Positions 1-64,000 of a DNA stretch of 64,000 bases are shown here, one piece after another. The DNA is taken from contig JAUSEK010000005.1 in assembly GCA_030650275.1 (NCBI GenBank), positions 39,307-103,306 of the forward strand, in the 5' to 3' direction. This DNA is from Candidatus Omnitrophota bacterium (GTDB taxonomy: Bacteria > Omnitrophota > Gorgyraeia > Zapsychrales > Fredricksoniimonadaceae). The translations under genes were made by a program, and so were the position numbers. Position 1 is the first letter of the stretch. Every line of letters begins with the position of its first letter. Below the pieces are notes generated by a model. That model was not told where the DNA came from, did no database searches, and saw only the letters and a list, made by a program, of their open reading frames with translations.

Positions 1-1881
1 TGTCCTAGGCCCAAAGACGAAGAGGCATTTGTCAAACAGGTGTGTTGTTCTGATCTTGCCATAGACGAAAAGAAAGGCGAATACATCCACTTTGGTGGTT
101 TTTATCATAAATACATATCCTTGAAAGTCCTGCCCGAGGCGACCTTCCCGGCCATGTTGGCACGGCTCGATCATCTATCATTCCCGGAATTTGACTTAGT
201 GGTCAATTTTGAGGCCCCGGAAAAAGAATGGGGCAGGACAAGAATTGAAAGTATGCGCAAGCGTGAGTACGGCAATATGCAGGGCATGTTCGGTATTATC
301 AATAAGGACGCGCAGACAAAGGTCAGCCAATACGAATACCTTCTTGAGGAAATTCAACAAAGCAATCAAAAGCTGTTTCGTATGCAGTTGACCGTTCATG
401 TCTATGCCGCGGAGTTTGAAGAAGTCAAAAAGAAAACAGCCGAGGTCATCCGGCTGTTTTCATCTTTGAATGGTACGGAAATGCACGATGAACGCTGGGG
501 TGCGGTCAAGCCGGTCTTTGTCAGCATCCTGCCCGGCTGGACCAAGGAGGCCTCCCGTTGGGTTTTGCTAAAGTCAGCGCACCTGGCCGATTTTATGCCG
601 TTTTTTTCCGAGTTTAAAGGAAGCGGCAAAGCCGAGTGCCTGTTTTACAACACGACTCATGGCCTTGCGGCCTATGATCCTTTTTCCGATGACCTGTCCG
701 CGTTTAATACGGTGGTTGTCGGGGCCTCCGGTTCGGGCAAAAGTTTTACGATAAACCAGATCATCAATCAATACAGCAAAAACGACCCCGTTGAGATCTT
801 CATAGACATTGGCGGCTCCTACAAACGTCAGGTCATTCTAAAAGGCGGTGAATACATTGACCTAGGGTTAAAAGAGAAGTTCACCATCAATCTTTTTGAT
901 CTTTCCGCAGGCAAAAAGTTATGTGACTTTAACGAAGAAGAACAAAACGAAATCCTCATCATCAAGACCAAGACCATTGAACAGATGATGGGTGGCGTGG
1001 CCCGCTTTAACGGCTCTGACCAGATCGTTGAAGATTACATTTTCCGTTCGATCCAACGGCTTTACAGAGCCGTTGAATATCCGGTTTTAAGTGATTTGAA
1101 AGGCGCTCTAAAAGCCACCTGCGAAGCTCATAAAACTCTCCAACAGTTTTATGAGCCGGTTGTCGGGCTTTTAGGCAATTGGTTTGCCGGCGGGCAATAT
1201 GGAAATTATACGGACGGTAAATCCACGATCTCTTTGGATAAAAGCGTCATTTGTTTTGACTTAAAAGGTCTTGAGAAATTCGAACGCCTGCAGGCGGTCA
1301 TGTTGACCATTGTTACCAATTTTGTTTGGGGCAAGATCATGAGTGAGCCGGGACGACGCAAATTTGTCATTTTTGATGAGTGCTGGAAACTTCTCTCCAC
1401 ACCGGAATCCGCCAAATTCATAGCGGAATGTTATCGGACATTCCGTAAATACGGGGCCGCGGCCATATCGGTTACACAGTCCTTGAATGATTTTCTATCC
1501 GGAGGCCTGGAGCATGCCATTTTGGGCAATTCCAACACACGCTTTATCTTAAGGCAAAACTCCATGCCTGCCGTTAAAGGCATTGTTGATTATTTTAATT
1601 TTAACGAGCAGGAACAGCGGCTCATTGAAACCTTGCAGATCAAGAAGGGTGAATATTCCGAGGTGTTCTTTTCCCAGTCAAAGCAGCTGCAGCACATAAG
1701 CGCCAAGATGGTCATATGCCCAACGCCTATTGAGTATTGGGTTGCCACAACGGACGCTATGGATCTCAATTATTACGAGAAGATCAAAATCAAGGGTCCG
1801 GCCTTGAATATGTATGAGGTATTACAGCAATGCGCCAAGGATTTCCCGCGCGGGGTGGGGTATGAGAAGACAAACTATTAA
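1..1881 (+). CDS. virB4: Type IV secretion/conjugation ATPase, VirB4/TraC family (5'-partial, open to window edge)
   Basis: Walker A VVGASGSGKSF and Walker B VIFDECWKLL present. No in-frame stop between nt 1 and the GTG at 40. 613+ aa is the C-terminal part of a ~800-aa VirB4. Confidence 0.75.
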   Translation, partial: CPRPKDEEAFVKQVCCSDLAIDEKKGEYIHFGGFYHKYISLKVLPEATFPAMLARLDHLSFPEFDLVVNFEAPEKEWGRTRIESMRKREYGNMQGMFGIINKDAQTKVSQYEYLLEEIQQSNQKLFRMQLTVHVYAAEFEEVKKKTAEVIRLFSSLNGTEMHDERWGAVKPVFVSILPGWTKEASRWVLLKSAHLADFMPFFSEFKGSGKAECLFYNTTHGLAAYDPFSDDLSAFNTVVVGASGSGKSFTINQIINQYSKNDPVEIFIDIGGSYKRQVILKGGEYIDLGLKEKFTINLFDLSAGKKLCDFNEEEQNEILIIKTKTIEQMMGGVARFNGSDQIVEDYIFRSIQRLYRAVEYPVLSDLKGALKATCEAHKTLQQFYEPVVGLLGNWFAGGQYGNYTDGKSTISLDKSVICFDLKGLEKFERLQAVMLTIVTNFVWGKIMSEPGRRKFVIFDECWKLLSTPESAKFIAECYRTFRKYGAAAISVTQSLNDFLSGGLEHAILGNSNTRFILRQNSMPAVKGIVDYFNFNEQEQRLIETLQIKKGEYSEVFFSQSKQLQHISAKMVICPTPIEYWVATTDAMDLNYYEKIKIKGPALNMYEVLQQCAKDFPRGVGYEKTNY

Positions 1882-1896
1882 CGAAAGGACGTTTTT

Positions 1897-2307
1897 ATGA
1901 TAGACAAATACCTTTATGCGGTTGGGTTAATCTGTTTATTAACCGCCGGTTGTACCATGCGCCAGGCAGGTTATACGGCCCTGGGCGCGGCCGCAGGTGG
2001 TGGTATCGGCTACTCCTTGCATCGTGACGGCAAAGAAGCGGCCATAGGGGGCCTGGCCGGGGCCTTGACCGGCAATCTGGCGGGTCAGTGGCAGGATAAA
2101 GCAGAGAAAACCAAGCATGACAAGGTTTATCAGGAAGGTTACAAGCAGGCCAGGGTGGATGTGGCCGTCAATGATTGGGAAACCAATACAGGAAAGGATT
2201 TATCCAAACGGGAGCCCAAGCGGCTGGTTAGCGTCATGGTCCCCAAGCGGGAGGAAAATAATGTCATTTACGACGCCCAGGAAGTCAAGGTAGAGGATTA
2301 CAGATGA
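1897..2307 (+). CDS. Small lipoprotein with glycine-zipper (possibly a VirB7-like T4SS lipoprotein)
   Basis: Lipobox LLTAGC, Gly-zipper GAAAGGGIGYSL...GGLAGALTGNLAG. Sits 16 nt after virB4, inside the T4SS operon. Confidence 0.45.
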   Translation: MIDKYLYAVGLICLLTAGCTMRQAGYTALGAAAGGGIGYSLHRDGKEAAIGGLAGALTGNLAGQWQDKAEKTKHDKVYQEGYKQARVDVAVNDWETNTGKDLSKREPKRLVSVMVPKREENNVIYDAQEVKVEDYR

Positions 2308-3041
2308 AAAGATTTTTGTCTTTGGCTGTCTTTGTGTTTTTGGTTTATCCCCCGTCATATGCTGTGGCGACCCCTGATTCTACTGCGGCTATTCTGCACC
2401 AGACAGCCGTGCAAACAGCAGAACACCTGCAACGGTTAGCCGAGATAGTAAGAACCATTAAAACATTACAGGAACAAGTAACAAGTACGAGAGGATTACT
2501 GGAATTAGCCAAGCAATCAGCCCGGGGGGTGGATGGCATTGAATTGATCGGGGATTTTCATGATATCACTTTGGGAACGAATAGTGTTATCCGTAATGTT
2601 CAATCATATATGGGTTCGACAGAAAATCTGCCGGATCGTTGGAACAGACTTTTTGGTTCGTTGGATCTATGGGTTCGGGATGCTAATGACGTTTTTAGCA
2701 ATATTGACGTATCCGATAAAACAAATACAGCCGGGTATTTAATTGGGGATAGTTTTCAAGGCCTGTATGAGAAGAATTCCAATATGGTGTCTCAATTTGT
2801 TGAAAATTCCAAACAGGTCAGCGAGAAGGGGGCCTTAAAGCAAATTGCTCAGCAAATGGCCCAATTGATACAGATGGAGAACAATAACATGTACCTTTTA
2901 GCTCAAATACTTAAAAGTCAGAGCATCGAATCCTCTAATGACAATTTGAAACGTAAAGAAGAAGCCATAAAATTTGAGCAGGAGAATCAGGGTATTAAGG
3001 CCTTTAGGGGACTTGTGGACGATAAAACTTTTGGGATTTAA
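2304..3041 (+). CDS. Secreted coiled-coil protein, VirB5/TrbJ-like position in the T4SS operon
   Basis: N-terminal signal peptide and Q/E-rich helical sequence. Overlaps the previous stop by 4 nt. The assignment rests on position only. Confidence 0.35.
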   Translation: MKRFLSLAVFVFLVYPPSYAVATPDSTAAILHQTAVQTAEHLQRLAEIVRTIKTLQEQVTSTRGLLELAKQSARGVDGIELIGDFHDITLGTNSVIRNVQSYMGSTENLPDRWNRLFGSLDLWVRDANDVFSNIDVSDKTNTAGYLIGDSFQGLYEKNSNMVSQFVENSKQVSEKGALKQIAQQMAQLIQMENNNMYLLAQILKSQSIESSNDNLKRKEEAIKFEQENQGIKAFRGLVDDKTFGI

Positions 3042-3045
3042 AGAT

Positions 3046-3957
3046 ATGGACGTAGTGCTTTCAGCGGTCAAGACAGATTTAAACAGAGTTCTCGATGCCG
3101 GGCAGTATATGCTGGTTTCATTTTTCTTGTTGGCGGTATTTGTCAATTACGTTGGGATTTTATCCCGCAGCATTAATTGGGCGGATGTGGTTCTTCGGTT
3201 GGCAATCGGCTTTGTTCTTTTACAGAACTATGTTTGGATCATGGACACCACACGCAATATCGTGGCAAGTGTCGATGAAATGCTTAACCCGAACCAGGAT
3301 TTTATCAGCCAATATGCCGCCATGAGTGACAATATCTGGAAACTTCACGAGGCATCTACTCGGCCGAGCATTGTTTCACAAATCAAATTTATATTTAGCT
3401 CGGCAATTTTTCATAATCTGATCATTAACTTTTCCTTCCTTTTTTATGCGCTCATTGCCAAAGTCATGGAAGCGGTGCGGTATTCCTTGATCGCGATCTT
3501 GTATAAATTGGGGCCGGCGCTTATACCTTTTGTTTTGTTTCGACCAATGACCAATGTGGTCAAGGGTTGGTTTACCAGTTATGTTTCAATTCTTTGTTGG
3601 CCGATCCTTTGGCATATTGCTTTAGGTATAGCCGTTGGTGTAAGCGGCAATACTCATAGCGTAGAGCAATTTGCTTGTACCAATTTTGCCGTGTGTTTTG
3701 TGCTGGTTTTCTCGCCATTGATCATCAATGGTCTTATTGCCGGCATAGGAGCAAGCTCCACATCGGTCTTGGCGGGCTTTATGTCCTCCAAGTCGGCCGC
3801 CAGTTTTATGACCGCGGCTGGGCAAGTTGGAGTTGCAGTTGTGGCATCCAGGGTTGTCGGGCCGCTTATCCAGAAATTGCCCGGTTCCCCTACAACCGCG
3901 ACAGGCAAATTTAAGGATTTGATGCTGGGGCAAAAAGGCAAAGGAGTAAAGCCATGA
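3046..3957 (+). CDS. Polytopic membrane protein, VirB6/TrbL-like
   Basis: Multiple hydrophobic helices, Ser/Ala-rich C-terminal tail. Start chosen at the internal Met (MDVVLSAV) to avoid a 68-nt overlap. Its position follows the VirB5-like gene. Confidence 0.45.
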   Translation: MDVVLSAVKTDLNRVLDAGQYMLVSFFLLAVFVNYVGILSRSINWADVVLRLAIGFVLLQNYVWIMDTTRNIVASVDEMLNPNQDFISQYAAMSDNIWKLHEASTRPSIVSQIKFIFSSAIFHNLIINFSFLFYALIAKVMEAVRYSLIAILYKLGPALIPFVLFRPMTNVVKGWFTSYVSILCWPILWHIALGIAVGVSGNTHSVEQFACTNFAVCFVLVFSPLIINGLIAGIGASSTSVLAGFMSSKSAASFMTAAGQVGVAVVASRVVGPLIQKLPGSPTTATGKFKDLMLGQKGKGVKP

Positions 3958-4535
3958 GTGAACTTGTTTTTAACCGCGTCATCTTGGAAAAACATAACCG
4001 TGTTTTGACTTGGGGCTTGATGATCTTGCTGGGGCTTAATTTGATCTTCGTTTTTTGGTTTATGCGGGCTTCGGGTCAGCCGCCGCTGATTGTTTTTGCG
4101 AAAGACGGCCAGCTGGAAGTCCTCAAATCCAGAGACCTTAAGATGGACGAGGCGTTCTTGAAGGATTTTGTAAAAATGGTCACTGGACAATACTTGTCCT
4201 TTAGCGTTTCGTCCTTGCCTAAACAGATCGAAGGTATCAAGCCATACCTGGCCCCTAAGTCAGCTGAAACCATCCTTGCTTCTTTCAAAAATAATCAGAC
4301 AGTCATCGAAAAAGAAAGCATTTCTCAGCAATTTGTGATCAATGCCATTGCCATCACCAAGAAAACGGATCCTTTCTGGGTAGAGGTCGAGGGTACAAGA
4401 AACATCCGTGCTTCCGGCAATGACAAAAGTGCCGCTGTTACATATATCCTTGAGATCAAGAAAATAAAACCCAGCGAAGAAAACCCTTACGGTTTATTGA
4501 TGACCGATATTATTGAGAAAGGACAAACAAAATGA
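3954..4535 (+). CDS. Bitopic membrane protein, VirB8-like
   Basis: Single N-terminal TM (LMILLGLNLIFVFWFM) then a ~150-aa soluble domain. Gene order is B6-B8-B9-B10. Confidence 0.4.
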   Translation: MSELVFNRVILEKHNRVLTWGLMILLGLNLIFVFWFMRASGQPPLIVFAKDGQLEVLKSRDLKMDEAFLKDFVKMVTGQYLSFSVSSLPKQIEGIKPYLAPKSAETILASFKNNQTVIEKESISQQFVINAIAITKKTDPFWVEVEGTRNIRASGNDKSAAVTYILEIKKIKPSEENPYGLLMTDIIEKGQTK

Positions 4536-5356
4536 AAACCTTAATGCTCATCACGTTCATGCTTTTATCCGGATCGCTTTGGGCCAATCAGGATAACCGT
4601 TACTTGCAGACAGGCAAGGTGCAATACGAGACCCCGCTGGAAGAAGACGTGCTCAAGGTCAACACGGCTTTAGGATATTGCACGGTCTTGGAGTTTGCAG
4701 AAAAGCCCATGCTGGTAACGGTGGGGGACAATTCACTGATCCAGGTGGAAATTCCCCAGAACTCCAAAAGCGTTGTCATTAAACCCATGCAAGAGGCCGG
4801 GGAGACAAACCTGTTCGTTTTTACCCCAAGCCAGCGGTTTAATTATAACGTGGTCATAGGTAGTCCGGCCCAGGTGGACTATGTTCTGGATTCCAGGCAA
4901 GCCCTCAAGGACAAGGGCAAAAGCCATAGCCGATTATCGCTGGGAACTGTTTTGAAGATGGCAAGGTCCTATGCGGGCTTAAAGTCATTGGGCGTTATCA
5001 ATCAGCGTGAATTTATCCAGAAAGACATTTTTAATCAATGCTCCTATCCGTGGGTGAGTATTGATTTTCTTGAGGTCTTTGCCAACAAAGACCCGCATTA
5101 TCTGGTGTTTCATATCGTCGTCCATAACCTGGCAGATGAAACCCTCAATTTGAAGGAAGAAAATGCCAGTATCCTTGTCAATGACCAGAAGTTTATTCCT
5201 CAATATGTCCTGTTTGATAACGATCGGTTAGCTCCATCGAGTAAAACCGACGGCTGGCTGGTTTTGGAGAACAGTTTTGTGTCCATAGACAATAAGTTTT
5301 CTTTAAGCGTTGGGGTGGGGGACGAAGAATATGTCTGCAAACAATCCGTTTCTTAA
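4532..5356 (+). CDS. Secreted beta-rich protein, VirB9/TrbG-like
   Basis: Signal peptide MKTLMLITFMLLSGSLWA. Position is immediately upstream of the VirB10-like gene, with translationally coupled overlaps. Confidence 0.4.
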   Translation: MKTLMLITFMLLSGSLWANQDNRYLQTGKVQYETPLEEDVLKVNTALGYCTVLEFAEKPMLVTVGDNSLIQVEIPQNSKSVVIKPMQEAGETNLFVFTPSQRFNYNVVIGSPAQVDYVLDSRQALKDKGKSHSRLSLGTVLKMARSYAGLKSLGVINQREFIQKDIFNQCSYPWVSIDFLEVFANKDPHYLVFHIVVHNLADETLNLKEENASILVNDQKFIPQYVLFDNDRLAPSSKTDGWLVLENSFVSIDNKFSLSVGVGDEEYVCKQSVS

Positions 5357-6266
5357 AACAGATAACACAGGCAAACGTCAGCCAACGTTTTTTACTTGCG
5401 CTTTGATCGGTCTATTTATTTTTGGTTCCTATTTTATTTCAACAGGCAAAAAGCCCATCAAACATGAAGCCAAACAGACGATCATCAAAGAAAAAGACAT
5501 CATTGAAGCCGCCAACAACACCAAACCCCTTACGGATGAAGGAAAAGCGTTCAAATTCGACTACAGCCAGCTTTTAAAACCACCCGAAGTCAAGCAAACC
5601 GTCCTGGTCCCGATAACCCCGCCGCCGGTGAGCAAACGCATTTCCCCCATAAACACAAAAATCATTGTTTTTGACAATACCAAAGATTATCAGACCAATT
5701 GGGTGGTGCCATTAGGAAGTATGATCAAGTGCCTGTTAATCCACAATATCGTCACCAATAACTTTGAAGCTCCGGTGATCGCCCAGGTATGGGAGGACTT
5801 TTACTTTGATGGCAAATTGCTTTTACCCTTTGGGACACGGATCTACGGGACCGCTTCTGTCGGAAAACAAAGGGACAGGGTGACGGTACGTTTTGACAAT
5901 ATTGTTTTTCAGGATGGCAAGACAGTCAAGATCAATGCCATTGGTTTAAGCAAGGATGGCTCCGGTGGTTTGACCGGTACGGTCATTGATGAGCACAACA
6001 AGCAGACTTTTATTCAAATGGCGCTTAATTTTTTAAGTGGTATGGCATTGGGGTTACAGCAGACGGCCACCAATCAGGTCACAGGCATTAGTGAGATTGA
6101 AGCCAGTTCCCGCAATGCCATACTAAACGGCGCGGCTAATACTTTTCAAAGTGAAGCGGGACGCATTAAAGCCGACGCAGAAAACGCCAAAGGATATGCC
6201 ATTGTCCTGGCCGGCAGTGATCTGATTGTTTATTTCACGAAAGAAGCTGACGTTCAAGGGGGATAG
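5331..6266 (+). CDS. virB10: VirB10/TrbI-like T4SS protein
   Basis: N-terminal TM, a Pro-rich linker (LVPITPPPVSKRISP) and a C-terminal beta-barrel carrying the TrbI-type signature DGSGGLTGTVIDEH. Confidence 0.6.
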   Translation: MSANNPFLKTDNTGKRQPTFFTCALIGLFIFGSYFISTGKKPIKHEAKQTIIKEKDIIEAANNTKPLTDEGKAFKFDYSQLLKPPEVKQTVLVPITPPPVSKRISPINTKIIVFDNTKDYQTNWVVPLGSMIKCLLIHNIVTNNFEAPVIAQVWEDFYFDGKLLLPFGTRIYGTASVGKQRDRVTVRFDNIVFQDGKTVKINAIGLSKDGSGGLTGTVIDEHNKQTFIQMALNFLSGMALGLQQTATNQVTGISEIEASSRNAILNGAANTFQSEAGRIKADAENAKGYAIVLAGSDLIVYFTKEADVQGG

Positions 6267-6268
6267 AC

Positions 6269-6535
6269 ATGTCTTTGAAATTCGTGTCCTTATTATTTGT
6301 GATTGTCTTAAGCGGATGCGCTACCTGGGATGATCCTGACTTTAGTAAAACTTTGATTCCGTTCCCCGAACGACAGGCAGAAAAACACAAAGAGGAAAAG
6401 GCCTGGGTTGAGGCCAAGACCAGCCGGGCGTGGGTCAATGCTCATGTGGATGAGAACAGTGATCTTGTGGAAGGTCATTATAAACACATTGTGATAGAGG
6501 CCGGACATTGGGCGGTTAAGCCAGATGGAAAATAA
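6269..6535 (+). CDS. Small lipoprotein (T4SS-associated)
   Basis: Lipobox VLSGCATW, 88 aa, lies between the VirB10-like and VirD4 genes. Confidence 0.4.
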   Translation: MSLKFVSLLFVIVLSGCATWDDPDFSKTLIPFPERQAEKHKEEKAWVEAKTSRAWVNAHVDENSDLVEGHYKHIVIEAGHWAVKPDGK

Positions 6536-8279
6536 TAAAGAAAATAACACAGAGAATACCCGTGACTTTGGCCTTCTTGCCCTGATTTTCTTAGTAATTC
6601 TCTACCGTAAATACGGTGAGTGGGTCCAGGCAAAACTACAAGAGCCGTATTCTTTAGTATTGCTTGGATTGGCGGTGGCCTTGGCATTAGGACTGCTTTG
6701 GTGTACAGGGCACTACATCGAGAAATTAAGGAATCGTTTCAATATGTGGCGACTGGGCATTAAGCCCGCAAAAGATATAGCGTTTCCTTTTTATATTTTT
6801 GATCTACCAAAGCAATTGAAAGCCCTTTACCAGAAGGGGAATAATCTCGACATGACTCTTTTAGGAATGAATGCCGAAAAACGGAATAAAGAAATGGTCA
6901 CCGTTTCCGATATTCAGCGAAGCCAGCATTTACAAATTCTAGGAATGACCGGCACAGGCAAGACCTCAGGGGTTTTCTTGCCTTTGATCTATCAGGACGC
7001 CTTGAAAAATCGTCCTGTTATCATCCTTGATGCCAAAGGAGAGTTATCATCCATTTACCAGCTTCATGCCATGCTGGCTTCTATTGGCAGGGCTGATGAT
7101 TTTTTGCTGTTCTCGTTGGCGTACAAAGATATTTCCTGTACGTATAATCCGCTATTCGTGGGGGAGTGTGATCCCCAGATCGTCATAGATGCTTTTTTAA
7201 GTAATTTTCAAGATGACAATTCGTTTTATAGGGAAATGTCTAAAACGATATTCACAAATGCTTTTTACATTTTGCATTCGCTGGGCAAGCCTTTTACGGT
7301 CTTAGATATTTATGCTTATTTGACCAAACCATCCTGCTATAGCTTTATTAATAAACAGATCACAGACAAACACGGAAAAGGGATGACGCATTTAAAGTTA
7401 CTGGAAGGATTGATCGAGCGTTTGAAGAACCAGCAAAATGGATTGGAAAATGTGATCGCGGGTTTTACCAACTATCTTTTTGCCCACCAGGACAGCACCC
7501 TCAATGACCCTGACAGCGATATTGTTTTAACTGATGCGATAAGACAACGGAAAATTGTGTATTTTCAGCTTCCGACGAATTCTTATCCCATCCAGGCTAT
7601 AAGTATCGCCCGCATGGTACAGGCGAATTTGCGCTATATTTCTTCACTTATTCAAACAGGACAAATACCAAAAAATACATTGGTTAGTATTGTCATTGAT
7701 GAATACGCTTCATTCGCCGAAGAGTCTTTTGTTGAGGTATTAAACAAGGCCCGCAGCAGCGGGATGATGGTGACCATAGCGCATCAAAGTTTAAGCGATT
7801 TAAAAGCCATATCCGTAACGTTCATGAAACGTATTGACGAAAATACTCTCAATAAAATTTATCTTAGGCAAACCGACCCGGAACTTTGCGAATTGATAGC
7901 CAAAAGCATGGGTACATACCTTAAAGAAGAAAAAACATACCGGATGACTGCGGGTAAGTTTGGTAATCAAATTTACAGCGGAGAATCGTCCAACCGTGTG
8001 GTCAATGAGTTTCACTTTCCGCCGGATAAAATCAAGAATTTGCATAAATTTGGCCAAGGATATTTTATTTATAGGGGAGACAACAGCCAGAAGTGCGTTA
8101 ACTTGGGACATTTTGTTGATATGCCGGAATTGCAGTATAAGAGAAAAGAAAAAAAGAATAAAAGAGGTGGATTGCGGTTATTTGAGAAATACTATCTTAA
8201 TTCGGCAAAGCCAAAATTGGAAAAACCTGAGAAAGATAATAAAGAAGATGGCGGAGCAAGGCCGCACATCGGAGATTGA
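6525..8279 (+). CDS. virD4: Type IV coupling protein, VirD4/TraG/TraD family
   Basis: N-terminal TM helices, Walker A LQILGMTGTGKTSG, Walker B VSIVIDEYASF, and a Lys-rich C-terminal tail. Confidence 0.75.
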   Translation: MENNKENNTENTRDFGLLALIFLVILYRKYGEWVQAKLQEPYSLVLLGLAVALALGLLWCTGHYIEKLRNRFNMWRLGIKPAKDIAFPFYIFDLPKQLKALYQKGNNLDMTLLGMNAEKRNKEMVTVSDIQRSQHLQILGMTGTGKTSGVFLPLIYQDALKNRPVIILDAKGELSSIYQLHAMLASIGRADDFLLFSLAYKDISCTYNPLFVGECDPQIVIDAFLSNFQDDNSFYREMSKTIFTNAFYILHSLGKPFTVLDIYAYLTKPSCYSFINKQITDKHGKGMTHLKLLEGLIERLKNQQNGLENVIAGFTNYLFAHQDSTLNDPDSDIVLTDAIRQRKIVYFQLPTNSYPIQAISIARMVQANLRYISSLIQTGQIPKNTLVSIVIDEYASFAEESFVEVLNKARSSGMMVTIAHQSLSDLKAISVTFMKRIDENTLNKIYLRQTDPELCELIAKSMGTYLKEEKTYRMTAGKFGNQIYSGESSNRVVNEFHFPPDKIKNLHKFGQGYFIYRGDNSQKCVNLGHFVDMPELQYKRKEKKNKRGGLRLFEKYYLNSAKPKLEKPEKDNKEDGGARPHIGD

Positions 8280-8300
8280 TTTCTACAAAGGACTGGTCAT

Positions 8301-8498
8301 ATGGGTTTTGCAATACTTGAAAAGCGTTATTTAGGAATGGTAGAATGTTCTGAATATATAGGTATTAGCAAGGGGACCCTTTATGTATGGGTGTGTCATA
8401 AAAGAATTCCTTACATAAAAGTTGGAAGACTGGTAAAATTTGATCTGAAAGTTATAGAAGCATGGCTCAAAGAAAATTCTGTAGCAAAATTGAATTGA
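8301..8498 (+). CDS. xis: AlpA/Xis-type excisionase (MerR-like HTH)
   Basis: 65 aa with HTH ISKGTLYVWVCHKRIPYIKVGRLVKFDLKVIEAWL. The likely start is the internal Met at 8337. It lies just upstream of the integrase module. Confidence 0.6.
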   Translation: MGFAILEKRYLGMVECSEYIGISKGTLYVWVCHKRIPYIKVGRLVKFDLKVIEAWLKENSVAKLN

Positions 8499-8538
8499 TT
8501 TTACCACTTACTGACTTCCTCTTTAGCATAGAAGCCGA

Positions 8539-8567
8539 TTGACAAGTTTATTTTTGTCAGATATACT
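8539..8567 (+). promoter_or_regulatory. Consensus sigma70 promoter (TTGACA-17-TATACT) overlapping the inverted repeat TGACAA-n8-TTGTCA
   Basis: -35 TTGACA at 8539-8544, a 17-nt spacer, and -10 TATACT at 8562-8567. It lies 45 nt upstream of the MNT gene, and further palindromes (tccag...ctgga) follow it. Confidence 0.6.
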
Positions 8568-8611
8568 ATGTCCAGATATATGGACGTATATCCATTTAAC
8601 TGGACAACAAA

Positions 8612-9232
8612 ATGAGATTTAATAAGCCCCTCAACCATATTTTAGACAGCCAGACAAAAACTATTTGTTTGCGACTGCTTTGTAACCATCCTACTGAAAT
8701 AAACGGCAGGCAATTATCAAAGATTGTTAAGCTGTCGCCCACAACTGTTCATAAGGCCATGAAGGAATTAGCTAATGAACAGATCATTATTCTAAAGAAT
8801 TATGGAAATTCTCATGTATATGAGTTAAATAAAGACAATAGGATTGTAGCGGAGATATTAAAACCCATGTTTAATAAAGAAAAAATACTGTTAGACAGCT
8901 TTATAAAAAACATTGTTCGGGGTATTAAAAGATCTGGATTTATAAATTCAATCTTTTCAATAGTGCTTTTTGGCAGCGTACAAAAAGGGACCGAAAAGCC
9001 CGGCAGCGATATAGATTTATGTGTTGTGGTCAAAGAACAAAAGGATAAAAAAAGGGTAGAAAATCTAATATTTAATATGAATTCCGGTTTAATGATCCCC
9101 CTAGGCATGGGTATTGAGCCTTACGTTAAGACTATCAGTGAATTTAAAAAAGATAAGGGATTGGGCGTTATTAAATCAATATTAAAATCTCATCGAATTG
9201 TGTGGGGTGAACGATTGGAGGGGGTAGTATGA
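8612..9232 (+). CDS. wHTH-fused minimal nucleotidyltransferase (MNT), antitoxin-like partner of HEPN
   Basis: N-terminal winged-helix and the MNT motif LFGSVQKGTEKPGSDIDLCVV (GS-x9-DxD). There is a 4-nt overlap with the downstream HEPN gene. Confidence 0.7.
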   Translation: MRFNKPLNHILDSQTKTICLRLLCNHPTEINGRQLSKIVKLSPTTVHKAMKELANEQIIILKNYGNSHVYELNKDNRIVAEILKPMFNKEKILLDSFIKNIVRGIKRSGFINSIFSIVLFGSVQKGTEKPGSDIDLCVVVKEQKDKKRVENLIFNMNSGLMIPLGMGIEPYVKTISEFKKDKGLGVIKSILKSHRIVWGERLEGVV

Positions 9233-9636
9233 GCGCGAAATCTTTAAAAAGTATCTATGTTTCTCAAAATGGGTATAAAGGTTTCCAAAATAAAGCCAAT
9301 GATTTCTATCAAGTAATGCGATTATCGCTAGACGCTGGATTATGGAACGGAGTAGGTTTAAATGCGGCGCATTGTGTTATCTCCTTAAATGATGCTTTAA
9401 CAGTCTACTTTTTGAGGAAAAGATTTAGTGGAGATGATCATCGGCATGCATCCCAGTTGCTCTCGCAAATACCCATTGATGGAGTTAAGCAATACGTTAA
9501 TGCGTATGATAAAATAATTTCTAAGAAACATATGGTTGCTTATGAAGAACGTGAATTCAGACAATCCGAAGCATTGGAGATTGTTAAACAAACAGAAAGA
9601 TTTTATCAGTGGGGCGTAGGTCAATTGCCACATTGA
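9229..9636 (+). CDS. HEPN-domain protein (toxin component of a HEPN/MNT pair)
   Basis: R-x5-H motif RFSGDDH(RH). 135 aa, translationally coupled to the MNT gene. Confidence 0.6.
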   Translation: MSAKSLKSIYVSQNGYKGFQNKANDFYQVMRLSLDAGLWNGVGLNAAHCVISLNDALTVYFLRKRFSGDDHRHASQLLSQIPIDGVKQYVNAYDKIISKKHMVAYEEREFRQSEALEIVKQTERFYQWGVGQLPH

Positions 9637-9701
9637 GAGATGTTGTATGCAAAACGATGTCCATAGCTTCAATAGTATATGCAAAATGAAGTTATAAAAG
9701 G

Positions 9702-10901
9702 TTGAATAATATGGCTGTCTTTAATCGTGTTTGTTGTCCAGGGTGCGGTCAAAATCATAATGTCTATAAAAGAGACGTTAAGGAAATCATTTGTACGCAT
9801 TGCAAAGCAGAGATCAAAATCAGTTCCCGGGAGGGTAATTATTTTATCGAGCATTACTTCAACGGCAGGAGAAAAAGAGAGAAAGTAGGTTCCAGCCGAA
9901 AATTAGCTGAAACGGTTTTAGCCAAGCGTAAGGTCGAAATTGCTGAAGGCAAGTTTCTCGATGTTAACAAAAGTGAAAAGATCAAGTTTGAAATTTTTGG
10001 CAACGAGTTTATTAATGTCCATTCCAAGGTTAATAAAAAGAGTTGGCAGTCAGATCGCTACAATCTTAATAGCTTGGGTAAGTTTTTTGGAGGCAAATAC
10101 CTTTACGAAATCAAAGTCAAAGATATCGAAGATTTCAAGTTGGAACGTTCTAAAACCGCTTCACCGGCTACAGTTAATCGGGAGCTGGCTACTTTAAAGA
10201 CGTTATTTAATAAAGCGGTGCTTTGGGACAAGCTTAAAGAGACTCCTGCAAAAGCTGTTACTTTCTTGAGAGAGCCAAAAGGCCGGGTCCGGTTCCTGGA
10301 ACGTGAGGAGATCGTTAAATTGCTTTCCAATTGCAATAAAAAGCTGCGACCCATTGTGGTTGTTGCCTTAAATACCGGGATGCGCAGAGGAGAGATTTTA
10401 GGCTTAAAATGGTCAGATGTTGATCTCAAAAGGGCTATTTTAACCCTCCATGACACCAAGAATGGTGAAAAGCGGGAAGTATACATAAATGAGCAGGTCA
10501 AGACGGCTTTGATTAGGATACCCAGGAATGCCCAAAGTCCTTATGTTTTCTGCGGTTCCAACGGAAAACCATACCAGGATGTTCGCAAATCATTCTGGAC
10601 AGCCCTGCGTAAATCTGATATAAAAGAGTTTCATTTTCATGACCTGCGGCATACTTTCGCAAGCCAGTTGGTCATGGCCGGTATAGATCTAAATACAGTG
10701 CGAGAATTATTAGGCCATAAGGATATAAGAATGACATTGCGTTATAGCCATTTATCGGCAAGCCATAAAAAACATGCGGTGGACGTTTTAGGTAAAAAGA
10801 TAGACACTTTTTGGACACTAGACGGTGATTCTAAAAGTAAGCAAAATTATGATTTATCGCAAGTTATTGGAAATAAACAACTAATGAGGTCCGGGACGTA
10901 G
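9702..10901 (+). CDS. int: Tyrosine recombinase/integrase with N-terminal Zn-ribbon
   Basis: Catalytic region ...R...HDLRHTFAS...LGH...RY. Four Cys at the N-terminus (CPGCG...CTHC). The stop codon TAG at 10899-10901 lies inside the tRNA gene. Confidence 0.85.
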   Translation: MNNMAVFNRVCCPGCGQNHNVYKRDVKEIICTHCKAEIKISSREGNYFIEHYFNGRRKREKVGSSRKLAETVLAKRKVEIAEGKFLDVNKSEKIKFEIFGNEFINVHSKVNKKSWQSDRYNLNSLGKFFGGKYLYEIKVKDIEDFKLERSKTASPATVNRELATLKTLFNKAVLWDKLKETPAKAVTFLREPKGRVRFLEREEIVKLLSNCNKKLRPIVVVALNTGMRRGEILGLKWSDVDLKRAILTLHDTKNGEKREVYINEQVKTALIRIPRNAQSPYVFCGSNGKPYQDVRKSFWTALRKSDIKEFHFHDLRHTFASQLVMAGIDLNTVRELLGHKDIRMTLRYSHLSASHKKHAVDVLGKKIDTFWTLDGDSKSKQNYDLSQVIGNKQLMRSGT

Positions 10902-10968
10902 CGCAGTTGGCTAGCGCACTTGAATGGGGTTCAAGAGGCCGTGAGTTCAAATCTCACCGTCCCGACCA
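10892..10968 (+). tRNA. tRNA-Pro (anticodon GGG)
   Basis: 77-nt cloverleaf: acceptor CGGGACG/CGTCCCG, D-arm GCGC-AGTTGGCTA-GCGC, anticodon stem CTTGA/TCAAG with loop ATGGGGT, T-arm GTGAG-TTCAAAT-CTCAC, discriminator A, encoded CCA. Confidence 0.85.
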
Positions 10969-11050
10969 TTTTAATTTAGGGAAGTGAGATTTGAAGCCGA
11001 CCCGAGCGCCATTGGTCCAAGCGAGGGCGGCCGACTGCGGGGGAATACCA

Positions 11051-11407
11051 ATGACAGACTCTTTCAAAGACCGCCGGCAGCATGTCCGTATTTACCGTAA
11101 CTATATCCTTTCCTATCATTTAAAGGGGAAAGGCAACATCAAATACGAAATGTCGCAGGTCAATAATATCAGCAAAGGCGGGATCAATTTCATTGTCAAC
11201 GCGCCCTTTGAGCCCGGCAGTGAACTGGTCATTGAGCTCAAGACGCCGTTTTTAGGCGACAACGTCACCCTGGAGGGGGTGGTCCTGGACTCAAAGGAAA
11301 AGATCCCGGGGCTCCTGTATGAGGCCAGGGTCCAATTCCATGAACTTTCGGCACAAGCCCAGGATGTTCTGGACAAGATCGAGCGTTATTCTTCCGAAAA
11401 TAAATAA
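11051..11407 (+). CDS. PilZ-domain c-di-GMP-binding protein
   Basis: RRQHVR (RxxxR) and NNISKGG (D/NxSxGG) motifs. The ORF could start at 10991, but the start was chosen at the Met preceding the PilZ motif. Confidence 0.65.
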   Translation: MTDSFKDRRQHVRIYRNYILSYHLKGKGNIKYEMSQVNNISKGGINFIVNAPFEPGSELVIELKTPFLGDNVTLEGVVLDSKEKIPGLLYEARVQFHELSAQAQDVLDKIERYSSENK

Positions 11408-11428
11408 GGATAATCGTGTGAGGTTCGT

Positions 11429-12724
11429 ATGGAACGCATCAATATCGGTTTGATCGGCTATGGCGTCATCGGACAAGGGGTCGTCAAGATCCTGAAAAGC
11501 CGCCGTAAATTCTATAAAGACAAATATCAAAAAGATTTCTTTATCAAGACCATCGCGGACCGCAGCATTGCCAAAAAACCCTCACCCGGTCTGGACAATA
11601 CTTTTTTGACCCCGGACTATCATGCCGTGCTCAATGACAAGGATATTTCCATCGTCATTGAACTCATCGGCGGCATGAATCCGGCCAAGGACATCGCTTT
11701 GTCCGTTTTGCGTTCCGGGAAGCATTTGATCACCGCCAACAAGGAACTGATCGCCAATTGCGGCCAGGAACTTTTCAAAGAGGCCAATGCCGCCGGTAAA
11801 AGCGTTTATTTTGAATCCGCGGTCGGGGCCGGCATTCCCATCATCCGCACCATCACCGAGGGTCTGGCCGGCAATAAATTCAACGGCGTCTACGGGATCA
11901 TCAACGGCACCTGCAATTATATTTTGACCGAAATGTCCCGGAGACAATTGACGTTCCAGCAGGCCCTGAAAGAAGCGCAGGAAAAAGGATATGCCGAAAG
12001 CAATCCGACTTTGGACATCAACGGCATGGACGCGGCGCACAAACTGGCTATTCTGGTTTTCTTGACCCAGGGGAAGTTCGTCGGGGTCAAGGATTTTTAT
12101 ACCGAGGGGATCAATCATATTTCCCACGAGGACATTGAATTCGCCGGTAACCTGAATCTGACCATACGGCTTTTGGCCATTGCCAAGAGGGTCGGCAATG
12201 AACTTGACGTGCGTGTGCATCCGACGCTGATCCCCAAAGAGCACGCGTTGGCCACGGTCAACGGTGTGGACAATGCCATCTTTTTGGATACCGACCCGCT
12301 GGGTGATATTTTCATTGAAGGTCAGGGCGCGGGGCAGATGACCGCGGCCTCCGGGGTCGTCAGCGATCTGGTCAATGTGGCCATGCGCAAAGACATGGCC
12401 ATGCCGGTGTGGGCGGGCAACCCCATTGAAGAGGGGGAGGGCCTCACCATCCGCAAGATCGATGAAGTGGAGACCCGTTTTTACATCCGTTTCATGGTCA
12501 TTGACAAACCCGGTGTTCTGGCGATCATCACCGGTGTTTTGGGCCAGCACAATATCAGCATCGCGTCCGTCACCCAGAAACAGGAAAATAAGGGCCTGAC
12601 CGTTCCCGTGGTCATGTTGACCCATGGCGCCAAGGAACATCTGGTGCGCGAGGCACTGGAACAGATCAATCATCTGGCGGTGGTGCGCAGCAAACCCGTG
12701 GCCATCCGCATGGAGAAGTTATGA
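11429..12724 (+). CDS. hom: Homoserine dehydrogenase
   Basis: NAD-binding [12 protein letters not shown], a central catalytic domain and a C-terminal ACT domain. Confidence 0.9.
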
Positions 12725-13779
12725 TGGTCCGTTGGACAGGCGTCATTGAGCGTTACCGTGAATATCTGCCGGTTTCCCAAAAGACCCCGGTCGTCACCCT
12801 GCATGAAGGCAATACGCCTTTGATCCCGTCGGAAGAATTGTCCAAACGCACCGGCCTGCAGGTTTTCTTGAAATATGAGGGTTTAAACCCGACGGGGTCT
12901 TTCAAAGACCGCGGCATGACCATGGCCATTTCCAAGGCCGCTGAAAAAAAGGCCAGGGTGGTCATCTGCGCGTCCACCGGCAACACCTCGGCTTCGGCCG
13001 CGGCGTATGCCGCCCGTGCCGGGATGAAATGCGTTGTCCTGATCCCCAACGGCAACATTGCTCTGGGCAAATTGGCCCAGGCCATGGTGCATCAAGCACA
13101 GGTCATTGCCATTGACGGTAATTTTGACGATGCTTTAAACCTGGTCAAGGACATCGCGGCCCATTATCCGGTGGAACTGGTCAATTCCATCAATCCTTTC
13201 CGTATTGAAGGGCAAAAGACAGCCGCTTTTGAGATCTGTGATTTCTTAGGGGACGCCCCGGATTTTCATGCCATACCCGTTGGCAATGCCGGTAATATCA
13301 CGGCGTATTGGAAAGGGTATCAAGAATACAAGTCCGCGGGCAAAAGCAAAATTTTGCCGAAAATGCTTGGATTCCAGGCCGCGGGCGCCGCGCCCATTGT
13401 TGAAAACCGTGTCATTAAAGATCCAGACACCATCGCGACTGCCATCCGCATCGGCAATCCGGCCAGTTGGAAGGCGGCGGTCGCGGCCCGCGACGAGTCC
13501 AAAGGAACGATCGACAAGGTGACGGACGCCCAGATCCTGGAGGCCTATCGTTTGATCGCCGGCGCCGGTATTTTCGCGGAACCGGCCAGCGCCGCATCCA
13601 TTGCCGGCATTTTGAAGTTGACCCAAAGCGGGTATTTTGCTCAACACAAGGGCGGGCGCATTGTCTGCACCCTGACCGGGCATGGACTTAAAGATCCCGG
13701 CACAGCCATGAAGGACCTGCCCCAGCCGCCGGTTGTTGCCGCGGACCGCAAAGCCATTTTATCGCTCATAGGATTGTGA
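12721..13779 (+). CDS. thrC: Threonine synthase
   Basis: PLP-fold motifs HEGNTPLIP and GSFKDRGM, typical of ThrC. Overlaps hom by 4 nt. Confidence 0.9.
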
Positions 13780-13780
13780 C

Positions 13781-14344
13781 ATGAGGGTCTTGATCACATG
13801 CGGGCCAACCTGGGTTCCTATTGACCGCGTTCGGGTGATCAGCAACCGTTCAACGGGGGAAATGGGCCGTGCCCTGGCCCGGGCGTTCCTGAAACGCAAA
13901 GCGCACGTGACTCTGCTTGAGGGGCCGATGGCTTTTGATGAACTCAAAAGCGTTCTTAAGAAAGAAGTGCAAAAGGGGCATGACGTTGTCATTCACGCGG
14001 CCGCTGTTTCGGATTTTAAACTTAAAACGCCGCTGAAGGGAAAGGTCAGTTCCCGCAAACCCCTGGTCCTGAAATTGACACCGACCCCCAAGATCATCGC
14101 GTTGATCAAAAAATGGTCGCCGCGGACATTTTTGGTGGGGTTTAAATTGGAGCCCGGCCTGACACGTTCACGCGTACGGCGTTTGACACAGGAACTTTTC
14201 AGGACGGGCTGTGATCTGGTGGTGGCCAACACCGTTGAAAACGGATACAAAGGTTTTATTGTGGATGCGGACGGCCATATTCTGGCGCAGGCGTCGAAAA
14301 AAAAGAAAATCGCAGAATTGTTGGTAAAATTATTAATTCGTTAA
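13781..14344 (+). CDS. Stand-alone CoaB-like (phosphopantothenate-cysteine ligase domain) protein
   Basis: ITCGPTWVPIDRVRVISNRSTGEMG matches the CoaB ITxGPTxxxIDxVRxIxNxSxG motif. At 187 aa it has no CoaC domain. Confidence 0.6.
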   Translation: MRVLITCGPTWVPIDRVRVISNRSTGEMGRALARAFLKRKAHVTLLEGPMAFDELKSVLKKEVQKGHDVVIHAAAVSDFKLKTPLKGKVSSRKPLVLKLTPTPKIIALIKKWSPRTFLVGFKLEPGLTRSRVRRLTQELFRTGCDLVVANTVENGYKGFIVDADGHILAQASKKKKIAELLVKLLIR

Positions 14345-14410
14345 TGTAGGGGCGATGCTTGTCATCGCCCGCGATGAGGGCGAACACAAGGTTCGCCCCT
14401 ACGGTCAATC

Positions 14411-15613
14411 ATGAAATATATCATTCTTGTTCCTGACGGTGTAGCGGATGAACCGTGCGCTCAACTCAACGGCAAGACGCCTTTGGAAGCCGCCCATACC
14501 GTTAACATGGATGACATGGCCCGCAACGGTCTGTGCGGGCTCGTTAAGACCATTCCCGATGGTTTGGCGCCGGGATCGGATGTTGGTAATTTAGCTCTCC
14601 TGGGCTACGATCCCAGGGTCAATTTTTCCGGACGGGCGCCTTTGGAAGCCGCGAACATGGGCGTCATCCTGAAAGCCGATGAGGTGGCGTTCCGTTGTAA
14701 TCTGGTCACCGTCATCGACGGGAAGATGGTGGATTATAGCGCGGGACACATTGATTCCGAGGAAGCCAGAAATTTGATCGAGGACCTGCAGCGGGCCATT
14801 GACTGGCCGGACGTGCGTTTTTATGCGGGCAAGGGTTACCGGCATTTGATGGTCATTAAAAGTTTGAACGTTGAGAAATTGTCCGCGATCAAGACCATGG
14901 CGCCGCACGATATTCCGGGTCAGCCCGTCGCCGGCCATTTGCCGTCGGGCCCGCAAAGCGAGATCCTGTTGACCCTGATGGAAAAATCCAGGAAGATCCT
15001 GGGCGGGCACGCGATCAACCATGCCCGTGAGGGCCTGGGGGACAAGCCGGCCAATCAGATCTGGCTGTGGGGGCAGGGGAAAAAACCGGACCTTCCGTCG
15101 TTCAAGGAACGCTGGGATCTGACCGGCGCGGTGATCTCGGCGGTGGACCTGGTCAACGGCATCGGCCGCCTGGCCGGTTTGAAAGTCATCACCGTGCCCG
15201 GAGCCAACGGCTATTACGATACCAATTACAAGGGAAAAGCCGAATATGCGCTGGAGGCCCTGAAAGACCATGATCTTGTGTACGTGCACGTGGAAGCCCC
15301 CGACGAGGCCGGACATAACGGGGACCTTAAGATGAAGATGGAAACGATCGAACGTTTTGACCGGGACCTGGTCGGTACCATCTTGAACCGTTACGGCAAG
15401 AACGATGACGCGCGTATTCTGGTGACCCCTGACCATCCGACCCCGGTGGCCAAACGGACCCACACGTCATCCCCGGTGCCGTTCGTGATGTTCGGCCGCG
15501 GCATCAAGTCCAATGGCGCGGTCCAATACGGAGAAACAGCCGCGGCCAAGAACGGATTGAAATTCCAAAGCGGCGAAGAGATGATGCGTTATTTTTTGAA
15601 AACAGGGAATTGA
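14411..15613 (+). CDS. Archaeal-type cofactor-independent phosphoglycerate mutase (ApgM) family protein; probable non-orthologous homoserine kinase
   Basis: N-terminus MKYIILVPDGVADEP and the metal-ligand pattern of the ApgM/iPGM family. It sits where thrB would be expected, between thrC and lysC. Confidence 0.65.
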   Translation: MKYIILVPDGVADEPCAQLNGKTPLEAAHTVNMDDMARNGLCGLVKTIPDGLAPGSDVGNLALLGYDPRVNFSGRAPLEAANMGVILKADEVAFRCNLVTVIDGKMVDYSAGHIDSEEARNLIEDLQRAIDWPDVRFYAGKGYRHLMVIKSLNVEKLSAIKTMAPHDIPGQPVAGHLPSGPQSEILLTLMEKSRKILGGHAINHAREGLGDKPANQIWLWGQGKKPDLPSFKERWDLTGAVISAVDLVNGIGRLAGLKVITVPGANGYYDTNYKGKAEYALEALKDHDLVYVHVEAPDEAGHNGDLKMKMETIERFDRDLVGTILNRYGKNDDARILVTPDHPTPVAKRTHTSSPVPFVMFGRGIKSNGAVQYGETAAAKNGLKFQSGEEMMRYFLKTGN

Positions 15614-15614
15614 T

Positions 15615-16838
15615 ATGGAAAAAGAGATCGTTGTCCAGAAATTCGGCGGGTCCTCAGTGGCTGACGTTGAACGCATCAAGAACGTGGCCAGCCGGGTCGT
15701 CTCCTATAAGGACAAACATACCGATATCGTGGTCGTTGTTTCCGCGCTGGGGGACACGACGGATGAACTGGAGTCGCTGGCGTTCCAATTGAGCCAAGAT
15801 CCGCCTGAACGCGAGATGGACATGCTGTTGTCCACCGGCGAACAGATCTCCTGCGCTCTTCTGGCCATGGCCATCAAGGAATTGGGATATGACGCCATTT
15901 CCTATACGGGCCGGCAGGTGGGCATCAAGACGGACAAGACGCATACCAAGGCGCGCATCATCACCATTGACGACAAACGGATCCGCAGGGCTTTCAAGGA
16001 CAACAAGATCGTCATCGTGGCCGGTTATCAGGGCGTGACGTCCCAGGACGATATCACCACCCTGGGGCGCGGCGGTTCGGATCTGACCGCGGTGGCGCTG
16101 GCCAAAGCGTTAAGGGCGAAGGTCTGCGAGATCTACACCGACGTGGACGGCATTTATACCGCTGACCCGCGCATTGTGCCTGAAGCCCGCAAGATCAAAC
16201 AGATCACGTTTGATGAGATGCTGGAAATGGCTTCTTTGGGCGCGCAGGTCATGCAGGCGCGTTCCATCGAGGTGGCCAAACGTTTCAACATTCCCTTATA
16301 CGTTCGTTCGAGCTTTTCAAAGGAGGAAGGGACCATGATCGTCAAAGAAACCGAGAAAATGGAAGAGATCGCCGTGCGGGGGATCACCTGCAATAAGGGC
16401 GAGGCCAAGGTCACCATTTGTTCTGTTCCGGACAAGCCGGGCATCGCGGCGAAGATATTCGGGGAGATCTCCAAGAGCGGCATCAACGTGGACACGATCG
16501 TCCAGAACGTTCCGCACGACCGGTTGTCCGATATTTCTTTCACCGTGCCCAAGACAGATCTCAACGAGACCATCAAGGTGACCACCGCCATCGGCAAAAA
16601 GATCGGTGCCGGGGAAATCTTGGAGGACAGGAACATCGCCCGCGTTTCCCTGGTCGGGTCGGGCATGCGTTCGCACAGCGGCATCGCGGCCAGGATGTTC
16701 AAGACATTGGCGGACAATGCCATCAACATCGAGATGATCTCCACGTCCGAGATCAGCGTGTCCTGCATCATCCAGCAGGACCTGGCGGACAAGGCGGTCA
16801 GATCTCTGCACAAGGCGTTCAAATTAGAGGCCATTTAA
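15615..16838 (+). CDS. lysC: Aspartate kinase
   Basis: VQKFGGSSV, an amino-acid kinase fold and two C-terminal ACT domains. Confidence 0.9.
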   Translation: MEKEIVVQKFGGSSVADVERIKNVASRVVSYKDKHTDIVVVVSALGDTTDELESLAFQLSQDPPEREMDMLLSTGEQISCALLAMAIKELGYDAISYTGRQVGIKTDKTHTKARIITIDDKRIRRAFKDNKIVIVAGYQGVTSQDDITTLGRGGSDLTAVALAKALRAKVCEIYTDVDGIYTADPRIVPEARKIKQITFDEMLEMASLGAQVMQARSIEVAKRFNIPLYVRSSFSKEEGTMIVKETEKMEEIAVRGITCNKGEAKVTICSVPDKPGIAAKIFGEISKSGINVDTIVQNVPHDRLSDISFTVPKTDLNETIKVTTAIGKKIGAGEILEDRNIARVSLVGSGMRSHSGIAARMFKTLADNAINIEMISTSEISVSCIIQQDLADKAVRSLHKAFKLEAI

Positions 16839-18406
16839 TGTCCAAAGTTATCATCTACGATACAACCTTGCGCGACGGTTCGCAGACCGAGGGCGTGTCT
16901 TATACCGTCAGCGACAAGGTCAAGATCACCGAGAAGCTCGATGAGCTGGGCGTGCATTACATCGAGGGCGGGTGGCCGGGCTCTAATCCCAAGGACAAAG
17001 AATTTTTTGAGTTGATGAAGCTCCGCAAGCTCAAGAACGCGGTTTTGGCTTCTTTCGGTTCCACGCGCCGGGCGAATGTCAAGCCGGGGGATGACAATAA
17101 TCTCAAAGAATTGGTCGCTTCCCAAACAAAAACCGTGACCATTTTCGGCAAGTCATGGGACCTGCATGTCACCGATGTCATCAAGACAACACTGGCCGAA
17201 AATTTGAAAATGATCGGGGACAGCGTGGCTTTCCTCAAAAGCCACCGGTTGGAAGTGTTTTACGATGCCGAGCATTTTTTCGACGGGTATAAACATAATC
17301 CGGCCTATGCCCTGAAGACCGTTTTGGCCGCGCAAAAGGCCAAGGCCGATTGTATCATTTTGTGCGATACCAACGGCGGCACCTTGCCCGAAGAAGTGAC
17401 CAGGATCGTCAAGGAGGTCAAAAAGAAAATCAGGACGCCTTTGGGGATTCACACCCATAATGATATGGACCTGGCGGTGGCCAATACCCTGGCCGGCGTC
17501 AATGCCGGATGCGTGCAGGTGCAGGGGACGTTCAATGGTCTGGGCGAACGCTGCGGCAACGCGGACTTATGCACCGTCATCGCCATCCTGCACACCAAGA
17601 TGAAAAAAACATCCATCCCGGAAAACAAGATCAAACATTTGATGGAGACGTCGTATTATTTGAGCGAGGTGAGCAATTATACGCTTTCCAATAACCACGC
17701 GTTCGTGGGGCACGCGGCTTTTGCCCACAAGGGCGGGGTGCACATTGATGCCATCCTTAAGAACCCGATGGCCTATGAACACATCGAACCGTCCATTGTC
17801 GGCAATCACCGCCGTCTTTTGACCTCTGAATTGGCGGGCAAGATGCCCATCATCCTCAAGGCGCAGAAGATGAACATCACTCTGGACAAGAATTCCGAAC
17901 AGACCAAGAAGCTCCTCGCGGACCTTCAGCAGTACGAGCATGCCGGTTATCAGTTTGAGGCCGCGGACGCGTCCTTCGAATTGTTCATGAAACGCCGTTT
18001 GGGCCAGTACCAGCCGTTCTATCATCTGGACGGGTTCAAGGTCTTTACCGAGAAGAAACCCGACGGCACGGTCGCGGCCGGGGCCACGGTGCGTTTGAAG
18101 GTCAACGGCCATGACGAGATCGCCACCGTTGAAGGCCATGGTCCGGTTGAGGTCCTGGACAGGGCCCTGCGCGGCGCTTTGAAAAAGTTCTATCCGGCCC
18201 TGGAAGACATGCACCTTTCGGATTACAAGGTGCGTGTTTTGGACAGCAAGGAAGGGACCGGCGCCAAGGTGCGCGTTTTGATCGAATCACAGGACACGAA
18301 GGATTCGTGGACAACCGTCGGCGTCCACGAAAACGTCATTGAAGCCAGTTGGGAAGCGTTGGCGGACAGCATTGAGTACAAACTCTTGAAAGATAAGAAA
18401 GTTTAG
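16838..18406 (+). CDS. cimA: Citramalate synthase / 2-isopropylmalate synthase family (CimA-like, ~522 aa)
   Basis: TTLRDGSQ and HTHNDMDLAVANTLAGV (DRE-TIM barrel) plus a LeuA-dimer C-terminal domain. The ATG overlaps the lysC stop (TAATG). The longer upstream ORF at 16418 is spurious. Confidence 0.8.
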   Translation: MSKVIIYDTTLRDGSQTEGVSYTVSDKVKITEKLDELGVHYIEGGWPGSNPKDKEFFELMKLRKLKNAVLASFGSTRRANVKPGDDNNLKELVASQTKTVTIFGKSWDLHVTDVIKTTLAENLKMIGDSVAFLKSHRLEVFYDAEHFFDGYKHNPAYALKTVLAAQKAKADCIILCDTNGGTLPEEVTRIVKEVKKKIRTPLGIHTHNDMDLAVANTLAGVNAGCVQVQGTFNGLGERCGNADLCTVIAILHTKMKKTSIPENKIKHLMETSYYLSEVSNYTLSNNHAFVGHAAFAHKGGVHIDAILKNPMAYEHIEPSIVGNHRRLLTSELAGKMPIILKAQKMNITLDKNSEQTKKLLADLQQYEHAGYQFEAADASFELFMKRRLGQYQPFYHLDGFKVFTEKKPDGTVAAGATVRLKVNGHDEIATVEGHGPVEVLDRALRGALKKFYPALEDMHLSDYKVRVLDSKEGTGAKVRVLIESQDTKDSWTTVGVHENVIEASWEALADSIEYKLLKDKKV

Positions 18407-18492
18407 GACGGGTCCTGTCTTCGGTTTTCCCCCAGCGTGCTCGTTCCTGCGCGCGCCGGGGGGCCCCCTACCGAAGCCACCCGTACCACACC

Positions 18493-21132
18493 ATGGAACT
18501 CCCCTCTCGTTATAATTTCCAGGAAACTGAATCTAAGTGGCTTAAGGTGTGGAAGGACGGCAATGTGTTTCATGCCGTCCCTGATCCCAAGAAAAAGCCA
18601 TTTACCGTCGTTATTCCTCCGCCCAATGTGACCGGGATCCTGCACATGGGTCACGCGTTGAACAATACCCTTCAGGACATCTTGGTCCGGTATAAACGCA
18701 TGAACGGTTTTTGCGCCCTGTGGATGCCGGGCACCGACCATGCCGGCATTGCCACCCAGAACGTTGTTGAGAAAGAACTGGCCAAGGAGGGCAAACACCG
18801 CCGGGACGTGGGGCGGGAGGCCTTCATTCAACGGCTGTGGGCGTGGAAAAAAGAATACGGGGACACCATTGTCCATCAATTGGAAAAATTGGGATCGTCC
18901 TGCGACTGGCCGCGCGCGCGTTTCACCATGGACGATGCTTACAGCGAGGCGGTCAAAGAGGCGTTCATTCACTTGTATGACAAGGGTTTGATTTACCGGG
19001 GGGAACGTATTATCAACTGGTGCCCCCGCTGCCAGACCGCGTTGTCCGACGAAGAAGCAGAGCATAAAGAGAAAAACGGCAAACTGTATCACATCCGTTA
19101 CCCATTGAAGGCAAATCCCGCAGAAGGTATCACCGTTGCCACGACGCGTCCGGAGACCATGCTCGGTGATACGGCTGTTGCCGTTCATCCCAAAGACAAA
19201 CGTTACCGTAATGCCGTTGGTCAGGAACTGGCCCTGCCTTTGACCGGGCGGGTGATCAAGGTCATCACGGATGATCTTGTGGCCATGGAATTCGGCACCG
19301 GTGCTGTCAAGGTGACCCCGGCCCATGACCCCAACGATTTTGCCATGGGCCAGCGGCACAATTTGGAATTCATCAATGTCATGCACCCTGACGGCCGCAT
19401 CAATGAAAAGGGCGGTAAATTCAGCGGTTTGGATCGTTTTGAAGCGCGTAAAAAGATCGTGGCTCAATTGGAAGAAGAAGGGCTGCTGGTCAAGACCGAA
19501 GACCACAAGCACGCGGTCGGTCATTGCTACCGCTGCGACACCGTTGTTGAACCGTATTTGTCCAAGCAATGGTTCGTCAAGATGGCGCCGTTGGCCGGGC
19601 CGGCTTTGCAAGCGGTGAAGAAAGGGACCATCCGCATCCGTCCTGAATATTGGGAAAAGGTGTATGTCAATTGGCTGACGGAGATCCGCGACTGGTGCAT
19701 TTCCCGTCAGATCTGGTGGGGGCATCGCATTCCGGTGTGGTATTGTGTGGGGGATGACAAATGCCTTTTAAAATGCAAAGAGCCCATTGTCAGCAGGACT
19801 ACTCCCCAACGCTGTCCCCACTGCGGTTCAACCAACCTTAAACAAGATGAAGATGTGCTGGACACCTGGTTTTCCTCGTGGCTGTGGCCGTTCGCGACCT
19901 TGGGCTGGCCCAGGGACAATGCTGACCTGAAATATTTTTACCCGACCAACACGCTATTCACCGCCTCGGAAATCATTTTCTTTTGGGTGGCGCGCATGAT
20001 CATGGCCGGCTATGAATTCATGGGCAAAGCGCCGTTCACGGAAGTGTTCATCCACGGCACGGTGCGCGATGCTCGTGGCCGCAAAATGTCCAAGTCCTTA
20101 GGCAACGCCATTGACCCGCTGGAGATCATTGAGGAATACGGGGCGGATGCTCTGCGTTTCAGTTTGATCATCAATTCCGGCCAGGACATTTTTATTTCCA
20201 AGGAAAAATTTGAGATCGGCCGCAATTTTGCCAATAAAATTTGGAATGCGGCACGTCTCGTGTTGGCCAAATGTTCTGACGTAGGGGCGTATAGCGATAC
20301 GCCCCTGCATGCAAATGAATTAGATCTGCCGTCGAGGTGGATCGTATCGCGTTTTTATCAGACGTTGGAAGGCGTCAGCAGCGCCATTGAGACGTTCCGT
20401 TACTCCGAGGCCGAAAATCTCATTTATGAATTCTTTTGGGGAGATTTTTGCGACTGGTATCTGGAACTGGCCAAACCGAAATTTGATGACAAGCAGGTGC
20501 AGAAAACGGCCGTATTCATTCTTAAGAATTCTCTTAAAATGATGCACCCGTTCATCCCGTTCGTGACCGAAGAGATCTACAGACACATGGGTCCCAAAGA
20601 AGAATGTTTGTCTGCCGCGTCCTGGCCTGTCCGTCAAAAAGGGGACATGGACCATAAGGCCGCGCAAGACATGCAGACCGTCATTGATCTGATCGGGGCT
20701 TTGCGCAATATCCGCACCCAGTGGAATATGGACCCCAAGGAAACAATGGACGCGTTTGTCGTTCCTGTTGACCGTAAAGAGGAGGAGCTGGTCACGGCTT
20801 ATGCCGCGGATGTCCGGCGCATGGCCCGTTTGAAAGACCTGACCATAGATACCAAAGCCCCGTCCTTGAGGGACTGCGCCACGGCCCTGGTGGGGCAGAC
20901 GAAGGTGTTTGTGCCTTTGGCCGGTATTGTGGACCTGGCTAAAGAAAAGAAGAAAATGGCGGATGATATTGCCCAAAAAACCAAGGCCATCCAGGCCTTA
21001 GAAGGGCGCTTGAACAATGAGGCCTTTACCTCCAAGGCCCCTACGGACGTCATCGCCAAGGAGCGCGAGCGCCTGGAAACCCTTACCAAAGAAACTGCCC
21101 AATTAAATCAGGTTTTGGCCAATTTAAAGTAG
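18493..21132 (+). CDS. valS: Valyl-tRNA synthetase
   Basis: Class I HIGH (HMGHALN) and KMSKS motifs, a Zn-finger CP1 insert and a C-terminal coiled coil. 879 aa. Confidence 0.95.
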   Translation: MELPSRYNFQETESKWLKVWKDGNVFHAVPDPKKKPFTVVIPPPNVTGILHMGHALNNTLQDILVRYKRMNGFCALWMPGTDHAGIATQNVVEKELAKEGKHRRDVGREAFIQRLWAWKKEYGDTIVHQLEKLGSSCDWPRARFTMDDAYSEAVKEAFIHLYDKGLIYRGERIINWCPRCQTALSDEEAEHKEKNGKLYHIRYPLKANPAEGITVATTRPETMLGDTAVAVHPKDKRYRNAVGQELALPLTGRVIKVITDDLVAMEFGTGAVKVTPAHDPNDFAMGQRHNLEFINVMHPDGRINEKGGKFSGLDRFEARKKIVAQLEEEGLLVKTEDHKHAVGHCYRCDTVVEPYLSKQWFVKMAPLAGPALQAVKKGTIRIRPEYWEKVYVNWLTEIRDWCISRQIWWGHRIPVWYCVGDDKCLLKCKEPIVSRTTPQRCPHCGSTNLKQDEDVLDTWFSSWLWPFATLGWPRDNADLKYFYPTNTLFTASEIIFFWVARMIMAGYEFMGKAPFTEVFIHGTVRDARGRKMSKSLGNAIDPLEIIEEYGADALRFSLIINSGQDIFISKEKFEIGRNFANKIWNAARLVLAKCSDVGAYSDTPLHANELDLPSRWIVSRFYQTLEGVSSAIETFRYSEAENLIYEFFWGDFCDWYLELAKPKFDDKQVQKTAVFILKNSLKMMHPFIPFVTEEIYRHMGPKEECLSAASWPVRQKGDMDHKAAQDMQTVIDLIGALRNIRTQWNMDPKETMDAFVVPVDRKEEELVTAYAADVRRMARLKDLTIDTKAPSLRDCATALVGQTKVFVPLAGIVDLAKEKKKMADDIAQKTKAIQALEGRLNNEAFTSKAPTDVIAKERERLETLTKETAQLNQVLANLK

Positions 21133-21184
21133 TTATTAGGAAAGCGTTTGCCTGGTTTGCATTCACAGGCGCAGGTGTTATCCT

Positions 21185-21280
21185 TTAAGTGAGAGAAAAG
21201 AGCAAACCCGTCGAAAGGCGGGGACGCAAAGGATCGGGCCTAAACCCTTTAGGGGGCATGGCAGTCGAGCGCGCCTCTGA
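21185..21280 (+). ncRNA. Cyclic-di-GMP-I riboswitch (GEMM motif) aptamer
   Basis: GCAAACC-CGUC-GAAA-GGCG-GGGACGCAAAG-GAUC-GGGCCUAAACC parallels V. cholerae Vc2 (GCAAACC-AUUC-GAAA-GAGU-GGGACGCAAAG-CCUCCGGCCUAAACC). The P1b stem CCGUC/GGCGG is capped by a GNRA tetraloop. Confidence 0.6.
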
Positions 21281-21298
21281 AATGTTTGAGTTTAACGA

Positions 21299-21348
21299 TA
21301 TCCAGACGTGCGTTCGATTTTAGCAACGCTGTCTGGATTTTATTTTTG
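21299..21348 (+). terminator. Intrinsic terminator / riboswitch expression platform
   Basis: 8-bp stem ATCCAGAC...GTCTGGAT followed by TTTATTTTTG. It sits between the aptamer and SD GGGAGG (21348-21353). Confidence 0.6.
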
Positions 21349-21367
21349 GGAGGTTTATAATAAATGT

Positions 21368-21754
21368 ATGGTTAAAATATCCAATGATCAGGGGTTGACG
21401 ATGGCGGAACTGATCGTCACGATCTTTGTTCTGGGTGTGACTTTATCAAGCATCCTGATGTTCTTTACCAACGCGCGTGTGGCCGAGCAATACGCCCGCG
21501 ACTCCACGGTGGCGACGTCCCACGGGGAATACCTGATGGAGGAAATGAGGGCGCGCACCACACTGGCCAATATCATCGCTACGGACTGGCCGGCCTGGAC
21601 CGTGACGAAGGGATTGAACACCCTTCCCACGGAGACCATCAACACGGTCTACACCAATTCTTCGGCCGACCCTTTGGAGATCACGGTCAATGTCGGGTGG
21701 GTGCGTAACGCGCGCACTTATTTGTACAGTTTACTGACGAGGATGACAAAATGA
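21368..21754 (+). CDS. Prepilin-type N-terminal cleavage/methylation domain protein (pseudopilin)
   Basis: Leader MVKISNDQG followed by LTMAELIVTIFVLGV (G/FTLIE-like) with E at +5. The start is at the Met preceded by SD. Confidence 0.7.
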   Translation: MVKISNDQGLTMAELIVTIFVLGVTLSSILMFFTNARVAEQYARDSTVATSHGEYLMEEMRARTTLANIIATDWPAWTVTKGLNTLPTETINTVYTNSSADPLEITVNVGWVRNARTYLYSLLTRMTK

Positions 21755-22221
21755 GGACGAACAGCGGTTTTTCAATGGTGGAAATGCTCGTGGTCGTCGG
21801 CATCTTTACGATGATGATGGCCGGGCTTTACACTGCTTTGGCCGCCGGCAATGTCTCGTGGCAGGCCAGCGAGAACGGGGTCGCCATCCAGAGGGACGCC
21901 CGCAACGCTTTGTGGGTCATGGCCAAGGACTTGCGCAAGGGTTCAGGCGCCGCCATTACCCAGTCCGTAGGGTCAACCACGCTGATATTCACACACCCGA
22001 CGGATGGCAGCGTCACGTACACGTGGTCCGACAGCGGGGCCAATGCCAAAAAATTGATCCGTCAAATGACCGCTTCTTCGCGTATTTTGGCCAATAACAT
22101 TTCCGCGCTGACGTTCACAGACCAGACAACGTCCATTTTGATCAGCACGACGGTGACCCGTTCTCCGACCGTGGGCCCGTCCGCCAGCTTGACTTTGTCG
22201 CAGGAGGTGGCTTACCGATGA
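21751..22221 (+). CDS. Pseudopilin (GspH/FimT-like minor pilin)
   Basis: MRTNSG-FSMVEMLVVVGIF prepilin motif. Overlaps the neighbouring gene by 4 nt. Confidence 0.7.
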   Translation: MRTNSGFSMVEMLVVVGIFTMMMAGLYTALAAGNVSWQASENGVAIQRDARNALWVMAKDLRKGSGAAITQSVGSTTLIFTHPTDGSVTYTWSDSGANAKKLIRQMTASSRILANNISALTFTDQTTSILISTTVTRSPTVGPSASLTLSQEVAYR

Positions 22222-23351
22222 AAACGCCTATCTTACATAATTCCAAAGGCATTACGTTCGTGACTTCCTTAATGGTGGTCACGGTCCTGATCCTGTTGTC
22301 CGCGGGGTATATGATCTCCCTCATGACGGAATTCAGCACGGCCAAACGCTATCAGGACAGCACCAAGGCGCTCTGGTTAAGCGAGGCCGGGCTGGCTTAT
22401 TATATGAAGAACCCGACGATGCTGGACTCCGCGCCGCAAACGCAGACATTTTCATCGGGCTCGGTGTATATCAGCAAGGATGATTCCAGCGGTTCGCGGG
22501 AAGTGACTTTTTTAGGGACGGTTAACGGGAGCACCCGGAGCATCAAAGCGACCTTCCAGCCTTTTCCTCCGGATGTTTTTAATAATACAATGGCATCGGG
22601 GCACAATATCGTTTTAAGCGGTCTTTTGGCGACCATGAAGGTTTATGGGACGACGAAAATTTCCGGGGCTTATTCCCAAAGCGGTTTCTTGGCCTCGGGC
22701 TGGTTTGAAAGTAAGACCGAAGGAGTTGCCAGTGCTCAAACGACTTTGAAATTCCCGGACTCCAACGTTAACGGCACGCCCGATGAATTCAATGATTTTA
22801 AGGCCTTTTATCAGAACCTGGCCTCAACATACGCGCCCAGTGAAGTGGCGTACATTCAAAGCAGCGGTACGGTCAATATTGTGCCCAATTCATATCTTGC
22901 CGGAAAGAAATTGATCTATGTGGAAGGGGCCACGGCCGGCAGCGGGGACGTCAACATCCTTTTTGACGCCTCCTGGCAGGACAATGAAAATGTGACCGTG
23001 GTTTCAACCGGAGATATCACCTATCTTCAACCCCTGCAAGATACGGCCAATTCCAAGATGAATATGGTGGCCTGGGAGGATTATAATGAGGCCTCCATCC
23101 TGTCAAGCACGCATGCGGGCGTGACCTATGCCCACGATGATGCCAATTATTTTTCCATATTCAGTTTGTCCACGACGACCGGTAACGTGATCGCCAATGA
23201 CAATATCGCCGCGCTGGAGGTCTTATCGGACAAACGTTTTTATTACAATAATCCGGTCAGCGATAGCCAGGTGCCGCCCGGTTTTGAAGGGTTGATCTCT
23301 CAATCCGCGTCCGGTTTTCAGACAGAACCATCCTTATGGCAGGAGATCTGA
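22218..23351 (+). CDS. Large minor pilin / PilX-like pilus tip-associated protein
   Basis: Leader MKTPILHNSKG-ITFVTSLMVV hydrophobic helix, then a 340-aa Ser/Thr/Asn-rich extracellular domain. Confidence 0.5.
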   Translation: MKTPILHNSKGITFVTSLMVVTVLILLSAGYMISLMTEFSTAKRYQDSTKALWLSEAGLAYYMKNPTMLDSAPQTQTFSSGSVYISKDDSSGSREVTFLGTVNGSTRSIKATFQPFPPDVFNNTMASGHNIVLSGLLATMKVYGTTKISGAYSQSGFLASGWFESKTEGVASAQTTLKFPDSNVNGTPDEFNDFKAFYQNLASTYAPSEVAYIQSSGTVNIVPNSYLAGKKLIYVEGATAGSGDVNILFDASWQDNENVTVVSTGDITYLQPLQDTANSKMNMVAWEDYNEASILSSTHAGVTYAHDDANYFSIFSLSTTTGNVIANDNIAALEVLSDKRFYYNNPVSDSQVPPGFEGLISQSASGFQTEPSLWQEI

Positions 23352-23352
23352 A

Positions 23353-23844
23353 ATGACAAAACGCTGGCAATGGATCATTTTGGCCATGTTGGCGGGGCTT
23401 ATTGTGATGCGTTTTTGGGGCCCAAAGGCCCCCTTACACAAGGAGCCTGTTAATGCCGGTGTGCAGATACAAGCGGAAACAACTCCTGTTCCCGTTACGC
23501 CTAAAAGAAAATTAGTTCCCGAAGACCCGGCCAAATACGGTATGGTCGTCATAGCGCCCGGTGCCGAACCCGAAAACCAGGAGGAATGGGATCGCTTCAT
23601 GCAAAAGGCCATCGTGGAGCAGAAAATTTTGGAAACCCCTGAAGCCCAAAAAATGTTGGCGGAAACAAAAATGCCGCAAGAACAATACCGTCAAACTATG
23701 GACAAGGTTGACGCGGACATCGCCAAATTTGAAAAAATGGCAGGGGAGGGCCCTTTTGACCCCGAGACAAAAAAACGCCTGCAGGTCCTCTACCAGTTGA
23801 GGTCCTTGAGCAAACTGCTTGAGAAAAAAGTCACCCAGCCCTAA
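23353..23844 (+). CDS. Membrane-anchored K/E-rich hypothetical protein
   Basis: N-terminal TM WQWIILAMLAGLIVM. Coupled to the pilin operon, since it starts 2 nt after the previous stop. Confidence 0.3.
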   Translation: MTKRWQWIILAMLAGLIVMRFWGPKAPLHKEPVNAGVQIQAETTPVPVTPKRKLVPEDPAKYGMVVIAPGAEPENQEEWDRFMQKAIVEQKILETPEAQKMLAETKMPQEQYRQTMDKVDADIAKFEKMAGEGPFDPETKKRLQVLYQLRSLSKLLEKKVTQP

Positions 23845-23872
23845 GCCGATTTTGTGTTATAATGACCCCTTC

Positions 23873-24715
23873 ATGAAAACCGCTGATATCCGTAAGATCG
23901 TGTCTTTAGCCCTGTCCGAGGACATAGGCCGGGGGGACGTGACCACCGATGCTTTGGTCCCGCGGGGCCGCAAAGCCGTGGTCCGTGTTGTTTTTAGGTC
24001 TCCCGGCGTTGTTTGCGGGCTTGGGCTAGCAGCCATGGCCTTTAAGTTGCTGGACCCCAAGGTCCGTTTTAAACCCCTGGTCCGTGACGGTGTTTTTTTG
24101 TCCAAGCCGGGACCTATTGCCCGTATCGAAGGTCCGGCCAGGGCCATTTTGACCGGGGAACGCGTGGCCTTGAATTTTCTGGGACGGCTTTCAGGCATTG
24201 CCACGCTCACGCGAAGGTTCGTTCAAAAGATCAGACCGTATAAGGCCATTATTTTAGATACCCGTAAAACGATCCCGTTGCTGCGCACGCTTGAACGTTA
24301 CGCGGTCCGTTGCGGGGGAGGGACCAATCACCGTTTTGACCTGGGTGTTGCGGTCCTGATCAAGGACAATCACCGCGCTTTTTGTTCCCCGGCCATGAGC
24401 ATTCCGGCGATGGTTTCCCGCGTCCGGAAAAAGAGCGGCCGGATCGAGGTGGAAGCAGACAATATGAAACAGGTGCGCGCGGCCCTGACCTCGTCGGCGG
24501 ACATCATTTTGCTGGATAATATGAGCCCGGGTCAAACGCGCAAAACCGTCTTATTGCGCGATCGCATGAGACCCAATGTTCACCTGGAGTCATCCGGCGG
24601 CATCACCCTGGCCAATGTCCGCGCTTACGCGGCCGCCGGAGTGGAGCGCATTTCCGTCGGCGCTTTGACCCATTCTTCCAAAGCCGTTGATGTTTCCATG
24701 GAGTTTATGTCATGA
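23873..24715 (+). CDS. nadC: Nicotinate-nucleotide pyrophosphorylase (quinolinate phosphoribosyltransferase)
   Basis: LSEDIGRGDVTT and the rest of the NadC fold. Start chosen at MKTADIRK. Confidence 0.9.
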   Translation: MKTADIRKIVSLALSEDIGRGDVTTDALVPRGRKAVVRVVFRSPGVVCGLGLAAMAFKLLDPKVRFKPLVRDGVFLSKPGPIARIEGPARAILTGERVALNFLGRLSGIATLTRRFVQKIRPYKAIILDTRKTIPLLRTLERYAVRCGGGTNHRFDLGVAVLIKDNHRAFCSPAMSIPAMVSRVRKKSGRIEVEADNMKQVRAALTSSADIILLDNMSPGQTRKTVLLRDRMRPNVHLESSGGITLANVRAYAAAGVERISVGALTHSSKAVDVSMEFMS

Positions 24716-25395
24716 GAGTGTTCGTGTTGGCCCTGTATGCGCTGTGCTGCTGGATGCCCGCAGGCGTAGCCCAGCAGGCGAAAGGCCCTGTCCCTGCTGA
24801 CGCAACGGAGATGGGTAACGCCATTTTTGATGATGAGGCCTTGCTGGACGGCTACGCGCAAAAATACGCGGATGAGCCCAAGGACATCCTTTTGGCCATG
24901 GTCGCTGATCATTCCGTGGGCGCCTACAAAAGTGCTGCCGCGATCCGCGTTTTCCGCCTGAAATACGCGGACCAGGTGTTGTCCGCTGAAAAACCGGTGG
25001 TCTTAAGAACATTGTTGCGCCGTCTCAACCGTACGGATTCAGCGTTCGTGCAGGTGGAGATCATGCACACGCTGGTGGTTGTGGACCGTTACCAGTATTT
25101 TGAACCAATGACATCGGCGCTCATCCAGAAAATGGACCATTATAACAACGTCGTCAGCGCCAATGCCTATGAGGCCTTGGATTTCATCACTAAAGGCAGT
25201 ACGCGCGCCAGGGAGGCCAGGATCGTATTCAATATCATCCGCAAGACCCTGTTTTTGTCGCGCAAACGTCTGGAAAATGTCAATGAACCGGGTGACCGGC
25301 TGAAGGCAAAATTGTCCCTGCTGCGCTGGTCCATCAAGGTTTTGGGCACGCAGGAATTGAAACGCCTGCCGTCGGGGGTGATACGGCTTTTATAA
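24712..25395 (+). CDS. Secreted hypothetical protein (helical repeats)
   Basis: Signal peptide MRVFVLALYALCCWMPAGVAQQ. No recognisable catalytic motif. Confidence 0.3.
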   Translation: MRVFVLALYALCCWMPAGVAQQAKGPVPADATEMGNAIFDDEALLDGYAQKYADEPKDILLAMVADHSVGAYKSAAAIRVFRLKYADQVLSAEKPVVLRTLLRRLNRTDSAFVQVEIMHTLVVVDRYQYFEPMTSALIQKMDHYNNVVSANAYEALDFITKGSTRAREARIVFNIIRKTLFLSRKRLENVNEPGDRLKAKLSLLRWSIKVLGTQELKRLPSGVIRLL

Positions 25396-25420
25396 ATCGC
25401 CTACACAAAAACCCGTACAT

Positions 25421-26281
25421 TTGCTATACTCTAAGAATATGCTGCTCAACCAATTAACATTCCATGCCCCTAAAACCGTTCCTGAAGCGGCCAAACTGCT
25501 CGCGGACCTTAAAGACGTCAAGATCCTGGCCGGAGGGACCTTCCTTTTGAACAGTTTGAAACTTTTAAAGACCAAGGGAATAAAAACAGCGGCCCATGTC
25601 TTGAGTTTGGCCGCAATTGAAGACCTTAAAGGGATCAGCGTTGACCCCAAGGGCCTGACCATCCGCTCCATGACCACCATCACCGAGATCTTTGAAAGCC
25701 CTCATCTGAAGGACAATTTTCAGGTTTTGCGCACGGTGTGCCACAATATTTCAACGACGCCCATCCGCAATATGGCGACCTTCGGCGGTAATTTGACCTG
25801 CCGCTATACCTGGACGGAAATGCCGGCAGTCATGATCGCCCTGGATGCCCGGATGCATTTCATAGGTCCGGACGGAATGTCCCATGAAACGGGCGCGGAA
25901 GATTTTTTCAAGAACGCGGCCCGCACGGATAAAATATTCACTCACGCGTATATTCCCCGTGATACAGGCGCGTCCATTGCTTACCGCCGGGTCAAAAAAA
26001 TGTCCGACGTGGACGTGCCTTTATTGTCTTTGTGCGTCAAAACGAATTTGAAAGGCAAACAATGGTCCAATACGCGCGTCTCCATCAACAGCACAACGGT
26101 TTTTGCCCAGCGGGACATCCAACTGGAAGAATTTTTGAATAGCTCCCAGTCGCATCCAAAGTTGGGGGAGGAGGCGCTCAAACATTTGACCGCTTCCATT
26201 TATGACACCCGCAGCAGTGAATACAAACAGCATATGTTCCGTGTCTGCATCAAAACAGCTGTTGAGGAGATCGGCCGATGA
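25421..26281 (+). CDS. Molybdenum hydroxylase FAD-binding (medium) subunit, CoxM/XdhB-like
   Basis: FAD-binding PCMH-type signature ILAGGTFLL and a CO-dehydrogenase flavoprotein C-terminal domain. The alternative start is at Met 25439. Confidence 0.8.
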   Translation: MLYSKNMLLNQLTFHAPKTVPEAAKLLADLKDVKILAGGTFLLNSLKLLKTKGIKTAAHVLSLAAIEDLKGISVDPKGLTIRSMTTITEIFESPHLKDNFQVLRTVCHNISTTPIRNMATFGGNLTCRYTWTEMPAVMIALDARMHFIGPDGMSHETGAEDFFKNAARTDKIFTHAYIPRDTGASIAYRRVKKMSDVDVPLLSLCVKTNLKGKQWSNTRVSINSTTVFAQRDIQLEEFLNSSQSHPKLGEEALKHLTASIYDTRSSEYKQHMFRVCIKTAVEEIGR

Positions 26282-26763
26282 TCGTTTCGCTAAACATTAA
26301 CGGCCAAAAGCACGACCTGGACCTGAAGGGCAATGAAACTCTTTTGGAGGTCCTGCGCGACCGGCTGTCAATGACAGGCACCAAGACCGCGTGTCAGGAA
26401 AGCGAATGCGGCACCTGCACCGTCATGATCAACGGCAGGGCTATTTTGTCGTGCATCACTCTGGCGGTCAATTGTCAGGGCAACCGGATCACGACCATTG
26501 AGGGTCTGGCCAAAGGAGATGTGTTGCATCCGGTCCAGCAGGCCTATTTGGATTGCGGGGCCGTGCAATGCGGGTTTTGCATCCCCGGCCTCATCATGTC
26601 AACCACCGCTTTATTAGAAAAGAACCCTAAGCCCTCGCAGGAAGAGATCGAATATGCCCTGGACGGCAACATTTGCCGCTGTGCCGGGTATCCGAAGATC
26701 TTTGACGCTGTGCGCGAAGCAGGCAGGGTGATGGGCAAAAGCCATGAAAACAAAGATCAATAA
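26278..26763 (+). CDS. Molybdenum hydroxylase [2Fe-2S] (small) subunit, CoxS/XdhC-small-like
   Basis: Plant-type CQESECGTCTV cluster plus a second C-x2-C...C...C cluster (CGFCIPG...CRCAGY). Confidence 0.85.
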   Translation: MIVSLNINGQKHDLDLKGNETLLEVLRDRLSMTGTKTACQESECGTCTVMINGRAILSCITLAVNCQGNRITTIEGLAKGDVLHPVQQAYLDCGAVQCGFCIPGLIMSTTALLEKNPKPSQEEIEYALDGNICRCAGYPKIFDAVREAGRVMGKSHENKDQ

Positions 26764-29065
26764 AGAATACATTGACCCGGTCGGAAAAAGCGTGCCCCGC
26801 ATTGACGGCAGGGGCATTGTCACCGGCCAGACCAAATACGCGTTTGACGTGGCTTTTCCCAACATGCTCGTCGGAAAAATGCTGCGTTCCCCGCATGCCC
26901 ACGCGCGCATCATTAGCATTGATACCTCTAAAGCCGAAGCATTGCCCGGGGTCAAGGCCATCATCACGGCCAGGGACACCGGCTTGATCAAGTTCGGTTC
27001 CAATGAATATTTCTTTCCGCACACCGTGGACCAGATGGCGCTTGAGGCGGACAAGGTGCGCTATATCGGCGATGAGATCGGCGCTGTGGCTGCCGTGGAT
27101 GAAGAGACCGCGGATGAGGCGCTCAAACTCATCGACGTAAAATATGAAATCTTGCCGGCTGTCTTTGACATTGAAGAAGCCATCAAGCCCGGCGCCCCGC
27201 AGATCCATGAATCCATGAACAATATCGCGGTCATTTTGCCGGTCAATTTCGGCAACCCGGAACGGGCCATGAAAGAATCTGACTATGTGCGCGAAGACAG
27301 GTTTTGGTGTCCGGCCGCCCATCACGCCGCCCTGGAGCCGCATGTCTGCGTGGGGCAATGGGAGACATTTTCCAATAAGATCACGCTGTGGTCGTCCAGC
27401 CAGGCGCCGTTCAAATGCCGCGAGGCCTTGGCCAAGACATTGAAGATGGACCTCAACGACGTGCGCGTCATCAAGATGGCGGTCGGCGGCGGTTTTGGCG
27501 GGAAACTGGAAATGCTGCCCATGGATTTCGCGGCCTGCCTTTTGTCAAAAAAAGCCGGCGGCTTGCCGGTCAAAATTTCTTTGAGCCGCGAGGAAGAATT
27601 TATCAGCACCCGCCGCAAGCACGGCATGATCTATAAAATAAAGACAGGGGTCAAGAAAGACGGCACCATCATGGCCATCACCGGTGAGGTTTTGGCGGAC
27701 GGCGGGGCGTATTGCAGTTATGGCCCGACGGTATTGGCCGCGGCCATCATGCGCATTTTCATGGTGTATAAGATCCAGCATTTCCGCATGAGCGGTTATC
27801 GTGTTTATACCAATACACCTGTCAGCGGGGCCATGCGCGGCTTCGGCGGCGTGCAAAGCGGGTTTGCCATTGAATCCCACATGGACATGATCGCCAGGGA
27901 CTTAGGCATGGACGCGGTGGAATTCCGTCTGAAGAACATCACAACGCCCAACATGGTCACGATCAACAAGATGGTCCTGACCACCAATGGTCTACGCGAA
28001 TGCATTGAAAAGGCCTGCGCCGCGGCCCAGTGGACCAAAAAACGGGGCAAACAGAAAAAATTGTGCCGGGGCATCGGCATCGGCATTGCCGCTGATGTCA
28101 TGGGTTCTAAAATGTACAAGTCGCACGAGAGCGCCGGGTCCATCGTCAAGGTGGAAGAGGACGGGTCGGTGTATTTATTTACCGGTGCCGCGGACACGGG
28201 ACAGGGGTCCAATACCGCGCTTTCGCAGATCGCGGCCCAGGAATTGGGGGTCAGCTACAGCCGCATCAAATGCAAATCCGGGGACACGGAGATCACCCCA
28301 TTTGACACGGGCAGTTTTGCCAGCCGTGTCACGTTCATTTCCGGCAACGCGACCGTGTTGGCCGCGCGCGACGCTAAAAAACAAATTTTAGACATCGTGG
28401 CCAAAGAGCATGGCCTTGACCCGGATGATCTGGATATCAAGTCGGAAAAGGTCGTTGTTAAGAAAGACAACAGCGTCCTTATGAATTTTGACAAAGCGCT
28501 GGAATTATGCTCTTCATTCAATTACGGCAAGCAGATCATCGGCAGGGGCAGTTATAATCCCAAGACAACTCCCATTGATTTTCGCACCGGTGAGGGAAAT
28601 GTTTCTGGCAGTTATGGATTTGAGGCGCAGATCGCGGAAGTGGAAGTCAACAAAGAGACCGGCCAGGTGAAAATTCTGGCCATGTGGGACGCGCATGACA
28701 TCGGCAAGGCCATCAATCCCCAGTCCGTGGAAGCGCAGATCGAGGGTTCCCTGGCCATGGGCATCGGTTATACGTTTTATGAGGACCTGCGGTTCAAGAA
28801 CGGCAGGGTCGCCAACGGCAATTTTGCCAATTACCGTTTGCCGCGCTCCATCGGCACGCCCCCCATGCATACGATCCTGGTGGAAACCAATGACCCTGAA
28901 GGGCCGTTTGGCGCCAAGGGCATGGGGGAGGCGTCGCTTCTGCCCACGTCCGCCGCGATTGCCAATGCCATTGAAGACGCCATCGGCGTGCGCATCAAGG
29001 ACCTGCCCATCACACCGGACAAAATTATTAAAGCGTTAAAAGAGACAGAAAAAATATTGTCTTAA
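26744..29065 (+). CDS. Molybdopterin-binding large subunit of the xanthine dehydrogenase/aldehyde oxidase/CODH family
   Basis: 773 aa with a/b-hammerhead and MoCo-binding domains (GGGFGGK, GxGxxT motifs). Confidence 0.85.
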   Translation: MKTKINKEYIDPVGKSVPRIDGRGIVTGQTKYAFDVAFPNMLVGKMLRSPHAHARIISIDTSKAEALPGVKAIITARDTGLIKFGSNEYFFPHTVDQMALEADKVRYIGDEIGAVAAVDEETADEALKLIDVKYEILPAVFDIEEAIKPGAPQIHESMNNIAVILPVNFGNPERAMKESDYVREDRFWCPAAHHAALEPHVCVGQWETFSNKITLWSSSQAPFKCREALAKTLKMDLNDVRVIKMAVGGGFGGKLEMLPMDFAACLLSKKAGGLPVKISLSREEEFISTRRKHGMIYKIKTGVKKDGTIMAITGEVLADGGAYCSYGPTVLAAAIMRIFMVYKIQHFRMSGYRVYTNTPVSGAMRGFGGVQSGFAIESHMDMIARDLGMDAVEFRLKNITTPNMVTINKMVLTTNGLRECIEKACAAAQWTKKRGKQKKLCRGIGIGIAADVMGSKMYKSHESAGSIVKVEEDGSVYLFTGAADTGQGSNTALSQIAAQELGVSYSRIKCKSGDTEITPFDTGSFASRVTFISGNATVLAARDAKKQILDIVAKEHGLDPDDLDIKSEKVVVKKDNSVLMNFDKALELCSSFNYGKQIIGRGSYNPKTTPIDFRTGEGNVSGSYGFEAQIAEVEVNKETGQVKILAMWDAHDIGKAINPQSVEAQIEGSLAMGIGYTFYEDLRFKNGRVANGNFANYRLPRSIGTPPMHTILVETNDPEGPFGAKGMGEASLLPTSAAIANAIEDAIGVRIKDLPITPDKIIKALKETEKILS

Positions 29066-29091
29066 CCCGATTTGAGGATATAATTGAATTT

Positions 29092-29466
29092 ATGAAATAT
29101 TTCGTCCTGTTGCTCCTGCTGGCCGTTGGTTCTTTGTCCGGATGTTCCTTTTATCAGGTTGATTCCAAAGGCACCACGCCGGATTTTTATGAGCCGAAAA
29201 AGAGCATCAATGACGTGGCTTATCTGGAAAAGATCGACCAGCCCTACGAGGAGATCGGTGTTGTGACCGTGATCACCGAACGCCGTCAGACCCTGGAAGA
29301 TGTTTTGCCCAAGCTGAAAAATGAGGCCGCGATCCTGGGGGGCGATGCCATCACCGATATCCAGACCGATGCCGATGATCTGTGGAAAAAGGTCAGGCCG
29401 CGCAAACTTTTCGGCAATGCCTATACGCGCGCCAAGTACACGGCCAAGGTTGTTGTTCTGAAATAA
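29092..29466 (+). CDS. Small lipoprotein
   Basis: Lipobox SLSGCSFY, 124 aa. Confidence 0.4.
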   Translation: MKYFVLLLLLAVGSLSGCSFYQVDSKGTTPDFYEPKKSINDVAYLEKIDQPYEEIGVVTVITERRQTLEDVLPKLKNEAAILGGDAITDIQTDADDLWKKVRPRKLFGNAYTRAKYTAKVVVLK

Positions 29467-29551
29467 TTATTTTAGTGTCATGCCCGAATGTTTCTGTCGG
29501 GCATCTAGTGCATTAGTTTCTGGATTCCCGATAAAAGCATTCGGGAATGAC

Positions 29552-29577
29552 AAATCAGAAGGGACGCTTAAACAGCG
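29552..29577 (+). terminator. Bidirectional hairpin terminator between convergent genes
   Basis: GGACGCT-TAAAC-AGCGTCC followed by TTTTTT. Overlaps the stop of the minus-strand MocA-like gene. Confidence 0.5.
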
Positions 29578-30152
29578 TCCTTTTTTATTTGTTCTAATTC
29601 TTCGGGGGTGTTGAAGGTCTGGACAATGCCGGGATCATTGATCTCAAGGGTCTGCGGGGCATGGACGGCGAATAAACTGTTCAGGCCTTTGGAGGGGGAA
29701 AGGGCGAGGATCTCTGATTTAAGGGAAGCGTTGAACACCGGCGGGTGGCCGCGTTTGCTTTGGTAAGCCGGAATAAGGATAGCCGGATTGTTTTGTTTAA
29801 AATGACGGATGAGCGCATCCACGGTGGACGTCAGGATGAAAGGACAGTCCACAGGGGCCAGAAGCACGGCACGGGTCTCCTTCCCGACGATAGAAAGACC
29901 CGCCTGGAAGGAGGATGTCTGCCCTAATTTATAATCTTTATTATAGACAATACGGACTTTTTTGTGGTTAAATACATGCGGATTGACGGCGTCAAAATAC
30001 GCGCCCAGGACCACGATGATCTCATCCGCGATGGAACCCAACAGCGTGTTTTGCAGGTCTTCAATGGCTGTCCGTCGGGATGTTCTGGCCAGCGCCTTGG
30101 GGGAGCCGAATCTCTCGCTTTCCCCGGCGGATAAAAGGACACAGGAAATCAT
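29568..30152 (-). CDS. MobA/MocA-like molybdenum cofactor nucleotidyltransferase
   Basis: N-terminus VLLSAGESERFGSPKAL (LLAGGxSxRMG-type) with the GT-A fold. Confidence 0.7.
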   Translation of the reverse strand: MISCVLLSAGESERFGSPKALARTSRRTAIEDLQNTLLGSIADEIIVVLGAYFDAVNPHVFNHKKVRIVYNKDYKLGQTSSFQAGLSIVGKETRAVLLAPVDCPFILTSTVDALIRHFKQNNPAILIPAYQSKRGHPPVFNASLKSEILALSPSKGLNSLFAVHAPQTLEINDPGIVQTFNTPEELEQIKKDAV

Positions 30153-30187
30153 AACGGCATTATAGAACCCATGGGTCTTTTGTCAAA

Positions 30188-30484
30188 ATGATCGTTTTTT
30201 TACTTCTTGTTATTTCCGCTTTGGCCATTTTGATCACCTTCCGTCTTTTATCCAGGGGGGCTGGCGCACCTGCGCCGGCTGAATTGCCCGCGGCCATTGA
30301 TCTGCCCGAAAAATTTGAACGCCTGCTCTCGGAAAAGAACCAACTCATCGATCGCCTGGAAAAGCAGGTGGAAGCGGAACGTTCGCACCGGCTGGAATTT
30401 GAAAAGGTCAAGGAGCTGTTGGACGAAGAGATCTTAAGATTAAAAGAGCAGAACCGCGGCCTAAAAATTTCCAAGGAGTCCTGA
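30188..30484 (+). CDS. Small membrane-anchored coiled-coil protein
   Basis: N-terminal TM then heptad-repeat sequence. 98 aa. Confidence 0.3.
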   Translation: MIVFLLLVISALAILITFRLLSRGAGAPAPAELPAAIDLPEKFERLLSEKNQLIDRLEKQVEAERSHRLEFEKVKELLDEEILRLKEQNRGLKISKES

Positions 30485-30486
30485 AT

Positions 30487-31038
30487 ATGCGTCGTATCCT
30501 GATTTTATCTGTTTTATGTTTTCTGTTCGTATCATTAACCAACGCGCAAGAGGAGAATTCCGTGCCCAAGAATCCCGTTGTTGTGTTTGAAACCACCCAG
30601 GGGGTGATCGAATTGAAATTATTCCCCGACATTGCCCCCAAGGCCTGCGAAAATATGGTCGGGCTGGTCAAAAAAGGATATTACAACGGTATTATTTTTC
30701 ATCGTGTGATCAAGAATTTCATGCTCCAGGGAGGTGACCCGACCGGCACAGGCAGCGGTGGGGAGAGCTTGTGGGGCGGAAAGTTCGAGGATGAATTCAG
30801 CTCTTTGTACAGTTTTGCTAAGCCCGGTATTCTGGCCATGGCCAATGCCGGCCCCGGCACCAACGGCAGTCAATTCTTCATCACCACGGCCTCGACCCCG
30901 TGGCTCAACAATCACCACACCATCTTCGGAGAGGTCTCCGCCGGTTATGACGTTGTGCAGAAGATCGAGAACACACCCGCCGGTCCGGGCGACCGTCCCG
31001 TCACCGACCAAAAGATCATCAAGGCCTACATAAAATAA
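30487..31038 (+). CDS. ppiB: Peptidyl-prolyl cis-trans isomerase, cyclophilin type (secreted)
   Basis: HRVIKNFMLQGGDPTGTG and FFITT motifs, N-terminal signal peptide. Confidence 0.9.
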   Translation: MRRILILSVLCFLFVSLTNAQEENSVPKNPVVVFETTQGVIELKLFPDIAPKACENMVGLVKKGYYNGIIFHRVIKNFMLQGGDPTGTGSGGESLWGGKFEDEFSSLYSFAKPGILAMANAGPGTNGSQFFITTASTPWLNNHHTIFGEVSAGYDVVQKIENTPAGPGDRPVTDQKIIKAYIK

Positions 31039-31071
31039 TCGTAGGGGCGGGGTAACCCCGCCCGTACATCT

Positions 31072-31863
31072 ATGGAAGATATCCTCTACAAAGCCCTGCA
31101 GGCGGTCCAAAAGGGGCAGAGTTACGCGTTTGCCACCATCACAGAAGCTACACCCAAAGGCACTCCCCGCAAAACCGGCTCCAAAATGATCGTTTTTGAC
31201 GACGGGACGTCGTGGGGGACCATCGGCGGCGGCCGCAATGAGAAAGCCGCCATTGCCGAATGCCTCAAAGCCATTGCCGGCCGGAAACCCGTCAACGTCA
31301 CCTATAATTATTTCGGAAGGAAAGGGGAGTCGGTGTGCGGCGGCCAGATGAAGGTTTTTATTGAACCGTTCGCGCCGCAAAAGTATCTGGTCATTTGCGG
31401 GGCCGGCCATATAGCGCTTCCTTTATCAGCGATCGGAAAAATGCTCGGATTTAGGGTGACCATCATTGATAACCGCAAGGCCTTTGCCAATAAAAAACGG
31501 TTCCCGCACGCGGACCAGATCATTGTTGGTGATCATGCCAAAGAGTTGGCCAGGGTGTCCGTTGACCCCGATACGTTTATCGCCGTCGTGACCCAGGGCA
31601 ATGAATTTGACTATGAATGCATGAAGGCGGTGATCAGGTCGGATGCCGCCTATATCGGTATTATTTCCAGCAAGCCCAAAAAAGTCAAATTCTTCAAACG
31701 TTTGCGGGAAGAAGGCGTTGAGGAAAAATATCTCAAGCGCGTGCATATCCCCATGGGCATTGACCTCGGCGCCCAGACGCCCGAGGAGATCGCGGTTTCC
31801 ATATGCAGCCAGATGGTTGCTTTGAATAACAAGGACAGTATCGGAACGGTTAAATTTAAATAG
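31072..31863 (+). CDS. XdhC/CoxI family molybdoenzyme maturation factor
   Basis: XdhC_CoxI N-domain (YAFATI...) and a Rossmann-like C-domain (LVICGAGHIALPL). Confidence 0.7.
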   Translation: MEDILYKALQAVQKGQSYAFATITEATPKGTPRKTGSKMIVFDDGTSWGTIGGGRNEKAAIAECLKAIAGRKPVNVTYNYFGRKGESVCGGQMKVFIEPFAPQKYLVICGAGHIALPLSAIGKMLGFRVTIIDNRKAFANKKRFPHADQIIVGDHAKELARVSVDPDTFIAVVTQGNEFDYECMKAVIRSDAAYIGIISSKPKKVKFFKRLREEGVEEKYLKRVHIPMGIDLGAQTPEEIAVSICSQMVALNNKDSIGTVKFK

Positions 31864-31873
31864 GGGGGACGGG

Positions 31874-32281
31874 ATGAACAAAGAAGAAGCCATTGATATT
31901 GTCCGCGACGCCGGGTTTGGGTTTTTGGCCACGGTGGGAGGGGACCAGCCGCACGTGCGGCCCATGATGCCTTATTTGACCGAAGAAGGGGAATTATTGC
32001 TGGCCCTTTTGGGCCGTTCGCGCACCATTTCTGATATCAAATCCAACCCCAAGGTTGAAGTGTGTTTCGTGGACCGCAAAATGTGGTATTGCCGCGTGAC
32101 GGGAACGGCTGTTTTGAGCGATGACGCGGCTAAGAAAAATCTGGTTTGGGAAGGCATCCCTATGCTGCGCCAGTATTTTGCCGGCCCGCAGGACCAGGGC
32201 TTCCATTTGGCGGTCATCACGATCAAAAGCATTGAAGCCATGACGCCCCACGGCCGCACGCCGGAACAGATCAACTTATAA
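31874..32281 (+). CDS. Pyridoxamine 5'-phosphate oxidase-like FMN-binding protein
   Basis: GFGFLATVGGDQPHVRPM, a split-barrel PNPOx-like pattern. Confidence 0.55.
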   Translation: MNKEEAIDIVRDAGFGFLATVGGDQPHVRPMMPYLTEEGELLLALLGRSRTISDIKSNPKVEVCFVDRKMWYCRVTGTAVLSDDAAKKNLVWEGIPMLRQYFAGPQDQGFHLAVITIKSIEAMTPHGRTPEQINL

Positions 32282-32292
32282 AAGGAGGATTT

Positions 32293-32703
32293 ATGCACAT
32301 TGACAAAGAAAACGCGGAATTAAGCTGGATATCGATGGTCTTAAGGGTCGCCATGGCGTCTTTGTTCGCAGTGGCGGCTTACGGCAAATTCACCGGTTTG
32401 GAGAATTATACGGCCATGATCATGGGCATGTTCAAAGACACGTTTTTGCCCGCCTGGCTTTTATCGCCGTATGTCAATCTTTTGCCGTATGCGGAGGCCC
32501 TGGCAGCTATTTGGCTCTTGGTTGGGGTCAAGCTTAGGGAGGCCTGGGTATTTACGGCTTTTTTGCTGGTCAGTTTGGCATTTGGCATAATGGTGATCAA
32601 ACAGAGCGCGGCAGATAACTTTGTTTTTGTGCTGGTCGCATGCCTGGGGCTGTATGCCAGCCGGTATGATGCCTGCGCCTTAGGGAAATGCTGTAAGAAA
32701 TAA
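32293..32703 (+). CDS. DoxX-like small membrane protein
   Basis: Four predicted TM helices. 136 aa. Confidence 0.35.
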   Translation: MHIDKENAELSWISMVLRVAMASLFAVAAYGKFTGLENYTAMIMGMFKDTFLPAWLLSPYVNLLPYAEALAAIWLLVGVKLREAWVFTAFLLVSLAFGIMVIKQSAADNFVFVLVACLGLYASRYDACALGKCCKK

Positions 32704-32771
32704 GCCAGGGAATCCAGGCCTTGCGTATGCGGTGAATATGTGGTATATTTACCGCATAAGGTGCGGTGAAT

Positions 32772-33872
32772 ATGCGGTATATATATCAACTTAATAATTG
32801 GCCAAAATTCGCCTGGAACCATAAAAAGATCTCAGGCCTGCTTGGCCCCATACGCAATCGCCAGGGGCAGTTGACCGGGCGAATGGGGGCGATGGGATTT
32901 TTGCTGCGTTCGGAAGCCCTGCTGCAGACGCTCACGCTGGATGTCCTCAAAAGTAGTGAGATCGAAGGGGAACATCTTAACCCTGACCAGGTGCGTTCGT
33001 CTATTGCCCGTAAATTGGGGATGGACATCGGAGGACTTGTGCCTTCCGACAGGAATGTGGACGGTATGGTGGCCATGATGCTTGATGCGACCCAGTATTT
33101 TAATAAACCTCTGACGAAGGCTCGTCTGTTCGGTTGGCAATCCGGTCTTTTTCCAGGGGGTTATAGTGGAATGCACAAGATCGTCACCGGCGGCTGGCGC
33201 GATGACCGGCACGGTCCTATGCAGGTTGTTTCTGGCCCGGTTGGCAGGGAACGTGTCCATTTTGAGGCACCGGATGCCGCCCGTCTTGAAGCGGAAATGA
33301 AGACCTTCCTTCAGTGGTTCAATGCCGTAGCAGAGATCGACCCGGTCCTTAAAGCAGCCATCGCCCATTTATGGTTTGTGATCATTCATCCTTTTGAGGA
33401 TGGGAATGGACGTTTGGCCAGGGCGATAACAGACATGCAGCTGGCCCGTGCTGATGGCAGTAGCCAGCGTTTTTATAGCATGTCTGTGCAGATCGGGCAG
33501 GAAAGAAATACCTATTATACCATCCTGGAAAAAACACAGGAAAGCGATGACTTGGACATTACATCATGGCTGGAATGGTTCTTAAACTGCCTAGACCGGG
33601 CGATTACGGCAACCGAGAATACATTAGCCAAGGTCCTTAGGAAAGCCCGGTTTTGGGCGGAACAACCAGTTGCAGCCATTAACGAGCGTCAACGGACGAT
33701 GATCAACCGGTTATTTGACGGTTTTGAGGGGAAGTTGACGTCATCCAAATGGGCCAAGATCACCAAATGTTCGACTGATACGGCATTGAGGGATATCCTG
33801 GATCTTATTAAAAAAGGGGTCCTGACTAAGGAAATAGCTGGCGGGCGCAGTACAAGTTACCGTTTAATATAA
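32772..33872 (+). CDS. fic: Fic family protein, class II (N-terminal inhibitory helix) with C-terminal wHTH
   Basis: Fic motif HPFEDGNGRLAR and inhibitory motif SSEIEG (S/TxxxEG) N-terminal to it. 366 aa, similar in length and architecture to Shewanella SoFic. ATG at 32772; an upstream GTG at 32766 is also possible. Confidence 0.85.
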   Translation: MRYIYQLNNWPKFAWNHKKISGLLGPIRNRQGQLTGRMGAMGFLLRSEALLQTLTLDVLKSSEIEGEHLNPDQVRSSIARKLGMDIGGLVPSDRNVDGMVAMMLDATQYFNKPLTKARLFGWQSGLFPGGYSGMHKIVTGGWRDDRHGPMQVVSGPVGRERVHFEAPDAARLEAEMKTFLQWFNAVAEIDPVLKAAIAHLWFVIIHPFEDGNGRLARAITDMQLARADGSSQRFYSMSVQIGQERNTYYTILEKTQESDDLDITSWLEWFLNCLDRAITATENTLAKVLRKARFWAEQPVAAINERQRTMINRLFDGFEGKLTSSKWAKITKCSTDTALRDILDLIKKGVLTKEIAGGRSTSYRLI

Positions 33873-33896
33873 GCAAAGAGAAGTTGTTTGTTGTAG

Positions 33897-33930
33897 AAAA
33901 CCCCTTGGAAGCCCAAGGGGTTTCTTTTTG
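33897..33930 (+). terminator. Intrinsic terminator of fic
   Basis: AAAACCCCTTGG-AAGC-CCAAGGGGTTT followed by CTTTTTG. Confidence 0.75.
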
Positions 33931-34206
33931 CCCTATAATCCATATTCCCTGTATAAATAGTTAACATAACATGTATTATGGGAAGTAAAATAGATGACGG
34001 GAAAGGGGCTGGAACACAGCTATTTTTATCAGTTCTTGCGGTTAATCAGGCCCTTCACCCATGGATCATCCTTTCTTTGATTGCAGTTACCGTTGAGAGA
34101 TTTTATCCTCACGCCCAAACAAGCACCCTCATTTAATTAGCGCCTGTCACTGTCACCCTTTATTTTTTAATTTACCCTACACAAAGTAACAATCATGATA
34201 AGGCTA

Positions 34207-34953
34207 TTAACTTTGTTGAGGAATTAAAGGTACCGGCTTAATTTTTGAATCTAGTATCTTCTGCAATTCTTCTTTTTCTGATTTAAACTTCTTATCATCT
34301 AATGATGAAATTATTTCATAATACTCAGCAATTCTCTCTGAATCCCCTATTGGGCCAATTGCACGTAAAGATCCCTTAAGAAAATCTATGTGAAGCTTTA
34401 TCCATGAATCGTCAATGTGCGGACAATTGACATATTCCCTAATTGCTCTAGCAAACCAAACAGCAGCAGAAGAATGTTCGTTATTTTCTTTATAAATACG
34501 ACCTAATGCATTGTAATTATCCCCAGTTAACTCAATAATCTTATTACTAACATTACCTTTAAACTCATAGAATTTTTCATTAACCTTCTTCTCAAGATTG
34601 CTGGTCATCTGTTCAATATGGTCAACGAATTCTTTTTTAATTTCATTCCTTGCTTTGTTAACATCTGTTTTTAGTTCTTTTTTAATAAGACCAAAATTAA
34701 TTAAACCGGTTAAGCCGAGTATAATAGTTGTTAAAGAAATAAAAATAGTTATATTTGTTGAGTAACTTTGTCTTTGAGATTCCAGTAGTTCTTTATAGAA
34801 TTGATCATTCTGGGTAATCTTTTCTTCTAATATAGTTAAACGCTTATCTACAAGTTGTTCTTGGCCAGCCTGGGTAGCTTCTTTATTTGCACTGTAACAA
34901 ATACTTAGACAAATAAAATATGTTGTAATGAAAAGAATAGCACGCACTCTCAT
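34207..34953 (-). CDS. Hypothetical membrane protein with coiled-coil (low GC, probably foreign)
   Basis: Signal/TM N-terminus, a coiled-coil, and a central TM (ITIFISLTTIILGLTGLINFGLI). The gene is very AT-rich relative to its neighbours. Confidence 0.4.
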   Translation of the reverse strand: MRVRAILFITTYFICLSICYSANKEATQAGQEQLVDKRLTILEEKITQNDQFYKELLESQRQSYSTNITIFISLTTIILGLTGLINFGLIKKELKTDVNKARNEIKKEFVDHIEQMTSNLEKKVNEKFYEFKGNVSNKIIELTGDNYNALGRIYKENNEHSSAAVWFARAIREYVNCPHIDDSWIKLHIDFLKGSLRAIGPIGDSERIAEYYEIISSLDDKKFKSEKEELQKILDSKIKPVPLIPQQS

Positions 34954-35033
34954 CAGTATCCCCCCTATTTGTAAAATTGTTTCATTTGTTGAGGAAATAT
35001 TAGTAGAAAATTAGGAAAATTAGGGACAGCGCC

Positions 35034-35312
35034 CTATTTACCAGGTAATTGGCTGACAAAGGCGATGGCTTGGCCTACCCACCCTTTCATGGGGCGGCCG
35101 GTGATGTCAAAAGGTACGACATTCTTTTGTTTGAGCGTTTTGACAGCCTGCTCCTGCCCAAGGCGCAGGATCAGGTCTTTCTTCCAAATGCCGAAACACA
35201 TGTTGCCGCGCAAAAGAAATCCCATTCCGCCGAACATGTTTTGTTCATAAAAGTCCGTCCGCTTGGCGATCAAGGTCCTTAAACGTTTGGCTAACTGCTC
35301 ATCGTAGGCCAT
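35034..35312 (-). CDS. TfoX N-terminal domain-like protein
   Basis: YDEQLAKRLRTLI...NMFGGMGFLL...LILRL...VPFDI matches the TfoX_N pattern. 92 aa. Confidence 0.55.
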   Translation of the reverse strand: MAYDEQLAKRLRTLIAKRTDFYEQNMFGGMGFLLRGNMCFGIWKKDLILRLGQEQAVKTLKQKNVVPFDITGRPMKGWVGQAIAFVSQLPGK

Positions 35313-35337
35313 AAATATTTAATATTGGTGATAGGCA

Positions 35338-35592
35338 CTATTTGATTATAAATTCTTTCCCCTTATCCGTAATGACCACCTCATCGCTTGAGTTGTCATA
35401 GGTGACCAGGCCTTCATTGACAAAGGATTCCATCATCAGGGAGAATCTTTGGTGCTGGATCAGATAGGTCTTTAGACAATAGTCGTGCAGATCTCCCAGG
35501 GACAGCGAGCCGCCCGATGTGTCCAAATGCTTCAAAACGCCTTTGCGGGCGCGTTCAAAGAATTCCTTGATTTTAGCTTCCTGGTCTTGCAT
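35338..35592 (-). CDS. Hypothetical protein (84 aa)
   Basis: ORF with codon usage like its neighbours. No recognisable motif. Confidence 0.3.
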   Translation of the reverse strand: MQDQEAKIKEFFERARKGVLKHLDTSGGSLSLGDLHDYCLKTYLIQHQRFSLMMESFVNEGLVTYDNSSDEVVITDKGKEFIIK

Positions 35593-35734
35593 GTGAGGGT
35601 TAGATTACTGCTTTTGGGAGGTTATTTCAAGGGTTTTGGGGCTTGACACAGGTAGGCTAATGTTCTATACTTCTTTTGTATCACGATGAGGGATCAACCA
35701 AAGGGTTCCGTCCCGCGGCTCATGTCCCTCTTTT

Positions 35735-36226
35735 TTATTGTTTTAAATACCCCAGCCTTTCTTTCAAATCCGTTACAAAAGTTATATCAGATCCAAATTT
35801 CTTCAAAAGAGCCGAATATTTATATTGGTTTGGGACCAATAACCTTTCCAATTTGCCGTTATTCTTTAGGTGTTCAATGAGGCAATGGAAATCTCCATCC
35901 CCTGTCACAACCACTGCTTTATCATAATTGTTCCATTCGATCATGGCATGAAGCACCAACTCCGCGTCAACGTTTCCCTTTACCCGACCGCCTTTAAGAT
36001 CAAGCGTGGGTTTGAAGACCAGAGCATATCCTTGCTGTTGAAGCGCTGTGTATAACGCTTGTTGTGCGGGTATGTAGCCGATGAACAGGAACGCTTTGCT
36101 AACTTTGTATTTATCTTTGAGATACCTGCAAAAGCGTTTGTAATCCAGTCGCCAGCCTTGGTCTTTGATGGATAGGTTCAGGTTTTGGCTGTCAATGAAA
36201 GCGTAATTGTTGAATAACTCCCCCAT
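35735..36226 (-). CDS. NYN-domain (LabA-like PIN fold) putative RNase
   Basis: N-terminal FIDSQN and VVVTGDGDFHCLIEHL acidic motifs characteristic of NYN/LabA. Confidence 0.65.
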   Translation of the reverse strand: MGELFNNYAFIDSQNLNLSIKDQGWRLDYKRFCRYLKDKYKVSKAFLFIGYIPAQQALYTALQQQGYALVFKPTLDLKGGRVKGNVDAELVLHAMIEWNNYDKAVVVTGDGDFHCLIEHLKNNGKLERLLVPNQYKYSALLKKFGSDITFVTDLKERLGYLKQ

Positions 36227-36395
36227 GGGCTGGCTCCTGCTTGGGCTGGTACTTCTGCGTTGGGGATACGCGGATTAGTATGAATACTACCGGCCCGGGG
36301 AAAGCCGATTTACAAACATGCATCAGTTCGGGGAAAACCAATGGCTTAAGATTACTACTTCTGGGGGTTTGGGGTCAAGCGATAAATCTTTTGCC

Positions 36396-37031
36396 CTATT
36401 TTTCTGAGTCCTTGATGAATTGACGGAAATTCTTGAAACTGTTAAAAGGAATATCCTTCACCAATCGATTAACAAGAAGTGCTGGGATAGACCCGCCGGG
36501 GTCGCTGTGTTGCTGGAAATAAATTTCTGTTTGACCGTCTGCCAAAGGCGTAAAACGCCAGACGGAATTGATCGCCTGCACGCGGACCATCCCCTTCTTC
36601 AAAGGAAGCTCATCAGGAAGGGCTTTGATGGAATAGCTGACCGCACCGTTTGTGTCCGATGATTTGCTGCGCCTGAATATAGAGTCCCTGTGCGCTACAG
36701 GCCAGGGCAGATCAAGTACGATATAAAGGACTTTGTCCTGCGGGCCTTCGTCCTTAAGCAGTCGGGCTTGCGTGCACTGATAATACCAGACAGGCAAGCC
36801 CTTTTCGTCTTCAAACAAGGCAACGATCTTGGCTAAAGGCGCGTCCACGATCATATCCCCCTTAAATTCAAGGATAGGAGAACCGTCAACCTTACGGGTA
36901 TAAACTGAAACTCCCTGATCATTGATCCTCAATTTCCAGGGGTTTTCGCCGGCATAAAGACCGCTGGAGAAAATAAAAAGAAACCCAATGATCAGGCACA
37001 TCCTCCTATTTCCAATCATCAGGCGGGCCAT
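36396..37031 (-). CDS. Secreted START/SRPBCC-like lipid-binding domain protein
   Basis: Signal peptide then a ~180-aa domain resembling START/Bet v1. Last gene of the haem-operon tail. Confidence 0.35.
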   Translation of the reverse strand: MARLMIGNRRMCLIIGFLFIFSSGLYAGENPWKLRINDQGVSVYTRKVDGSPILEFKGDMIVDAPLAKIVALFEDEKGLPVWYYQCTQARLLKDEGPQDKVLYIVLDLPWPVAHRDSIFRRSKSSDTNGAVSYSIKALPDELPLKKGMVRVQAINSVWRFTPLADGQTEIYFQQHSDPGGSIPALLVNRLVKDIPFNSFKNFRQFIKDSEK

Positions 37032-37033
37032 CC

Positions 37034-37891
37034 TTATCGTTGATTAGCAAGCAATTCTTTATTCGTAGGATACTGCTGTAATTTATTAAACAAGAACTGG
37101 GCGGATTCCACCAGGCCTAATTGCGCCAAAGCGCGCCTTAGGGCCTCCACCTGTTTATACTCGCCGGCTTCCAATAAGATCTCTTGTTTGCGGGTGGCGC
37201 TTTTTTTAATATCAATGGCGGGAAAAATACGGTGATTGGCGATCTCCCTTGAAAGCACGATTTCCATATTTCCCGTGCCCTTGAATTCCTCAAAGATCAC
37301 TTCATCCATGCGGCTGCCTGTTTCGATCAATATCGTCGCCAATATGGTGAGCGAGCCCCCGTTCTCTATCTTACGGGCAGAGCCGAAAATACTGCGCGGC
37401 TTTTGAAGCGACCGCGCGTCCATGCCGCCGGACAGGGTCCTGCCACTTGATGCTTTTTGGGCATTGTGCACCCTGGCCAATCGTGTCAGGGAATCAATGA
37501 CGATCATCACGTTAGCGCCTGCCCCGGCTTCTTGATAGGCCTTGCTCATCAGGGCATCCGCGATCTCAATGTGATTTTCATAACTTTGGTCCGATGATGA
37601 CCAGTGGACTTCACCGGCCGCATTCCGCTTGAATTCCGTCACTTCCTCCGGGCGCTCATCGATCAGCAAACAATACAATTTGATGTCCGGATGGCCTTTG
37701 GCAATGGACTGGCAAATATGTTTCAAGAACGTTGTCTTGCCTGAACCCGGAGGCGCTACGATCAACCCCCGCTGGCCCATCCCGATCGGACAGATCAGGT
37801 CCATGGCCCGCATGGTGAATTCTTTGCTGCCGTCTTCCAGGCGGATCCGCGGTTGAGGGTCAATGGGGATGCCGGCTAAGAATCGCTGCAT
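37034..37891 (-). CDS. Rho-factor paralogue consisting only of the C-terminal RecA-like ATPase domain (no N-terminal RNA-binding domain)
   Basis: Near-collinear with E. coli Rho residues ~127-419: [15 protein letters not shown] (Walker A), [13 protein letters not shown]-loop, R-loop [14 protein letters not shown], and the secondary RNA-binding loop. An in-frame TAA lies directly 5' of the ATG. Confidence 0.85.
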
Positions 37892-38235
37892 TTACGTGCG
37901 TAGTCGTCCTGGATGCGGATGATGTCGTCTTCGGTCAATTGCTCGCCGCAGGCCACTTCAATGAACACGAGTTTTTCATCTCCTGTATTGCCGATGCGAT
38001 GAACAGCACCAAGGGGAATATCAACCACCACTCCCGGCTTCACAGGGATCTCTTTTTGGTCAACAATGGCCAGCCCCTGCCCGGCCACAATGATCCATTT
38101 TTCGGACCTGTGCTGGTGTTTTTGCAAACTAAGCCGGGACTTGGGGTTGACCTCCACCCTTTTGACCCAAACTCCGGGTTCCTGGTGGAATTTGTGGTAT
38201 TGGCCCCAAGGCCTTTTGGATATTTCGCTGGTCAT
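37876..38235 (-). CDS. Cupin-domain protein (mannose-6-phosphate-isomerase-like small barrel)
   Basis: PWGQYHKFHQEPGVWVKRVEVNPKSRLSLQKHQHRSEKWIIVAG, the two-His cupin motif. Overlaps the hemL stop by 4 nt and the Rho-like start by 16 nt. Confidence 0.6.
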   Translation of the reverse strand: MTSEISKRPWGQYHKFHQEPGVWVKRVEVNPKSRLSLQKHQHRSEKWIIVAGQGLAIVDQKEIPVKPGVVVDIPLGAVHRIGNTGDEKLVFIEVACGEQLTEDDIIRIQDDYARKCSDS

Positions 38236-39530
38236 GGCTTTGATTGTAAGAAAAATTTAAGGATTTGGCCAGATAAATGGTCCAAATTTTTGGCTGTGTG
38301 TTGGGTGGACACAAAAAATGCTTCCAGGTCAGCCGGCGGCCAGTAAATGCCGTTTTTAAGCAAATGATGGAATAATCTGGCGTAGGTCTTGTCCGATGAC
38401 GCGGTTTTGGCATCCGCGTAATTCTTGACAGATCCCCAACGGAAACGCATGCTCATCATGCTTTTGTAATGGCTCAAGTGCGCGTCGATCTCGTTGTCCG
38501 CGAGCATTTGATTGAGGTCATCCGCAAAACGTTCGCATTTGCTGTTGAGGTCTTTATAGACGGCTGGTGTCAGGTTTTTTAATACTGCAAGACCGGTGCG
38601 CATGACCACGGGGTTTCCGGAAAACGTGCCGGCCTGATAGACCGGCCCCAAAGGCGCCAAATGGCGCATGATGTCCTTGCGGCCGCCATAAGCTCCGACC
38701 GGGAATCCCCCGCCGATGATCTTGCCCAAGCAGGTCATGTCCGGGACAATGCCGAGATCCGCCTGCACTCCCCCTGAATTCGTACGAAAACCCGTCATCA
38801 CTTCATCAAAGATGAGCACAATGCCGTATTTTTTGGTCAGGGTCCGCAATGTTCTTAAGAAGGCCTTGTCCGGCACGATGACACCCATATTGCCGGCCAC
38901 CGGCTCAACAATGACGCAGGCAATGTTTTTCCAATGGCGTTCGATGACGATGCTCAATCCATTAATGTCGTTGTAAGGCAAACTAAAAGTATTTTGCACG
39001 TGGCTGGCTGGTATGCCGCGGCTGGACGATGCCGGTAAACCGGCAACCCCTGAACCGGCCGTGGTCAAAAGGTCATCGCAATGGCCGTGATAACAGCCGT
39101 CAAATTTGACCACCTTGTCGCGGCCGGTGAACCCGCGCGCCAGACGAATGGCGCTCATGGCGGCTTCGGTGCCGGAATTGACAAAACGCACCATGTCAAC
39201 CGACGGCACGTGTTTGGTGATGAATTGGGCGATCTCAACTTCGGGCTTGGTGGTGGTGCCGAAACTACTGCCGTAGCCAATACCGGTTTTGGTGGCCTTG
39301 AAGGCCTGTGGATGATTGTGACCTAAAATAAGAGCACCCCAGGACAGGCAGTAATCCGTATAGGCATTTTTGTCTACATCAAAAATACGTGCTCCACTGC
39401 CATGGTCGGTCACAAAAGGATTGCCGCCCACGGCTTTGAACGCACGCACAGGGCTGTTCACCCCACCGACCATGACCCGGCTTGCTTGAGCAAATATTTT
39501 AGAGGAATTTTTGAAGGACATCTTTGGCAT
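38232..39530 (-). CDS. hemL: Glutamate-1-semialdehyde 2,1-aminomutase
   Basis: Class III aminotransferase fold, conserved along the full 432 aa. Confidence 0.9.
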   Translation of the reverse strand: MPKMSFKNSSKIFAQASRVMVGGVNSPVRAFKAVGGNPFVTDHGSGARIFDVDKNAYTDYCLSWGALILGHNHPQAFKATKTGIGYGSSFGTTTKPEVEIAQFITKHVPSVDMVRFVNSGTEAAMSAIRLARGFTGRDKVVKFDGCYHGHCDDLLTTAGSGVAGLPASSSRGIPASHVQNTFSLPYNDINGLSIVIERHWKNIACVIVEPVAGNMGVIVPDKAFLRTLRTLTKKYGIVLIFDEVMTGFRTNSGGVQADLGIVPDMTCLGKIIGGGFPVGAYGGRKDIMRHLAPLGPVYQAGTFSGNPVVMRTGLAVLKNLTPAVYKDLNSKCERFADDLNQMLADNEIDAHLSHYKSMMSMRFRWGSVKNYADAKTASSDKTYARLFHHLLKNGIYWPPADLEAFFVSTQHTAKNLDHLSGQILKFFLQSKP

Positions 39531-40491
39531 GATAACTGATGATGATATCCGCGCCGGCGCGTTTCATGCCGGTTAGGATTTCAAGGACTAGTGCTTTTTC
39601 ATCCACCCAACTGTTTTTTCCGCCGGAGGCGGATCCGCCTTTGGCGGAAGCCGCGGCTTTGACCATGCTGTATTCCCCGCTGACATTGTAGGCCACGATT
39701 GGCACGGTCAATTCCCGACGGAGCAAGGACACGATGTCCAGATAGGCCAAGGCGGGTTTGACCATGACCATGTCCGCGCCTTCCTTGATGTCCTGGCGGG
39801 CTTCCTTGAGCGCTTCGCGGCTGTTGGTCGGGTCCATTTGATAGGTTTTGCGGTCGCCGAATTCCGGGGCCGAGTGGGCCGCGTCCCGGAAAGGCCCATA
39901 AAACGCTGAAGCGTATTTGGCGGCGTAAGACAAAATGCAGGTGTCCACCAGCCCGGCTTTTTCCAATTTGTTGCGGATCGCGGCAATGCGAAAGTCCATC
40001 ATATCAGACGGTGCCACAATGTCCGCGCCGGCCTGGGCATGCACCAAGGCGGACTGGGCCAGAATGGGCAGGGTTTTGTCGTTGTCTATTTTTCCATTCT
40101 GCACAATGCCGCAATGGCCATGGCTCATATAACTGCACAAACACACATCAGTGATGACCAAAAAGTCAGGGAAATGTTTTTTAATGGCTTTGACGGCCTG
40201 GGGCACAATGCCTTTGGGGTCCACGGCCGAGGCGGCTTTTAAATCTTTTTGGGAAGGAATACCGAAGAAAAGGCCTGCCTTGCCCCCTGCCTTGACATAC
40301 GCGTCAAGTTCTTTGAGCAAAAGGTCCTTGGAAAAGCGGTGAATGCCGGGCATGGCATCAATGGCCTGTTTCTTGCCTTTGCCTTCAATGACAAAGAACG
40401 GCTGAACAAGATCATGGCTGGTCAAAGCCGTCTCTGCCGTCATTTTTCTTAATGTTTTGAACGCGCGCAGACGCCGGAAGCGATTATTCAT
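39499..40491 (-). CDS. hemB: Porphobilinogen synthase (delta-aminolevulinic acid dehydratase)
   Basis: Active-site lysines and a metal-binding Cys-rich loop (DVCLCSYMSHGHCG). Confidence 0.9.
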   Translation of the reverse strand: MNNRFRRLRAFKTLRKMTAETALTSHDLVQPFFVIEGKGKKQAIDAMPGIHRFSKDLLLKELDAYVKAGGKAGLFFGIPSQKDLKAASAVDPKGIVPQAVKAIKKHFPDFLVITDVCLCSYMSHGHCGIVQNGKIDNDKTLPILAQSALVHAQAGADIVAPSDMMDFRIAAIRNKLEKAGLVDTCILSYAAKYASAFYGPFRDAAHSAPEFGDRKTYQMDPTNSREALKEARQDIKEGADMVMVKPALAYLDIVSLLRRELTVPIVAYNVSGEYSMVKAAASAKGGSASGGKNSWVDEKALVLEILTGMKRAGADIIISYHAKDVLQKFL

Positions 40492-40493
40492 AA

Positions 40494-42518
40494 TCAGGTC
40501 AGCAAGGTTGTTGGTTCATAGCCGGCCTCTTTGAGGGCCTTGGCTGTGACCGGGCCTTTGGCCAAAATGTCCCAATGAGCCGGTATTGTACCATAATCGG
40601 CGAGGAAATTCTTCACTGTTGAAGGGCTGGTGAAGATCACCTGGTCAATGGGGACGGCCGGCAGGTCCCGTTTGGGTGGTTTTACATTTTCATAAACAGC
40701 CCATTCCATGACCTCGGCCCCGTTTTCGGTCAAAGCGTCTTTCAAGAAAGGATTGGGCAAAGATGAACGCGGAAAAAGAATGTGTTTGCCTTTGACGTCC
40801 ATGACGTCCAGCAAGGCCTCTAACAGCCCTTGGGCGGTTTCCTCTTGGGCCACAATAAACGGGATGATGCCGTATTCCAAAAGGCAATCCGAGGTGTGGG
40901 ACCCGATGGCGGCAAATTTTTTGCCGGCAAACGCGTCTCCTTTAATGGTTTTCATAAAACATTCAACACCAAAACGGCTGGTCACAACCACAAGATCGGC
41001 ACGGGCGAGATCTTTTTCAAGTTTATTCCTCTGCTTTTCATCAAAAATGACAGGTTTGATGTCAATGACCGGCCAATGGATGATGGTGCCGAATTTGCGG
41101 TAATACGACGGGTTTGTGCCCAGATATAGGATATTTTTGCCCGGAACATCCTGATAAAAATTTACCGTTGCCCCGGCGATGATCAAAGCCGGCGGCTTCA
41201 GGCCGGACTTTTTAGCCGCGGTTTCAATGTTTGCCAATGTCCCTTTGACAATACGCTCGTCGGGACGGGTGCCTTTGCTGATGATCATGATGGGTGTTGT
41301 GTCCGGCCATTTTGCTTTTTTAAGGGATGTGACGATCATATCCAGTTTGGTCAGCCCCATTAAAAAGATAATGGTGTCCACCTTGGGGATGGGGATGGGT
41401 TTTGTATGGGTGGCGCCCTCACCTTCCTCATGGCCGCTGATGAACGCCACGGACGAGGCAATGCCGCGGGCGGTCAAGGGCACCATGAGGTCCGCCGGGA
41501 TGCCGGTGGCGGAACTGATACCGGGGATAACCGAGACAGGGACATGATAAGAACGCAGATACGTTATTTCATCCGCCCCCCTGCCGAAAACCAGCGGGTC
41601 CCCGCCTTTGAGCCGCACAACATTTTTGCCGGCCATGGCTTTTTCCTTGAGCATGCGGGACAATTCTTCCTGGGAGAATGTGTGCTTGCCTTTGCGTTTT
41701 CCGGCATAAATGTGTTCAGCTTGGGGGGCGTAATTCAATAATCGCGTGTCCGCCAGATAATCATAGAAAACGCAATCCGCTTTTTTCAAGGCCTTGATGG
41801 CTTTGACCGTGATCAGGTCCGGGTCCCCGGGGCCTGCACCAGCGAGAATAACCTTGCCGTATCTGGTCCGCACGTCAATGGCCTTGAAAAGGTTGCGCAG
41901 GGCCGTGTCCTTGGCCCTTCCCACCACAGCCAATTGTCCCTGTAAAGCCATGCCTTCCCACGGGAATATGTCTTTGATCTTTTTTTCAAGGCCAAGGCGT
42001 TTCAGGGCGCAGGCGGCAACGACGATGCCGTCTACCTTACCCTGCTTGACCAACTCTATGCGTTCTTCAATGGTGCCGCGGATGTCAACGATATGAACGT
42101 CGGGACGTAACTCTTTGATCTGTTTTTGACGCAGGATACTGCTGGTGCCGACCTTTGTACCTTTCGGCAGGTCCGCGAACGCGCGCAAGCCCACCCAGGC
42201 ATCACGGTCATCCAGCGTTTCAGTTAAAGCAAAAATTTCCAGTCCGGCAGGAATATGCTGCGGCAGGTCTTTGGCGCTGTGCACGGCGATGTCAATGTCG
42301 CCTTTTAAAAGCGCCTGGTCCAGGGTGTCTGTAAAAAAATCATCCCCGGGCTGGCGCGTCAAGGATGTTTTCTTGTCACGGTCACCAGCGGTTGTGTATG
42401 TGATCAATTGGTATTGTAGAGACGCAGAATTCTGCGCCTCTACGAGACGGACGATTTCCTTAACCTGGGCCAGAGCCAAACGGCTGGAGCGCGACCCGAT
42501 CTTAAGAGACGATTTCAT
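40494..42518 (-). CDS. Trifunctional fusion: HemC-like domains 1-2 / uroporphyrinogen-III C-methyltransferase (CobA) / uroporphyrinogen-III synthase (HemD)
   Basis: Residues 1-215 align to HemC domains 1-2 (SRLALAQ...GTSSILRQ...). Residues 220-460 are CobA (VILAGAGPGDPDLITVKA). Residues 460-674 are a HemD fold. No HemC domain 3 or cofactor cysteine is present. Confidence 0.75.
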   Translation of the reverse strand: MKSSLKIGSRSSRLALAQVKEIVRLVEAQNSASLQYQLITYTTAGDRDKKTSLTRQPGDDFFTDTLDQALLKGDIDIAVHSAKDLPQHIPAGLEIFALTETLDDRDAWVGLRAFADLPKGTKVGTSSILRQKQIKELRPDVHIVDIRGTIEERIELVKQGKVDGIVVAACALKRLGLEKKIKDIFPWEGMALQGQLAVVGRAKDTALRNLFKAIDVRTRYGKVILAGAGPGDPDLITVKAIKALKKADCVFYDYLADTRLLNYAPQAEHIYAGKRKGKHTFSQEELSRMLKEKAMAGKNVVRLKGGDPLVFGRGADEITYLRSYHVPVSVIPGISSATGIPADLMVPLTARGIASSVAFISGHEEGEGATHTKPIPIPKVDTIIFLMGLTKLDMIVTSLKKAKWPDTTPIMIISKGTRPDERIVKGTLANIETAAKKSGLKPPALIIAGATVNFYQDVPGKNILYLGTNPSYYRKFGTIIHWPVIDIKPVIFDEKQRNKLEKDLARADLVVVTSRFGVECFMKTIKGDAFAGKKFAAIGSHTSDCLLEYGIIPFIVAQEETAQGLLEALLDVMDVKGKHILFPRSSLPNPFLKDALTENGAEVMEWAVYENVKPPKRDLPAVPIDQVIFTSPSTVKNFLADYGTIPAHWDILAKGPVTAKALKEAGYEPTTLLT

Positions 42519-42542
42519 GGGGACTATTATAGGGGAAGCGGA

Positions 42543-44579
42543 CTACTTTTTCATCAATTCTTTGATGGCGGGAAGGTGTTTGAGGGCGGCCTGTTCGCCG
42601 GCTTTGATGAGCTGGTCAACTTTGTAGAGCTCAAACCACTGGATGCCGCGCAAATCCGGATGGATGACCACGTCGGCCTGTTTGGCGCATTCTTCGGCGA
42701 TGACGTATTCGCTGGCCTGCAGGGTGCGCACGATGATGTCGGGAATGTTGGGCGTGAATGGTTTGACCAGCAAATTCCCCAGACGGAAACTCAAATAGTG
42801 CCAGGGATGTTTGAGAAACGGCACCCGCGCGCGTCTTTTGAATTCCTCTTTTTTCTGGTCGTAGCCCCAGGAAACCTCCTGCGGGGACTGCAGAACATTG
42901 ACCGCGATGATCTTTTTGACGCCCATGTCCACCAGCACATTGGTCGGCAAAGGGTTGAGGACGCCGCCGTCAATGATCATCCTGTCCTCTTCCATGACAG
43001 GCGGGATCACGCCCGGGATGGTGATGCTCCGGCGCACGGCCTCGATCAACTCCCCCTGGTCAATGATGATCTCCTGGCGGTGGAACAGGTCATACGCCAC
43101 GACCTTTAAGGGGATCCTGGTATGATGAAAAGTTTGATCACGGAGTTTGCCTTTAAGCCACTGGACGATCCCGTATCCGCTCATCAGGCCCGCCATGGGC
43201 ATTAGGGGACGGTACAATTTGATCATGATGGCAGATATTTTTTCAAATTCACGTCCGCATTTCTCTATGCCCTGGCCGTCATAACCGGCGGCCCAAAGGC
43301 TGGCCAACAACGCTCCCATACTACTGCCGACCACCACGTCAACGGTGATGTTTTCCTGTTCCAAAATTTTGATGACGCCGATATGGGCCAGACCCAAAGC
43401 CGCCCCGCCGCCCAAAACAAGCCCCACCAAAGACCCGCTGATCTGACGGGCCAAACGCCGTATTTTAAACCCGTATTCGCTGGAAGGGTCCGCGGCGATC
43501 ATGGAAATGCCTTCATTGACTTGCAAGGTGTTGAATTCTTCGGGTTTTAAATGCGGCAGAAAAAGGAAAATGTCGTAATTGAGGAGTTTTTTGATCTCTT
43601 CCGGAGGCAGTTCAAATTTTTCCTGCACTCCGCTGATAATGATCTGGACCTTATCGGGCTGGAATTTATCTTTGAGGGACTCACTCAAATGGTCAATGAC
43701 CTCGCGGGTCATTTCCAGGTCTTTTTCGCGGCTCATGGCCACCAAATGCACCACATCTGACTGGGTCAATGTTTTCATGACCACATCGTCCATTTCATTA
43801 GGCAAGTCCACGACGACATAATTATAGTCATTGGCCGGCGCGCTGACGAATTGGCTGATGCGGTTGACCAAGGCCGGGGTGCCCGAATCAAATTTGACGT
43901 AAAGAAGGTCCACCGGCGCTTTGTCTTTCACAATGGCGTTCATGATCTTATCATGATCATTAATGATGTCAGACAGGTTGATCAAAGGTTCGCGGGGGTC
44001 CGAGGACAAGCTTAAGAGAAGGACTTTCTTATGAGTTTGTGATTTCAGGGAAAAGGCGATATTAGCGGCATAGGTGGAAGAGCCGGATCCCTTTAAAGGC
44101 GAATACACCGCGATGATGGTGCTTTCCTGCGAATCCTTGGTGTGGGTAACGTGTCTGCGGATACGCCGGGACAAACTTTGGCTTAAGGCCATGGCCAGCC
44201 GCGGAGTGACTTTGAGAAGCTCGGCGAAATCCGTTTTTTCTATCTTAAGGACCACCGAGTCATTGATGGCCTCATAAGTGTGCGAATGGTTCTCCCCTGT
44301 CAGCGTTGAGATGACGCCGAAATGCATGCCGCGCAAAAGGAAATCCACTTCTTCTTTTTGGCCCGCGGGGTTTAAGGCGTAGGAATACACGCGGCCGGAA
44401 ATAATGACGTAAAAAGCGTCCGCCGGGTCACCTTGTTTGCAGAGGATGTCCCCTTTGCAAAACTCAACAAGGCCGGCCTGGCGGGAAATGCGATTCAACT
44501 CAAACCAGTTGAGCCCTTCAAAAAGGGGGATCTGTTTGAGAATAGCGCGTTTATTAAAAAATGACGGAAGCGCGGTCAT
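42543..44579 (-). CDS. Cyclic-nucleotide-binding domain / patatin-like phospholipase fusion protein (NTE-like)
   Basis: N-terminal cNMP-binding domain (FCKGDILCKQGDPADAFYVIISGRV) and a C-terminal patatin (GLVLGGGAALGLAHIGV...GSSMGA, GxSxG). Confidence 0.8.
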   Translation of the reverse strand: MTALPSFFNKRAILKQIPLFEGLNWFELNRISRQAGLVEFCKGDILCKQGDPADAFYVIISGRVYSYALNPAGQKEEVDFLLRGMHFGVISTLTGENHSHTYEAINDSVVLKIEKTDFAELLKVTPRLAMALSQSLSRRIRRHVTHTKDSQESTIIAVYSPLKGSGSSTYAANIAFSLKSQTHKKVLLLSLSSDPREPLINLSDIINDHDKIMNAIVKDKAPVDLLYVKFDSGTPALVNRISQFVSAPANDYNYVVVDLPNEMDDVVMKTLTQSDVVHLVAMSREKDLEMTREVIDHLSESLKDKFQPDKVQIIISGVQEKFELPPEEIKKLLNYDIFLFLPHLKPEEFNTLQVNEGISMIAADPSSEYGFKIRRLARQISGSLVGLVLGGGAALGLAHIGVIKILEQENITVDVVVGSSMGALLASLWAAGYDGQGIEKCGREFEKISAIMIKLYRPLMPMAGLMSGYGIVQWLKGKLRDQTFHHTRIPLKVVAYDLFHRQEIIIDQGELIEAVRRSITIPGVIPPVMEEDRMIIDGGVLNPLPTNVLVDMGVKKIIAVNVLQSPQEVSWGYDQKKEEFKRRARVPFLKHPWHYLSFRLGNLLVKPFTPNIPDIIVRTLQASEYVIAEECAKQADVVIHPDLRGIQWFELYKVDQLIKAGEQAALKHLPAIKELMKK

Positions 44580-46426
44580 TACTTAATGATCCCGTTCTCC
44601 AGCCACGCGAATTCTTTGGCCAGGATCTTTTTGGCGGTTTTCAATTGGCCTTTGTCGCTGTTGGAGACGGTGTCCTGAAATAATATCTGGACACGCCGGC
44701 GCGCGTCATTGCAGAAATCGTCCGCCAGGTCAACGGCATTGTCCTGTCCTTTTTTCTTGAGCATCGCCGCGTAGGAACACACGGCGGCGATGGCGAAGAG
44801 TTCCGTGCCGATCTCCACGATGCGATTGAGAATGCTTTGCTTGCTTTCCAGTTTTTGCTGGTATTTCATGATCTGGTGGAATGTTTGGCGGGCCAGGCGT
44901 TTGGACGCGCTTTGGACATAGGCCATGTGACCGCTCAAAGGTCCGGGCAAGGGGCCGACACTTTTGAGCGGCGGCAGCCACATTTTGGGATACCACCACG
45001 CGTAAAACACGAACATCTTTGCCGCGGCCGCCAATTTGGCGGGCAGAGGCGTTTTGCCGCTTAAGAGCGGTTTTATTTTGGACAAATGCGGGTCCAGGGC
45101 TTCGCGGGCGATGAACAGATGCATGATCTCGCTGGTCCCTTCAATGATGCGGTTGATGCGCGCGTCGCGCAGCACCCGTTCAACAGGCCAGAAATCCGCG
45201 CCGCGTTTAGCCAGGGATGAAGATGTTTCATAGCCGGATCCGCCGCGGATCTGCAGGGTCTCATCCACAATTTTCCAGGACACCTCGGTGCAAAAGTATT
45301 TAGCAAGGGCCGCTTCCAGGCGTATTTCGCGTTTGGGGTCGTCGGCCATGGCCGAGGTCAGCCATGTCACGGCGTCCATGGCAAAGGTGTGGCTGGCGAT
45401 ATAACTCAATTTCAGCGCGATGGATTCGTGCTCGCCGATGGCGCTGCCCCATTGATGACGCTTGAAGGACCATTCGCGGGCCACGTTCAAACACCATTTG
45501 CCGATCCCTGTTGAGGCGGCCGGCAGGGTCAGGCGGCCGATGTTCAGGGTCATGAGGGCCAATTTCAGCCCCTCCCCTTCGCCCAGGACGATGTTCTCGC
45601 GGGGGACCTTGACATTGGTGAAACGCAAAAGCCCGTTTTGTATGCCGTGCAGGCCCATGAAATGACAGCGGTGGAGAACTTCAAAGCCGGACGTGTTGGT
45701 CTCCACAATGAACGCCGTGATCTGCTTGACCTCTTTGCCTTTGATGACCTTGGGCGGCGTGACAGCCATGACGATGAGAACGTCGGCAATGGTGCCGTTG
45801 GTGCACCATAATTTTTCGCCGTTGAGAAGGAAATGTTTCCCGTCTTCCGTCGGTGTCGCGGTGGTGGTCATCTGGCGCGGGTCGGAACCGACGGATGGTT
45901 CGGTCAAAGCAAAAGCCGACACAGCGCCTTTGGCGAAGGTGGGCAGGTATTTTTTCTTTTGTTCGGGGGTACCGAAAAATTTGAGCGGCTGGGGCACGCC
46001 GATGCTTTGATGGGCGGACAAAAGCACGGCCGTTGAACCGCAATAACTGGAAACCAGATGCATGGCGCGGTTGTAATTGTATTGGGTGAAGCCGAGCCCA
46101 TCGTATTCTTTGGGAATTTTGATGGCGAAGGCCTTCAGGTTTGCCAGTCCCTGCATGACCTTGTCGGGAATGGTATAGGTGCGGTCCACTTCATCAGGAT
46201 CAAGGTTTTCGCGCAGGAATTTTTCAAGTTTGGCCACATACTCGTCCCCTGTCTTTTTATCTTCAGCGGACTGTTCCGGGAACGGGTGGATGAGCGGGAA
46301 ATCGACGGAGCCGTGGAAGATCTTGAGCGCGAAACTGGGACTTTTCCATTCCTGTTCGCGGGCGGCCTCGGCAAATTCAAGGGATTTGAGTTTTTCCTGG
46401 CTGATATTTTTATCAAACATGCCCAT
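44579..46426 (-). CDS. Acyl-CoA dehydrogenase with long C-terminal extension
   Basis: ACAD N, middle and C domains, plus ~200 extra C-terminal residues. 615 aa. Confidence 0.8.
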   Translation of the reverse strand: MGMFDKNISQEKLKSLEFAEAAREQEWKSPSFALKIFHGSVDFPLIHPFPEQSAEDKKTGDEYVAKLEKFLRENLDPDEVDRTYTIPDKVMQGLANLKAFAIKIPKEYDGLGFTQYNYNRAMHLVSSYCGSTAVLLSAHQSIGVPQPLKFFGTPEQKKKYLPTFAKGAVSAFALTEPSVGSDPRQMTTTATPTEDGKHFLLNGEKLWCTNGTIADVLIVMAVTPPKVIKGKEVKQITAFIVETNTSGFEVLHRCHFMGLHGIQNGLLRFTNVKVPRENIVLGEGEGLKLALMTLNIGRLTLPAASTGIGKWCLNVAREWSFKRHQWGSAIGEHESIALKLSYIASHTFAMDAVTWLTSAMADDPKREIRLEAALAKYFCTEVSWKIVDETLQIRGGSGYETSSSLAKRGADFWPVERVLRDARINRIIEGTSEIMHLFIAREALDPHLSKIKPLLSGKTPLPAKLAAAAKMFVFYAWWYPKMWLPPLKSVGPLPGPLSGHMAYVQSASKRLARQTFHQIMKYQQKLESKQSILNRIVEIGTELFAIAAVCSYAAMLKKKGQDNAVDLADDFCNDARRRVQILFQDTVSNSDKGQLKTAKKILAKEFAWLENGIIK

Positions 46427-46477
46427 TGCTTTAGTATAGATATCGGGCAGGCAAAAAGCAATGATTTGGTGGGAATT

Positions 46478-46762
46478 CTAGCAGATATATTTGTCGGCCA
46501 GGGCCGGAACGTCTTCCAGGCGCACGCCGCTGTGCCAGATATTGTCCGGATAGATCATGATATTGACGCCTTTGGCGCATTGGCCGAGGCATTTGGCCTG
46601 GGCCACGCGGACCATGGGATGCAGTTTGCGTTGTTTGGCGATCTCACGCAACCGGCGGAATACCTCCTGCCCATTATGGTCCCCACAGCTGGCTTTTTCA
46701 CCGTTGGCATTGTTGATGCAGACAAAGATCTGTTTTTTATACGGGGTACTTTGTGTTTCCAT
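46478..46762 (-). CDS. Thioredoxin-like [2Fe-2S] ferredoxin
   Basis: C-x4-C ... C-x3-C spacing (CINNANGEKASCGD...CLGQCAKG). Confidence 0.55.
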   Translation of the reverse strand: METQSTPYKKQIFVCINNANGEKASCGDHNGQEVFRRLREIAKQRKLHPMVRVAQAKCLGQCAKGVNIMIYPDNIWHSGVRLEDVPALADKYIC

Positions 46763-47609
46763 AGATCATTCTCCTGTAAAAATAGTTATAAACCGGCGGC
46801 GGTAAATTTTTGCGGACCATCATCTCAAACCAGGACAAGGGATCAGAAACATAACGCAATTTCGGGTCGGCCGTGGCGATGATGCGCTCGATCAGCCGGG
46901 CTACTTGCTCGGGGTCGCGGATGCTTTGATTGATATGGCGGTTGATGGAATTCTTAATGCCCTGGCTTAAAGGATAATACGGGCTTTGGGGATCATCAAA
47001 ATTTTTGGCATAGCGCGCGTTGTCGCCAAAGATCTTTGTCGGATAAGAGCCCGGCTCCACGATGACGACCTTGACCCCGAAGGGCCTGATCTCATGATAC
47101 AGGCCTTCTGAAAAGGCCTCCAGGGCCCATTTGCTGGCGCTGTAGGCCCCCAGCGACGGGGTGGCGCTCTGTCCGGCCACGCTGGAGATATTGATGATCA
47201 TCCCCTGCCGGCGTTCGCGCATGGAAGGCAGCACTGCCCGTGTCACATTTTGCGCGCCGAAAAAATTGACTTCCATCTGTTGGCGGATCTCTTCCTGGGA
47301 GGTGTCTTCAAAAAATCCGCCCAGGCCTTGTCCGGCATTATTGATCAGAACGTCAATGTGTCCGTGTTTTTGAAGGATCTCGGCAATGACCGGCTGGATG
47401 GTCTGGGGCCTGGTGACGTCCAAAGCGCGGATCTGCACATGCCCGGCGCGTTTGGCAACTTCATCCGACAAGGACTGGCGTTTGTTGAGATCGCGCATGG
47501 TGGCATAGACGATGTGTCCCGCGCCGCCCAAACGCGCGGACGTCAAAAGGCCGAAACCGCTCGATGTTCCAGTGATGAGAATAACTTTGGAAGACATTAT
47601 AGGGGACAT
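46737..47609 (-). CDS. Short-chain dehydrogenase/reductase
   Basis: TGTSSGFG Rossmann motif and an S...YxxxK catalytic triad (YSASK). Confidence 0.85.
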   Translation of the reverse strand: MSPIMSSKVILITGTSSGFGLLTSARLGGAGHIVYATMRDLNKRQSLSDEVAKRAGHVQIRALDVTRPQTIQPVIAEILQKHGHIDVLINNAGQGLGGFFEDTSQEEIRQQMEVNFFGAQNVTRAVLPSMRERRQGMIINISSVAGQSATPSLGAYSASKWALEAFSEGLYHEIRPFGVKVVIVEPGSYPTKIFGDNARYAKNFDDPQSPYYPLSQGIKNSINRHINQSIRDPEQVARLIERIIATADPKLRYVSDPLSWFEMMVRKNLPPPVYNYFYRRMIYGNTKYPV

Positions 47610-47671
47610 GCACCGTAACCCTAATTACGGCGGAATATGTGTGTTAATTGGGGTTACGGTTCGTGTCCCCT
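47601..47671. repeat. Long near-perfect palindrome (27-nt arms) spanning the aroC stop and the SDR start
   Basis: Arm 1 AGGGGACATGCACCGTAACCCTAATTA (47601-47627), arm 2 TAATTGGGGTTACGGTTCGTGTCCCCT (47645-47671). Confidence 0.7.
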
Positions 47672-48732
47672 AGGGTGGCTTTCTGGAGCATTAATGCGTC
47701 GATGATGGTCAAAGCGACCATGGCTTCTGCCACGGGAACAACGCGCGGGCACAGGCAGGGATCGTGGCGGCCTTTGACCTGAATTTCCGTTTCTTCAAGG
47801 TTTTTGGTCACGGACTTTTGGACCTTGGCAATGGACGACGGCGGTTTAAGCGCCATGCGAAGCACAATGTCCTGGCCTGAAGAAATACCGCCGTTGATGC
47901 CGCCGGCATGATTGGTGGCTGTCGCAATCTTCCCGCCTTTGGCGATAAAAACATCGTTATTCTGTGAGCCCAACATTTGAGCGGTTTTGAACCCGGCGCC
48001 GAATTCAACGCCCTTGACGGTGGCGATGGAAAATAAAGCGGCGCCCAAACGCGCGTTGAGTTTATCAAAACAAGGGTCGCCTAATCCCGGCGGGCATCCT
48101 TTGATCAGGACTTCCACGATCCCGCCGATGGAGTCGCCGTTTTTACGCACTTCTTCAATGCGGGCGATCATTTTTTCCGCCTGCGCCATGTCCGGCGCGC
48201 GGACCAAATTCTTTTCAATGACGCCAAGGTCAATGGTTTTGGCGTAAATGTCGCCGACCGCCAGCGTGTAGGCCGTGATGCTGACCTTGTGACGGGCCAG
48301 GATCTTTTTGGCGACCGCGCCGGCCGCGACACGGCAGGCGGTTTCCCGTCCCGAGGAACGCCCTCCCCCGCGGTAATCACGGAAACCGAATTTGGCTTCG
48401 TATGTAAAATCTGCGTGACCCGGGCGGAACGCGTCCTTGATATTGGCATAATCCTTGGAACGCGCGTCCTCATTGCGGATGAGGAGGGCCAGAGGCGCGC
48501 CTGTGGTCTTGCCTTCAAAGACACCGGAGAGAATTTCAACAATGTCATTTTCTTTGCGTTGGGTCGTGATCTTGCTCTGGCCGGGTTTGCGGCGGTCAAG
48601 GTCGGGCTGAATGTCGGATTCGGACAAAGGCAGCTGCGGCGGTACGCCGTCAATGACCACACCGATGGCGGGCCCGTGGCTTTCGCCGAATGTCGTTACA
48701 CGAAATAATTTTCCAAACGTGTTTCCAGCCAT
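47644..48732 (-). CDS. aroC: Chorismate synthase
   Basis: Conserved chorismate synthase signatures along the full 362 aa. Confidence 0.9.
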   Translation of the reverse strand: MAGNTFGKLFRVTTFGESHGPAIGVVIDGVPPQLPLSESDIQPDLDRRKPGQSKITTQRKENDIVEILSGVFEGKTTGAPLALLIRNEDARSKDYANIKDAFRPGHADFTYEAKFGFRDYRGGGRSSGRETACRVAAGAVAKKILARHKVSITAYTLAVGDIYAKTIDLGVIEKNLVRAPDMAQAEKMIARIEEVRKNGDSIGGIVEVLIKGCPPGLGDPCFDKLNARLGAALFSIATVKGVEFGAGFKTAQMLGSQNNDVFIAKGGKIATATNHAGGINGGISSGQDIVLRMALKPPSSIAKVQKSVTKNLEETEIQVKGRHDPCLCPRVVPVAEAMVALTIIDALMLQKATLGDTNRNPN

Positions 48733-48740
48733 ATTATTAG

Positions 48741-48811
48741 GAATTATAGGGACACAATACTTAATTCAACCATAACTAACGCAGGAATTAAGTATTGTGT
48801 CCCTATAATTC
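48741..48811. repeat. Perfect 27-bp inverted repeat filling the ilvD-aroC intercistronic gap
   Basis: GAATTATAGGGACACAATACTTAATTC (48741-48767), 17-nt loop, then the exact reverse complement at 48785-48811. Shares the terminal TTATAGGG(G)ACA with the palindrome at 47601. Confidence 0.8.
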
Positions 48812-50483
48812 AATCAGTGACTGCTCCTAATGATGCACTACTGACGTCTCTGGCGTATTTGGCCAGGACCCCGCGGGTATAGCGCGGTTTTGGTTGTTTC
48901 CAGGCCTTTAAACGTTTCTTGATCTCTGCCGCTGTCAGGCCAAGGTTGATCTCCTGCTTTTGGGCGCTTATAGTTATTGTATCACCATTTCGCACGATTG
49001 CCAACGGCCCGCCGGTATAGGCCTCCGGTGTGATATGTCCCACCACGAACCCGTGGCTTCCCCCGGAAAAACGTCCGTCGGTGATGAGCGCGACATCCTT
49101 ACCCAAACCGCGTCCTGAAATGGCGGATGTGGGCGAAAGCATTTCGCGCATGCCGGGCCCGCCCTTGGGTCCTTCATAACGGATGACAATGACGTCGCCT
49201 TTTTTAACAGTCCCGTCCAATATTTTCTTGAGGGCGGTCTCTTCGGATTCAAACACGCGCGCTTTGCCGGTGAAGGACGTCCCTTCCTTGCCGCTGATCT
49301 TGGCCACGGCACCCTGCGGCGCCAGGTTCCCGTAAAGGATGACCAGATGGCTTTCCTTTTTAATGGGATGGTCAAATGGACGGATGATCTCCTGCCCCGC
49401 CGGGTAGGGTTGGACATTTTTAAGGTTTTCCGCCACGGTCTTGCCGCTGACGGTCATGCACTCGCCGTGCAAAAGCCCCTTGTCCAAAAGCATTTTCATC
49501 AAAGGCACGATGCCGCCGATGGCGACCAGTTCCGCCATGACAAAACGGCCGCTGGGTTTTAAGTCCGCCAGCACCGGCACTTTTTTACCCACACGGGTGA
49601 AATCATCAATGGTCAATTTGACCCCGGCGGTGTCGGCCATGGCCAACAAATGCAGGATGGAATTGGTGGAGCCGCCCAAAGCGATCACAACGGTGATGGC
49701 GTTCTCAAATGCTTTTTTGGTCATGATGTCGCGGGGACGTATGTTTTTTTCCAGCAGGTCCAGCACCGCCGCACCCGCGCGGCGGCAGTCATCCTCTTTT
49801 TCTTTGGAGATCGCCGCTTGCGCGGAACTGTTGGGCAAACTCATGCCCAGCGCTTCAATGGCGGAAGCCATGGTGTTGGCCGTATACATCCCTCCGCAGG
49901 AACCCGGCCCGGGAATGGCGCAGGACTCTACACCTTTTAATTCTTCATCGGAAATTTTGTGCGCGGCATGCTGGCCCACGGCTTCAAAGACCGAAACGAT
50001 ATCAGCATTTTTTCCTTTGTAACAGCCGGGCAGGATCGTGCCGCCGTAGACGAACACCGACGGACGGTTGAGGCGCGCCATGGCCATGACGCATCCGGGC
50101 ATGTTCTTGTCACAGCCGCCGACGGCCACCAGCCCGTCAAAACCCTCGCATCCCATCACGGTTTCCACGGAATCGGCGATCACTTCCCGCGAGACCAGCG
50201 AATACTTCATCCCTTCGCTGCCCATGGAGATCCCGTCGGAGATCGTAATGGTGTTAAAGATCACCGCCTTGCCGCCGGCCGCGTTGGCGCCCTGGGCGGC
50301 CTTGTCCGCCAGCACATTGATGTGCATGTTGCACGGGGTCACCATGGACCACGTGGACGCGATGCCGATCTGGGGCTTCTTGAAATCCTCATCCTTAAAT
50401 CCGACGGCGCGCAGCATCGCGCGGCTGGGCGCGCGGTCATCACCGTCGGTGACAATGCTGGAAAATTTACGAATATTTGACAT
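48810..50483 (-). CDS. ilvD: Dihydroxy-acid dehydratase
   Basis: IlvD/EDD family with the Fe-S cysteines (CDKNMPG, SVFEAVG...). Confidence 0.95.
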
Positions 50484-50498
50484 ATTGCCTCATTGTCG

Positions 50499-51116
50499 CT
50501 ATTTACGGGTTAACCACGGCCTCTGATTTTTTATCTTTTCCTCATAAGCGCTGATGCGCTCGCTAAACTGTATGGTCCAGCCGATGCTGTCCAGACCCTT
50601 GAGCAGGCATTCCTTGGCAAAAGCATTGATGGAAAAAGAATATTTCTTTGTTCCCGCGATGATGGTTTGAGCCGGCAGGTCTGCCGTGATCTTCGCATCC
50701 GGTGTGGACTTGATATAGACAAAAATTTCATCCACTTCTTTGGACTTCAAGGCCGCCGGCAAAATGCCGTTCTTGATGCAATTGTTGTAAAAAATGTCGG
50801 CGAAACTCGGCGCGACGATGACTTTAAAACCGAAATCCCCCAGGGCCCACGGCGCGTGTTCACGGCTGGATCCGCATCCGAAGTTGTCCCTCGCTGCCAA
50901 AACCGTGGCTTTGCGGTAACGCGGCTGGTTGAGGACAAAATCGGGGTTTTCCCTGGTCCCCTCGTAGTCCAGATAGCGCCATTCGTGGAACAGATGTTTG
51001 CCGAAACCCGTCCGTTCTATCTTCCTTAAGAATTGTTTGGGCACGATCGCGTCGGTGTCCACGTTGACCCGGTCCAATGGTGCGGCGATCCCTGTATGTG
51101 TCATGAAGGACTGCAT
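50499..51116 (-). CDS. leuD: 3-isopropylmalate dehydratase small subunit
   Basis: LeuD-type aconitase swivel domain. Confidence 0.9.
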   Translation of the reverse strand: MQSFMTHTGIAAPLDRVNVDTDAIVPKQFLRKIERTGFGKHLFHEWRYLDYEGTRENPDFVLNQPRYRKATVLAARDNFGCGSSREHAPWALGDFGFKVIVAPSFADIFYNNCIKNGILPAALKSKEVDEIFVYIKSTPDAKITADLPAQTIIAGTKKYSFSINAFAKECLLKGLDSIGWTIQFSERISAYEEKIKNQRPWLTRK

Positions 51117-51117
51117 A

Positions 51118-52530
51118 TTATTTGAATGTGCGGATATCCGTAATTTTTCCGGTGATGGCGGCCACGGCAGCCATTTGGGGGCTCATCAAATGCGTGCGCC
51201 CGCCGGGACCCTGGCGCCCCTCAAAATTGCGATTGCTGGAAGAAGCGCAGCGTTCCCCTTTTTTCAACTGGTCGTCGTTCATCCCCAGACACATGGAACA
51301 GCCCGCGAAACGCCATTCAAAACCGGCGCCGGTGAATATCCTGTCCAAGCCCTCTTTTTCCGCCTGACGGCGCACGCGTCCGGAACCGGGCACAACAATG
51401 GCCTGCACACCCGGTGCCACGTGTTTACCGATGACCATCTGGGCGGCGGCCCGCAGGTCTTCCATGCGTCCGTTGGTGCAGGAACCGATAAAAACCTTGT
51501 CAATAGCGATACCCTTGATTTTGGTGCCGGGTTTCAGGTCCATATAAGCCAAAGCATTGCGGGCCGCGGCGCGGTCCACCGGGTCGGTGAATTCTTCAGG
51601 GTCCGGCACCTGGCCGTCAATGGAGGTCACCTGCCCCGGGCTTGTGCCCCATGTCACTTGCGGGGCGATGTCTTTGGCTTTGATGTTAAGGGTCTTATCA
51701 AATTTTGCGTCCGCGTCGCTGGGTAATGTTTTCCAGTAGGCCACGGCCTTGTCCCAATCCCCGCCTTTGGGGACGAAATCGCGGCCTTTCATGTAATTGA
51801 ATGTCACGTCATCGGGGGCCATCATCCCGGCGCGCGCTCCGGCCTCAATGCTCATATTGCAAATGGTCATGCGGCCTTCCATGGACAAGGAACGGAGGAC
51901 GCTTCCCGCGTATTCAATAACATACCCGGTGGCGCCGGCCGTGCCGATCCGGCCGATGATATACAAAATAATGTCCTTAGACGTTACTTTAGGGGCCAAT
52001 TTTCCGTCAATATTAATGAGCATGGTTTTGGCTTTATCTTGCTGTAACGTCTGGGTGGCCAGGACATGCTCCACTTCGGACGTGCCGATGCCAAAAGCCA
52101 GGGTGCCGAAAGCGCCGTGGGTGGAAGTATGCGAATCGCCGCACACGATGGTCATGCCCGGCAAGGTCAGCCCCTGTTCAGGGCCGATGATGTGCACGAT
52201 GCCCTGGTCCTCACTGGCAAAATCGTATAATTTGATGCCGAAATCTTGGCAATTTTTAGATAAGGTGTCCATTTGAGTGCGCGAGGTGGCCTCCACCTTG
52301 GTGATGTCCTTGGTGCGCGTGGACACATTGTGGTCCATGGTCGCAAAGGTTTTTTGCGGCACGCGCACGGTACGTTTGGTCTCACGCAAAGCGGTAAAGG
52401 CCTGGGGCGATGTCACTTCGTGGACCAGGTGCAGGTCCACGTAAATGAGCGACGTGTCTCCCTGGGACCCGCGGACCAAATGGTCGTCCCAGATCTTTTC
52501 ATACATGGTTTTTCCCATAAGAGCGACCAT
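51118..52530 (-). CDS. leuC: 3-isopropylmalate dehydratase large subunit
   Basis: Aconitase-family catalytic domains with Fe-S Cys ligands ([15 protein letters not shown]). Confidence 0.9.
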
Positions 52531-52583
52531 TATATCGGACGGCGGCTGTTCTGTCCAGCCAAGAAGGCAGCACCTGCCTTCTC

Positions 52584-53240
52584 CTATGTCATTTGGATGA
52601 GGGCTTGGACGAGTTTTTCAATGCCTTCGGCCAGTTGGGAGACGCGGGCTTTGAGCATGTAGCACGGGGTTGTCACGACCTTGTTTTTAGGGTCAATGAC
52701 AATGTTTGTGGCAGATGTATCCTGCGGTACAGCGCCCCATTGCCGGGCCGCGGCATTGACCTTGGCATCATTGCCGAAGGTCACGGAAACGCCTTTGAGC
52801 AGTTTGGCCAAAATGACCGGAGCGATGCACAGAGCGCCGATGGGTTTGTTCGCTTTGTGCATGGCCTGGACGGCGCGTTGGACGTCCGGGTTGACCGTCA
52901 TTTTTTCCCCGTCCACGGCAAAGGTGCACAGATTATACGCCACTCCGTTGCCGCCGGGCAGAACCAGGATGTCAAAATCGGTTTCTTTGAATGTGCTTAA
53001 GGGTTTGATGTCACTGCGGGCGATGCGGGCTGATTCCAGAAGAACATTGCGCGTTTCTTTCATCGGTTCATTGGTGAGAAAATTGGTGACGTGATGCTGA
53101 TTTGTGTCCGGGGCAAAGCACTGGTATTGCCCGCCCGAATGGTCAATGGCCAAAAGGGTCAGCACCGATTCGTGGATCTCGGCCCCGTCTTTGTTGCCGC
53201 ATCCGGCTAAAATGACGGCAAAACGCAATTGTCCCATCAC
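52584..53240 (-). CDS. DJ-1/PfpI (ElbB/ES1-like) class I glutamine amidotransferase-like protein
   Basis: [18 protein letters not shown]-terminus and the nucleophile-elbow Cys (GALCIAP). Confidence 0.65.
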
Positions 53241-53244
53241 AACC

Positions 53245-55944
53245 TCATTTGGCTAATTTGCGCAAGACAGTTTGTAAGATGCCGCCATTGCGGTAATAGT
53301 CCACTTCCACCAGGGTGTCAATGCGGCAGACGGCTTTGAATTCTTTTCGTCCGCCGTCGGGATGGGTGGCGATGACCGTGATGTCCTGGCGGGGTTTGAG
53401 ATCGTTGTTCAAACCGACAAATTCAAAGACCTCATCCCCTTTTAACCCGATCAACGCAGAGTTCTCTCCTGCCTTGAATTGCAAAGGCAGAACGCCCATG
53501 CCCACCAGATTACTACGGTGGATGCGTTCATAACTTTGGGCGATGACCGCTTTGACGCCTAAAAGCGTTGTGCCTTTGGCGGCCCAGTCGCGGCTGGAAC
53601 CGGCGCCGTATTCCTTGCCGGCCAAAACGACCAGCGGTGTGGAGCTTTTTTTATATTTCAAAGAGGCCTCGTAAATGAACATTTTTTCGCCCGTCGGCCA
53701 ATAGGTCGTCCACGGGCCTTCACTGCCGGGCGCGATGAGATTACGCAGGCGTATATTGCCGAACGTTCCCCGCGTCATCACGCGGTCATTGCCGCGGCGG
53801 GTCCCGTAACTGTTGAAATCCGCCGGCTGTATCCCCTCAGCCATCAGGTATTTTCCCGCCGGACTGTCCTTGGCAATGGACCCGGCCGGTGAAATATGGT
53901 CGGTGGTGATGGAATCCCCCACCATGACCAGACACCGCGCGCCCCGGATGGGCTGGAGCACATCCGGCGTTGCCTTCATTTTGATAAAATACGGCGGTTC
54001 CTGAATGTAGGTGCTTTGAGGGTCCCATGGGAAAAGGTCTGATCTTTTTAACTTGATGGCGTTCCAATCCTTATTGCCCTTGTCTACACTTTTATACCGT
54101 TGGCGGAATATTTTGGCTTTGACGAATTTGGACTCCAGACGGTGAATTTCCTCCTGCGCGGGCCAAATGTCTTTCAAATAAACCGGCTTGCCCTTTTTAT
54201 CCTGACCGATGGGTTCACGGGACAGGTCAATGTCCACGCGTCCGGCCAGAGCGTAAGCCACCACCAGCGGCGGGCTGGCCAGATAATTGGCCTTGGTGTA
54301 TGGATTGATCCGGCCTTCAAAATTACGGTTGCCGGACAGGACGCTGGCCGCGACCAGATCCCCCTCCTGAATGGCCTTGGCCACAGGTTCGGGCAAAGGC
54401 CCGCTGTTGCCGATGCAGGTCGTACAGCCATAGCCGACAATGTTAAACCCCAGTTTTTCCAAAGGCGCCATCAATCCCGCTTCTTTTAAATATTCTTCAA
54501 CCACCTGCGAGCCAGGGGCAAAACTTGTTTTGACATAGGATTTGCTGGTCAGTCCTTTTTCAACGGCTTTTTTGGCCAAAAGACCTGCGCCGATGAGCAC
54601 CGACGGGTTTGAAGTATTGGTGCAGCTGGTGATGGCCGCGATCACGACCGCGCCATGGCCGATGGTTGTGCCGACACCATTTTGGACAACAGCTGTATGG
54701 TTCAAGTCGTCTTGAGATAAACCATAACCGCGTTGTTTGACGTCAGCGGTCAATGAGGCCCGGAAGTTTGTTTTGACCTGTGTCAACGGCACGCGGTCCT
54801 GCGGACGCTTGGGGCCGGCCAGGCACGGTTCAACCGTGGACAGGTCTAATTCCAAAAGATCGCTGTATTGCGGCTGGGCCGACTTAGGATCGTAAAACAG
54901 CCCCTGCTCTTTGTAATAATGCTCCACCAGGTCCACCTCGGCGGCTGTTCTGCCGGAAAGGCGCAAATAATTCAATGTTTCCTCGTCCACCGGGAACAGG
55001 CCGATGGTGGCCCCGTATTCAGGGGACATGTTGGCAATGGTGGCACGGTCCGGCAAGGTCAAATGTTTTAACCCATCACCGAAGAATTCAACGAATTTGT
55101 CCACGACGCCTTTTTGACGCAGTATTTGCGTGACGGTGAGCACCAGGTCGGTCGCGGTCACCCCCTCTTTCAAACGCCCGGTCAATTTAAAACCTGTCAC
55201 TTCCGGTAAAAGCATATAAATGGGTTCGCCGAGCATCACAGCTTCCGCTTCTATACCGCCCACACCCCACCCCACAATGCCTAATCCGTTGATCATCGTC
55301 GTATGGGAATCGGTGCCGACTAAACTATCGGGATAAGCCGTCACGGTCTTTCCGGTCTTTTTTTTCAATACCCCTTTGGCCAGATATTCCAGATTGACCT
55401 GATGCACAATGCCTGTGGCCGGCGGGACCACGCGGAAATTCCGCAGGGCGCTTTGGCCCCATTTGAGGAATTCATACCGTTCTTTGTTGCGTTCAAATTC
55501 CAGTTTCACGTTTTGGCCCAACGCTTTTTGGGTGCCGAACGCGTCCACCTGCACGGAATGGTCAATGACCAGGTCGCATTGCACCTGCGGGTTGATCTTT
55601 TTGAAATCGCCCCCTAAGCGTTTCATGGCATCGCGCATGGCGGCCAGGTCCACCATACACGGAACACCGGTAAAATCCTGCAAAAGCACGCGGCCGGGCT
55701 TGAAAGCGATCTCATTTTTAGGCGTATTGGGCGTCCAATTCAGGATGGTCCTGATGTCTTTGAAGGTGACCTCATAACCGTCTTCATTGCGCAGAGCGCT
55801 TTCCAGCAGGATGCGGATGGAGAACGGCAGATGCGCGGGGTCTTTTAAGCCCGCCTTCGCCAGTTTGGGCAGGGCGAAGATCGTGTATTTTGATGATTGG
55901 ACGGACAGTATTTTCTGGACGGATCGTTTGTCAAATACGGACAT
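53245..55944 (-). CDS. acnA: Aconitate hydratase A
   Basis: 899 aa, AcnA/IRP-type aconitase with the Fe-S Cys triad. Confidence 0.95.
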
Positions 55945-56062
55945 AGTGATTCAATTATAGGTAATCCCCCCATGGCCGTCAATAAAGGATTGGCATTTGA
56001 CACGCACAAATTGATATGTTAATTTAATGTTCAATATTGTCCCTAACCGGAGGAGATTTTCA

Positions 56063-56344
56063 ATGGCCCACATCGTCACTGAACCCTGTATCAAGTGCAA
56101 ATATACCGACTGCGTCACTGTCTGCCCGGTGGATTGTTTCCATGAAGACAAGGAAATGCTGGTCATTGACCCTGACGTGTGCATTGACTGCGGTGCCTGC
56201 ATCCCTGAATGCCCGGTGCAGGCCATTTATACCGATGCCGACATCCCTGAAAAATCCAAGAGTTACATAGAGCTGAACGCCAAAAGGTCCAAGGAACTCC
56301 CCGTCATCACCGAGAAGAAAACCCCTCTGGCACCGCCGAAGTAA
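56063..56344 (+). CDS. fdxA: 7Fe ferredoxin (FdxA-type, [3Fe-4S][4Fe-4S])
   Basis: [14 protein letters not shown] and [19 protein letters not shown] 9 nt upstream of the ATG at 56063. Confidence 0.85.
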
Positions 56345-56841
56345 TGTGGTTTTTCATGCACACCTGTTATATCCTCTCCCTCCTGTCCTTGGGGATGATC
56401 CTGGTCGTGTTCGGCCAAAGTTTTGTCCCCTTTGCGGTCCTTAACGCCAGCCCCATGTCGTTTTTGGTCCTCACGAGCATCGTTTACCTGTTGACGGAAA
56501 CGCTCGTCATGTTTTTCTTCGTCGGCACGGGTGTGAGCGTCAAGGAATACATGCTGGAACACAAGATCTCGGGCAACTATCACCAGCGTTTGATCGCGCT
56601 TAAGCGCAAATTGTATCCCCCGCAATTGCTCAATATCCTCATCCTGATGACAGCGTTCATCTTTTACGGCGCCGTGGACACGGGCAAAATGCCGGTATGG
56701 GTTTATCAGGGGCTTTTGCTGGCCGGCATCATCCATTTTTGTTATGCCAAAAGGATACAGCATCAGTGTTTCAGGGAAAACACGGATGTGATCTTGAAGA
56801 TGGCCGGCATTAATAGGGGACAACATGTACTGGGCAGCTAA
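56344..56841 (+). CDS. Hypothetical 4-TM membrane protein
   Basis: Hydrophobic helices. ATGA overlap with the fdxA stop. Confidence 0.35.
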   Translation: MWFFMHTCYILSLLSLGMILVVFGQSFVPFAVLNASPMSFLVLTSIVYLLTETLVMFFFVGTGVSVKEYMLEHKISGNYHQRLIALKRKLYPPQLLNILILMTAFIFYGAVDTGKMPVWVYQGLLLAGIIHFCYAKRIQHQCFRENTDVILKMAGINRGQHVLGS

Positions 56842-57122
56842 AATATTTCAGGCAGCTGGTTTGGCGATCATGATCCTGGGTTTTATCGGGCATTTCCCGA
56901 AAACAATGCCTCTGAACATCCTGTTGCTGTCTATTGTCTTTTTTGCCATTGGATGGGTCATCCAGGTGATCGTGTTGAAAAAATGAGGACGATCCTGAAA
57001 TTTGATACCGGAGCGGACGGTTTTAAGAAAATGATGATCGTCCTGGGTGTGGCGGCGCTTGTGGTCTTGGGCGTCGGGGTTTATTTTCTGAATATGGTCA
57101 TGAACGAAATGAGGCCGATATC

Positions 57123-57431
57123 ATGAGATGGATGGAAAAACTAAAATCAAAATGGGATATCCAAAGCAATTGGGATTTCTGGATGATCATGCTCACTTTC
57201 TCGCTGGCCGGCACCTCCATCATGTCCATACGTAATGTCATTTTTCCTTTACTGGGCATTGAGGCCGGCACCCCTCTGTGGGTAAAGATCCTGGTCTATA
57301 TCCCCCTTTTTCCGCCGGTCTATCAGCTGGGACTGTTGTTCTTTGGGTTTATCCTGGGACAATTCCCGTTCTTCTGGGAAAAAGAAAAGAGATTGGCGAA
57401 ATTCTTAATGAAGCGTTTCAGGCGGGCTTGA
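57123..57431 (+). CDS. Hypothetical small membrane protein
   Basis: 3 TM helices. Preceded by two unlisted mini-ORFs (53 and 47 aa, both hydrophobic) at 56825..56986 and 56983..57126. Confidence 0.3.
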   Translation: MRWMEKLKSKWDIQSNWDFWMIMLTFSLAGTSIMSIRNVIFPLLGIEAGTPLWVKILVYIPLFPPVYQLGLLFFGFILGQFPFFWEKEKRLAKFLMKRFRRA

Positions 57432-58431
57432 AAACGTAAAGCATCAAGTAGATCAAAACCCCGGTCACGGAAACGTACATCCATGTCGGGTAAAGCCATT
57501 TGGTGATGCGGGTATGTTTCTGGAATTCCCCCCGGTACGCGTGCCGCAGGGCCATGAGGATAAACGGCACGATCAGCACCGCTAATGGCGTATGTGTCCC
57601 TAAAATAAAGAAGTATATCGCCCGCCACATCCCGGACCCCTTGTAGTGTGTAATTCCCGCCGACGTCAGGTGATAATACAGATACGTGCATAAAAACAGG
57701 GCCGAGGACGCAAAAGCGCAAAGCATGAATTTTTTATGCGTGACCCGGTCTTTACGTTTGATGGCCAAAAATCCCAGCACCAGAAAGACCCCTGCCAGGC
57801 CGTTGAGCAACGCGTTGATCGTCGGTAAAAGCGGGACGCTCATCCCTTTTTTCTCCCTTAAAACAACGGCAATGTCCTTGAATAACCGCGCGAGTTTTTT
57901 CTTGTCCATCCCGTCATAATAGCCCCGGATACGCCCCTGTCTGTCCACCAGCGTGAAATAACTGCTGTGAAAGACCGGTTCATCCACCTTGCCCAACTTG
58001 AATGATTGCGCGGAGAGTTTTTGTATATCCGCCAATGGTCCTGTCAAAAAAAACCATCGGTCCGTGTTCGCCTTGAATTTCTTTGCGTAGGTCTTGAGGG
58101 TTTCAGGCGTGTCGGTGTCCGGATTGACCGAAATAGACACCAGGCGCACATCATCTACCAGGACATAGGAACGGTGCAGTTTGGCCATGTTGGCGCCCAT
58201 GACCGGACAGATTCCGCCGCAGGTGGTGAACATGAAGTCCGCCACCCACACCTTACCTTTGAGATCTTGCAGTGAAACGGTTTTCCCATCGCTATTGAGC
58301 AATCGGAAATCCGTCAACTGTCCGATCACAGGCAAAGGTTGGACTGGTTTAAGAAAATAAACCAAGGCCGCGCAAAAAAGGACCGCAAAGAACAGGATCT
58401 GTGAAAAGAAGAAACGTTTGGAAAACATCAT
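57418..58431 (-). CDS. SCO1/SenC-like thioredoxin-fold copper chaperone fused to a DUF420-type membrane domain
   Basis: The start at MMFSKR (58431) gives an ATGA overlap with cyoE. It has a TlpA/SCO-like CGGICP motif and a C-terminal 4-TM domain rich in conserved His/Tyr. Confidence 0.6.
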   Translation of the reverse strand: MMFSKRFFFSQILFFAVLFCAALVYFLKPVQPLPVIGQLTDFRLLNSDGKTVSLQDLKGKVWVADFMFTTCGGICPVMGANMAKLHRSYVLVDDVRLVSISVNPDTDTPETLKTYAKKFKANTDRWFFLTGPLADIQKLSAQSFKLGKVDEPVFHSSYFTLVDRQGRIRGYYDGMDKKKLARLFKDIAVVLREKKGMSVPLLPTINALLNGLAGVFLVLGFLAIKRKDRVTHKKFMLCAFASSALFLCTYLYYHLTSAGITHYKGSGMWRAIYFFILGTHTPLAVLIVPFILMALRHAYRGEFQKHTRITKWLYPTWMYVSVTGVLIYLMLYVFKPA

Positions 58432-59297
58432 AGAATGGAGAGATCTAATATGATCACAAAAAGCAATAACGGCAGATACAGGACGGAAGCTCCCAGCAAG
58501 CGGCGGGCATCCGGCATGGAGTGGGAGCAAAGCAGGCGCCAACCGGCATATAGAAAACCGGACCCGAGGACCACGGCGCCGGCCAGATAGAATTTTCCGG
58601 ACATGCCCATCAAAAACGGCAGAACGGAAACGGCCAAAAGCATGAGACAATAGAAAATAGCGTGGCGAAATGTTGAAATGCCATCGGGCTCAACCACCGG
58701 CAGCATTTTGAATCCCGCTTTTGTATAATCCTCTTTGCACAGCCAGGCAATGGCATAAAAATGCGGATGCTGCCAGGCAAAAAGAATAAGAAACAGCACC
58801 CATGCCCCGGGATCAAGATGACCGGTCGCGGCCGCCCACCCTCCCATCGGCGGAATGGCCCCGGGAATGGCCCCGATCGTCGTATTCAACCAACTGATCT
58901 TTTTCATGGGCGTATACACCAAAATATACAAGAATGCCGTTAGCAACGACAGGAATGCCGTCAATAAATTGACCCTCCAGCACAACAAAGAAACCCCCAT
59001 GAGGATCATCAGGATCCCGTAGGCCAGGGCATTGGCTGGGGTGATGGTCCCCCTGGGCAAAGGCCTGTTTTTTGTGCGCTTCATCAGGGCATCACTGTCG
59101 CGTTCCAGATAATGATTGAGCGCCCCGGCACCCGCGCAGGTCAAGGCCGCGCCCAAAAGCGTCAAAGCCAGAATTCCCCAATCCCGCACGCCTTTTCCAG
59201 CCAGATAATACCCCAATGCCGTTGTCACCAGCACGAGCATTAAAATGCTCGGCTTGGACAATTCAATGTAGGCGTTCCATTTTTCTTTATTGATCAT
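58428..59297 (-). CDS. cyoE: Protohaem IX farnesyltransferase (haem O synthase)
   Basis: UbiA-family polytopic protein with N/D-rich motifs (NHYLERDSD, DxxxD). Confidence 0.9.
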   Translation of the reverse strand: MINKEKWNAYIELSKPSILMLVLVTTALGYYLAGKGVRDWGILALTLLGAALTCAGAGALNHYLERDSDALMKRTKNRPLPRGTITPANALAYGILMILMGVSLLCWRVNLLTAFLSLLTAFLYILVYTPMKKISWLNTTIGAIPGAIPPMGGWAAATGHLDPGAWVLFLILFAWQHPHFYAIAWLCKEDYTKAGFKMLPVVEPDGISTFRHAIFYCLMLLAVSVLPFLMGMSGKFYLAGAVVLGSGFLYAGWRLLCSHSMPDARRLLGASVLYLPLLLFVIILDLSIL

Positions 59298-60283
59298 CGG
59301 GCAGATAACATCCCTTTAAATTTTACCCAGGTCATGGGCGAAGCGCGCAGCACCAACAAAAGCGATAACCCCAGGACAACCGCTCCCATGGTGACGTGGG
59401 CCGTCGTCGTATATACTTCTTTCTCGAAAATGACCGTGGCGATCCCCAGCATGATCTGCGCAAACATCATCAGATTCAGCCAATACAGCGTTTTCATCAC
59501 CAGGGGCTTGGCCAAATGGTCGCGATAGGCCACATGATTGATAAAAAATAATTTTGCTAAAATTAAAAATGCCCAAACACGATGTAAAATATGTATATGC
59601 ACCTGGCCCATACGGACAGGCTCAAGGTTTTGTTCAAAACGCCAGGCATTGATCCTGTTGAGCATGTCTTGGTCAAAGGTGGGAATGAGCGACCCTCCCA
59701 TGGTCGGAAAATCCGGAACAGCCAGTCCTGATCCGGTATGGCGCATGACATTGGCGATCATCAGTTGAACATACACCATCCCGAAAAGGATGAACGTATA
59801 TTTCAGGAATTTTGTGTCCGTCCCTTCATCGTTCGCCTTTAAACGGTTTTTGCGCTCAACACAAAAAGCGTACGCGAGCAGGACCGTCATGCAAAAAAAT
59901 GTTTGGGCCAGCACCCCGTGGCCCGAGGAGAGCAATACCGGTAAAAAGAACAGGACAGCCAGCCCGCCCAAAACGCCCTGGGCTACGACGGTCAACAGCG
60001 CCGCTACCCCTAGTTTTTTGATCCAGCCCTCAACAGGCGTGCGGCACAGCCAGATCGTCAGGACCAGGACAAGCAGTCCGACGAAAAAGGCGATCATGCG
60101 GTGGCCGTGTTCATAAAACACCCCTCCGACCATGGGCGGGAATAATGTGCCGTACGACAAAGGCCAATCCGGCACAGCCAGGCCTGACTCGGTGCTTTTA
60201 ACAAGGCCGCCGGCAAAGATCAAAAAAAGCGTTGAACCGCAGACGAATTTTGTATAACGGCGTAGGGTTAAGAAATCAGGCAT
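59294..60283 (-). CDS. ctaA: Haem A synthase (CtaA/COX15 family)
   Basis: 8 TM helices with conserved His pairs. Start chosen at MPDFLTLRR, just downstream of the coxB stop; the longer ORF reaches 60355. Confidence 0.65.
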   Translation of the reverse strand: MPDFLTLRRYTKFVCGSTLFLIFAGGLVKSTESGLAVPDWPLSYGTLFPPMVGGVFYEHGHRMIAFFVGLLVLVLTIWLCRTPVEGWIKKLGVAALLTVVAQGVLGGLAVLFFLPVLLSSGHGVLAQTFFCMTVLLAYAFCVERKNRLKANDEGTDTKFLKYTFILFGMVYVQLMIANVMRHTGSGLAVPDFPTMGGSLIPTFDQDMLNRINAWRFEQNLEPVRMGQVHIHILHRVWAFLILAKLFFINHVAYRDHLAKPLVMKTLYWLNLMMFAQIMLGIATVIFEKEVYTTTAHVTMGAVVLGLSLLLVLRASPMTWVKFKGMLSAR

Positions 60284-60288
60284 AGGGA

Positions 60289-61056
60289 TCAATTCCAAAA
60301 AGAGTCGCCGCCGGAATTTGAAGAACCTCCGGCAGTCGGTTGTTGGGCCAGCCATTGGTCATACTCCGCCTCGGAATGGACCGTATAGAATCCCTTCATA
60401 CGGTAATGGCCGATGCCGCACAATTGGGCGCAGGTGATCTCCCAGGCCCCGGTTTTGGTGGGTGTAAACCATGTCTTGATGCTCATGCCAGGGATCACAT
60501 CCTGTTTGACGCGCATTTCCGGCAGGGTAAAACAATGGATGACGTCCTTGGAGGACAAATGGATGATGAGCGGCCTGCCCACCGGCATGTGCAATTGGTT
60601 GATGGCCGTGATATCGTCCTGGGCGTTCGGGTCGCTCAAATCCAGGCCGATGGGATTGGTCTGCTGGTCCACCAATTTGGGATTTGTCCTGCCGAACACG
60701 CCGTCCTTGCCGGGATAATGAACGTTCCAAGCGAATTGCTCGGCAACGATCCTTACTTCAATGGCGTCGGGACGGTCAGGAAAAGCATTGACCTGTTTGG
60801 CCCAGAAGGGGATGGAGAACCCGACAAGGAAAATCACCTCGATGACGACCACGGCCAATTCCACATAACTGTTGGCCTGGCTTTTAAACCCCGCGTAATC
60901 GGCTTTTGGGTTGACCCGGCAGTTAAAGCGCAGCAGCACAAAAACAAAAAACAGCCCCCAACCGACGGACAGGACGATCATGAACGCGTGCATGTATATG
61001 ATGAGCGCGTCTATCTCATAACCGTGGGCGGAAGCGTTTACAGGAAGACCAAACAT
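60289..61056 (-). CDS. coxB: Cytochrome c oxidase subunit II (CuA centre, no cytochrome c domain)
   Basis: Two N-terminal TM helices and CuA ligands H...CAQLCGIGHYRM. Confidence 0.85.
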   Translation of the reverse strand: MFGLPVNASAHGYEIDALIIYMHAFMIVLSVGWGLFFVFVLLRFNCRVNPKADYAGFKSQANSYVELAVVVIEVIFLVGFSIPFWAKQVNAFPDRPDAIEVRIVAEQFAWNVHYPGKDGVFGRTNPKLVDQQTNPIGLDLSDPNAQDDITAINQLHMPVGRPLIIHLSSKDVIHCFTLPEMRVKQDVIPGMSIKTWFTPTKTGAWEITCAQLCGIGHYRMKGFYTVHSEAEYDQWLAQQPTAGGSSNSGGDSFWN

Positions 61057-61067
61057 ATTTGTTTTCC

Positions 61068-61283
61068 TTAATGATCAAGCATGGACCTGCGCCGCAGGGA
61101 CAGAAAAAAATAACCGAATCCTCCCAGGACGAACATCACGATCACCAGCAATGTCAGCATGCCAAAATTCAATCCCTTGGCCATCGGGGACGTTGGATCC
61201 CCGAAACAAACGGCGCAGGCGCGCACGGACGGGGCCCACACAGTGCACAACAGGATGGTTGACAAAAGCGCGAACGTGTTCAT
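61068..61283 (-). CDS. Small membrane protein with CxxC motif (oxidase-cluster associated)
   Basis: 71 aa with a TM, CAVCFGDP, and a second TM. Confidence 0.3.
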   Translation of the reverse strand: MNTFALLSTILLCTVWAPSVRACAVCFGDPTSPMAKGLNFGMLTLLVIVMFVLGGFGYFFLSLRRRSMLDH

Positions 61284-61465
61284 AAAGACTTGTATCGGCG
61301 ATAAAATTTAAGGCCATACCACCCCAGCAAAACGGCGCCGATGGCCGCCAAGATCCCCAAAAACTGCGTTTGGGGTTGTTGGGATACCATGGTCAACACG
61401 ACCAGCAAAAGACACAGCGCGAAACAAATACCAATGAAACACAGGTGGATGAATTTAATGCCCAT
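61280..61465 (-). CDS. Small 2-TM membrane protein
   Basis: 61 aa, hydrophobic. Overlapping stop/start with both neighbours. Confidence 0.3.
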   Translation of the reverse strand: MGIKFIHLCFIGICFALCLLLVVLTMVSQQPQTQFLGILAAIGAVLLGWYGLKFYRRYKSL

Positions 61466-61826
61466 GTCCCGCCTCCACCGGCACGCCGGTAGCCTGCTGC
61501 GCCATTAATTCATAGGAAAGGTCCCTTGTTCCCAGCAGATAATTATAATGGTTACCCGTGGTCAGGAACATCATGCTGAAAAAGAAAAATACGGTGAAGG
61601 CCAGAATACTGTATATCAATTGGCGTTCGGAAAGCAAATGCATAAAAAACCCGACCACCAGGAACCCTTTGACACAGGCGACCATGAGGGCCAGGGTCAC
61701 GGCCAGATGGGTCGGCAAATGCAGGCGGTTGATAGCGACCGTGATGCCCGTCAACAGCAGTAGAGCGCCGAAGACCAGCAGATAGGCGCGTATTTCCTTA
61801 TGAATGTCATGCGTATGTCCGAACAT
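61455..61826 (-). CDS. Cytochrome oxidase subunit IV-like small membrane protein
   Basis: 123 aa, 3 TM helices, immediately downstream of subunit III. Confidence 0.45.
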   Translation of the reverse strand: MFGHTHDIHKEIRAYLLVFGALLLLTGITVAINRLHLPTHLAVTLALMVACVKGFLVVGFFMHLLSERQLIYSILAFTVFFFFSMMFLTTGNHYNYLLGTRDLSYELMAQQATGVPVEAGHGH

Positions 61827-61841
61827 GTGTCTACTCTCCTA

Positions 61842-62435
61842 TTACAGTAAATACAGGACCGGGAACAGAAATATCCAGACCAGGTCCACAAAGTGCCAGT
61901 ACAGACCGGCCACCTCGATACGGTTAGTAAAGCGTTCGGGATCGGTCCGCCACATTTTTGACCCAGGACCTATCAGATAGGACATGACAACGATCCCCCC
62001 CGCCACGTGCAGGGCGTGCAGGCCGGTCAAGGTAAAATAAATACCCAAAAAATTGTTCGTGGCCGGAAAAAGCCCGTGCGCGAACTTTGCGGAATACTCG
62101 AAATATTTGACAATAAGAAAAATGAACGCGCACAGCATGGTCAGCCCCAGATAAAGCTTGCAACGCTGAAGGTTCTTCATACGCAATGATGCCCAGGCAA
62201 GAACGACCGTCACGCTGGAGGCAATAAGGACGACCGTGTTGAGCGTGGCCAGGGGGATGTTGAGCAGAGATGCCCCCTGCGGCCAGTTCGGCGACCCTAT
62301 GCGCAGCAGGACATAGGACGAGAACAAAGACCCGAACAGCATGACCTCAGCGCTCAAGAACAGCCATATGCCCAGTTTGGCGTTAAAAAGCCCCGTGTCA
62401 GGCCGTTCGTGGACTGTATAGGGAATGGCGTCCAT
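61842..62435 (-). CDS. ctaE: Cytochrome c oxidase subunit III
   Basis: Haem-copper oxidase subunit III fold ending in WHFVDLVWIFLFPVLYLL. Confidence 0.85.
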   Translation of the reverse strand: MDAIPYTVHERPDTGLFNAKLGIWLFLSAEVMLFGSLFSSYVLLRIGSPNWPQGASLLNIPLATLNTVVLIASSVTVVLAWASLRMKNLQRCKLYLGLTMLCAFIFLIVKYFEYSAKFAHGLFPATNNFLGIYFTLTGLHALHVAGGIVVMSYLIGPGSKMWRTDPERFTNRIEVAGLYWHFVDLVWIFLFPVLYLL

Positions 62436-62438
62436 GAG

Positions 62439-64000
62439 TTATTTCTCCTGTTTCTGGTATTGCGGGGTGAAGTCCTCGCCGGCACCCGGCACGCTGTATT
62501 CATAAGGCCCGCGGTAAGCGGCCACAGGTGTCAGAAAATTCCCGTGTCCCGGCGGCGACGGGCAGGCCCATTCAAGAGTGGTGGCTTTCCAGGGATTGTC
62601 GTCATGGATGCGTTTGCCCCTGAACATGCTCCAGATGACATTAAAAATGAACACCAGCTGGACCGCGCCCATGATAAAGGCCGCGATGGAGATAACGACA
62701 TTCCAGTGCAGGACCGGTTGATTGATGGCATAACTGGATCCCCCGTCATATAAACGCCGCGACATGCCGGCCAGGCCCTGGATCAGCATGGGGAAAAAAA
62801 TAAAATTCATACAAACAAAAGAAGGCCAAAAATGCAAATGACCCAGGACCTCATTCATTTTACGGCCCGTTATTTTTGGGAACCAGTAGTAGATGCCGGC
62901 AAACAACGCAAAAATTGTCCCCGGCGCTACCACGTAATGGAAATGGCCTATGACGTAATAGGTATCGTGCAGGTGGATGTCCGCGGCGGAAAGGCCCAAC
63001 GGCAGACCTGTAAGGCCGCCGATGCCGAACATCGGCAGAAACGCCAGGGCGAAGAGCATGGCGGTGTTAAACCGTATGGACGCACCCCACAGCGAGATGA
63101 ACAGTGCCGTCAAAATGACCACCGATGGGATGGAAATGATCATGGTGGTGGCCTGGAAGAACACGCTGATGGCTGGACCCATGTTGGTCAAGTACATGTG
63201 ATGGGCCCAGACGATGAACGACAAAAAGCCCAGCACGACGATCGAGTAGACCATGGTCTTATAGCCCCAGATGGGCTTGCGGATATTGTTGGCGATGATC
63301 TCGGTGACGATGCCCATGGCCGGCAGGATGAGCACGTACACTTCCGGATGGCCCAGGAACCAAAACAAATGCTGCCACAACAACACGCTGCCTCCTCCGG
63401 CCACGTTCATGGGCTGGCCGCTGACGAAGAGGCCTGATGGCAAAAAGAAACTGGTACCGGCCACCCTGTCAAGCAATTGCAGGATGCTGGCCCCTTCCAG
63501 CGGTGGGAACGCCAGCAACAGCAGGAAGCCCGTGACCAATTGCGCCCAGACAAAAAACGGCAGGCGCATCCATGTCATCCCCGGGGCGCGTAACTGAAAA
63601 ATAGTGGCGATAAAATTGATGGCAGCCAGTAAAGACGAGTTGATAAGAAAAACCATCCCGATCAGCCACACCGTCTGGCCTATGGGCGCGATGTCCGCCA
63701 GCGGTGGATACGACGTCCATCCGGAACTGGCCGCGCCTCCGGGGACAAAGAAACCGCAGAGCATCAATACCCCGCCGATGAAATACAGATCATAACTGAC
63801 CATGTTCAACTTCGGGAATGCCATGTCCGGTGCGCCTATCTGCAGGGGCACGAGGTAATTGCCGAACGCGGCGAAGACCAGCGGCACAATACCCAAAAAC
63901 ACCATAATGGTCCCGTGCATGGCGCCCAACTGATTGTAGAAATCGGGCGTCATGATGCCGCCGGGCATGAAATCCTCCCCGAACCACGTTCCAATGACGG
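62439..64000 (-). CDS. ctaD: Cytochrome c oxidase subunit I (5'-partial; runs off the window end)
   Basis: Haem a/a3 and CuB His ligands (MHG..., WQHLFWFLGHPEVY, HHMY). The frame is open past the ATG at 63968 to the window end, and helix I is missing inside the window. Confidence 0.9.
   Translation of the reverse strand, partial: VIGTWFGEDFMPGGIMTPDFYNQLGAMHGTIMVFLGIVPLVFAAFGNYLVPLQIGAPDMAFPKLNMVSYDLYFIGGVLMLCGFFVPGGAASSGWTSYPPLADIAPIGQTVWLIGMVFLINSSLLAAINFIATIFQLRAPGMTWMRLPFFVWAQLVTGFLLLLAFPPLEGASILQLLDRVAGTSFFLPSGLFVSGQPMNVAGGGSVLLWQHLFWFLGHPEVYVLILPAMGIVTEIIANNIRKPIWGYKTMVYSIVVLGFLSFIVWAHHMYLTNMGPAISVFFQATTMIISIPSVVILTALFISLWGASIRFNTAMLFALAFLPMFGIGGLTGLPLGLSAADIHLHDTYYVIGHFHYVVAPGTIFALFAGIYYWFPKITGRKMNEVLGHLHFWPSFVCMNFIFFPMLIQGLAGMSRRLYDGGSSYAINQPVLHWNVVISIAAFIMGAVQLVFIFNVIWSMFRGKRIHDDNPWKATTLEWACPSPPGHGNFLTPVAAYRGPYEYSVPGAGEDFTPQYQKQEK

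What the first reader, a model, noticed from the sequence alone, without database searches (positions are those of the whole stretch)
1..10968. Right-hand portion of an integrative-conjugative element: T4SS module, excisionase, HEPN/MNT pair and integrase ending at tRNA-Pro
The region shows a contiguous, translationally coupled plus-strand array: VirB4 (partial), lipoprotein, VirB5-like, VirB6-like, VirB8-like, VirB9-like, VirB10 (TrbI signature), lipoprotein, VirD4 coupling protein. It is followed by an AlpA-type Xis, a wHTH-MNT/HEPN pair and a tyrosine integrase abutting a tRNA. No VirB11-type ATPase lies between VirB10 and VirD4. The relaxase and the other element end must be upstream of the window. 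Everything downstream of the tRNA is core metabolism, so the tRNA marks the chromosomal junction.
Basis: partly seen in the sequence, partly recalled or inferred. Interest (0 to 1): 0.6.

Follow-up and report, generated by a model that had tools for sequence, protein, structure and literature searches.

The report
Conjugative element end at tRNA-Pro
This is the integrase-proximal half of a mobile conjugative element in an uncultured Omnitrophota bacterium, ordinary in kind but unusual because it sits on the 5' side of a tRNA gene, the reverse of the common arrangement.

Summary

**What is there.** Window 1-10968 holds a tight plus-strand operon:
- VirB4/TraC (C-terminal 626 aa only) and a lipoprotein
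- two conserved proteins with no family match
- TraE/VirB8-like, VirB9-like, VirB10/TrbI and a TraV-like lipoprotein
- a coupling protein (T4CP), then Xis, a wHTH-MNT/HEPN pair and a tyrosine integrase

The integrase stop codon lies inside tRNA-Pro(GGG).

**Evidence of mobility.**
- A genome 92% identical downstream has an empty site (gpsA-tRNA-Pro-PilZ-hom). Identity starts exactly at tRNA base 1.
- A related metagenome contig carries the predicted left junction: gpsA, the native promoter, tRNA-Pro bases 1-40, then foreign DNA.
- That contig shares a 16-nt GACAC-N6-GACAC motif with the window's right arm.

The attachment identity block is therefore the 5' 40 nt of the tRNA, which is the rarer orientation (159 of 3919 Islander islands).

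**Family context.** The same transfer module occurs in many Omnitrophota genomes, next to different tRNAs. There it is always preceded by a VirB2-type pilin and a small wHTH plus PD-(D/E)XK-like "replication-relaxation" protein, a candidate MOB_C relaxase.

**Not shown.**
- The labels "VirB5-like" and "VirB6-like" rest on gene position only.
- The left part of this copy of the element was not retrievable.

This is a new member of a known kind, of moderate interest.

The parts
1..1881 (+). VirB4/TraC-type T4SS ATPase, C-terminal 626 aa. About 296 N-terminal residues are missing at the window edge.
   Evidence: P-loop_TraG 9.5e-34, TraC_F_IV, CagE_TrbE_VirB. TIGR02746 TraC-F-type 238 bits against a cutoff of 567. 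Full-length homologue of 922 aa in L012. 85-94% aa identity to Omnitrophota relatives.
1897..2307 (+). Lipoprotein with a glycine-zipper domain
   Evidence: Gly-zipper_Omp 1.8e-6. Lipobox LLTAGC. Conserved in position in all relatives.
2304..3041 (+). Secreted, predicted all-helical protein in the VirB5 position. Family unknown.
   Evidence: No hit in Pfam, NCBIfam, PADLOC or a PDB profile search. Signal peptide. Single-sequence AF2 model is all helix but pLDDT is 44. 40-63% identical in 10 relatives.
3046..3957 (+). Polytopic inner-membrane protein in the VirB6 position. Family unknown. The longest ORF starts at 2974; the likely start is the ATG at 3046.
   Evidence: About 6 hydrophobic segments. 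No family or PDB hit. Relatives align from residue 24-25.
3954..4535 (+). TraE/VirB8-like bitopic protein
   Evidence: Pfam TraE 1.2e-5, just above cutoff. TIGR02761 2.4e-5. One N-terminal TM segment.
4532..5356 (+). VirB9/TraK-like secreted protein
   Evidence: CagX 5.7e-7, 30 bits against a cutoff of 34. TIGR02781 VirB9 1.2e-9, below cutoff.
5310..6266 (+). VirB10/TraB (TrbI domain)
   Evidence: TrbI 3.1e-22, above cutoff. NF038091 VirB10 4.5e-11.
6269..6535 (+). Small lipoprotein, TraV/VirB7-like
   Evidence: Lipobox VLSGC. TraV 5.4e-4, 21.4 bits against a cutoff of 21.
6525..8279 (+). Type IV coupling protein (VirD4/TraD)
   Evidence: TraG-D_C 1.4e-11, TrwB_AAD_bind, T4SS-DNA_transf. SXT_TraD 1.3e-28, below cutoff.
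8301..8498 (+). Excisionase / AlpA-type HTH (recombination directionality factor candidate)
   Evidence: HTH_17 1.8e-9. Present between T4CP and Int in relatives.
8539..8567 (+). Promoter-like site in front of the MNT/HEPN pair
   Evidence: TTGACA-17-TATACT, 11 of 12 matches.
8612..9232 (+). wHTH fused to a minimal nucleotidyltransferase (MntA-like antitoxin). Cargo.
   Evidence: NTP_transf_2 1.2e-10, HTH_24 1.1e-5. MntA_antitoxin 1.9e-7, below cutoff. PADLOC PDC-M05A 7.7e-17. Absent from relatives' elements.
9229..9636 (+). HEPN-domain protein (HepT-like toxin candidate), overlapping the MNT gene by 4 nt
   Evidence: HEPN 2.1e-3, below cutoff. The R-x5-H motif (RFSGDDH) is readable in the translation.
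9702..10901 (+). Tyrosine integrase. The likely start is the ATG at 9711. It has an N-terminal CxxC...CxxC segment. The stop codon TAG is tRNA nt 8-10.
   Evidence: Phage_integrase 3.3e-36. Best NCBIfam hits are XerA_Arch and XerC, below cutoff. Sequence.
10803..10818 (+). GACAC-N6-GACAC direct repeat, a candidate arm-type integrase binding site
   Evidence: Unique in the 64-kb window, with 0.05 expected by chance. The identical 16-mer lies in the left arm of L027. Analogous AGCAC-N6-AGCAC repeats occur at the same place in L002, L011 and L028.
10892..10931 (+). att identity block: tRNA-Pro nucleotides 1-40, from the 5' end through the anticodon loop
   Evidence: 100% identical to L027 1609-1648, after which L027 diverges into element DNA. 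Identity with the empty site L025 starts at 10892.
10892..10968 (+). Intact tRNA-Pro(GGG). This is attR, the chromosomal junction.
   Evidence: ARAGORN. Rfam RF00005, 66 bits. Identical to the tRNA in empty site L025.

Best explanation

**Shown**
- The region encodes one operon of mating-pair-formation genes plus a coupling protein. These are followed by an excisionase, a toxin-antitoxin-like cargo pair with its own promoter-like site, and a tyrosine integrase.
- The element is inserted between gpsA and tRNA-Pro(GGG).
- The block shared by the two junctions is tRNA nucleotides 1-40.

**Inferred**
- The circular form carries a copy of the tRNA 5' half just after int.
- Int, probably helped by GACAC arm sites on both arms, recombines it with the chromosomal tRNA, most likely in the anticodon loop.
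- This leaves a 40-nt tRNA stub behind the native promoter at the left junction, and a complete tRNA behind int at the right junction.
- The tRNA must then be transcribed from the element, as described for archaeal pTN3-type integrases.
- Xis reverses the reaction.
- A small wHTH plus PD-(D/E)XK 'replication-relaxation' (MOB_C-like) protein processes an oriT in the conserved ~280-nt region upstream of its own gene. This protein lies just upstream of the window in all relatives.
- The T4CP and the VirB11-less T4SS, with a VirB2-type pilin, then transfer the DNA.
- The MNT/HEPN pair is exchangeable cargo that probably stabilises or defends the element.
For: - Gene content. Operon structure. GC break at the tRNA.
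- Empty sites: L022-L026, L029 and L030 have gpsA next to tRNA-Pro; L028's tRNA-Pro is also unoccupied. L025 is 92% identical over window 11042-18396, with identity beginning exactly at 10892.
- Left junction in L027: gpsA, a TATAAT promoter, tRNA-Pro 1-40, then unrelated DNA.
- The 16-nt GACACTTTTTGGACAC motif is shared by the window's right arm and L027's left arm. Comparable repeats occur in relatives.
- A second occupied/empty pair at tRNA-Thr (L024 versus L023) also breaks at tRNA +1.
- The same c1-pilin-VirB4...T4CP-Xis-Int module sits next to + strand tRNA-Ala, -Thr, -Ser and -Ser in other Omnitrophota MAGs.
- Relaxase candidate: invariant H, D, E, K and Y residues. PF13814 hits in 4 of 10 close members and in 26 of the 47 remote profile hits scanned. 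NCBI names some members 'replication-relaxation family protein'.
- PF13814 corresponds to CONJscan MobC (PMC5357655). MOB_C relaxases are PD-(D/E)XK proteins with an N-terminal wHTH and occur in ICEs (PMC12857230).
- The AF2 model (pLDDT 90.6) has an N-terminal wHTH.
- Literature precedent for 5' integration: 159 of 3919 Islander islands (PMC4383910), and pTN3-like integrases with the tRNA expressed from the int promoter (PMC8371274).
Against: - The left two-thirds of this copy is not in the window, and its contig could not be fetched.
- The attL comes from another sample. It is tied to this element only by the shared core and the 16-mer.
- No relaxase is in the window, and the MOB_C assignment of c1 is remote. 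Most close members miss the Pfam threshold. Foldseek gives only weak nuclease matches (probability <0.35). tblastn found no plasmid homologue.
- Most T4SS hits are below curated cutoffs.
- Two conserved genes have no assignable family.
- No consensus promoter was found between int and the tRNA, so how the tRNA is expressed is inferred.
- Transfer and excision are untested.
Confidence: 0.85

Rival explanations
1. It is a decayed or domesticated remnant of an ICE, fixed in the chromosome and no longer able to excise or transfer.
For: Only the right part is visible. The relaxase and left end of this copy are unseen. No consensus promoter for the tRNA.
Against: - Every gene aligns at full length with its homologues in relatives, with no frameshifts.
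- The integrase catalytic-domain hit is full length.
- The site is empty in a genome 92% identical, which implies recent gain or loss.
- The att core is 100% identical between attR and an attL from a relative.
Confidence: 0.08
2. The T4SS is not a conjugation machine. It is a contact-dependent effector or DNA-release/uptake system carried on a genomic island, used by these small, possibly host-dependent bacteria to interact with other cells.
For: - T4SS components are very divergent and below family cutoffs.
- Two conserved components have no known family.
- No classical HUH relaxase lies within 8-10 kb upstream in any relative.
Against: - A VirD4-type coupling protein is always present.
- A Replic_Relax/MOB_C-like protein with a conserved upstream region bearing inverted repeats always heads the module.
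- The module travels with Xis and Int to many different tRNA sites and carries typical ICE cargo: metal resistance, R-M, UmuDC, TA pairs.
Confidence: 0.05
3. The element is compact (about 13 kb, from c1 to int), and the variable DNA upstream of c1 in relatives is host chromosome rather than cargo.
For: - Sequence conservation among relatives stops about 280 nt upstream of c1.
- Several contigs break there.
Against: - No fragment of the target tRNA (>=11 nt exact, or longer with mismatches) occurs anywhere in the ~20 kb upstream of the tRNA in L002, L008, L011 or L012.
- Two different elements of one MAG (L001, L008) share homologous giant ORFs upstream of c1.
- L027's left-end sequence and its 136-aa ORF are not found upstream of c1 in any locus.
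- The one candidate repeat in L011 lies inside a DUF3326 gene.
Confidence: 0.05

Closest known systems
Integrative and conjugative elements with a tyrosine integrase at a tRNA gene (for example ICEclc, ICEHin1056 and PAPI-1 types; named from general knowledge)
   Same: - MPF genes plus T4CP plus Xis plus a tyrosine integrase at one end.
- Insertion in a tRNA gene with regeneration of the tRNA.
- Variable cargo.
- Lower GC than the host.
- Presence/absence polymorphism.
   Different: - Those elements lie 3' of the tRNA and duplicate its 3' part. This one lies 5' and duplicates nt 1-40.
- Their relaxases are large MOB_H/MOB_P/MOB_F proteins. Here the only candidate is a ~250-aa MOB_C-like protein.
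- The T4SS proteins are too divergent to reach any curated family cutoff.
pTN3-like integrases of Thermococcales, and the bacterial element of Zhao & Williams 2002 (5'-half tRNA integration)
   Same: - attB is the 5' half of a tRNA gene.
- int lies immediately upstream of, and co-oriented with, the regenerated tRNA, which must then be expressed from the element (PMC8371274; PMC6563490).
   Different: - Those are archaeal plasmids/viruses or a non-conjugative island. Here the module belongs to a bacterial ICE.
- Sequence relatedness of the integrases was not tested.
- The best NCBIfam hit to archaeal XerA (120 bits against a cutoff of 220) is not a membership call.
F-type (MPF_F) T4SS: TraC, TraE, TraK, TraB, TraV, TraD
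   Same: - Best-scoring names for VirB4, VirB8-, VirB7-like and T4CP components are TraC-F-type, TraE, TraV and TraD.
- No VirB11.
- The gene order TraE-TraK-TraB-TraV is as in F.
   Different: - About 23% identity to plasmid TraC.
- Scores are far below cutoffs.
- None of TraF/H/N/U/W or TrbC was seen.
- The pilin in relatives is TrbC/VirB2 type, not TraA.
MOB_C relaxases (TraX of pAD1, MobC of CloDF13) / Pfam Replic_Relax PF13814
   Same: The protein that heads the module in all relatives has an N-terminal wHTH and a C-terminal domain with invariant D...E...K residues. Its remote homologues are PF13814 members (PMC12857230).
   Different: - It is not in the window.
- Most close members fall below the Pfam threshold.
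- No detectable similarity to any PLSDB plasmid.
- No biochemical evidence.
HepT/MntA type VII toxin-antitoxin (HEPN/MNT) pairs
   Same: - The MNT gene comes first and overlaps the HEPN gene by 4 nt.
- GS...DxD and R-x5-H motifs are present.
- Own promoter-like site.
   Different: - The MNT protein carries an extra N-terminal wHTH and best matches the candidate defence family PDC-M05A.
- Both HMM hits are below curated cutoffs.

Membership tests
Integrative and conjugative element (ICE) | VirB4-family ATPase plus other mating-pair-formation proteins | tested here: met
   VirB4/TraC, TraE, VirB9-like, TrbI/VirB10, TraV-like.
Integrative and conjugative element (ICE) | Type IV coupling protein | tested here: met
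   TraG-D_C, TrwB_AAD_bind, T4SS-DNA_transf at 6525-8279.
Integrative and conjugative element (ICE) | Relaxase and oriT | tested here: inconclusive
   None in the window. All relatives have a Replic_Relax/MOB_C-like gene two genes upstream of VirB4, with a conserved ~280-nt leader bearing inverted repeats. This copy's upstream DNA could not be fetched.
Integrative and conjugative element (ICE) | Integrase at an end, flanked by direct att repeats | tested here: met
   Int at 9702-10901. attR core at 10892-10931. The matching attL with the same 40 nt was seen in relative L027 rather than in this genome.
Integrative and conjugative element (ICE) | Absent from the same site in close relatives | tested here: met
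   Empty sites in L022-L026, L029 and L030; L028's tRNA-Pro is also unoccupied.
Integrative and conjugative element (ICE) | Excision and conjugative transfer observed | not testable with these tools
   Needs junction reads from the source metagenome, or experiments.
F-type T4SS (MPF_F) | TraC-type VirB4 reaching the family threshold | tested here: not met
   TIGR02746 scores 238 bits against a cutoff of 567. About 23% identity to plasmid TraC.
F-type T4SS (MPF_F) | F-specific components (TraF, TraH, TraN, TraU, TraW, TrbC) and TraA pilin | tested here: not met
   No such Pfam or NCBIfam hit in the window. The pilin in relatives is TrbC/VirB2 type.
VirB/D4-type T4SS (MPF_T) | VirB11 ATPase and VirB1-VirB11 gene set | tested here: not met
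   No VirB11, VirB1, VirB3 or VirB5 hits. The VirB8 position is TraE-like.
MOB_C relaxase / Replic_Relax (protein c1 of relatives, outside the window) | Match to PF13814 / the CONJscan MobC profile | tested here: inconclusive
   PF13814 matched in 4 of 10 close members (best E 6.7e-6), and in 26 of the 47 remote profile hits scanned (best 7.2e-12). CONJscan itself is not available.
MOB_C relaxase / Replic_Relax (protein c1 of relatives, outside the window) | N-terminal wHTH plus PD-(D/E)XK catalytic core | tested here: inconclusive
   The wHTH is clear (Foldseek probability ~1). Invariant H93, D139, E157, K163 and Y188. The nuclease fold is matched only weakly (EcoO109I, AvaII, NucS; probability <0.35).
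5'-half tRNA-targeting tyrosine integrases (pTN3-like / Zhao-Williams type) | Identity block covers the 5' part of the tRNA, and int lies upstream of and co-oriented with the regenerated tRNA | tested here: met
   The same layout appears at tRNA-Thr in L011, L024 and L028, and at tRNA-Ala in L002.
5'-half tRNA-targeting tyrosine integrases (pTN3-like / Zhao-Williams type) | Sequence homology to the pTN3 integrase clade | not tested
HepT/MntA type VII toxin-antitoxin | MNT with GS..DxD and HEPN with Rx4-6H, adjacent genes, HMM above threshold | tested here: inconclusive
   Motifs and the 4-nt overlap are present. MntA scores 30.9 bits against a cutoff of 60, and HEPN 18.6 against 22.

The most novel reading that the evidence does not exclude
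This may be one copy of a phylum-wide Omnitrophota ICE family with a conserved MOB_C-like/F-like transfer core and interchangeable integrases, all of which capture the 5' half of a tRNA gene. Integration would then rewire transcription in both directions. The host tRNA becomes dependent on read-through from int, whose stop codon here lies inside the tRNA and would be removed by RNase P processing. The strong native tRNA promoter is redirected into the element's left end. Together these would give the element a built-in sensor of its integrated state, or a hold on the host.
Probability: 0.25. Interest if true: 0.55.

Novelty: new member of a known kind. Interest (0 to 1): 0.4.

Why it matters
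- Omnitrophota are uncultured, often very small-celled bacteria, and their means of gene exchange are poorly described. This locus, with its roughly 100 relatives, documents a self-contained conjugative element family in the phylum.
- Cargo seen in relatives includes metal resistance, restriction-modification, translesion polymerases and toxin-antitoxin pairs.
- It adds a clear bacterial example of integration into the 5' half of tRNA genes. That class is about 4% of mapped islands and forces the tRNA to be transcribed from the element.
- It links a minimal VirB11-less T4SS to a very small MOB_C-like relaxase candidate.
- None of these features is new in principle, so the value is mainly for cataloguing and for annotation. 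Standard T4SS and relaxase profiles miss most of these genes at curated thresholds.

Tried and rejected
1. **Fetching this genome's own upstream DNA.** Exact-protein look-ups of the lipoprotein, the integrase and the 100%-identical hom protein P0110 (contig 115,879 bp) found nothing on record.
3. **IMG/VR scan with the T4CP.** No relatives found.
4. **Compact-ICE idea** (left end just upstream of c1). Rejected: no tRNA fragments within ~20 kb, and L001 and L008 share upstream ORFs.
5. **Gapped match in L011** between the c1-upstream region and the tRNA-Thr leader (z about 5). Rejected because it lies inside a full-length DUF3326 gene.
6. **Weak AT-rich match at the L012 boundary.** Not significant.
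7. **VirB5/VirB6 identity.** Profile searches against PDB sequences found nothing. The single-sequence AF2 model of 2304-3041 was unusable (pLDDT 44).
9. **c1 against PLSDB plasmids.** No match.
10. **Promoter for the tRNA.** No consensus sigma-70 promoter between int and the tRNA.
11. **Further copies of tRNA-Pro fragments in the window.** Only a 12-nt inverted T-arm copy and a chance-level 11-mer.

Full report
**1. The observation**

Window 1-10968 carries an uninterrupted plus-strand gene array. HMM searches assign most of it.

| Coordinates | Assignment | Support |
|---|---|---|
| 1-1881 | C-terminal 626 aa of a VirB4/TraC ATPase | P-loop_TraG 9.5e-34; best NCBIfam TraC-F-type, 238 bits vs cutoff 567 |
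| 1897-2307 | Glycine-zipper lipoprotein | Gly-zipper_Omp 1.8e-6 |
| 3954-4535 | TraE/VirB8-like | Pfam TraE 1.2e-5 |
| 4532-5356 | VirB9/CagX-like | below cutoff |
| 5310-6266 | TrbI/VirB10 | 3.1e-22 |
| 6269-6535 | TraV-like lipoprotein | weak |
| 6525-8279 | VirD4/TraD coupling protein | TraG-D_C 1.4e-11 |
| 8301-8498 | HTH_17 excisionase | 1.8e-9 |
| 8612-9232 | wHTH plus nucleotidyltransferase | NTP_transf_2 1.2e-10 |
| 9229-9636 | HEPN protein | weak (2e-3), with an R-x5-H motif |
| 9702-10901 | Tyrosine integrase | Phage_integrase 3.3e-36 |

- tRNA-Pro(GGG) lies at 10892-10968 on the + strand.
- Junctions from VirB4 to Xis are -26 to +21 nt, with several 4-nt overlaps.
- There is no VirB11.
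- GC content is 35-47% in the array and 52-58% downstream.
- Two genes, 2304-3041 and 3046-3957, are conserved in all relatives but match no family, no defence model and no PDB sequence.
- 2304-3041 has a signal peptide and an all-helical but low-confidence model (pLDDT 44). 3046-3957 has about six hydrophobic segments. 'VirB5-like' and 'VirB6-like' therefore remain positional guesses.

**2. The host and the family**

- The hom gene downstream is 100% identical to a protein from a Candidatus Omnitrophota MAG.
- VirB4 finds 15 loci, all in Omnitrophota MAGs; some are mislabelled Planctomycetales.
- In these loci the module order is constant:
  - a 250-aa protein here called c1
  - a TrbC/VirB2 pilin
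  - VirB4 (922 aa)
  - the lipoprotein and the two unknown proteins
  - TraE, VirB9, VirB10, TraV-like and T4CP
  - Xis, then Int
- VirB4 is 85-94% identical across elements, while the other proteins are 40-80% identical. Contigs often break inside VirB4 (L007, L010, L014, L015). This probably explains why the window starts there.
- DNA upstream of c1 is unrelated from locus to locus and looks like cargo:
  - copper resistance
  - an RND pump
  - type I and type III restriction-modification
  - UmuDC
  - HerA
  - metabolic genes
  - giant ORFs
- The slot between T4CP/Xis and Int also varies:
  - MNT/HEPN only in the window
  - AbiEi/AbiEii in L013
  - ORF6N in L011 and L019
  - In L012 a Gp49-like gene, and in L008 a Schlafen/AlbA_2 gene, lie instead between Int and the tRNA

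**3. The junction**

*Orientation.* The tRNA is on the same strand as int and downstream of it, so the element abuts the tRNA 5' end. The int stop codon TAG is tRNA nucleotides 8-10. The same orientation recurs in relatives:

| Locus | tRNA | Distance from int stop |
|---|---|---|
| L002 | tRNA-Ala | 30 nt |
| L011 | tRNA-Thr | 77 nt |
| L024 | tRNA-Thr | 17 nt |
| L028 | tRNA-Thr | 30 nt |
| L012, L008 | tRNA-Ser | further away |

*Empty sites.* Seven related loci have gpsA, about 70 nt with a TATAAT box, then tRNA-Pro, with no element; where the contig continues, PilZ and hom follow (L022-L026, L029, L030). L028, whose hom is 92% identical at the protein level, has a PAS kinase and response regulator, not an element, ahead of tRNA-Pro.
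- L025 is 92% identical to window 11042-18396.
- Its match to the window begins exactly at 10892, the first tRNA base.
- An independent occupied/empty pair at tRNA-Thr (L024 versus L023, same hom protein) also diverges within 0-2 nt of tRNA +1.

*Left junction.* L027, a 2.4-kb groundwater contig found through gpsA, shows the predicted attL.
- It reads gpsA, the same promoter region, tRNA-Pro nucleotides 1-40, then unrelated AT-rich DNA encoding a 136-aa membrane protein.
- The 40 nt are identical to window 10892-10931.
- The identity block runs from tRNA +1 to the 3' edge of the anticodon loop. This mirrors the common anticodon-loop class of 3' integrations.

*Arm sites.*
- A 16-nt GACACTTTTTGGACAC motif occurs once in the 64-kb window, 73 nt before the tRNA, with 0.05 expected by chance.
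- It occurs identically 120 nt inside L027's left arm.
- L002, L011 and L028 have analogous AGCAC-N6-AGCAC repeats at the same position in their int 3' ends.
- I read these as arm-type integrase sites. They are what ties the L027 left end to the window's integration module.

**4. Relaxase**

No classical relaxase lies within 8-10 kb upstream of VirB4 in any relative. The conserved module is always headed by c1.
- c1 has a conserved PDAIFW...FLEYERT.K signature.
- Pfam Replic_Relax (PF13814) is hit in 4 of 10 close members.
- NCBI annotates some homologues as 'replication-relaxation family protein'.
- A profile search of 1.84 billion representatives gives 1719 hits. Of 47 remote hits scanned, 26 are PF13814 members, and no other family competes.
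- H93, D139, E157, K163 and Y188 are invariant across that set.
- The AF2 model (pLDDT 90.6) has a clear N-terminal winged helix. Its alpha/beta C-domain has only weak matches to PD-(D/E)XK nucleases.
- PF13814 is the Pfam counterpart of CONJscan MobC (PMC5357655).
- MOB_C relaxases are PD-(D/E)XK proteins with an N-terminal wHTH and are found in plasmids and ICEs (PMC12857230).
- The ~280 nt upstream of c1 is conserved. It has tandem TTGACA boxes and two inverted repeats, so it is a plausible promoter plus oriT.

It remains an inference for this copy, and a remote assignment in general.

**5. Size and left end**

- No fragment of the target tRNA occurs in the ~20 kb upstream of the tRNA in four relatives.
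- L001 and L008, two different elements in one MAG, share homologous giant ORFs upstream of c1.
- The elements therefore exceed 20 kb, and the variable region is cargo rather than host flank.
- The left part of the window's own element could not be retrieved.

**6. Mechanism**

*Shown:*
- gene content
- insertion between gpsA and tRNA-Pro
- the 40-nt 5' identity block
- presence/absence polymorphism
- spread of the module to other tRNAs

*Inferred:*
- attP carries tRNA nt 1-40 directly after int.
- Int, together with the arm sites, recombines most likely in the anticodon loop.
- After integration the native TATAAT promoter drives only a 40-nt stub and reads into the element's left end.
- The intact tRNA sits behind int and must be transcribed from the element. 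This has been reported for pTN3-like integrases and seldom in bacteria (PMC8371274). No consensus promoter was found in the int 3' end.
- Xis directs excision.
- c1, the T4CP and the VirB11-less T4SS carry out transfer.
- MNT/HEPN, with its own TTGACA-17-TATACT site, acts as a stabilising or defence cargo.

**7. Comparison and novelty**

- This is an ICE by gene content, ends and polymorphism.
- It should not be filed under MPF_F or MPF_T, because defining components are missing or below threshold.
- Integration into the tRNA 5' part is known but a minority: 159 islands with 5' fragments against 3760 with 3' fragments in Islander (PMC4383910).
- The held papers mentioning conjugative elements in Omnitrophota were listed. 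The one opened does not describe this family.

My verdict is a new member of a known kind, well supported, and of moderate interest.

Noticed in passing
window 10973-11041 (inverted repeat arms 10946-10957 and 10984-10995): The spacer between tRNA-Pro and PilZ is 69 nt longer than in the 92%-identical empty-site genome L025. The extra DNA contains a perfect 12-nt inverted copy of the tRNA T-arm (TTCAAATCTCAC / GTGAGATTTGAA). It may be a scar of another integration event at the 3' side, or a hairpin. It is unexplained.
   Followed up: partly
window 1-1881 and loci L001-L015: VirB4 is 85-94% identical in protein across elements whose other T4SS proteins are only 40-80% identical. Several contigs (L007, L010, L014, L015) break inside it, so the window probably starts at such an assembly break.
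   Followed up: partly
L023 7300-7700 versus L024 1-480; L028 3550-5111; L011 19371-20690: tRNA-Thr(TGT), first gene of a Thr-Tyr-Gly tRNA cluster, is a second 5'-side integration site. It is occupied in L024, L028 and L011 and empty in L022 and L023. In L028 the Xis-Int pair follows genes that do not resemble the T4CP, so the integration module may also serve non-conjugative elements.
   Followed up: partly
L027 1536-2431: At the left junction the native tRNA promoter (TATAAT 22 nt before tRNA +1) now points through the 40-nt tRNA stub into the element. The first gene there encodes a 136-aa membrane protein with no family, followed by a hairpin.
   Followed up: no
L001 1820-6277; L008 15-2258 and 2412-7796: Giant ORFs of 1485 and 1794 aa lie just upstream of the transfer module in two different elements of one MAG. 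They have almost no Pfam signal; there is only a Metallophos hit in one.
   Followed up: no
L016 13833-14249 (the same ~430-490-nt gap after VirB4 in L002, L003, L010, L013): Some relatives carry an SSB gene inserted between VirB4 and the lipoprotein gene. The window has only a 15-nt gap there.
   Followed up: no
L012 7800-8072 and aligned regions of 9 other loci (alignment A2): A conserved ~280-nt leader lies upstream of the c1 gene. It has tandem TTGACA boxes and inverted repeats (ACCGAT..ATCGGT; CAATTTCTTT..AAAGAAGTTG), so it is a candidate promoter/oriT. Conservation ends abruptly at its left edge, where the cargo differs in every element.
   Followed up: partly
window 9702-9800: The integrase has an N-terminal CPGC...CTHC segment (a zinc-ribbon-like motif) ahead of the SAM-like domain. 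It is shared with the L008, L012 and L013 integrases, whose alignments begin at residue 4 of the window integrase, but not with the L001, L002 and L011 integrases, whose alignments begin at residue 54.
   Followed up: no

Follow-up and report, generated by a model that had tools for sequence, protein, structure and literature searches.

Motor-only Rho paralogues form a family typical of Candidatus Omnitrophota

Results

A rho gene without an N-terminal domain lies beside haem genes

The window (the whole 64-kb stretch of Candidatus Omnitrophota DNA analyzed here) contains a short rho gene at positions 37034..37891, and all genes at issue lie on the minus strand. The gene was recognized from the open reading frame list, Pfam and HMMER, and encodes a motor-only (C-terminal-domain-only) Rho paralogue of 285 residues. 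Its ATG (37891..37889) is directly preceded by an in-frame TAA (37894..37892). Upstream is a gene for a stand-alone cupin of 119 residues that resembles type II phosphomannose isomerase (PMI) and matches PF01050 and TIGR01479 (37876..38235). The cupin gene ends at a TAG codon (37878..37876), and its 3′ end therefore overlaps the rho start by 16 nt in a different frame (37876..37891), as seen in the sequence and in a three-way alignment of the junction. The cupin ATG in turn shares the letters ATGA (38235..38232) with the TGA of a gene for a hemL-like class III aminotransferase (38232..39530; Aminotran_3, E 4e-66), followed by hemB for porphobilinogen synthase (39499..40491; ALAD, E 4e-137) and a HemC-CobA-HemD triple fusion (40494..42518; Porphobil_deam, TP_methylase and HEM4). 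On the other side of rho, a START-domain protein is encoded 2 nt downstream (36396..37031; START, E 1e-13). A sequence-only reading of this DNA had described the preceding TAA, both overlaps and these neighbors, and the Pfam matches agree with the names it gave. The hemL-cupin-rho-START order is identical in a separate assembly (Logan SRR13727527, locus L001), so the layout is not an assembly artefact.

The same reading had treated these genes as one apparent operon. The same-strand run in the window is longer than that and includes ilvD, aroC, genes for an SDR protein, an acyl-CoA dehydrogenase and a patatin-like protein, and the hem genes, among others. Because the proposed operon sits in a long same-strand run of unrelated functions, its tight spacing is little sign of a shared function. 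Scans of 36-44.5 kb gave no terminators above shuffled expectation, nor was a convincing internal promoter seen for rho, and Rfam returned no regulatory RNA near the short-rho locus. A low-GC islet at 33.6-36.4 kb (Fic, TfoX_N and NYN), apparently acquired, lies about 0.7 kb past rho, beyond the START gene, and is consistent with local rearrangement.

The encoded protein consists of the Rho motor

ATP-synt_ab was the sole Pfam match to the 285-residue protein, with no match to either the Rho_N helix bundle (PF07498) or the Rho_RNA_bind OB fold (PF07497). When the protein was compared with solved structures using HMMER, residues 9-280 aligned with residues 138-412 of E. coli Rho (E 4e-83, ~50% identity), and the next best matches were type III secretion and FliI ATPases (E 1e-16). 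At the level of sequence, there is no ambiguity about its homology to Rho proteins of solved structure. The alignment is free of indels from window residue 52 to 234, and each window residue number there equals the E. coli number minus 132. Met1 corresponds to about residue 129 of E. coli Rho and the equivalent of residues ~1-128 is missing; the protein lacks the helix bundle, the OB-fold primary RNA-binding site and any basic tail. A tblastn search with the N-terminal domain of E. coli Rho gave no match in any frame of the 64-kb window.

The motor retains Walker A K52/T53, E79/R80, Walker B D133 and the arginine finger R234, including the equivalents of catalytic Glu211, Arg212 and the Arg366 finger of E. 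coli Rho, and each of these residues is invariant across the family described below. A Q-loop (G150-R151-T-L-S-G-G156; E. coli 278-290) and an R-loop (T191-G-S-R-M-D196; E. coli 322-326) are also present. Thus, the earlier description of a Rho homologue with intact motifs and no N-terminal domain was borne out. Of the three domain profiles that the sequence-only reading had named for a check, ATP-synt_ab alone matched.

Against the Rho family profiles, the protein scored 380 bits with NF006886 over profile positions 136-411 only, above the cut-off of 315, and databases therefore name it Rho automatically. It scored below the cut-offs of TIGR00767 (360 bits vs 509) and of NF041509, 'Rho, short form' (paralog_Rho2), where it reached 317 bits vs 628 over positions 80-358 of 360 only. 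AlphaFold2 modeling of a single chain from a 23-sequence family alignment gave low confidence (mean pLDDT 55.8). Two candidate properties were rejected. K283R and K326R, in the RNA-contacting loops, proved not to be family-specific because they are also common in canonical Rho (44+35 of 85 loci), and a defence-system role was dropped after PADLOC returned only a weak, P-loop-level match to mad8 (E 2e-8 over 85 residues).

The window gene belongs to a large family under purifying selection

The best 120 database matches to the window protein were all 276-358 residues long and 75-99% identical to it, and each matched PF00006 alone; the OB-fold primary site (PF07497) was found in 0 of the 120 nearest relatives. 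The family as used here comprises over 120 clusters at 75-99% identity. Named records among the best 120 read 'transcription termination factor Rho [Candidatus Omnitrophica/Omnitrophota bacterium]'. When metagenomes were scanned for a peptide specific to the short family, 229 matches were confirmed. Scanning contigs with the full alignment gave results dominated by canonical Rho, since the DERPEEVT motif is universal, with at least six short-rho genomes among the matches listed.

Conservation within the family is extensive: when 23 members were aligned, ~150 columns were invariant. In a comparison of the short family with 76 canonical Rho proteins from many phyla, 67 positions showed at least 97% identity across both sets, among them K184, T185, D210, E211, R212, D265, S266, R269, G282, G287/288, T323-S325, D328, K336, R353 and R366. 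At eleven other positions, near-invariant in canonical Rho, the short clade has fixed another residue. Comparison of the window gene with its 95-97% identical relatives L091 and L092 gave dN/dS values of 0.09-0.11 at dS 0.26-0.28, which indicates purifying selection and shows that short rho is no remnant.

The in-frame stop directly 5′ of the gene and the low-GC, apparently acquired islet nearby might be taken to mean that short rho is a decaying remnant cut by insertion of the cupin gene, or the product of a frameshift or assembly error. This reading is ruled out by the selection and family data: the open reading frame is intact with every motif present, dN/dS is ~0.1, an identical copy exists in a separate assembly, and hundreds of relatives share the same architecture. 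We conclude that the window gene is an intact, selected member of a large family of motor-only Rho paralogues, and that this family is characteristic of Candidatus Omnitrophota and of some allied lineages without cultured members. The sequence-only reading had named no described Rho ATPase without an N-terminal domain that is paired with a cupin. The protein is no one-off, and its large family is already annotated as Rho in databases.

Most family members carry a basic tail

We counted the residues upstream of the conserved FLAG-x-P-I-D-P motif in the 120 nearest clusters. Extensions of 13-30 residues were the most frequent (58 clusters), followed by those of 4-12 (34 clusters) and 31-50 residues (20 clusters); one cluster exceeded 50 residues, and six had the 0-3 residues seen in the window protein. 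The tails contain 15% Arg and 12% Pro, are rich in His and Asn, and have a median net charge of +4. More distant members (62-56% identity) have tails of ~40 to 85 residues that are Arg-rich or RGG-like, and come from metagenome-assembled genomes (MAGs) labeled Elusimicrobia, Paraglaciecola or unclassified (representatives P0241, P0290, P0315, P0362 and P0377). The usual family architecture is therefore a basic, disordered tail followed by the Rho motor, and the window protein is the minimal form of the family. Because the basic tail is missing from the window protein and from ~5% of the family, it is no general loading device.

The cupin and haem genes are recent neighbors of short rho

The overlapping start had led to the proposal that the cupin and short Rho form a functional module, with the cupin recognizing a ligand or substrate, or that they regulate tetrapyrrole genes. 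The overlap itself, the shared strand with the hem genes and the presence of a cupin gene 5′ of rho in L091 (95% identical) are the points in favor of this proposal. The cupin matches PF01050 (MannoseP_isomer C-terminal; E 2.6e-28) and Cupin_2 (E 1.3e-10), and covers positions 360-466 only of the 467 in TIGR01479 (GMP_PMI), the transferase part being absent. Bifunctional type II PMI enzymes also carry an N-terminal nucleotidyl-transferase domain. The window cupin is a putative sugar-isomerase domain of the PMI type, which counts against a role in a Rho module.

Close relatives of the window locus show how the overlap came about. Of the loci examined, three have a cupin gene 5′ of short rho: the window locus, its identical copy L001 and L091. 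In L091, the cupin ends in ...DDYARK-TAA and is separated from the rho ATG by a 23-nt spacer, with no overlap. In L092 (96.5% identical), an unrelated membrane-protein gene is found upstream and a YjbQ-like gene downstream. L091 and L092 nevertheless share a conserved 21-nt leader, ATGGATGAGAAAGAATAAATG, before the rho ATG that is missing from the window; in a three-way alignment of the window, L091 and L092, the junction in the relatives reads ...TAA ATAATATGGATGAGAAAGAATAA ATG. With the leader lost through a 23-nt deletion, the cupin frame in the window runs five codons into rho, which produces the 16-nt overlap.

Beyond these loci, no cupin, hemL or START gene was found near short rho in any of 80 metagenomic loci (with flanks of up to 10 kb to either side), nor in L002-L011, L086-L090 or L093. 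L086, the nearest relative on a longer contig (82%), shares an NTP_transf_3-PPIase-XdhC-PNPOx block with window positions 29.5-32.3 kb, and its short rho lies between YggU-like and YgjP-like genes, near RecQ and a Tn3 transposase. The remaining short-rho contexts examined all differ. Together, these comparisons show that the cupin/haem adjacency and the overlapping start arose recently and in this lineage only. The cupin is a mere neighbor and not a conserved partner. The functional pairing fails on the 80 of 80 loci that have no cupin gene and on the different upstream gene of L092, and the tetrapyrrole role on the same loci, where hemL is absent. A cupin-Rho module is contradicted by the comparative data and is very improbable, and the cupin and haem account should be dropped.

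Short rho is a second copy in a close relative

We asked whether the short protein is a paralogue, as the sequence-only reading had called it, or the only Rho of its organism. A 23.3-kb contig (L093; ENA ERZ27233572) carries both a full-length canonical rho and a short rho, 7.7 kb apart on one strand, in the order coaE, rho, rpmE, prfA, prmC, murA, trpGDCF, two small open reading frames and short rho. Its canonical Rho has 447 residues with Rho_N, Rho_RNA_bind and the ATPase domain, and its short Rho (P0009, 318 residues) is 79% identical to the window protein. The join is backed, over the shared part, by an NCBI MAG contig (99.99%) and a Logan contig (100%). This 79% relative beside a canonical rho indicates that short Rho is a paralogue, as seen on the one contig of that relative, the genome of the window itself being covered by its 64 kb.

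The opposing reading, in which short Rho is the organism's sole Rho and acts as a housekeeping terminator without an N-terminal domain, would agree with the lack of a canonical rho in the 64-kb window. GenBank accession blocks were likewise not shared between short and long Omnitrophota Rho in a small sample in which many records had no accessions. Besides the presence of both genes in the 79% relative, the phylum as a whole argues against this reading, because canonical full-length Rho with three domains (415-470 residues) is widespread in MAGs labeled Omnitrophota. In a neighbor-joining tree, moreover, the canonical Rho proteins of Omnitrophota fall among other canonical sequences, next to one from Planctomycetia, and the short clade does not branch from them. 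We consider a sole, housekeeping short Rho unlikely.

The short clade instead formed a separate long branch near N-terminally reduced, OB-only forms from PVC-type MAGs, a position that may reflect long-branch attraction. Short rho is best read, from these sequences, as a probable further-reduced descendant of a PVC-type reduced paralogue. Within the L093 genome, the C-terminal domain of the canonical copy is 66.5% identical to that of E. coli Rho. Identity drops to 48% when the short copy is compared with either of them, which argues for an independently evolving assembly. The canonical Rho N-terminal domain was found near short rho in 0 of 80 metagenomic loci (flanks of up to 10 kb to either side).

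A cold-shock-domain gene recurs near short rho

In its commonest arrangement, short rho follows kdpABC-kdpDE and a gene for a 336-residue protein that has a signal peptide and no Pfam match, and precedes genes for an ABC-F ATPase and a 66-residue cold-shock-domain (CSD) protein. Of 80 short-rho metagenomic loci, 17 have a CSD gene no more than 10 kb away, vs 1 of 74 canonical-rho loci, and L002-L004 have one as well. The CSD gene was seen in four or more arrangements: rho-ABC-F-CSD, rho-CSD, ABC-F-x-CSD-rho and variants with insertions.

The OB fold that makes up the primary RNA-binding site of Rho itself resembles a CSD. This likeness, with the enrichment over canonical loci and the several arrangements, raises the possibility of a split Rho, in which a free CSD protein would supply OB-fold RNA capture in trans, possibly with the ABC-F ATPase. 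Most of the CSD cases, however, come from one syntenic block (kdp-hyp336-rho-ABC-F-CSD) and are phylogenetically non-independent, the 64-kb window has no CSD gene, and CSD proteins are abundant general RNA chaperones. We therefore treat the CSD linkage as a lead and not as a finding, and think a split Rho improbable. If it were true, it would be a second modular termination or RNA-surveillance system in Omnitrophota whose RNA specificity could be swapped or switched off.

Discussion

Our best explanation of the data as a whole, which we hold at a probability of roughly 0.7, is that short rho encodes a selected, motor-only paralogue that has no conserved cupin or haem link and acts as an auxiliary ring translocase. 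For the mechanism, the candidate to which we give somewhat under half of our belief is that short Rho works as an autonomous RNA translocase or terminator beside the housekeeping Rho, and not as a subunit of it. Invariance of the P-loop, catalytic Glu, Arg valve, Walker B and Arg finger suggests a ring ATPase. Short Rho would build a Rho-like ring that hydrolyzes ATP at its subunit interfaces and draws RNA through a central channel by means of the Q- and R-loops. Since it has no primary binding site, it could not recognize C-rich rut sequences in the canonical manner, and loading would be sequence-independent. In most members, loading may be carried out by the Arg/Pro/His-rich or RGG-rich tail of 10-85 residues. 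Alternatively, an adaptor might dock on the C-terminal domain, as NusG-KOW does on E. coli Rho, where it favors ring closure on C-less RNA (PMC7819879, which cites Lawson 2018). The window protein, which has no tail, would have to load through an adaptor or by direct threading. One published result bears on such a motor: according to PMC11347177, E. coli Rho deprived of its first 27 residues no longer binds RNA, and a motor-only Rho might on that account be inactive alone.

In a rival model, the short protein would enter mixed rings with the canonical Rho of its cell, lowering the number of primary sites per hexamer and thereby tuning the strength of termination or its dependence on rut. It is the C-terminal domain that forms the interfaces of Rho rings and their composite ATP sites. 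L093 carries both genes in a single genome, the catalytic residues at the interface, including the R366 finger, are conserved, and 'Group B' second copies have been proposed before to form hetero-hexamers (PMC11347177). Co-assembly would nonetheless have to bridge C-terminal domains that are only 48% identical within that genome, where the canonical copy is 66.5% identical to E. coli Rho, as well as the 11 clade-specific replacements fixed at otherwise invariant canonical positions. The basic tails of most members suggest RNA binding of their own, and the short and canonical genes are not co-located in 80 of 80 other loci. Mixed rings are thus rather doubtful, while the divergence from the co-resident canonical Rho, the fixed substitutions and the RNA-binding-type tails argue for the separate assembly that an autonomous translocase would form.

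Short Rho can be placed among known forms of the factor. It shares with canonical Rho (E. coli; TIGR00767/NF006886) the full length of a homologous ATPase/translocase domain, at 50% identity and with the same motifs, but canonical Rho has Rho_N and Rho_RNA_bind and is a housekeeping gene, whereas short Rho is a diverged second copy. Closer in kind are the 'Group B', or Type 4 and 2d, second-copy Rho proteins of the PVC group and Actinomycetota (D'Heygere 2013; Moreira et al. 2024, PMC11347177; NF041509). They too are old, N-terminally reduced second copies beside a complete rho, with catalytic residues kept, and the short family likewise occurs in a PVC-related phylum; they differ in retaining the OB-fold RNA-binding domain that the short family has lost. 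Moreira et al. 2024 surveyed 2730 genomes drawn from RefSeq and counted single-domain sequences as 'Rho-like'. The window protein resembles this class in having only the Rho ATPase domain, and that paper defines such a protein as 'Rho-like' and not a 'functional Rho' (PMC11347177).

The tails of the short family recall a further group. Like the Rho factors with disordered basic insertions (Bacteroides, Mycobacterium NID), most short-family members have an Arg-rich, low-complexity N-terminal segment that may bind RNA nonspecifically. In those factors, the disordered stretch supplements an N-terminal domain that is itself complete; in the short family the segment replaces that domain, and it is absent from the window protein. 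A literature search for Rho in Omnitrophota or Omnitrophica gave no match, and the papers searched gave no account of a motor-only Omnitrophota family or of its conservation, function or tails. N-terminally reduced Rho paralogues were thus known already (Group B/Type 4, NF041509); the Omnitrophota-wide motor-only family and its tails are those for which we found no description.

Because short proteins are automatically named 'transcription termination factor Rho', they could be miscounted as the Rho of the organism. How Rho is loaded on RNA is debated, with rut capture by the N-terminal primary site set against tethering by RNA polymerase and NusG. The motor-only family is a natural experiment on a Rho motor without rut recognition, and the candidate roles to ask about are termination independent of the primary binding site, remodeling of R-loops or ribonucleoproteins, and modulation of the main Rho.

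Genes adjoining short rho

Genes for a 66-aa cold-shock-domain (CSD) protein and an ABC-F ATPase recurrently adjoin short rho, the motor-only Rho paralogue gene, in several differing arrangements. We found the CSD gene near short rho in 17 of the 80 metagenomic loci (L094-L173), compared with 1/74 loci that carry canonical, full-length rho. On the relative contigs L002 and L003, the CSD gene occupies positions 11093-11293 and 11295-11495, respectively. In 31 of 92 loci (for example, L002 7001-8011), the gene directly upstream of short rho encodes a 336-aa protein. The N-terminus of this protein resembles a signal peptide, the protein matches no Pfam family, and its gene often overlaps the annotated rho start.

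Other neighbors were seen on single contigs. In L086, the closest relative having a long contig, a Tn3-family transposase (7820-10255) is found 0.9 kb downstream of short rho. Contig L009 carries SIR2-like and HerA-like ORFs (5087-8001) approximately 2 kb upstream of short rho. Both were named solely from their N-terminal sequences, and they represent a possible defense pair. L009 is binned as Paraglaciecola sp., an assignment that may be wrong.

Short-rho leader and unusual protein forms

A 21-nt leader, ATGGATGAGAAAGAATAAATG, lies 5' of short rho and is kept in the close relatives L091 (302-324) and L092 (108-128). It can be read as MDEKE-stop plus ATG. The upstream genes of L091 and L092 differ; the leader is common to both and is deleted in the window.

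Short Rho proteins from groundwater MAGs labeled Elusimicrobia carry RGG-like N-terminal tails of 60-100 residues, rich in Gly, Arg, His and Gln (L010 8900-9934, L011 9746-10846, and the database representatives P0362 and P0377). Two further database proteins are probably assembly or frameshift artifacts: P0243 resembles a partial tandem duplication of the Rho C-terminal domain, and P0299 joins this domain to an odd 160-residue C-terminal extension.

Genomic context in the window

The HemC-CobA-HemD triple fusion (40494-42518, minus strand) is a single 674-aa ORF that combines porphobilinogen deaminase, uroporphyrinogen-III methyltransferase and uroporphyrinogen-III synthase. A c-di-GMP-I riboswitch aptamer (21191-21278, plus strand) scores 56 bits with Rfam RF01051, whose gathering score is 35. 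The sole tRNA of the window is tRNA-Pro (GGG) (10892-10968, plus strand).

The START-rho genes adjoin an islet at ~33.6-36.4 kb, where GC content is 33-44% compared with ~52%. The islet contains a 248-aa ORF (34207-34953), TfoX_N, an 84-aa ORF and an NYN nuclease; at its upstream edge, a Fic/DUF4172 gene (32766-33872) has normal GC content (~0.51-0.53). This low-GC islet is probably acquired DNA.

What the first reader, a model, noticed from the sequence alone, without database searches (positions are those of the whole stretch)
40494..42518. Trifunctional tetrapyrrole fusion whose HemC-like part lacks the cofactor-binding domain 3
One 674-aa ORF contains a hydroxymethylbilane-synthase-like N-terminus (domains 1-2 only, ~215 aa), a complete SAM-dependent uroporphyrinogen-III methyltransferase (CobA/SirA) and a HemD-like uroporphyrinogen-III synthase. 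HemC domain 3, which carries the Cys that anchors the dipyrromethane cofactor, is absent. The HemC-like module therefore cannot be a conventional deaminase on its own. It may instead be a substrate-channelling or binding module that feeds a CobA-HemD enzyme (precorrin-2 / sirohaem or alternative-haem route). The organism also has aa3 oxidase and haem O/A synthases, so which haem pathway it uses (classical versus sirohaem-dependent Ahb) is of interest.
Basis: partly seen in the sequence, partly recalled or inferred. Interest (0 to 1): 0.55.

Follow-up and report, generated by a model that had tools for sequence, protein, structure and literature searches.

The report
Three-enzyme haem fusion lacking HemC's cofactor domain
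One gene fuses three early haem-pathway enzymes, and its first enzyme belongs to a widespread, apparently undescribed bacterial lineage (also found in Chlamydia relatives) that has lost the domain and cysteine which textbooks say this enzyme needs to hold its cofactor.

Summary
ORF 40494..42518 (-) encodes 674 aa. It has HemC domains 1-2 (aa 1-217), then a complete SUMT/CobA domain three residues later, then HemD. No domain 3 or cofactor Cys exists in the ORF, in any frame of the window, or in ~500 relatives.

It is not an artefact. More than 170 Omnitrophota relatives share the architecture, and it sits in the hemC+cobA-hemD slot upstream of hemB-hemL.

The main new result is that the two-domain module belongs to one clade of domain-3-less HemCs. 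These occur stand-alone, or fused to HemD, CobA, CobA-HemD or HemA, in Chlamydiota, Omnitrophota, Lentisphaerae/Victivallales, Kiritimatiellae and Aerophobetes. In this clade every catalytic and pyrrole-binding residue of domains 1-2 is invariant. No cysteine is conserved, and 11 of 119 stand-alone members have none. Marker residues (Glu21, Asp60-Phe61, Ala82, Ala171) replace canonical ones. The CobA-fused class, including this protein, also loses Arg131 (here Leu129) and usually gains Cys170.

The best reading is an active PBG-to-precorrin-2 enzyme whose deaminase works without the domain-3 Cys-anchored cofactor. Activity is untested, and a second hemC elsewhere in the genome could not be excluded.

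The parts
40494..42518 (-). Whole 674-aa ORF: HemC(domains 1-2)-CobA-HemD trifunctional fusion
41868..42518 (-). Two-domain HemC-like module (aa 1-217), a member of the domain-3-less HemC clade
   Evidence: PF01379 190 bits. TIGR00212 matched 1-217/293 and NF002202 matched 18-234/241. Aligns to E. coli HMBS residues 5-220. Falls in the pure domain-3-less clade.
42267..42275 (-). Ala82-Lys83-Asp84. Lys-Asp is the catalytic pair. Ala82 is a clade marker (HSAKD; canonical HemCs have M, L or A here).
   Evidence: Asp84 178/178 and Lys83 177/178. Ala82 is 77/82 in domain-3-less modules; canonical M27/L19/A12. Coordinates checked.
42456..42458 (-). Glu21, a near-invariant marker of the domain-3-less clade, three residues after the substrate-amine-binding Gln18
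   Evidence: Glu in 119/119 stand-alone, 115/115 chlamydial fusions and 118/120 close relatives. Canonical HemCs have mainly W/Q/L/M. Role of Gln34 (human): PMC7959689.
42336..42341 (-). Asp60-Phe61 at the end of the active-site lid loop, clade markers (canonical Gly-Leu/Val)
42129..42134 (-). Leu129-Arg130. Leu replaces E. coli Arg131 (human Arg149, which contacts the ring-c1 acetate). Arg130 = Arg132 is kept.
   Evidence: Arg131 is 60/60 in canonical and 119/119 in stand-alone short HemCs, but only 8/178 in trifunctional fusions. Contact list in PMC7959689 Table 2.
42006..42011 (-). Cys170-Ala171. Cys170 (= E. coli Ala172) is specific to the CobA-fused classes. Ala171 (= Gly173) is a clade marker.
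   Evidence: Cys170 156/178 in trifunctional, 0/60 in canonical, 0/119 in stand-alone. Ala171 68/82 versus Gly 59/60 in canonical.
41853..41876 (-). Junction DVRTRYGK (aa 215-222). The HemC module ends at the canonical domain 1/3 boundary and CobA starts three residues later.
   Evidence: pLDDT is about 97 across the junction.
41145..41861 (-). SAM-dependent uroporphyrinogen-III C-methyltransferase domain (CobA/SUMT), aa 220-458
   Evidence: TIGR01469 246.7 bits (cutoff 185) and NF004790 256.3 bits (cutoff 198). NirE/CysG/SUMT chains E 1e-39 to 1e-49. Foldseek target TM 0.81-0.90, rmsd about 2 A.
40503..41135 (-). Uroporphyrinogen-III synthase (HemD) domain, aa 462-672
   Evidence: PF02602 130.6 bits (cutoff 27.5). 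NCBIfam HemD equivalogs matched but below their cutoffs.
39499..40491 (-). hemB (porphobilinogen synthase), starting 2 nt after the fusion's stop codon
   Evidence: PF00490 457 bits. Junction sequence. Same order in L004, L005, L010, L013, L085.
38232..39530 (-). hemL (glutamate-1-semialdehyde aminomutase type aminotransferase), overlapping the end of hemB
   Evidence: PF00202 224 bits. Synteny.
57418..63968 (-). Haem consumers in the same window: SCO1-DUF420, haem O synthase (UbiA family), haem A synthase (CtaA), COX2, COX4, COX3, COX1

Best explanation
The ORF encodes a single polypeptide that carries out three consecutive steps of tetrapyrrole synthesis: porphobilinogen to hydroxymethylbilane (N-terminal two-domain HemC), hydroxymethylbilane to uroporphyrinogen III (C-terminal HemD), and uroporphyrinogen III to precorrin-2 (central CobA/SUMT). 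It is co-transcribed with hemB and hemL.

The HemC part is an active pyrrole polymerase of a single-origin, domain-3-less HemC lineage. It keeps the whole catalytic machinery of domains 1 and 2: the substrate site, pyrrole sites 1 and 2, and catalytic Asp84. It has lost the domain that anchors the dipyrromethane cofactor through a cysteine and that limits chain length.

I infer, but have not shown, that this lineage builds the tetrapyrrole without a thioether-anchored cofactor. The chain could be primed non-covalently, for example from a hydrated first pyrrole. Alternatively it could be held by another group. The clade-specific Glu21 next to the substrate-amine-binding Gln is one candidate. 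In the CobA-fused class Cys170 is another candidate, since it appears together with the loss of Arg131. The fused or adjacent HemD would then capture the product.

Shown here: the architecture, its conservation, the clade and its marker residues, the lack of a conserved Cys, and the operon position. Inferred: enzymatic activity and the anchoring chemistry.
For: Architecture and absence of domain 3.

Not an artefact: 120 of 120 listed relatives (56-100% identity) have PF01379+PF00590+PF02602 and never PF03900. In all, 178 trifunctional sequences were analysed.

Exhaustive search with the module alone: about 145 of the best 150 cluster representatives lack domain 3. They are stand-alone (212-239 aa), HemC12-HemD, HemC12-CobA, HemC12-CobA-HemD or HemA-HemC12.

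Single origin: 81 of 82 domain-3-less modules form one pure clade separate from 60 canonical HemCs.

Active-site conservation: Asp84, Ser126/127, Arg130, Arg153 and Ala168 are 178/178. Arg10, Gln18, Lys83, Arg147 and Arg174 are at least 174/178. All of these are 119/119 in stand-alone members. They are the residues that bind substrate and rings in human HMBS (PMC7959689 Table 2).

No replacement thiol: no conserved Cys column exists in any class, and 11 of 119 stand-alone proteins have no Cys at all.

Pathway position: fusion-hemB-hemL is conserved. It is positionally equivalent to hemC + cobA-hemD in the hemA-hemC-cobA/hemD-hemB-hemL operons of many phyla.

Functional retention: the same clade is the annotated HMBS of Chlamydiota, including Simkania negevensis. 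The gene next to rnc-radA is a core family of 37 Chlamydiales genomes (PMC3899948). NCBI curates a 241-position two-domain HMBS model, NF002202.

The organism uses haem. The CobA domain passes its curated cutoffs and superposes on solved SUMTs.
Against: No enzymatic data exist for any domain-3-less HemC that I could find.

I could not scan a whole genome, so a second, canonical hemC or a free domain 3 elsewhere is not excluded. Only 64 kb of this genome and about 212 kb around relatives were searched.

Some Omnitrophota do have a canonical hemC (L050).

Arg131, reported as essential for cofactor assembly in E. coli (my recollection of the Jordan-laboratory mutagenesis, not checked here), is Leu in this protein.

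All solved HMBS structures have three domains and a covalent cofactor (PMC7959689). An anchor-free mechanism therefore has no precedent.

The positions of Glu21 and Cys170 relative to the active site are inferred from sequence register, not measured on coordinates.
Confidence: 0.6

Rival explanations
1. Relocated covalent anchor. In this protein and the other CobA-fused members, the dipyrromethane cofactor is still made but is attached to Cys170 in domain 2 instead of to the domain-3 cysteine. The mechanism would then be otherwise conventional.
For: Cys170 is present in 156 of 178 trifunctional proteins but in 0 of 60 canonical and 0 of 119 stand-alone HemCs. It lies two residues after Ala168, whose backbone NH (human Ala189) binds the ring in pyrrole site 1, and one helical turn before Arg174 (human Arg195) (plus sequence register). 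Its gain goes together with loss of Arg131, which contacts ring c1: 154 proteins are non-Arg with Cys, and 6 are Arg without Cys.
Against: 12% of trifunctional proteins lack this Cys and have Ala, Val, Ile or Ser instead. These include P0074 from an 820-kb contig and P0115, whose only Cys is at position 249. A true cofactor anchor is invariant: 56/56 in canonical domain 3. The counts are not phylogenetically independent. No distance to the cofactor position could be measured.
Confidence: 0.2
2. One reading: the HemC-like module is catalytically dead. It only binds or channels a tetrapyrrole precursor to the CobA-HemD part, and hydroxymethylbilane comes from a separate canonical HemC.
For: Domain 3 and the cofactor Cys are absent. 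Arg131 is replaced. A canonical hemC exists in at least one Omnitrophota MAG (L050), so the phylum does have the gene.
Against: Catalytic Asp84 and all substrate-site residues are invariant across hundreds of sequences down to about 35% identity. That is a pattern not expected for a mere docking module. The module also exists stand-alone and fused to HemA, where there is no CobA-HemD to feed. It occupies the hemC slot of the operon. It is the gene annotated as HMBS in Chlamydiales core genomes.
Confidence: 0.1
3. Split enzyme: domain 3 with its cysteine is supplied in trans by a separate small protein or by another gene elsewhere in the genome.
For: Whole genomes could not be searched. Domain 3 is an independently folding unit in canonical HemC (three-domain description in PMC7959689).
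Against: A 56-sequence domain-3 profile has no hit in the six-frame translations of the window and of 212 kb around eleven other domain-3-less loci. The stand-alone chlamydial gene is followed directly by hemD, with overlapping stop and start codons. None of the neighbouring genes carries PF03900. Loss in a single ancestor, followed by retention of the two-domain form for a long time, fits true dispensability better.
Confidence: 0.1

Closest known systems
Canonical hydroxymethylbilane synthase / porphobilinogen deaminase (HemC; TIGR00212; PF01379+PF03900; PDB 1PDA, 1AH5, 4MLQ, 3ECR)
   Same: Domains 1 and 2 are the same, with the same fold. The substrate-site and pyrrole-site residues are the same: Arg11, Ser13, Gln19, Phe62, Ser81, Lys83, Asp84, Thr127-Ser129, Arg132, Arg149, Arg155, Ala170 and Arg176. 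The operon position is the same.
   Different: There is no domain 3 and no cofactor cysteine. Arg131 is Leu. The clade-specific residues Glu21, Asp60-Phe61, Ala82 and Ala171 are present, and Cys170 is specific to the CobA-fused classes.
Short two-domain 'hydroxymethylbilane synthase' of Chlamydiota (NCBIfam NF002202/PRK01066; stand-alone forms of about 215-241 aa; HemC12-HemD fusions such as Simkania negevensis P0371)
   Same: It belongs to the same single-origin clade, ends at the same place at the domain 1/3 boundary, and has the same marker residues.
   Different: The chlamydial forms keep Arg131 and have Ala at position 170. They have no CobA domain. The window protein scores 195 bits against NF002202, below its 251-bit cutoff. 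As far as I could find, none has been characterised biochemically.
CobA-HemD bifunctional uroporphyrinogen-III methyltransferase/synthase (annotated by JGI as 'uroporphyrinogen III methyltransferase / synthase'; from my own knowledge, studied in Desulfovibrio vulgaris and clostridia)
   Same: The domain order is the same (CobA then HemD), and so is the position downstream of hemC and upstream of hemB.
   Different: Here a HemC module is fused in front of it, so three activities sit on one chain.
HemC(domains 1-3)-CobA-HemD single ORFs in Clostridia (L035 Blautia sp., L077 Eubacteriales MAG)
   Same: They have the same three activities in the same order on one ORF, in a hemA-...-hemB-hemL operon.
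   Different: They retain domain 3 with its cysteine, and their HemC part falls among canonical HemCs. They are therefore an independent fusion.
Leptospira interrogans HmbS-UroS fusion (Guegan et al. 2003, as cited in PMC8698207)
   Same: It is a natural fusion of HemC with HemD for which dual activity has been reported.
   Different: It was not recovered among the relatives here. Whether it has domain 3 is unknown to me. It has no CobA domain.
Sirohaem synthase CysG
   Same: Its C-terminal SUMT domain is homologous: 157 bits against 1PJQ-type chains, and NF007922 is matched at positions 205-449.
   Different: The window protein has no N-terminal dehydrogenase/ferrochelatase (CysG-B) domain, and its NF007922 score of 257 is below the 400 cutoff.

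Membership tests
HemC / hydroxymethylbilane synthase (canonical, three-domain) | Domains 1-2 (PF01379) with the periplasmic-binding-protein-like fold | tested here: met
   PF01379 189.7 bits, aa 5-208. Foldseek to 1AH5/1PDA/4HTG, E about 5e-19.
HemC / hydroxymethylbilane synthase (canonical, three-domain) | Catalytic Asp84 and the substrate/pyrrole-binding residues Arg11, Ser13, Gln19, Lys83, Arg132, Arg149, Arg155, Arg176 | tested here: met
   All are present in the query and invariant or at least 97% conserved in 178 relatives.
HemC / hydroxymethylbilane synthase (canonical, three-domain) | Arg131 (contacts the acetate of cofactor ring c1) | tested here: not met
   Leu129 in the query. Arg in 60/60 canonical HemCs but only 8/178 trifunctional fusions.
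HemC / hydroxymethylbilane synthase (canonical, three-domain) | Domain 3 (PF03900) carrying the cysteine that binds the dipyrromethane cofactor | tested here: not met
   No PF03900 at E<=1. TIGR00212 is covered only 1-217/293. A 56-sequence domain-3 profile is negative in the ORF, the window and the relatives.
HemC / hydroxymethylbilane synthase (canonical, three-domain) | Curated NCBIfam equivalog score (TIGR00212 cutoff 164 bits) | tested here: met
   194.5 bits. The score passes on domains 1-2 alone, so the cutoff does not test for domain 3.
HemC / hydroxymethylbilane synthase (canonical, three-domain) | Conversion of four porphobilinogen molecules to hydroxymethylbilane, with a covalently bound dipyrromethane cofactor | not testable with these tools
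   Needs an enzyme assay, the Ehrlich reaction and mass spectrometry.
Domain-3-less (two-domain) HemC clade, NF002202-like | Protein or module ends at the domain 1/3 boundary (...F-x-x-I-D-x-R) | tested here: met
   The query module ends at AIDVR217. Stand-alone members stop at this point. NF002202 is covered 18-234/241.
Domain-3-less (two-domain) HemC clade, NF002202-like | Clade marker residues Glu21, Asp/Asn60, Phe61, Ala82, Ala171 | tested here: met
   All are present in the query.
Domain-3-less (two-domain) HemC clade, NF002202-like | Groups inside the domain-3-less clade in a tree with canonical HemCs | tested here: met
   Neighbour-joining tree: 81/82 domain-3-less sequences form one clade with no canonical member, and P0001 is included. 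Simple distance tree with no support values.
Domain-3-less (two-domain) HemC clade, NF002202-like | NF002202 curated cutoff (251 bits) | tested here: not met
   195.2 bits. The model appears tuned to Chlamydiaceae, since even chlamydial-type stand-alone proteins score only 230-245.
Uroporphyrinogen-III C-methyltransferase (CobA/SUMT) | Curated equivalog-domain and subfamily scores | tested here: met
   TIGR01469 246.7 (cutoff 185). NF004790 256.3 (cutoff 198).
Uroporphyrinogen-III C-methyltransferase (CobA/SUMT) | Class III methyltransferase fold superposable on solved SUMTs | tested here: met
   1S4D, 1V9A, 2YBO: target TM 0.81-0.90, rmsd 1.7-3.2 A over about 240 columns.
Uroporphyrinogen-III synthase (HemD) | HEM4 domain | tested here: met
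   PF02602 130.6 bits (cutoff 27.5), aa 477-668.
Uroporphyrinogen-III synthase (HemD) | NCBIfam HemD equivalog cutoffs | tested here: inconclusive
   The best is NF004593 at 101 bits against a cutoff of 275. HemD sequences are very divergent, so this does not argue against the function.
Sirohaem synthase CysG | N-terminal precorrin-2 dehydrogenase/ferrochelatase domain and NF007922 cutoff of 400 | tested here: not met
   Only positions 205-449 are matched, at 257 bits. No NAD_binding_7 domain.

The most novel reading that the evidence does not exclude
A whole lineage of hydroxymethylbilane synthases makes the linear tetrapyrrole without the covalently anchored dipyrromethane cofactor that has been regarded as universal for this enzyme. 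The lineage includes this protein, the HemCs of Chlamydiota, and relatives in Lentisphaerae/Victivallales, Kiritimatiellae and Aerophobetes. It would use only domains 1-2. Candidate contributors are a new invariant Glu next to the substrate amine site, plus Cys170 in the CobA-fused forms. Hand-over to a fused or adjacent HemD would replace domain 3 as the device that limits chain length.
Probability: 0.4. Interest if true: 0.85.

Novelty: new variant of a known kind. Interest (0 to 1): 0.7.

Why it matters
Hydroxymethylbilane synthase is a textbook case of an enzyme that makes and keeps its own covalently bound primer. Every solved structure has three domains, with the primer on a domain-3 cysteine (PMC7959689).

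A large, ancient and still-conserved lineage lacks that domain and has no conserved cysteine, yet keeps a perfectly conserved active site. If it is active, the covalent cofactor is not essential for pyrrole tetramerisation, and there must be a second way to prime the chain and control its length.

The question is directly testable with a few recombinant proteins and E. coli hemC complementation. It also matters in three practical ways:
- Databases name these proteins HMBS or 'uroporphyrinogen-III C-methyltransferase' without noting the missing domain.
- Haem synthesis in Chlamydia-related bacteria would rest on a deaminase structurally distinct from the human enzyme.
- Fused PBG-to-precorrin-2 enzymes could be useful parts for engineering sirohaem, B12 or haem production.

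Tried and rejected
1. Frameshift or hidden domain 3. Rejected: the ORF is continuous, there are three residues between the modules, and six-frame scans with two domain-3 profiles were negative.

2. Assembly artefact. Rejected: more than 170 relatives share the architecture.

3. A universal relocated cysteine anchor. Rejected for the clade: no conserved Cys column, and 11 of 119 stand-alone members have no Cys. Kept only as a class-specific rival for Cys170.

4. Cys162 as a back-up anchor in proteins that lack Cys170 (12 of 22). Judged unlikely from its position at the start of a beta strand. Not pursued further.

5. A special C-terminal replacement motif (DVRxRY). Rejected: Arg217 is missing from most stand-alone and HemA-fused members, and the rest of the motif is the start of CobA.

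6. A link to the experimentally studied Leptospira HemC-HemD fusion. It was not recovered, so its status is unknown.

7. Looking up the window's own NCBI contig returned only an 8.8-kb duplicate.

I reused these as a comparison set.

10. Seven literature searches found no description of domain-3-less HemC. The Dailey 2017 review was not held.

11. The first domain-3 profile wrongly included unrelated tails (P0151, P0134, P0168, P0211) and was rebuilt.

Residues 5-220 agree with the PDB alignments. Its domain 3 was used only in the first, superseded profile.
Full report
**1. The observation**

The window has an uninterrupted 674-aa ORF at 40494..42518 on the minus strand. Pfam finds three domains:
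- Porphobil_deam, PF01379, aa 5-208
- TP_methylase, PF00590, aa 222-431
- HEM4, PF02602, aa 477-668

The HemC C-terminal domain family PF03900 is not found even at E<=1. NCBIfam's hemC equivalog TIGR00212 is matched only over positions 1-217 of 293. The CobA models TIGR01469 and NF004790 are matched above their curated cutoffs. Solved HMBS chains from E. coli, Vibrio and Bacillus align to residues 4-215 and stop at their residue ~220, the domain 2/3 boundary.

The HemC part ends with ...AIDVR217, and the CobA N-terminus (YGKVILAGAGPGDP) begins at residue 220. Nothing is left of domain 3, and no frameshift could hide it. A profile of 56 genuine domain 3 sequences, whose cofactor cysteine is conserved 56/56, finds nothing in any frame of the 64-kb window.

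An AlphaFold2 model built on a 79-sequence alignment is confident (mean pLDDT 93.5, pTM 0.79). Its middle domain superposes on solved SUMTs with target TM 0.81-0.90. Its N-terminal module superposes on HMBS structures over 220-251 columns of about 300, with target TM 0.64-0.67. That is two of the three domains.

**2. It is conserved, and it sits where hemC should be**

The 120 best database relatives (56-100% identity) all have the same three Pfam domains and never PF03900. The sources that name them call them Candidatus Omnitrophota.

The gene's stop codon is followed two bases later by hemB, and hemB overlaps hemL. The same fusion-hemB-hemL order is kept in relatives only about 60% identical whose upstream genes differ. 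It is also kept in domain-3-less fusions of other lineages: L010, L013 and L085.

These loci show the likely ancestral arrangement in many phyla: hemA, full-length hemC, cobA-hemD, hemB, hemL. This is seen in 56 loci, including one Omnitrophota MAG, L050. Two Clostridia (L035, L077) have hemC with domain 3, cobA and hemD joined in one ORF.

The window's gene therefore occupies the combined hemC + cobA-hemD slot. The window also encodes haem O synthase, haem A synthase, SCO1 and COX1-4, so the organism uses haem.

**3. The module belongs to a large domain-3-less HemC lineage**

I searched the HemC-like part alone against 1.84 billion cluster representatives. About 145 of the best 150 hits lack domain 3:

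| Architecture | Number among the best 150 |
|---|---|
| HemC12-CobA-HemD | 62 |
| HemC12 joined directly to HemD | 36 |
| Stand-alone, 212-239 aa | 24 |
| Module at the C-terminus of HemA or SirC-HemA | 13 |
| HemC12-CobA | 10 |
| HemA-HemC12-CobA-HemD (P0231) | 1 |

The N-terminal partners were identified.

A profile of the direct HemC12-HemD fusions retrieves 120 proteins. Sources name them hydroxymethylbilane synthase of Parachlamydiaceae, Rhabdochlamydiaceae, Simkaniaceae and Chlamydiota. They include cultured Simkania negevensis, on its 2.50-Mb chromosome record.

A stand-alone member retrieves 120 proteins of 214-241 aa (one is 283) that carry PF01379 only. They are named for Chlamydiales, Waddliaceae, Chlamydia sp. 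and Candidatus Aerophobetes. Domain-3-less fusions also occur in Victivallales, Kiritimatiellae and Lentisphaerae MAGs.

NCBI already curates a 241-position two-domain 'hydroxymethylbilane synthase' model, NF002202. It is the best model for most stand-alone members.

In a neighbour-joining tree of 60 canonical and 82 domain-3-less modules, 81 of the latter form one pure clade. The exception, L048, is a 309-aa ORF and is probably a canonical HemC. Domain 3 was therefore apparently lost once, and the two-domain form then diversified and fused repeatedly with its pathway neighbours.

**4. What is conserved and what is not**

I used the contact table of human HMBS with substrate analogue and ES2 intermediate (PMC7959689). 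Every residue of the substrate site and of pyrrole sites 1 and 2 is present in the query. In E. coli numbering these are Arg11, Ser13, Gln19, Phe62, Ser81, Lys83, Asp84, Thr127-Ser129, Arg132, Arg149, Arg155, Ala170 and Arg176.
- In 178 trifunctional proteins, Asp84, Ser126/127, Arg130, Arg153 and Ala168 are 178/178, and the others are at least 174/178.
- In 119 stand-alone proteins, all of these residues are 119/119.

By contrast, no cysteine is conserved in any class.
- Trifunctional class: the best column is Cys170, 156/178.
- Chlamydial fusions: the best column is 90% Cys, but Simkania has Val there.
- Stand-alone class: the best column is 56% Cys, and 11 of 119 proteins have no cysteine at all.

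The clade has its own near-invariant markers next to the active site:

| Query position | Domain-3-less clade | Canonical HemCs |
|---|---|---|
| 21 (three residues after the Gln that binds the substrate amine) | Glu | mainly Trp/Gln/Leu/Met |
| 60-61 (end of the lid loop) | Asp/Asn-Phe | Gly-Leu/Val |
| 82 (before Lys83-Asp84) | Ala | Met/Leu/Ala |
| 171 | Ala | Gly173, 59/60 |

The classes fused to CobA, including this protein, show two further changes.
- Arg131 contacts the acetate of cofactor ring c1. It is Arg in 60/60 canonical and 119/119 stand-alone proteins, but in only 8/178 trifunctional ones. Here it is Leu129.
- Position 170 is Ala in 59/60 canonical and 117/119 stand-alone proteins, but Cys in 156/178 trifunctional ones.

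**5. Interpretation**

This pattern is that of an enzyme whose catalytic pocket has been kept and remodelled. It is not the pattern of a decaying or purely binding domain. Three further points argue that the module is the pathway's porphobilinogen deaminase:
- the operon position (section 2);
- the occurrence of the module alone and fused to HemA, where there is no CobA-HemD to feed;
- the presence of the rnc-radA-adjacent 'porphobilinogen deaminase' among the core families of 37 Chlamydiales genomes. That is the same synteny as in loci L002 and L006 (PMC3899948).

It cannot work exactly like textbook HMBS. In the solved enzymes, domain 3 carries the cysteine to which the dipyrromethane primer is bound. 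Chain growth stops when the cofactor loop runs into a domain-3 helix (PMC7959689).

Members without any cysteine keep a perfect active site. I therefore infer that the clade does not depend on a thioether-anchored cofactor. Two chemically plausible alternatives, both inference only, are:
- non-covalent priming, for example starting from a hydrated first pyrrole so that the finished chain is already hydroxymethylbilane;
- a different and more labile anchor, such as the clade-specific Glu21.

In the CobA-fused class, Cys170 could be a re-invented anchor. It lies close in sequence to the site-1 contact Ala168 and is coupled to the loss of Arg131. But 12% of members lack it, which is unlike a true anchor. 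The fused or adjacent HemD would take the product, and CobA would then make precorrin-2.

**6. What remains open**

- I could not scan any whole genome. A second, canonical hemC or a free domain 3 elsewhere is not excluded. I searched only 64 kb of this genome and about 212 kb around relatives. One Omnitrophota MAG does have a canonical hemC (L050).
- My belief that pathogenic Chlamydia have only the short hemC rests on memory, on the 241-position NF002202 model, and on the pangenome list.
- The tree is a simple distance tree without support values.
- No late haem-branch genes are in the window, so the choice between the classical and Ahb routes cannot be settled.

**7. Comparison, novelty and verdict**

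The nearest known entities are:
- canonical HemC (same domains 1-2 and chemistry, but with domain 3);
- the chlamydial short HMBS family NF002202 (same clade, no CobA, Arg131 kept);
- CobA-HemD bifunctional enzymes;
- the Clostridia HemC(1-3)-CobA-HemD fusions found here;
- the Leptospira HmbS-UroS fusion with reported dual activity (PMC8698207), whose domain-3 status I could not determine.

Seven literature searches, a 2026 review of haem biosynthesis and a 2021 review of HMBS structures gave no mention of two-domain HemCs. A 2021 structural paper states that all known HMBS have three domains and the covalent cofactor.

I file this as a new variant of a known kind. It is a real, conserved trifunctional enzyme whose deaminase module represents an apparently uncharacterised, cofactor-domain-less branch of HMBS. 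Interest is 0.7, because a specialist would be surprised and the question is directly testable.

Noticed in passing
window 1-10901 (+ strand): A block with lower GC (0.36-0.47, against about 0.53 elsewhere) carries type-IV-secretion/conjugation genes: a VirB4/TraC-like ATPase at 40..1881, TrbI at 5310..6266 and a TraG/TraD coupling protein at 6525..8279. It ends with a tyrosine integrase at 9702..10901. It is probably an integrative conjugative element in an Omnitrophota genome.
   Followed up: partly
window 34000-36300: A second low-GC patch (0.39) lies at the switch from plus-strand to minus-strand genes. It holds a 248-aa ORF (34207..34953, -) with no Pfam match and a NYN-domain ORF (35735..36226, -).
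   Followed up: no
window 57418-58650 (-): A single 410-aa ORF combines SCO1/SenC (copper chaperone) with DUF420. It lies at the end of an A-type haem-copper oxidase cluster: CtaB, CtaA, COX2, COX4, COX3, COX1.
   Followed up: no
window 42543-44579 (-), and L004 7849-9987: The gene directly upstream of the fusion encodes a cyclic-nucleotide-binding domain joined to a patatin-like phospholipase (678 aa). The same pairing with the fusion is kept in a relative about 60% identical.
   Followed up: no
window 25421-31863: A molybdenum hydroxylase cluster of the xanthine/CO-dehydrogenase type: FAD-binding subunit, 2Fe-2S subunit and a 773-aa molybdopterin subunit, with XdhC and a MobA-like transferase nearby.
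   Followed up: no
protein P0237 (294 aa; also P0275): This is a canonical-length HemC among the closest relatives. Its domain 3 is very divergent (E 0.0016 against the 56-sequence profile). It has Asn-Phe where the cofactor Gly-Cys should be, with a Cys six residues later. It may be an intermediate or another cofactor-Cys-less form.
   Followed up: no
protein P0151 (352 aa): A two-domain HemC module is followed by a 130-aa tail with a CIENSCRSQ motif. By eye this resembles a low-molecular-weight phosphatase or arsenate reductase. Not checked against Pfam.
   Followed up: no
proteins P0220, P0223, P0230, P0231: Larger fusions of early tetrapyrrole enzymes are built around the two-domain HemC: SirC-like NAD-binding domain + HemA + HemC12, and HemA + HemC12 + CobA + HemD on one 860-aa chain.
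   Followed up: partly
L035 3812-6301 (Blautia sp. MAG) and L077 7974-10379 (Eubacteriales MAG): Single ORFs encode full-length HemC (with domain 3) + CobA + HemD inside hemA-...-hemB-hemL operons. This is an independent trifunctional fusion that keeps the cofactor domain.
   Followed up: partly
trifunctional relatives P0081, P0088, P0092, P0097, P0103, P0108, P0110, P0111, P0114, P0116, P0119: A subgroup that lacks Cys170 has a cysteine at query position 162 instead (12 of the 22 proteins without Cys170). No explanation was found.
   Followed up: no
chlamydial HemC12-HemD fusions (one search set): A cysteine at the position before the conserved Asp76 (query position ~75) is present in 90% of chlamydial fusions and 56% of stand-alone short HemCs. 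It is Val in Simkania negevensis.
   Followed up: no
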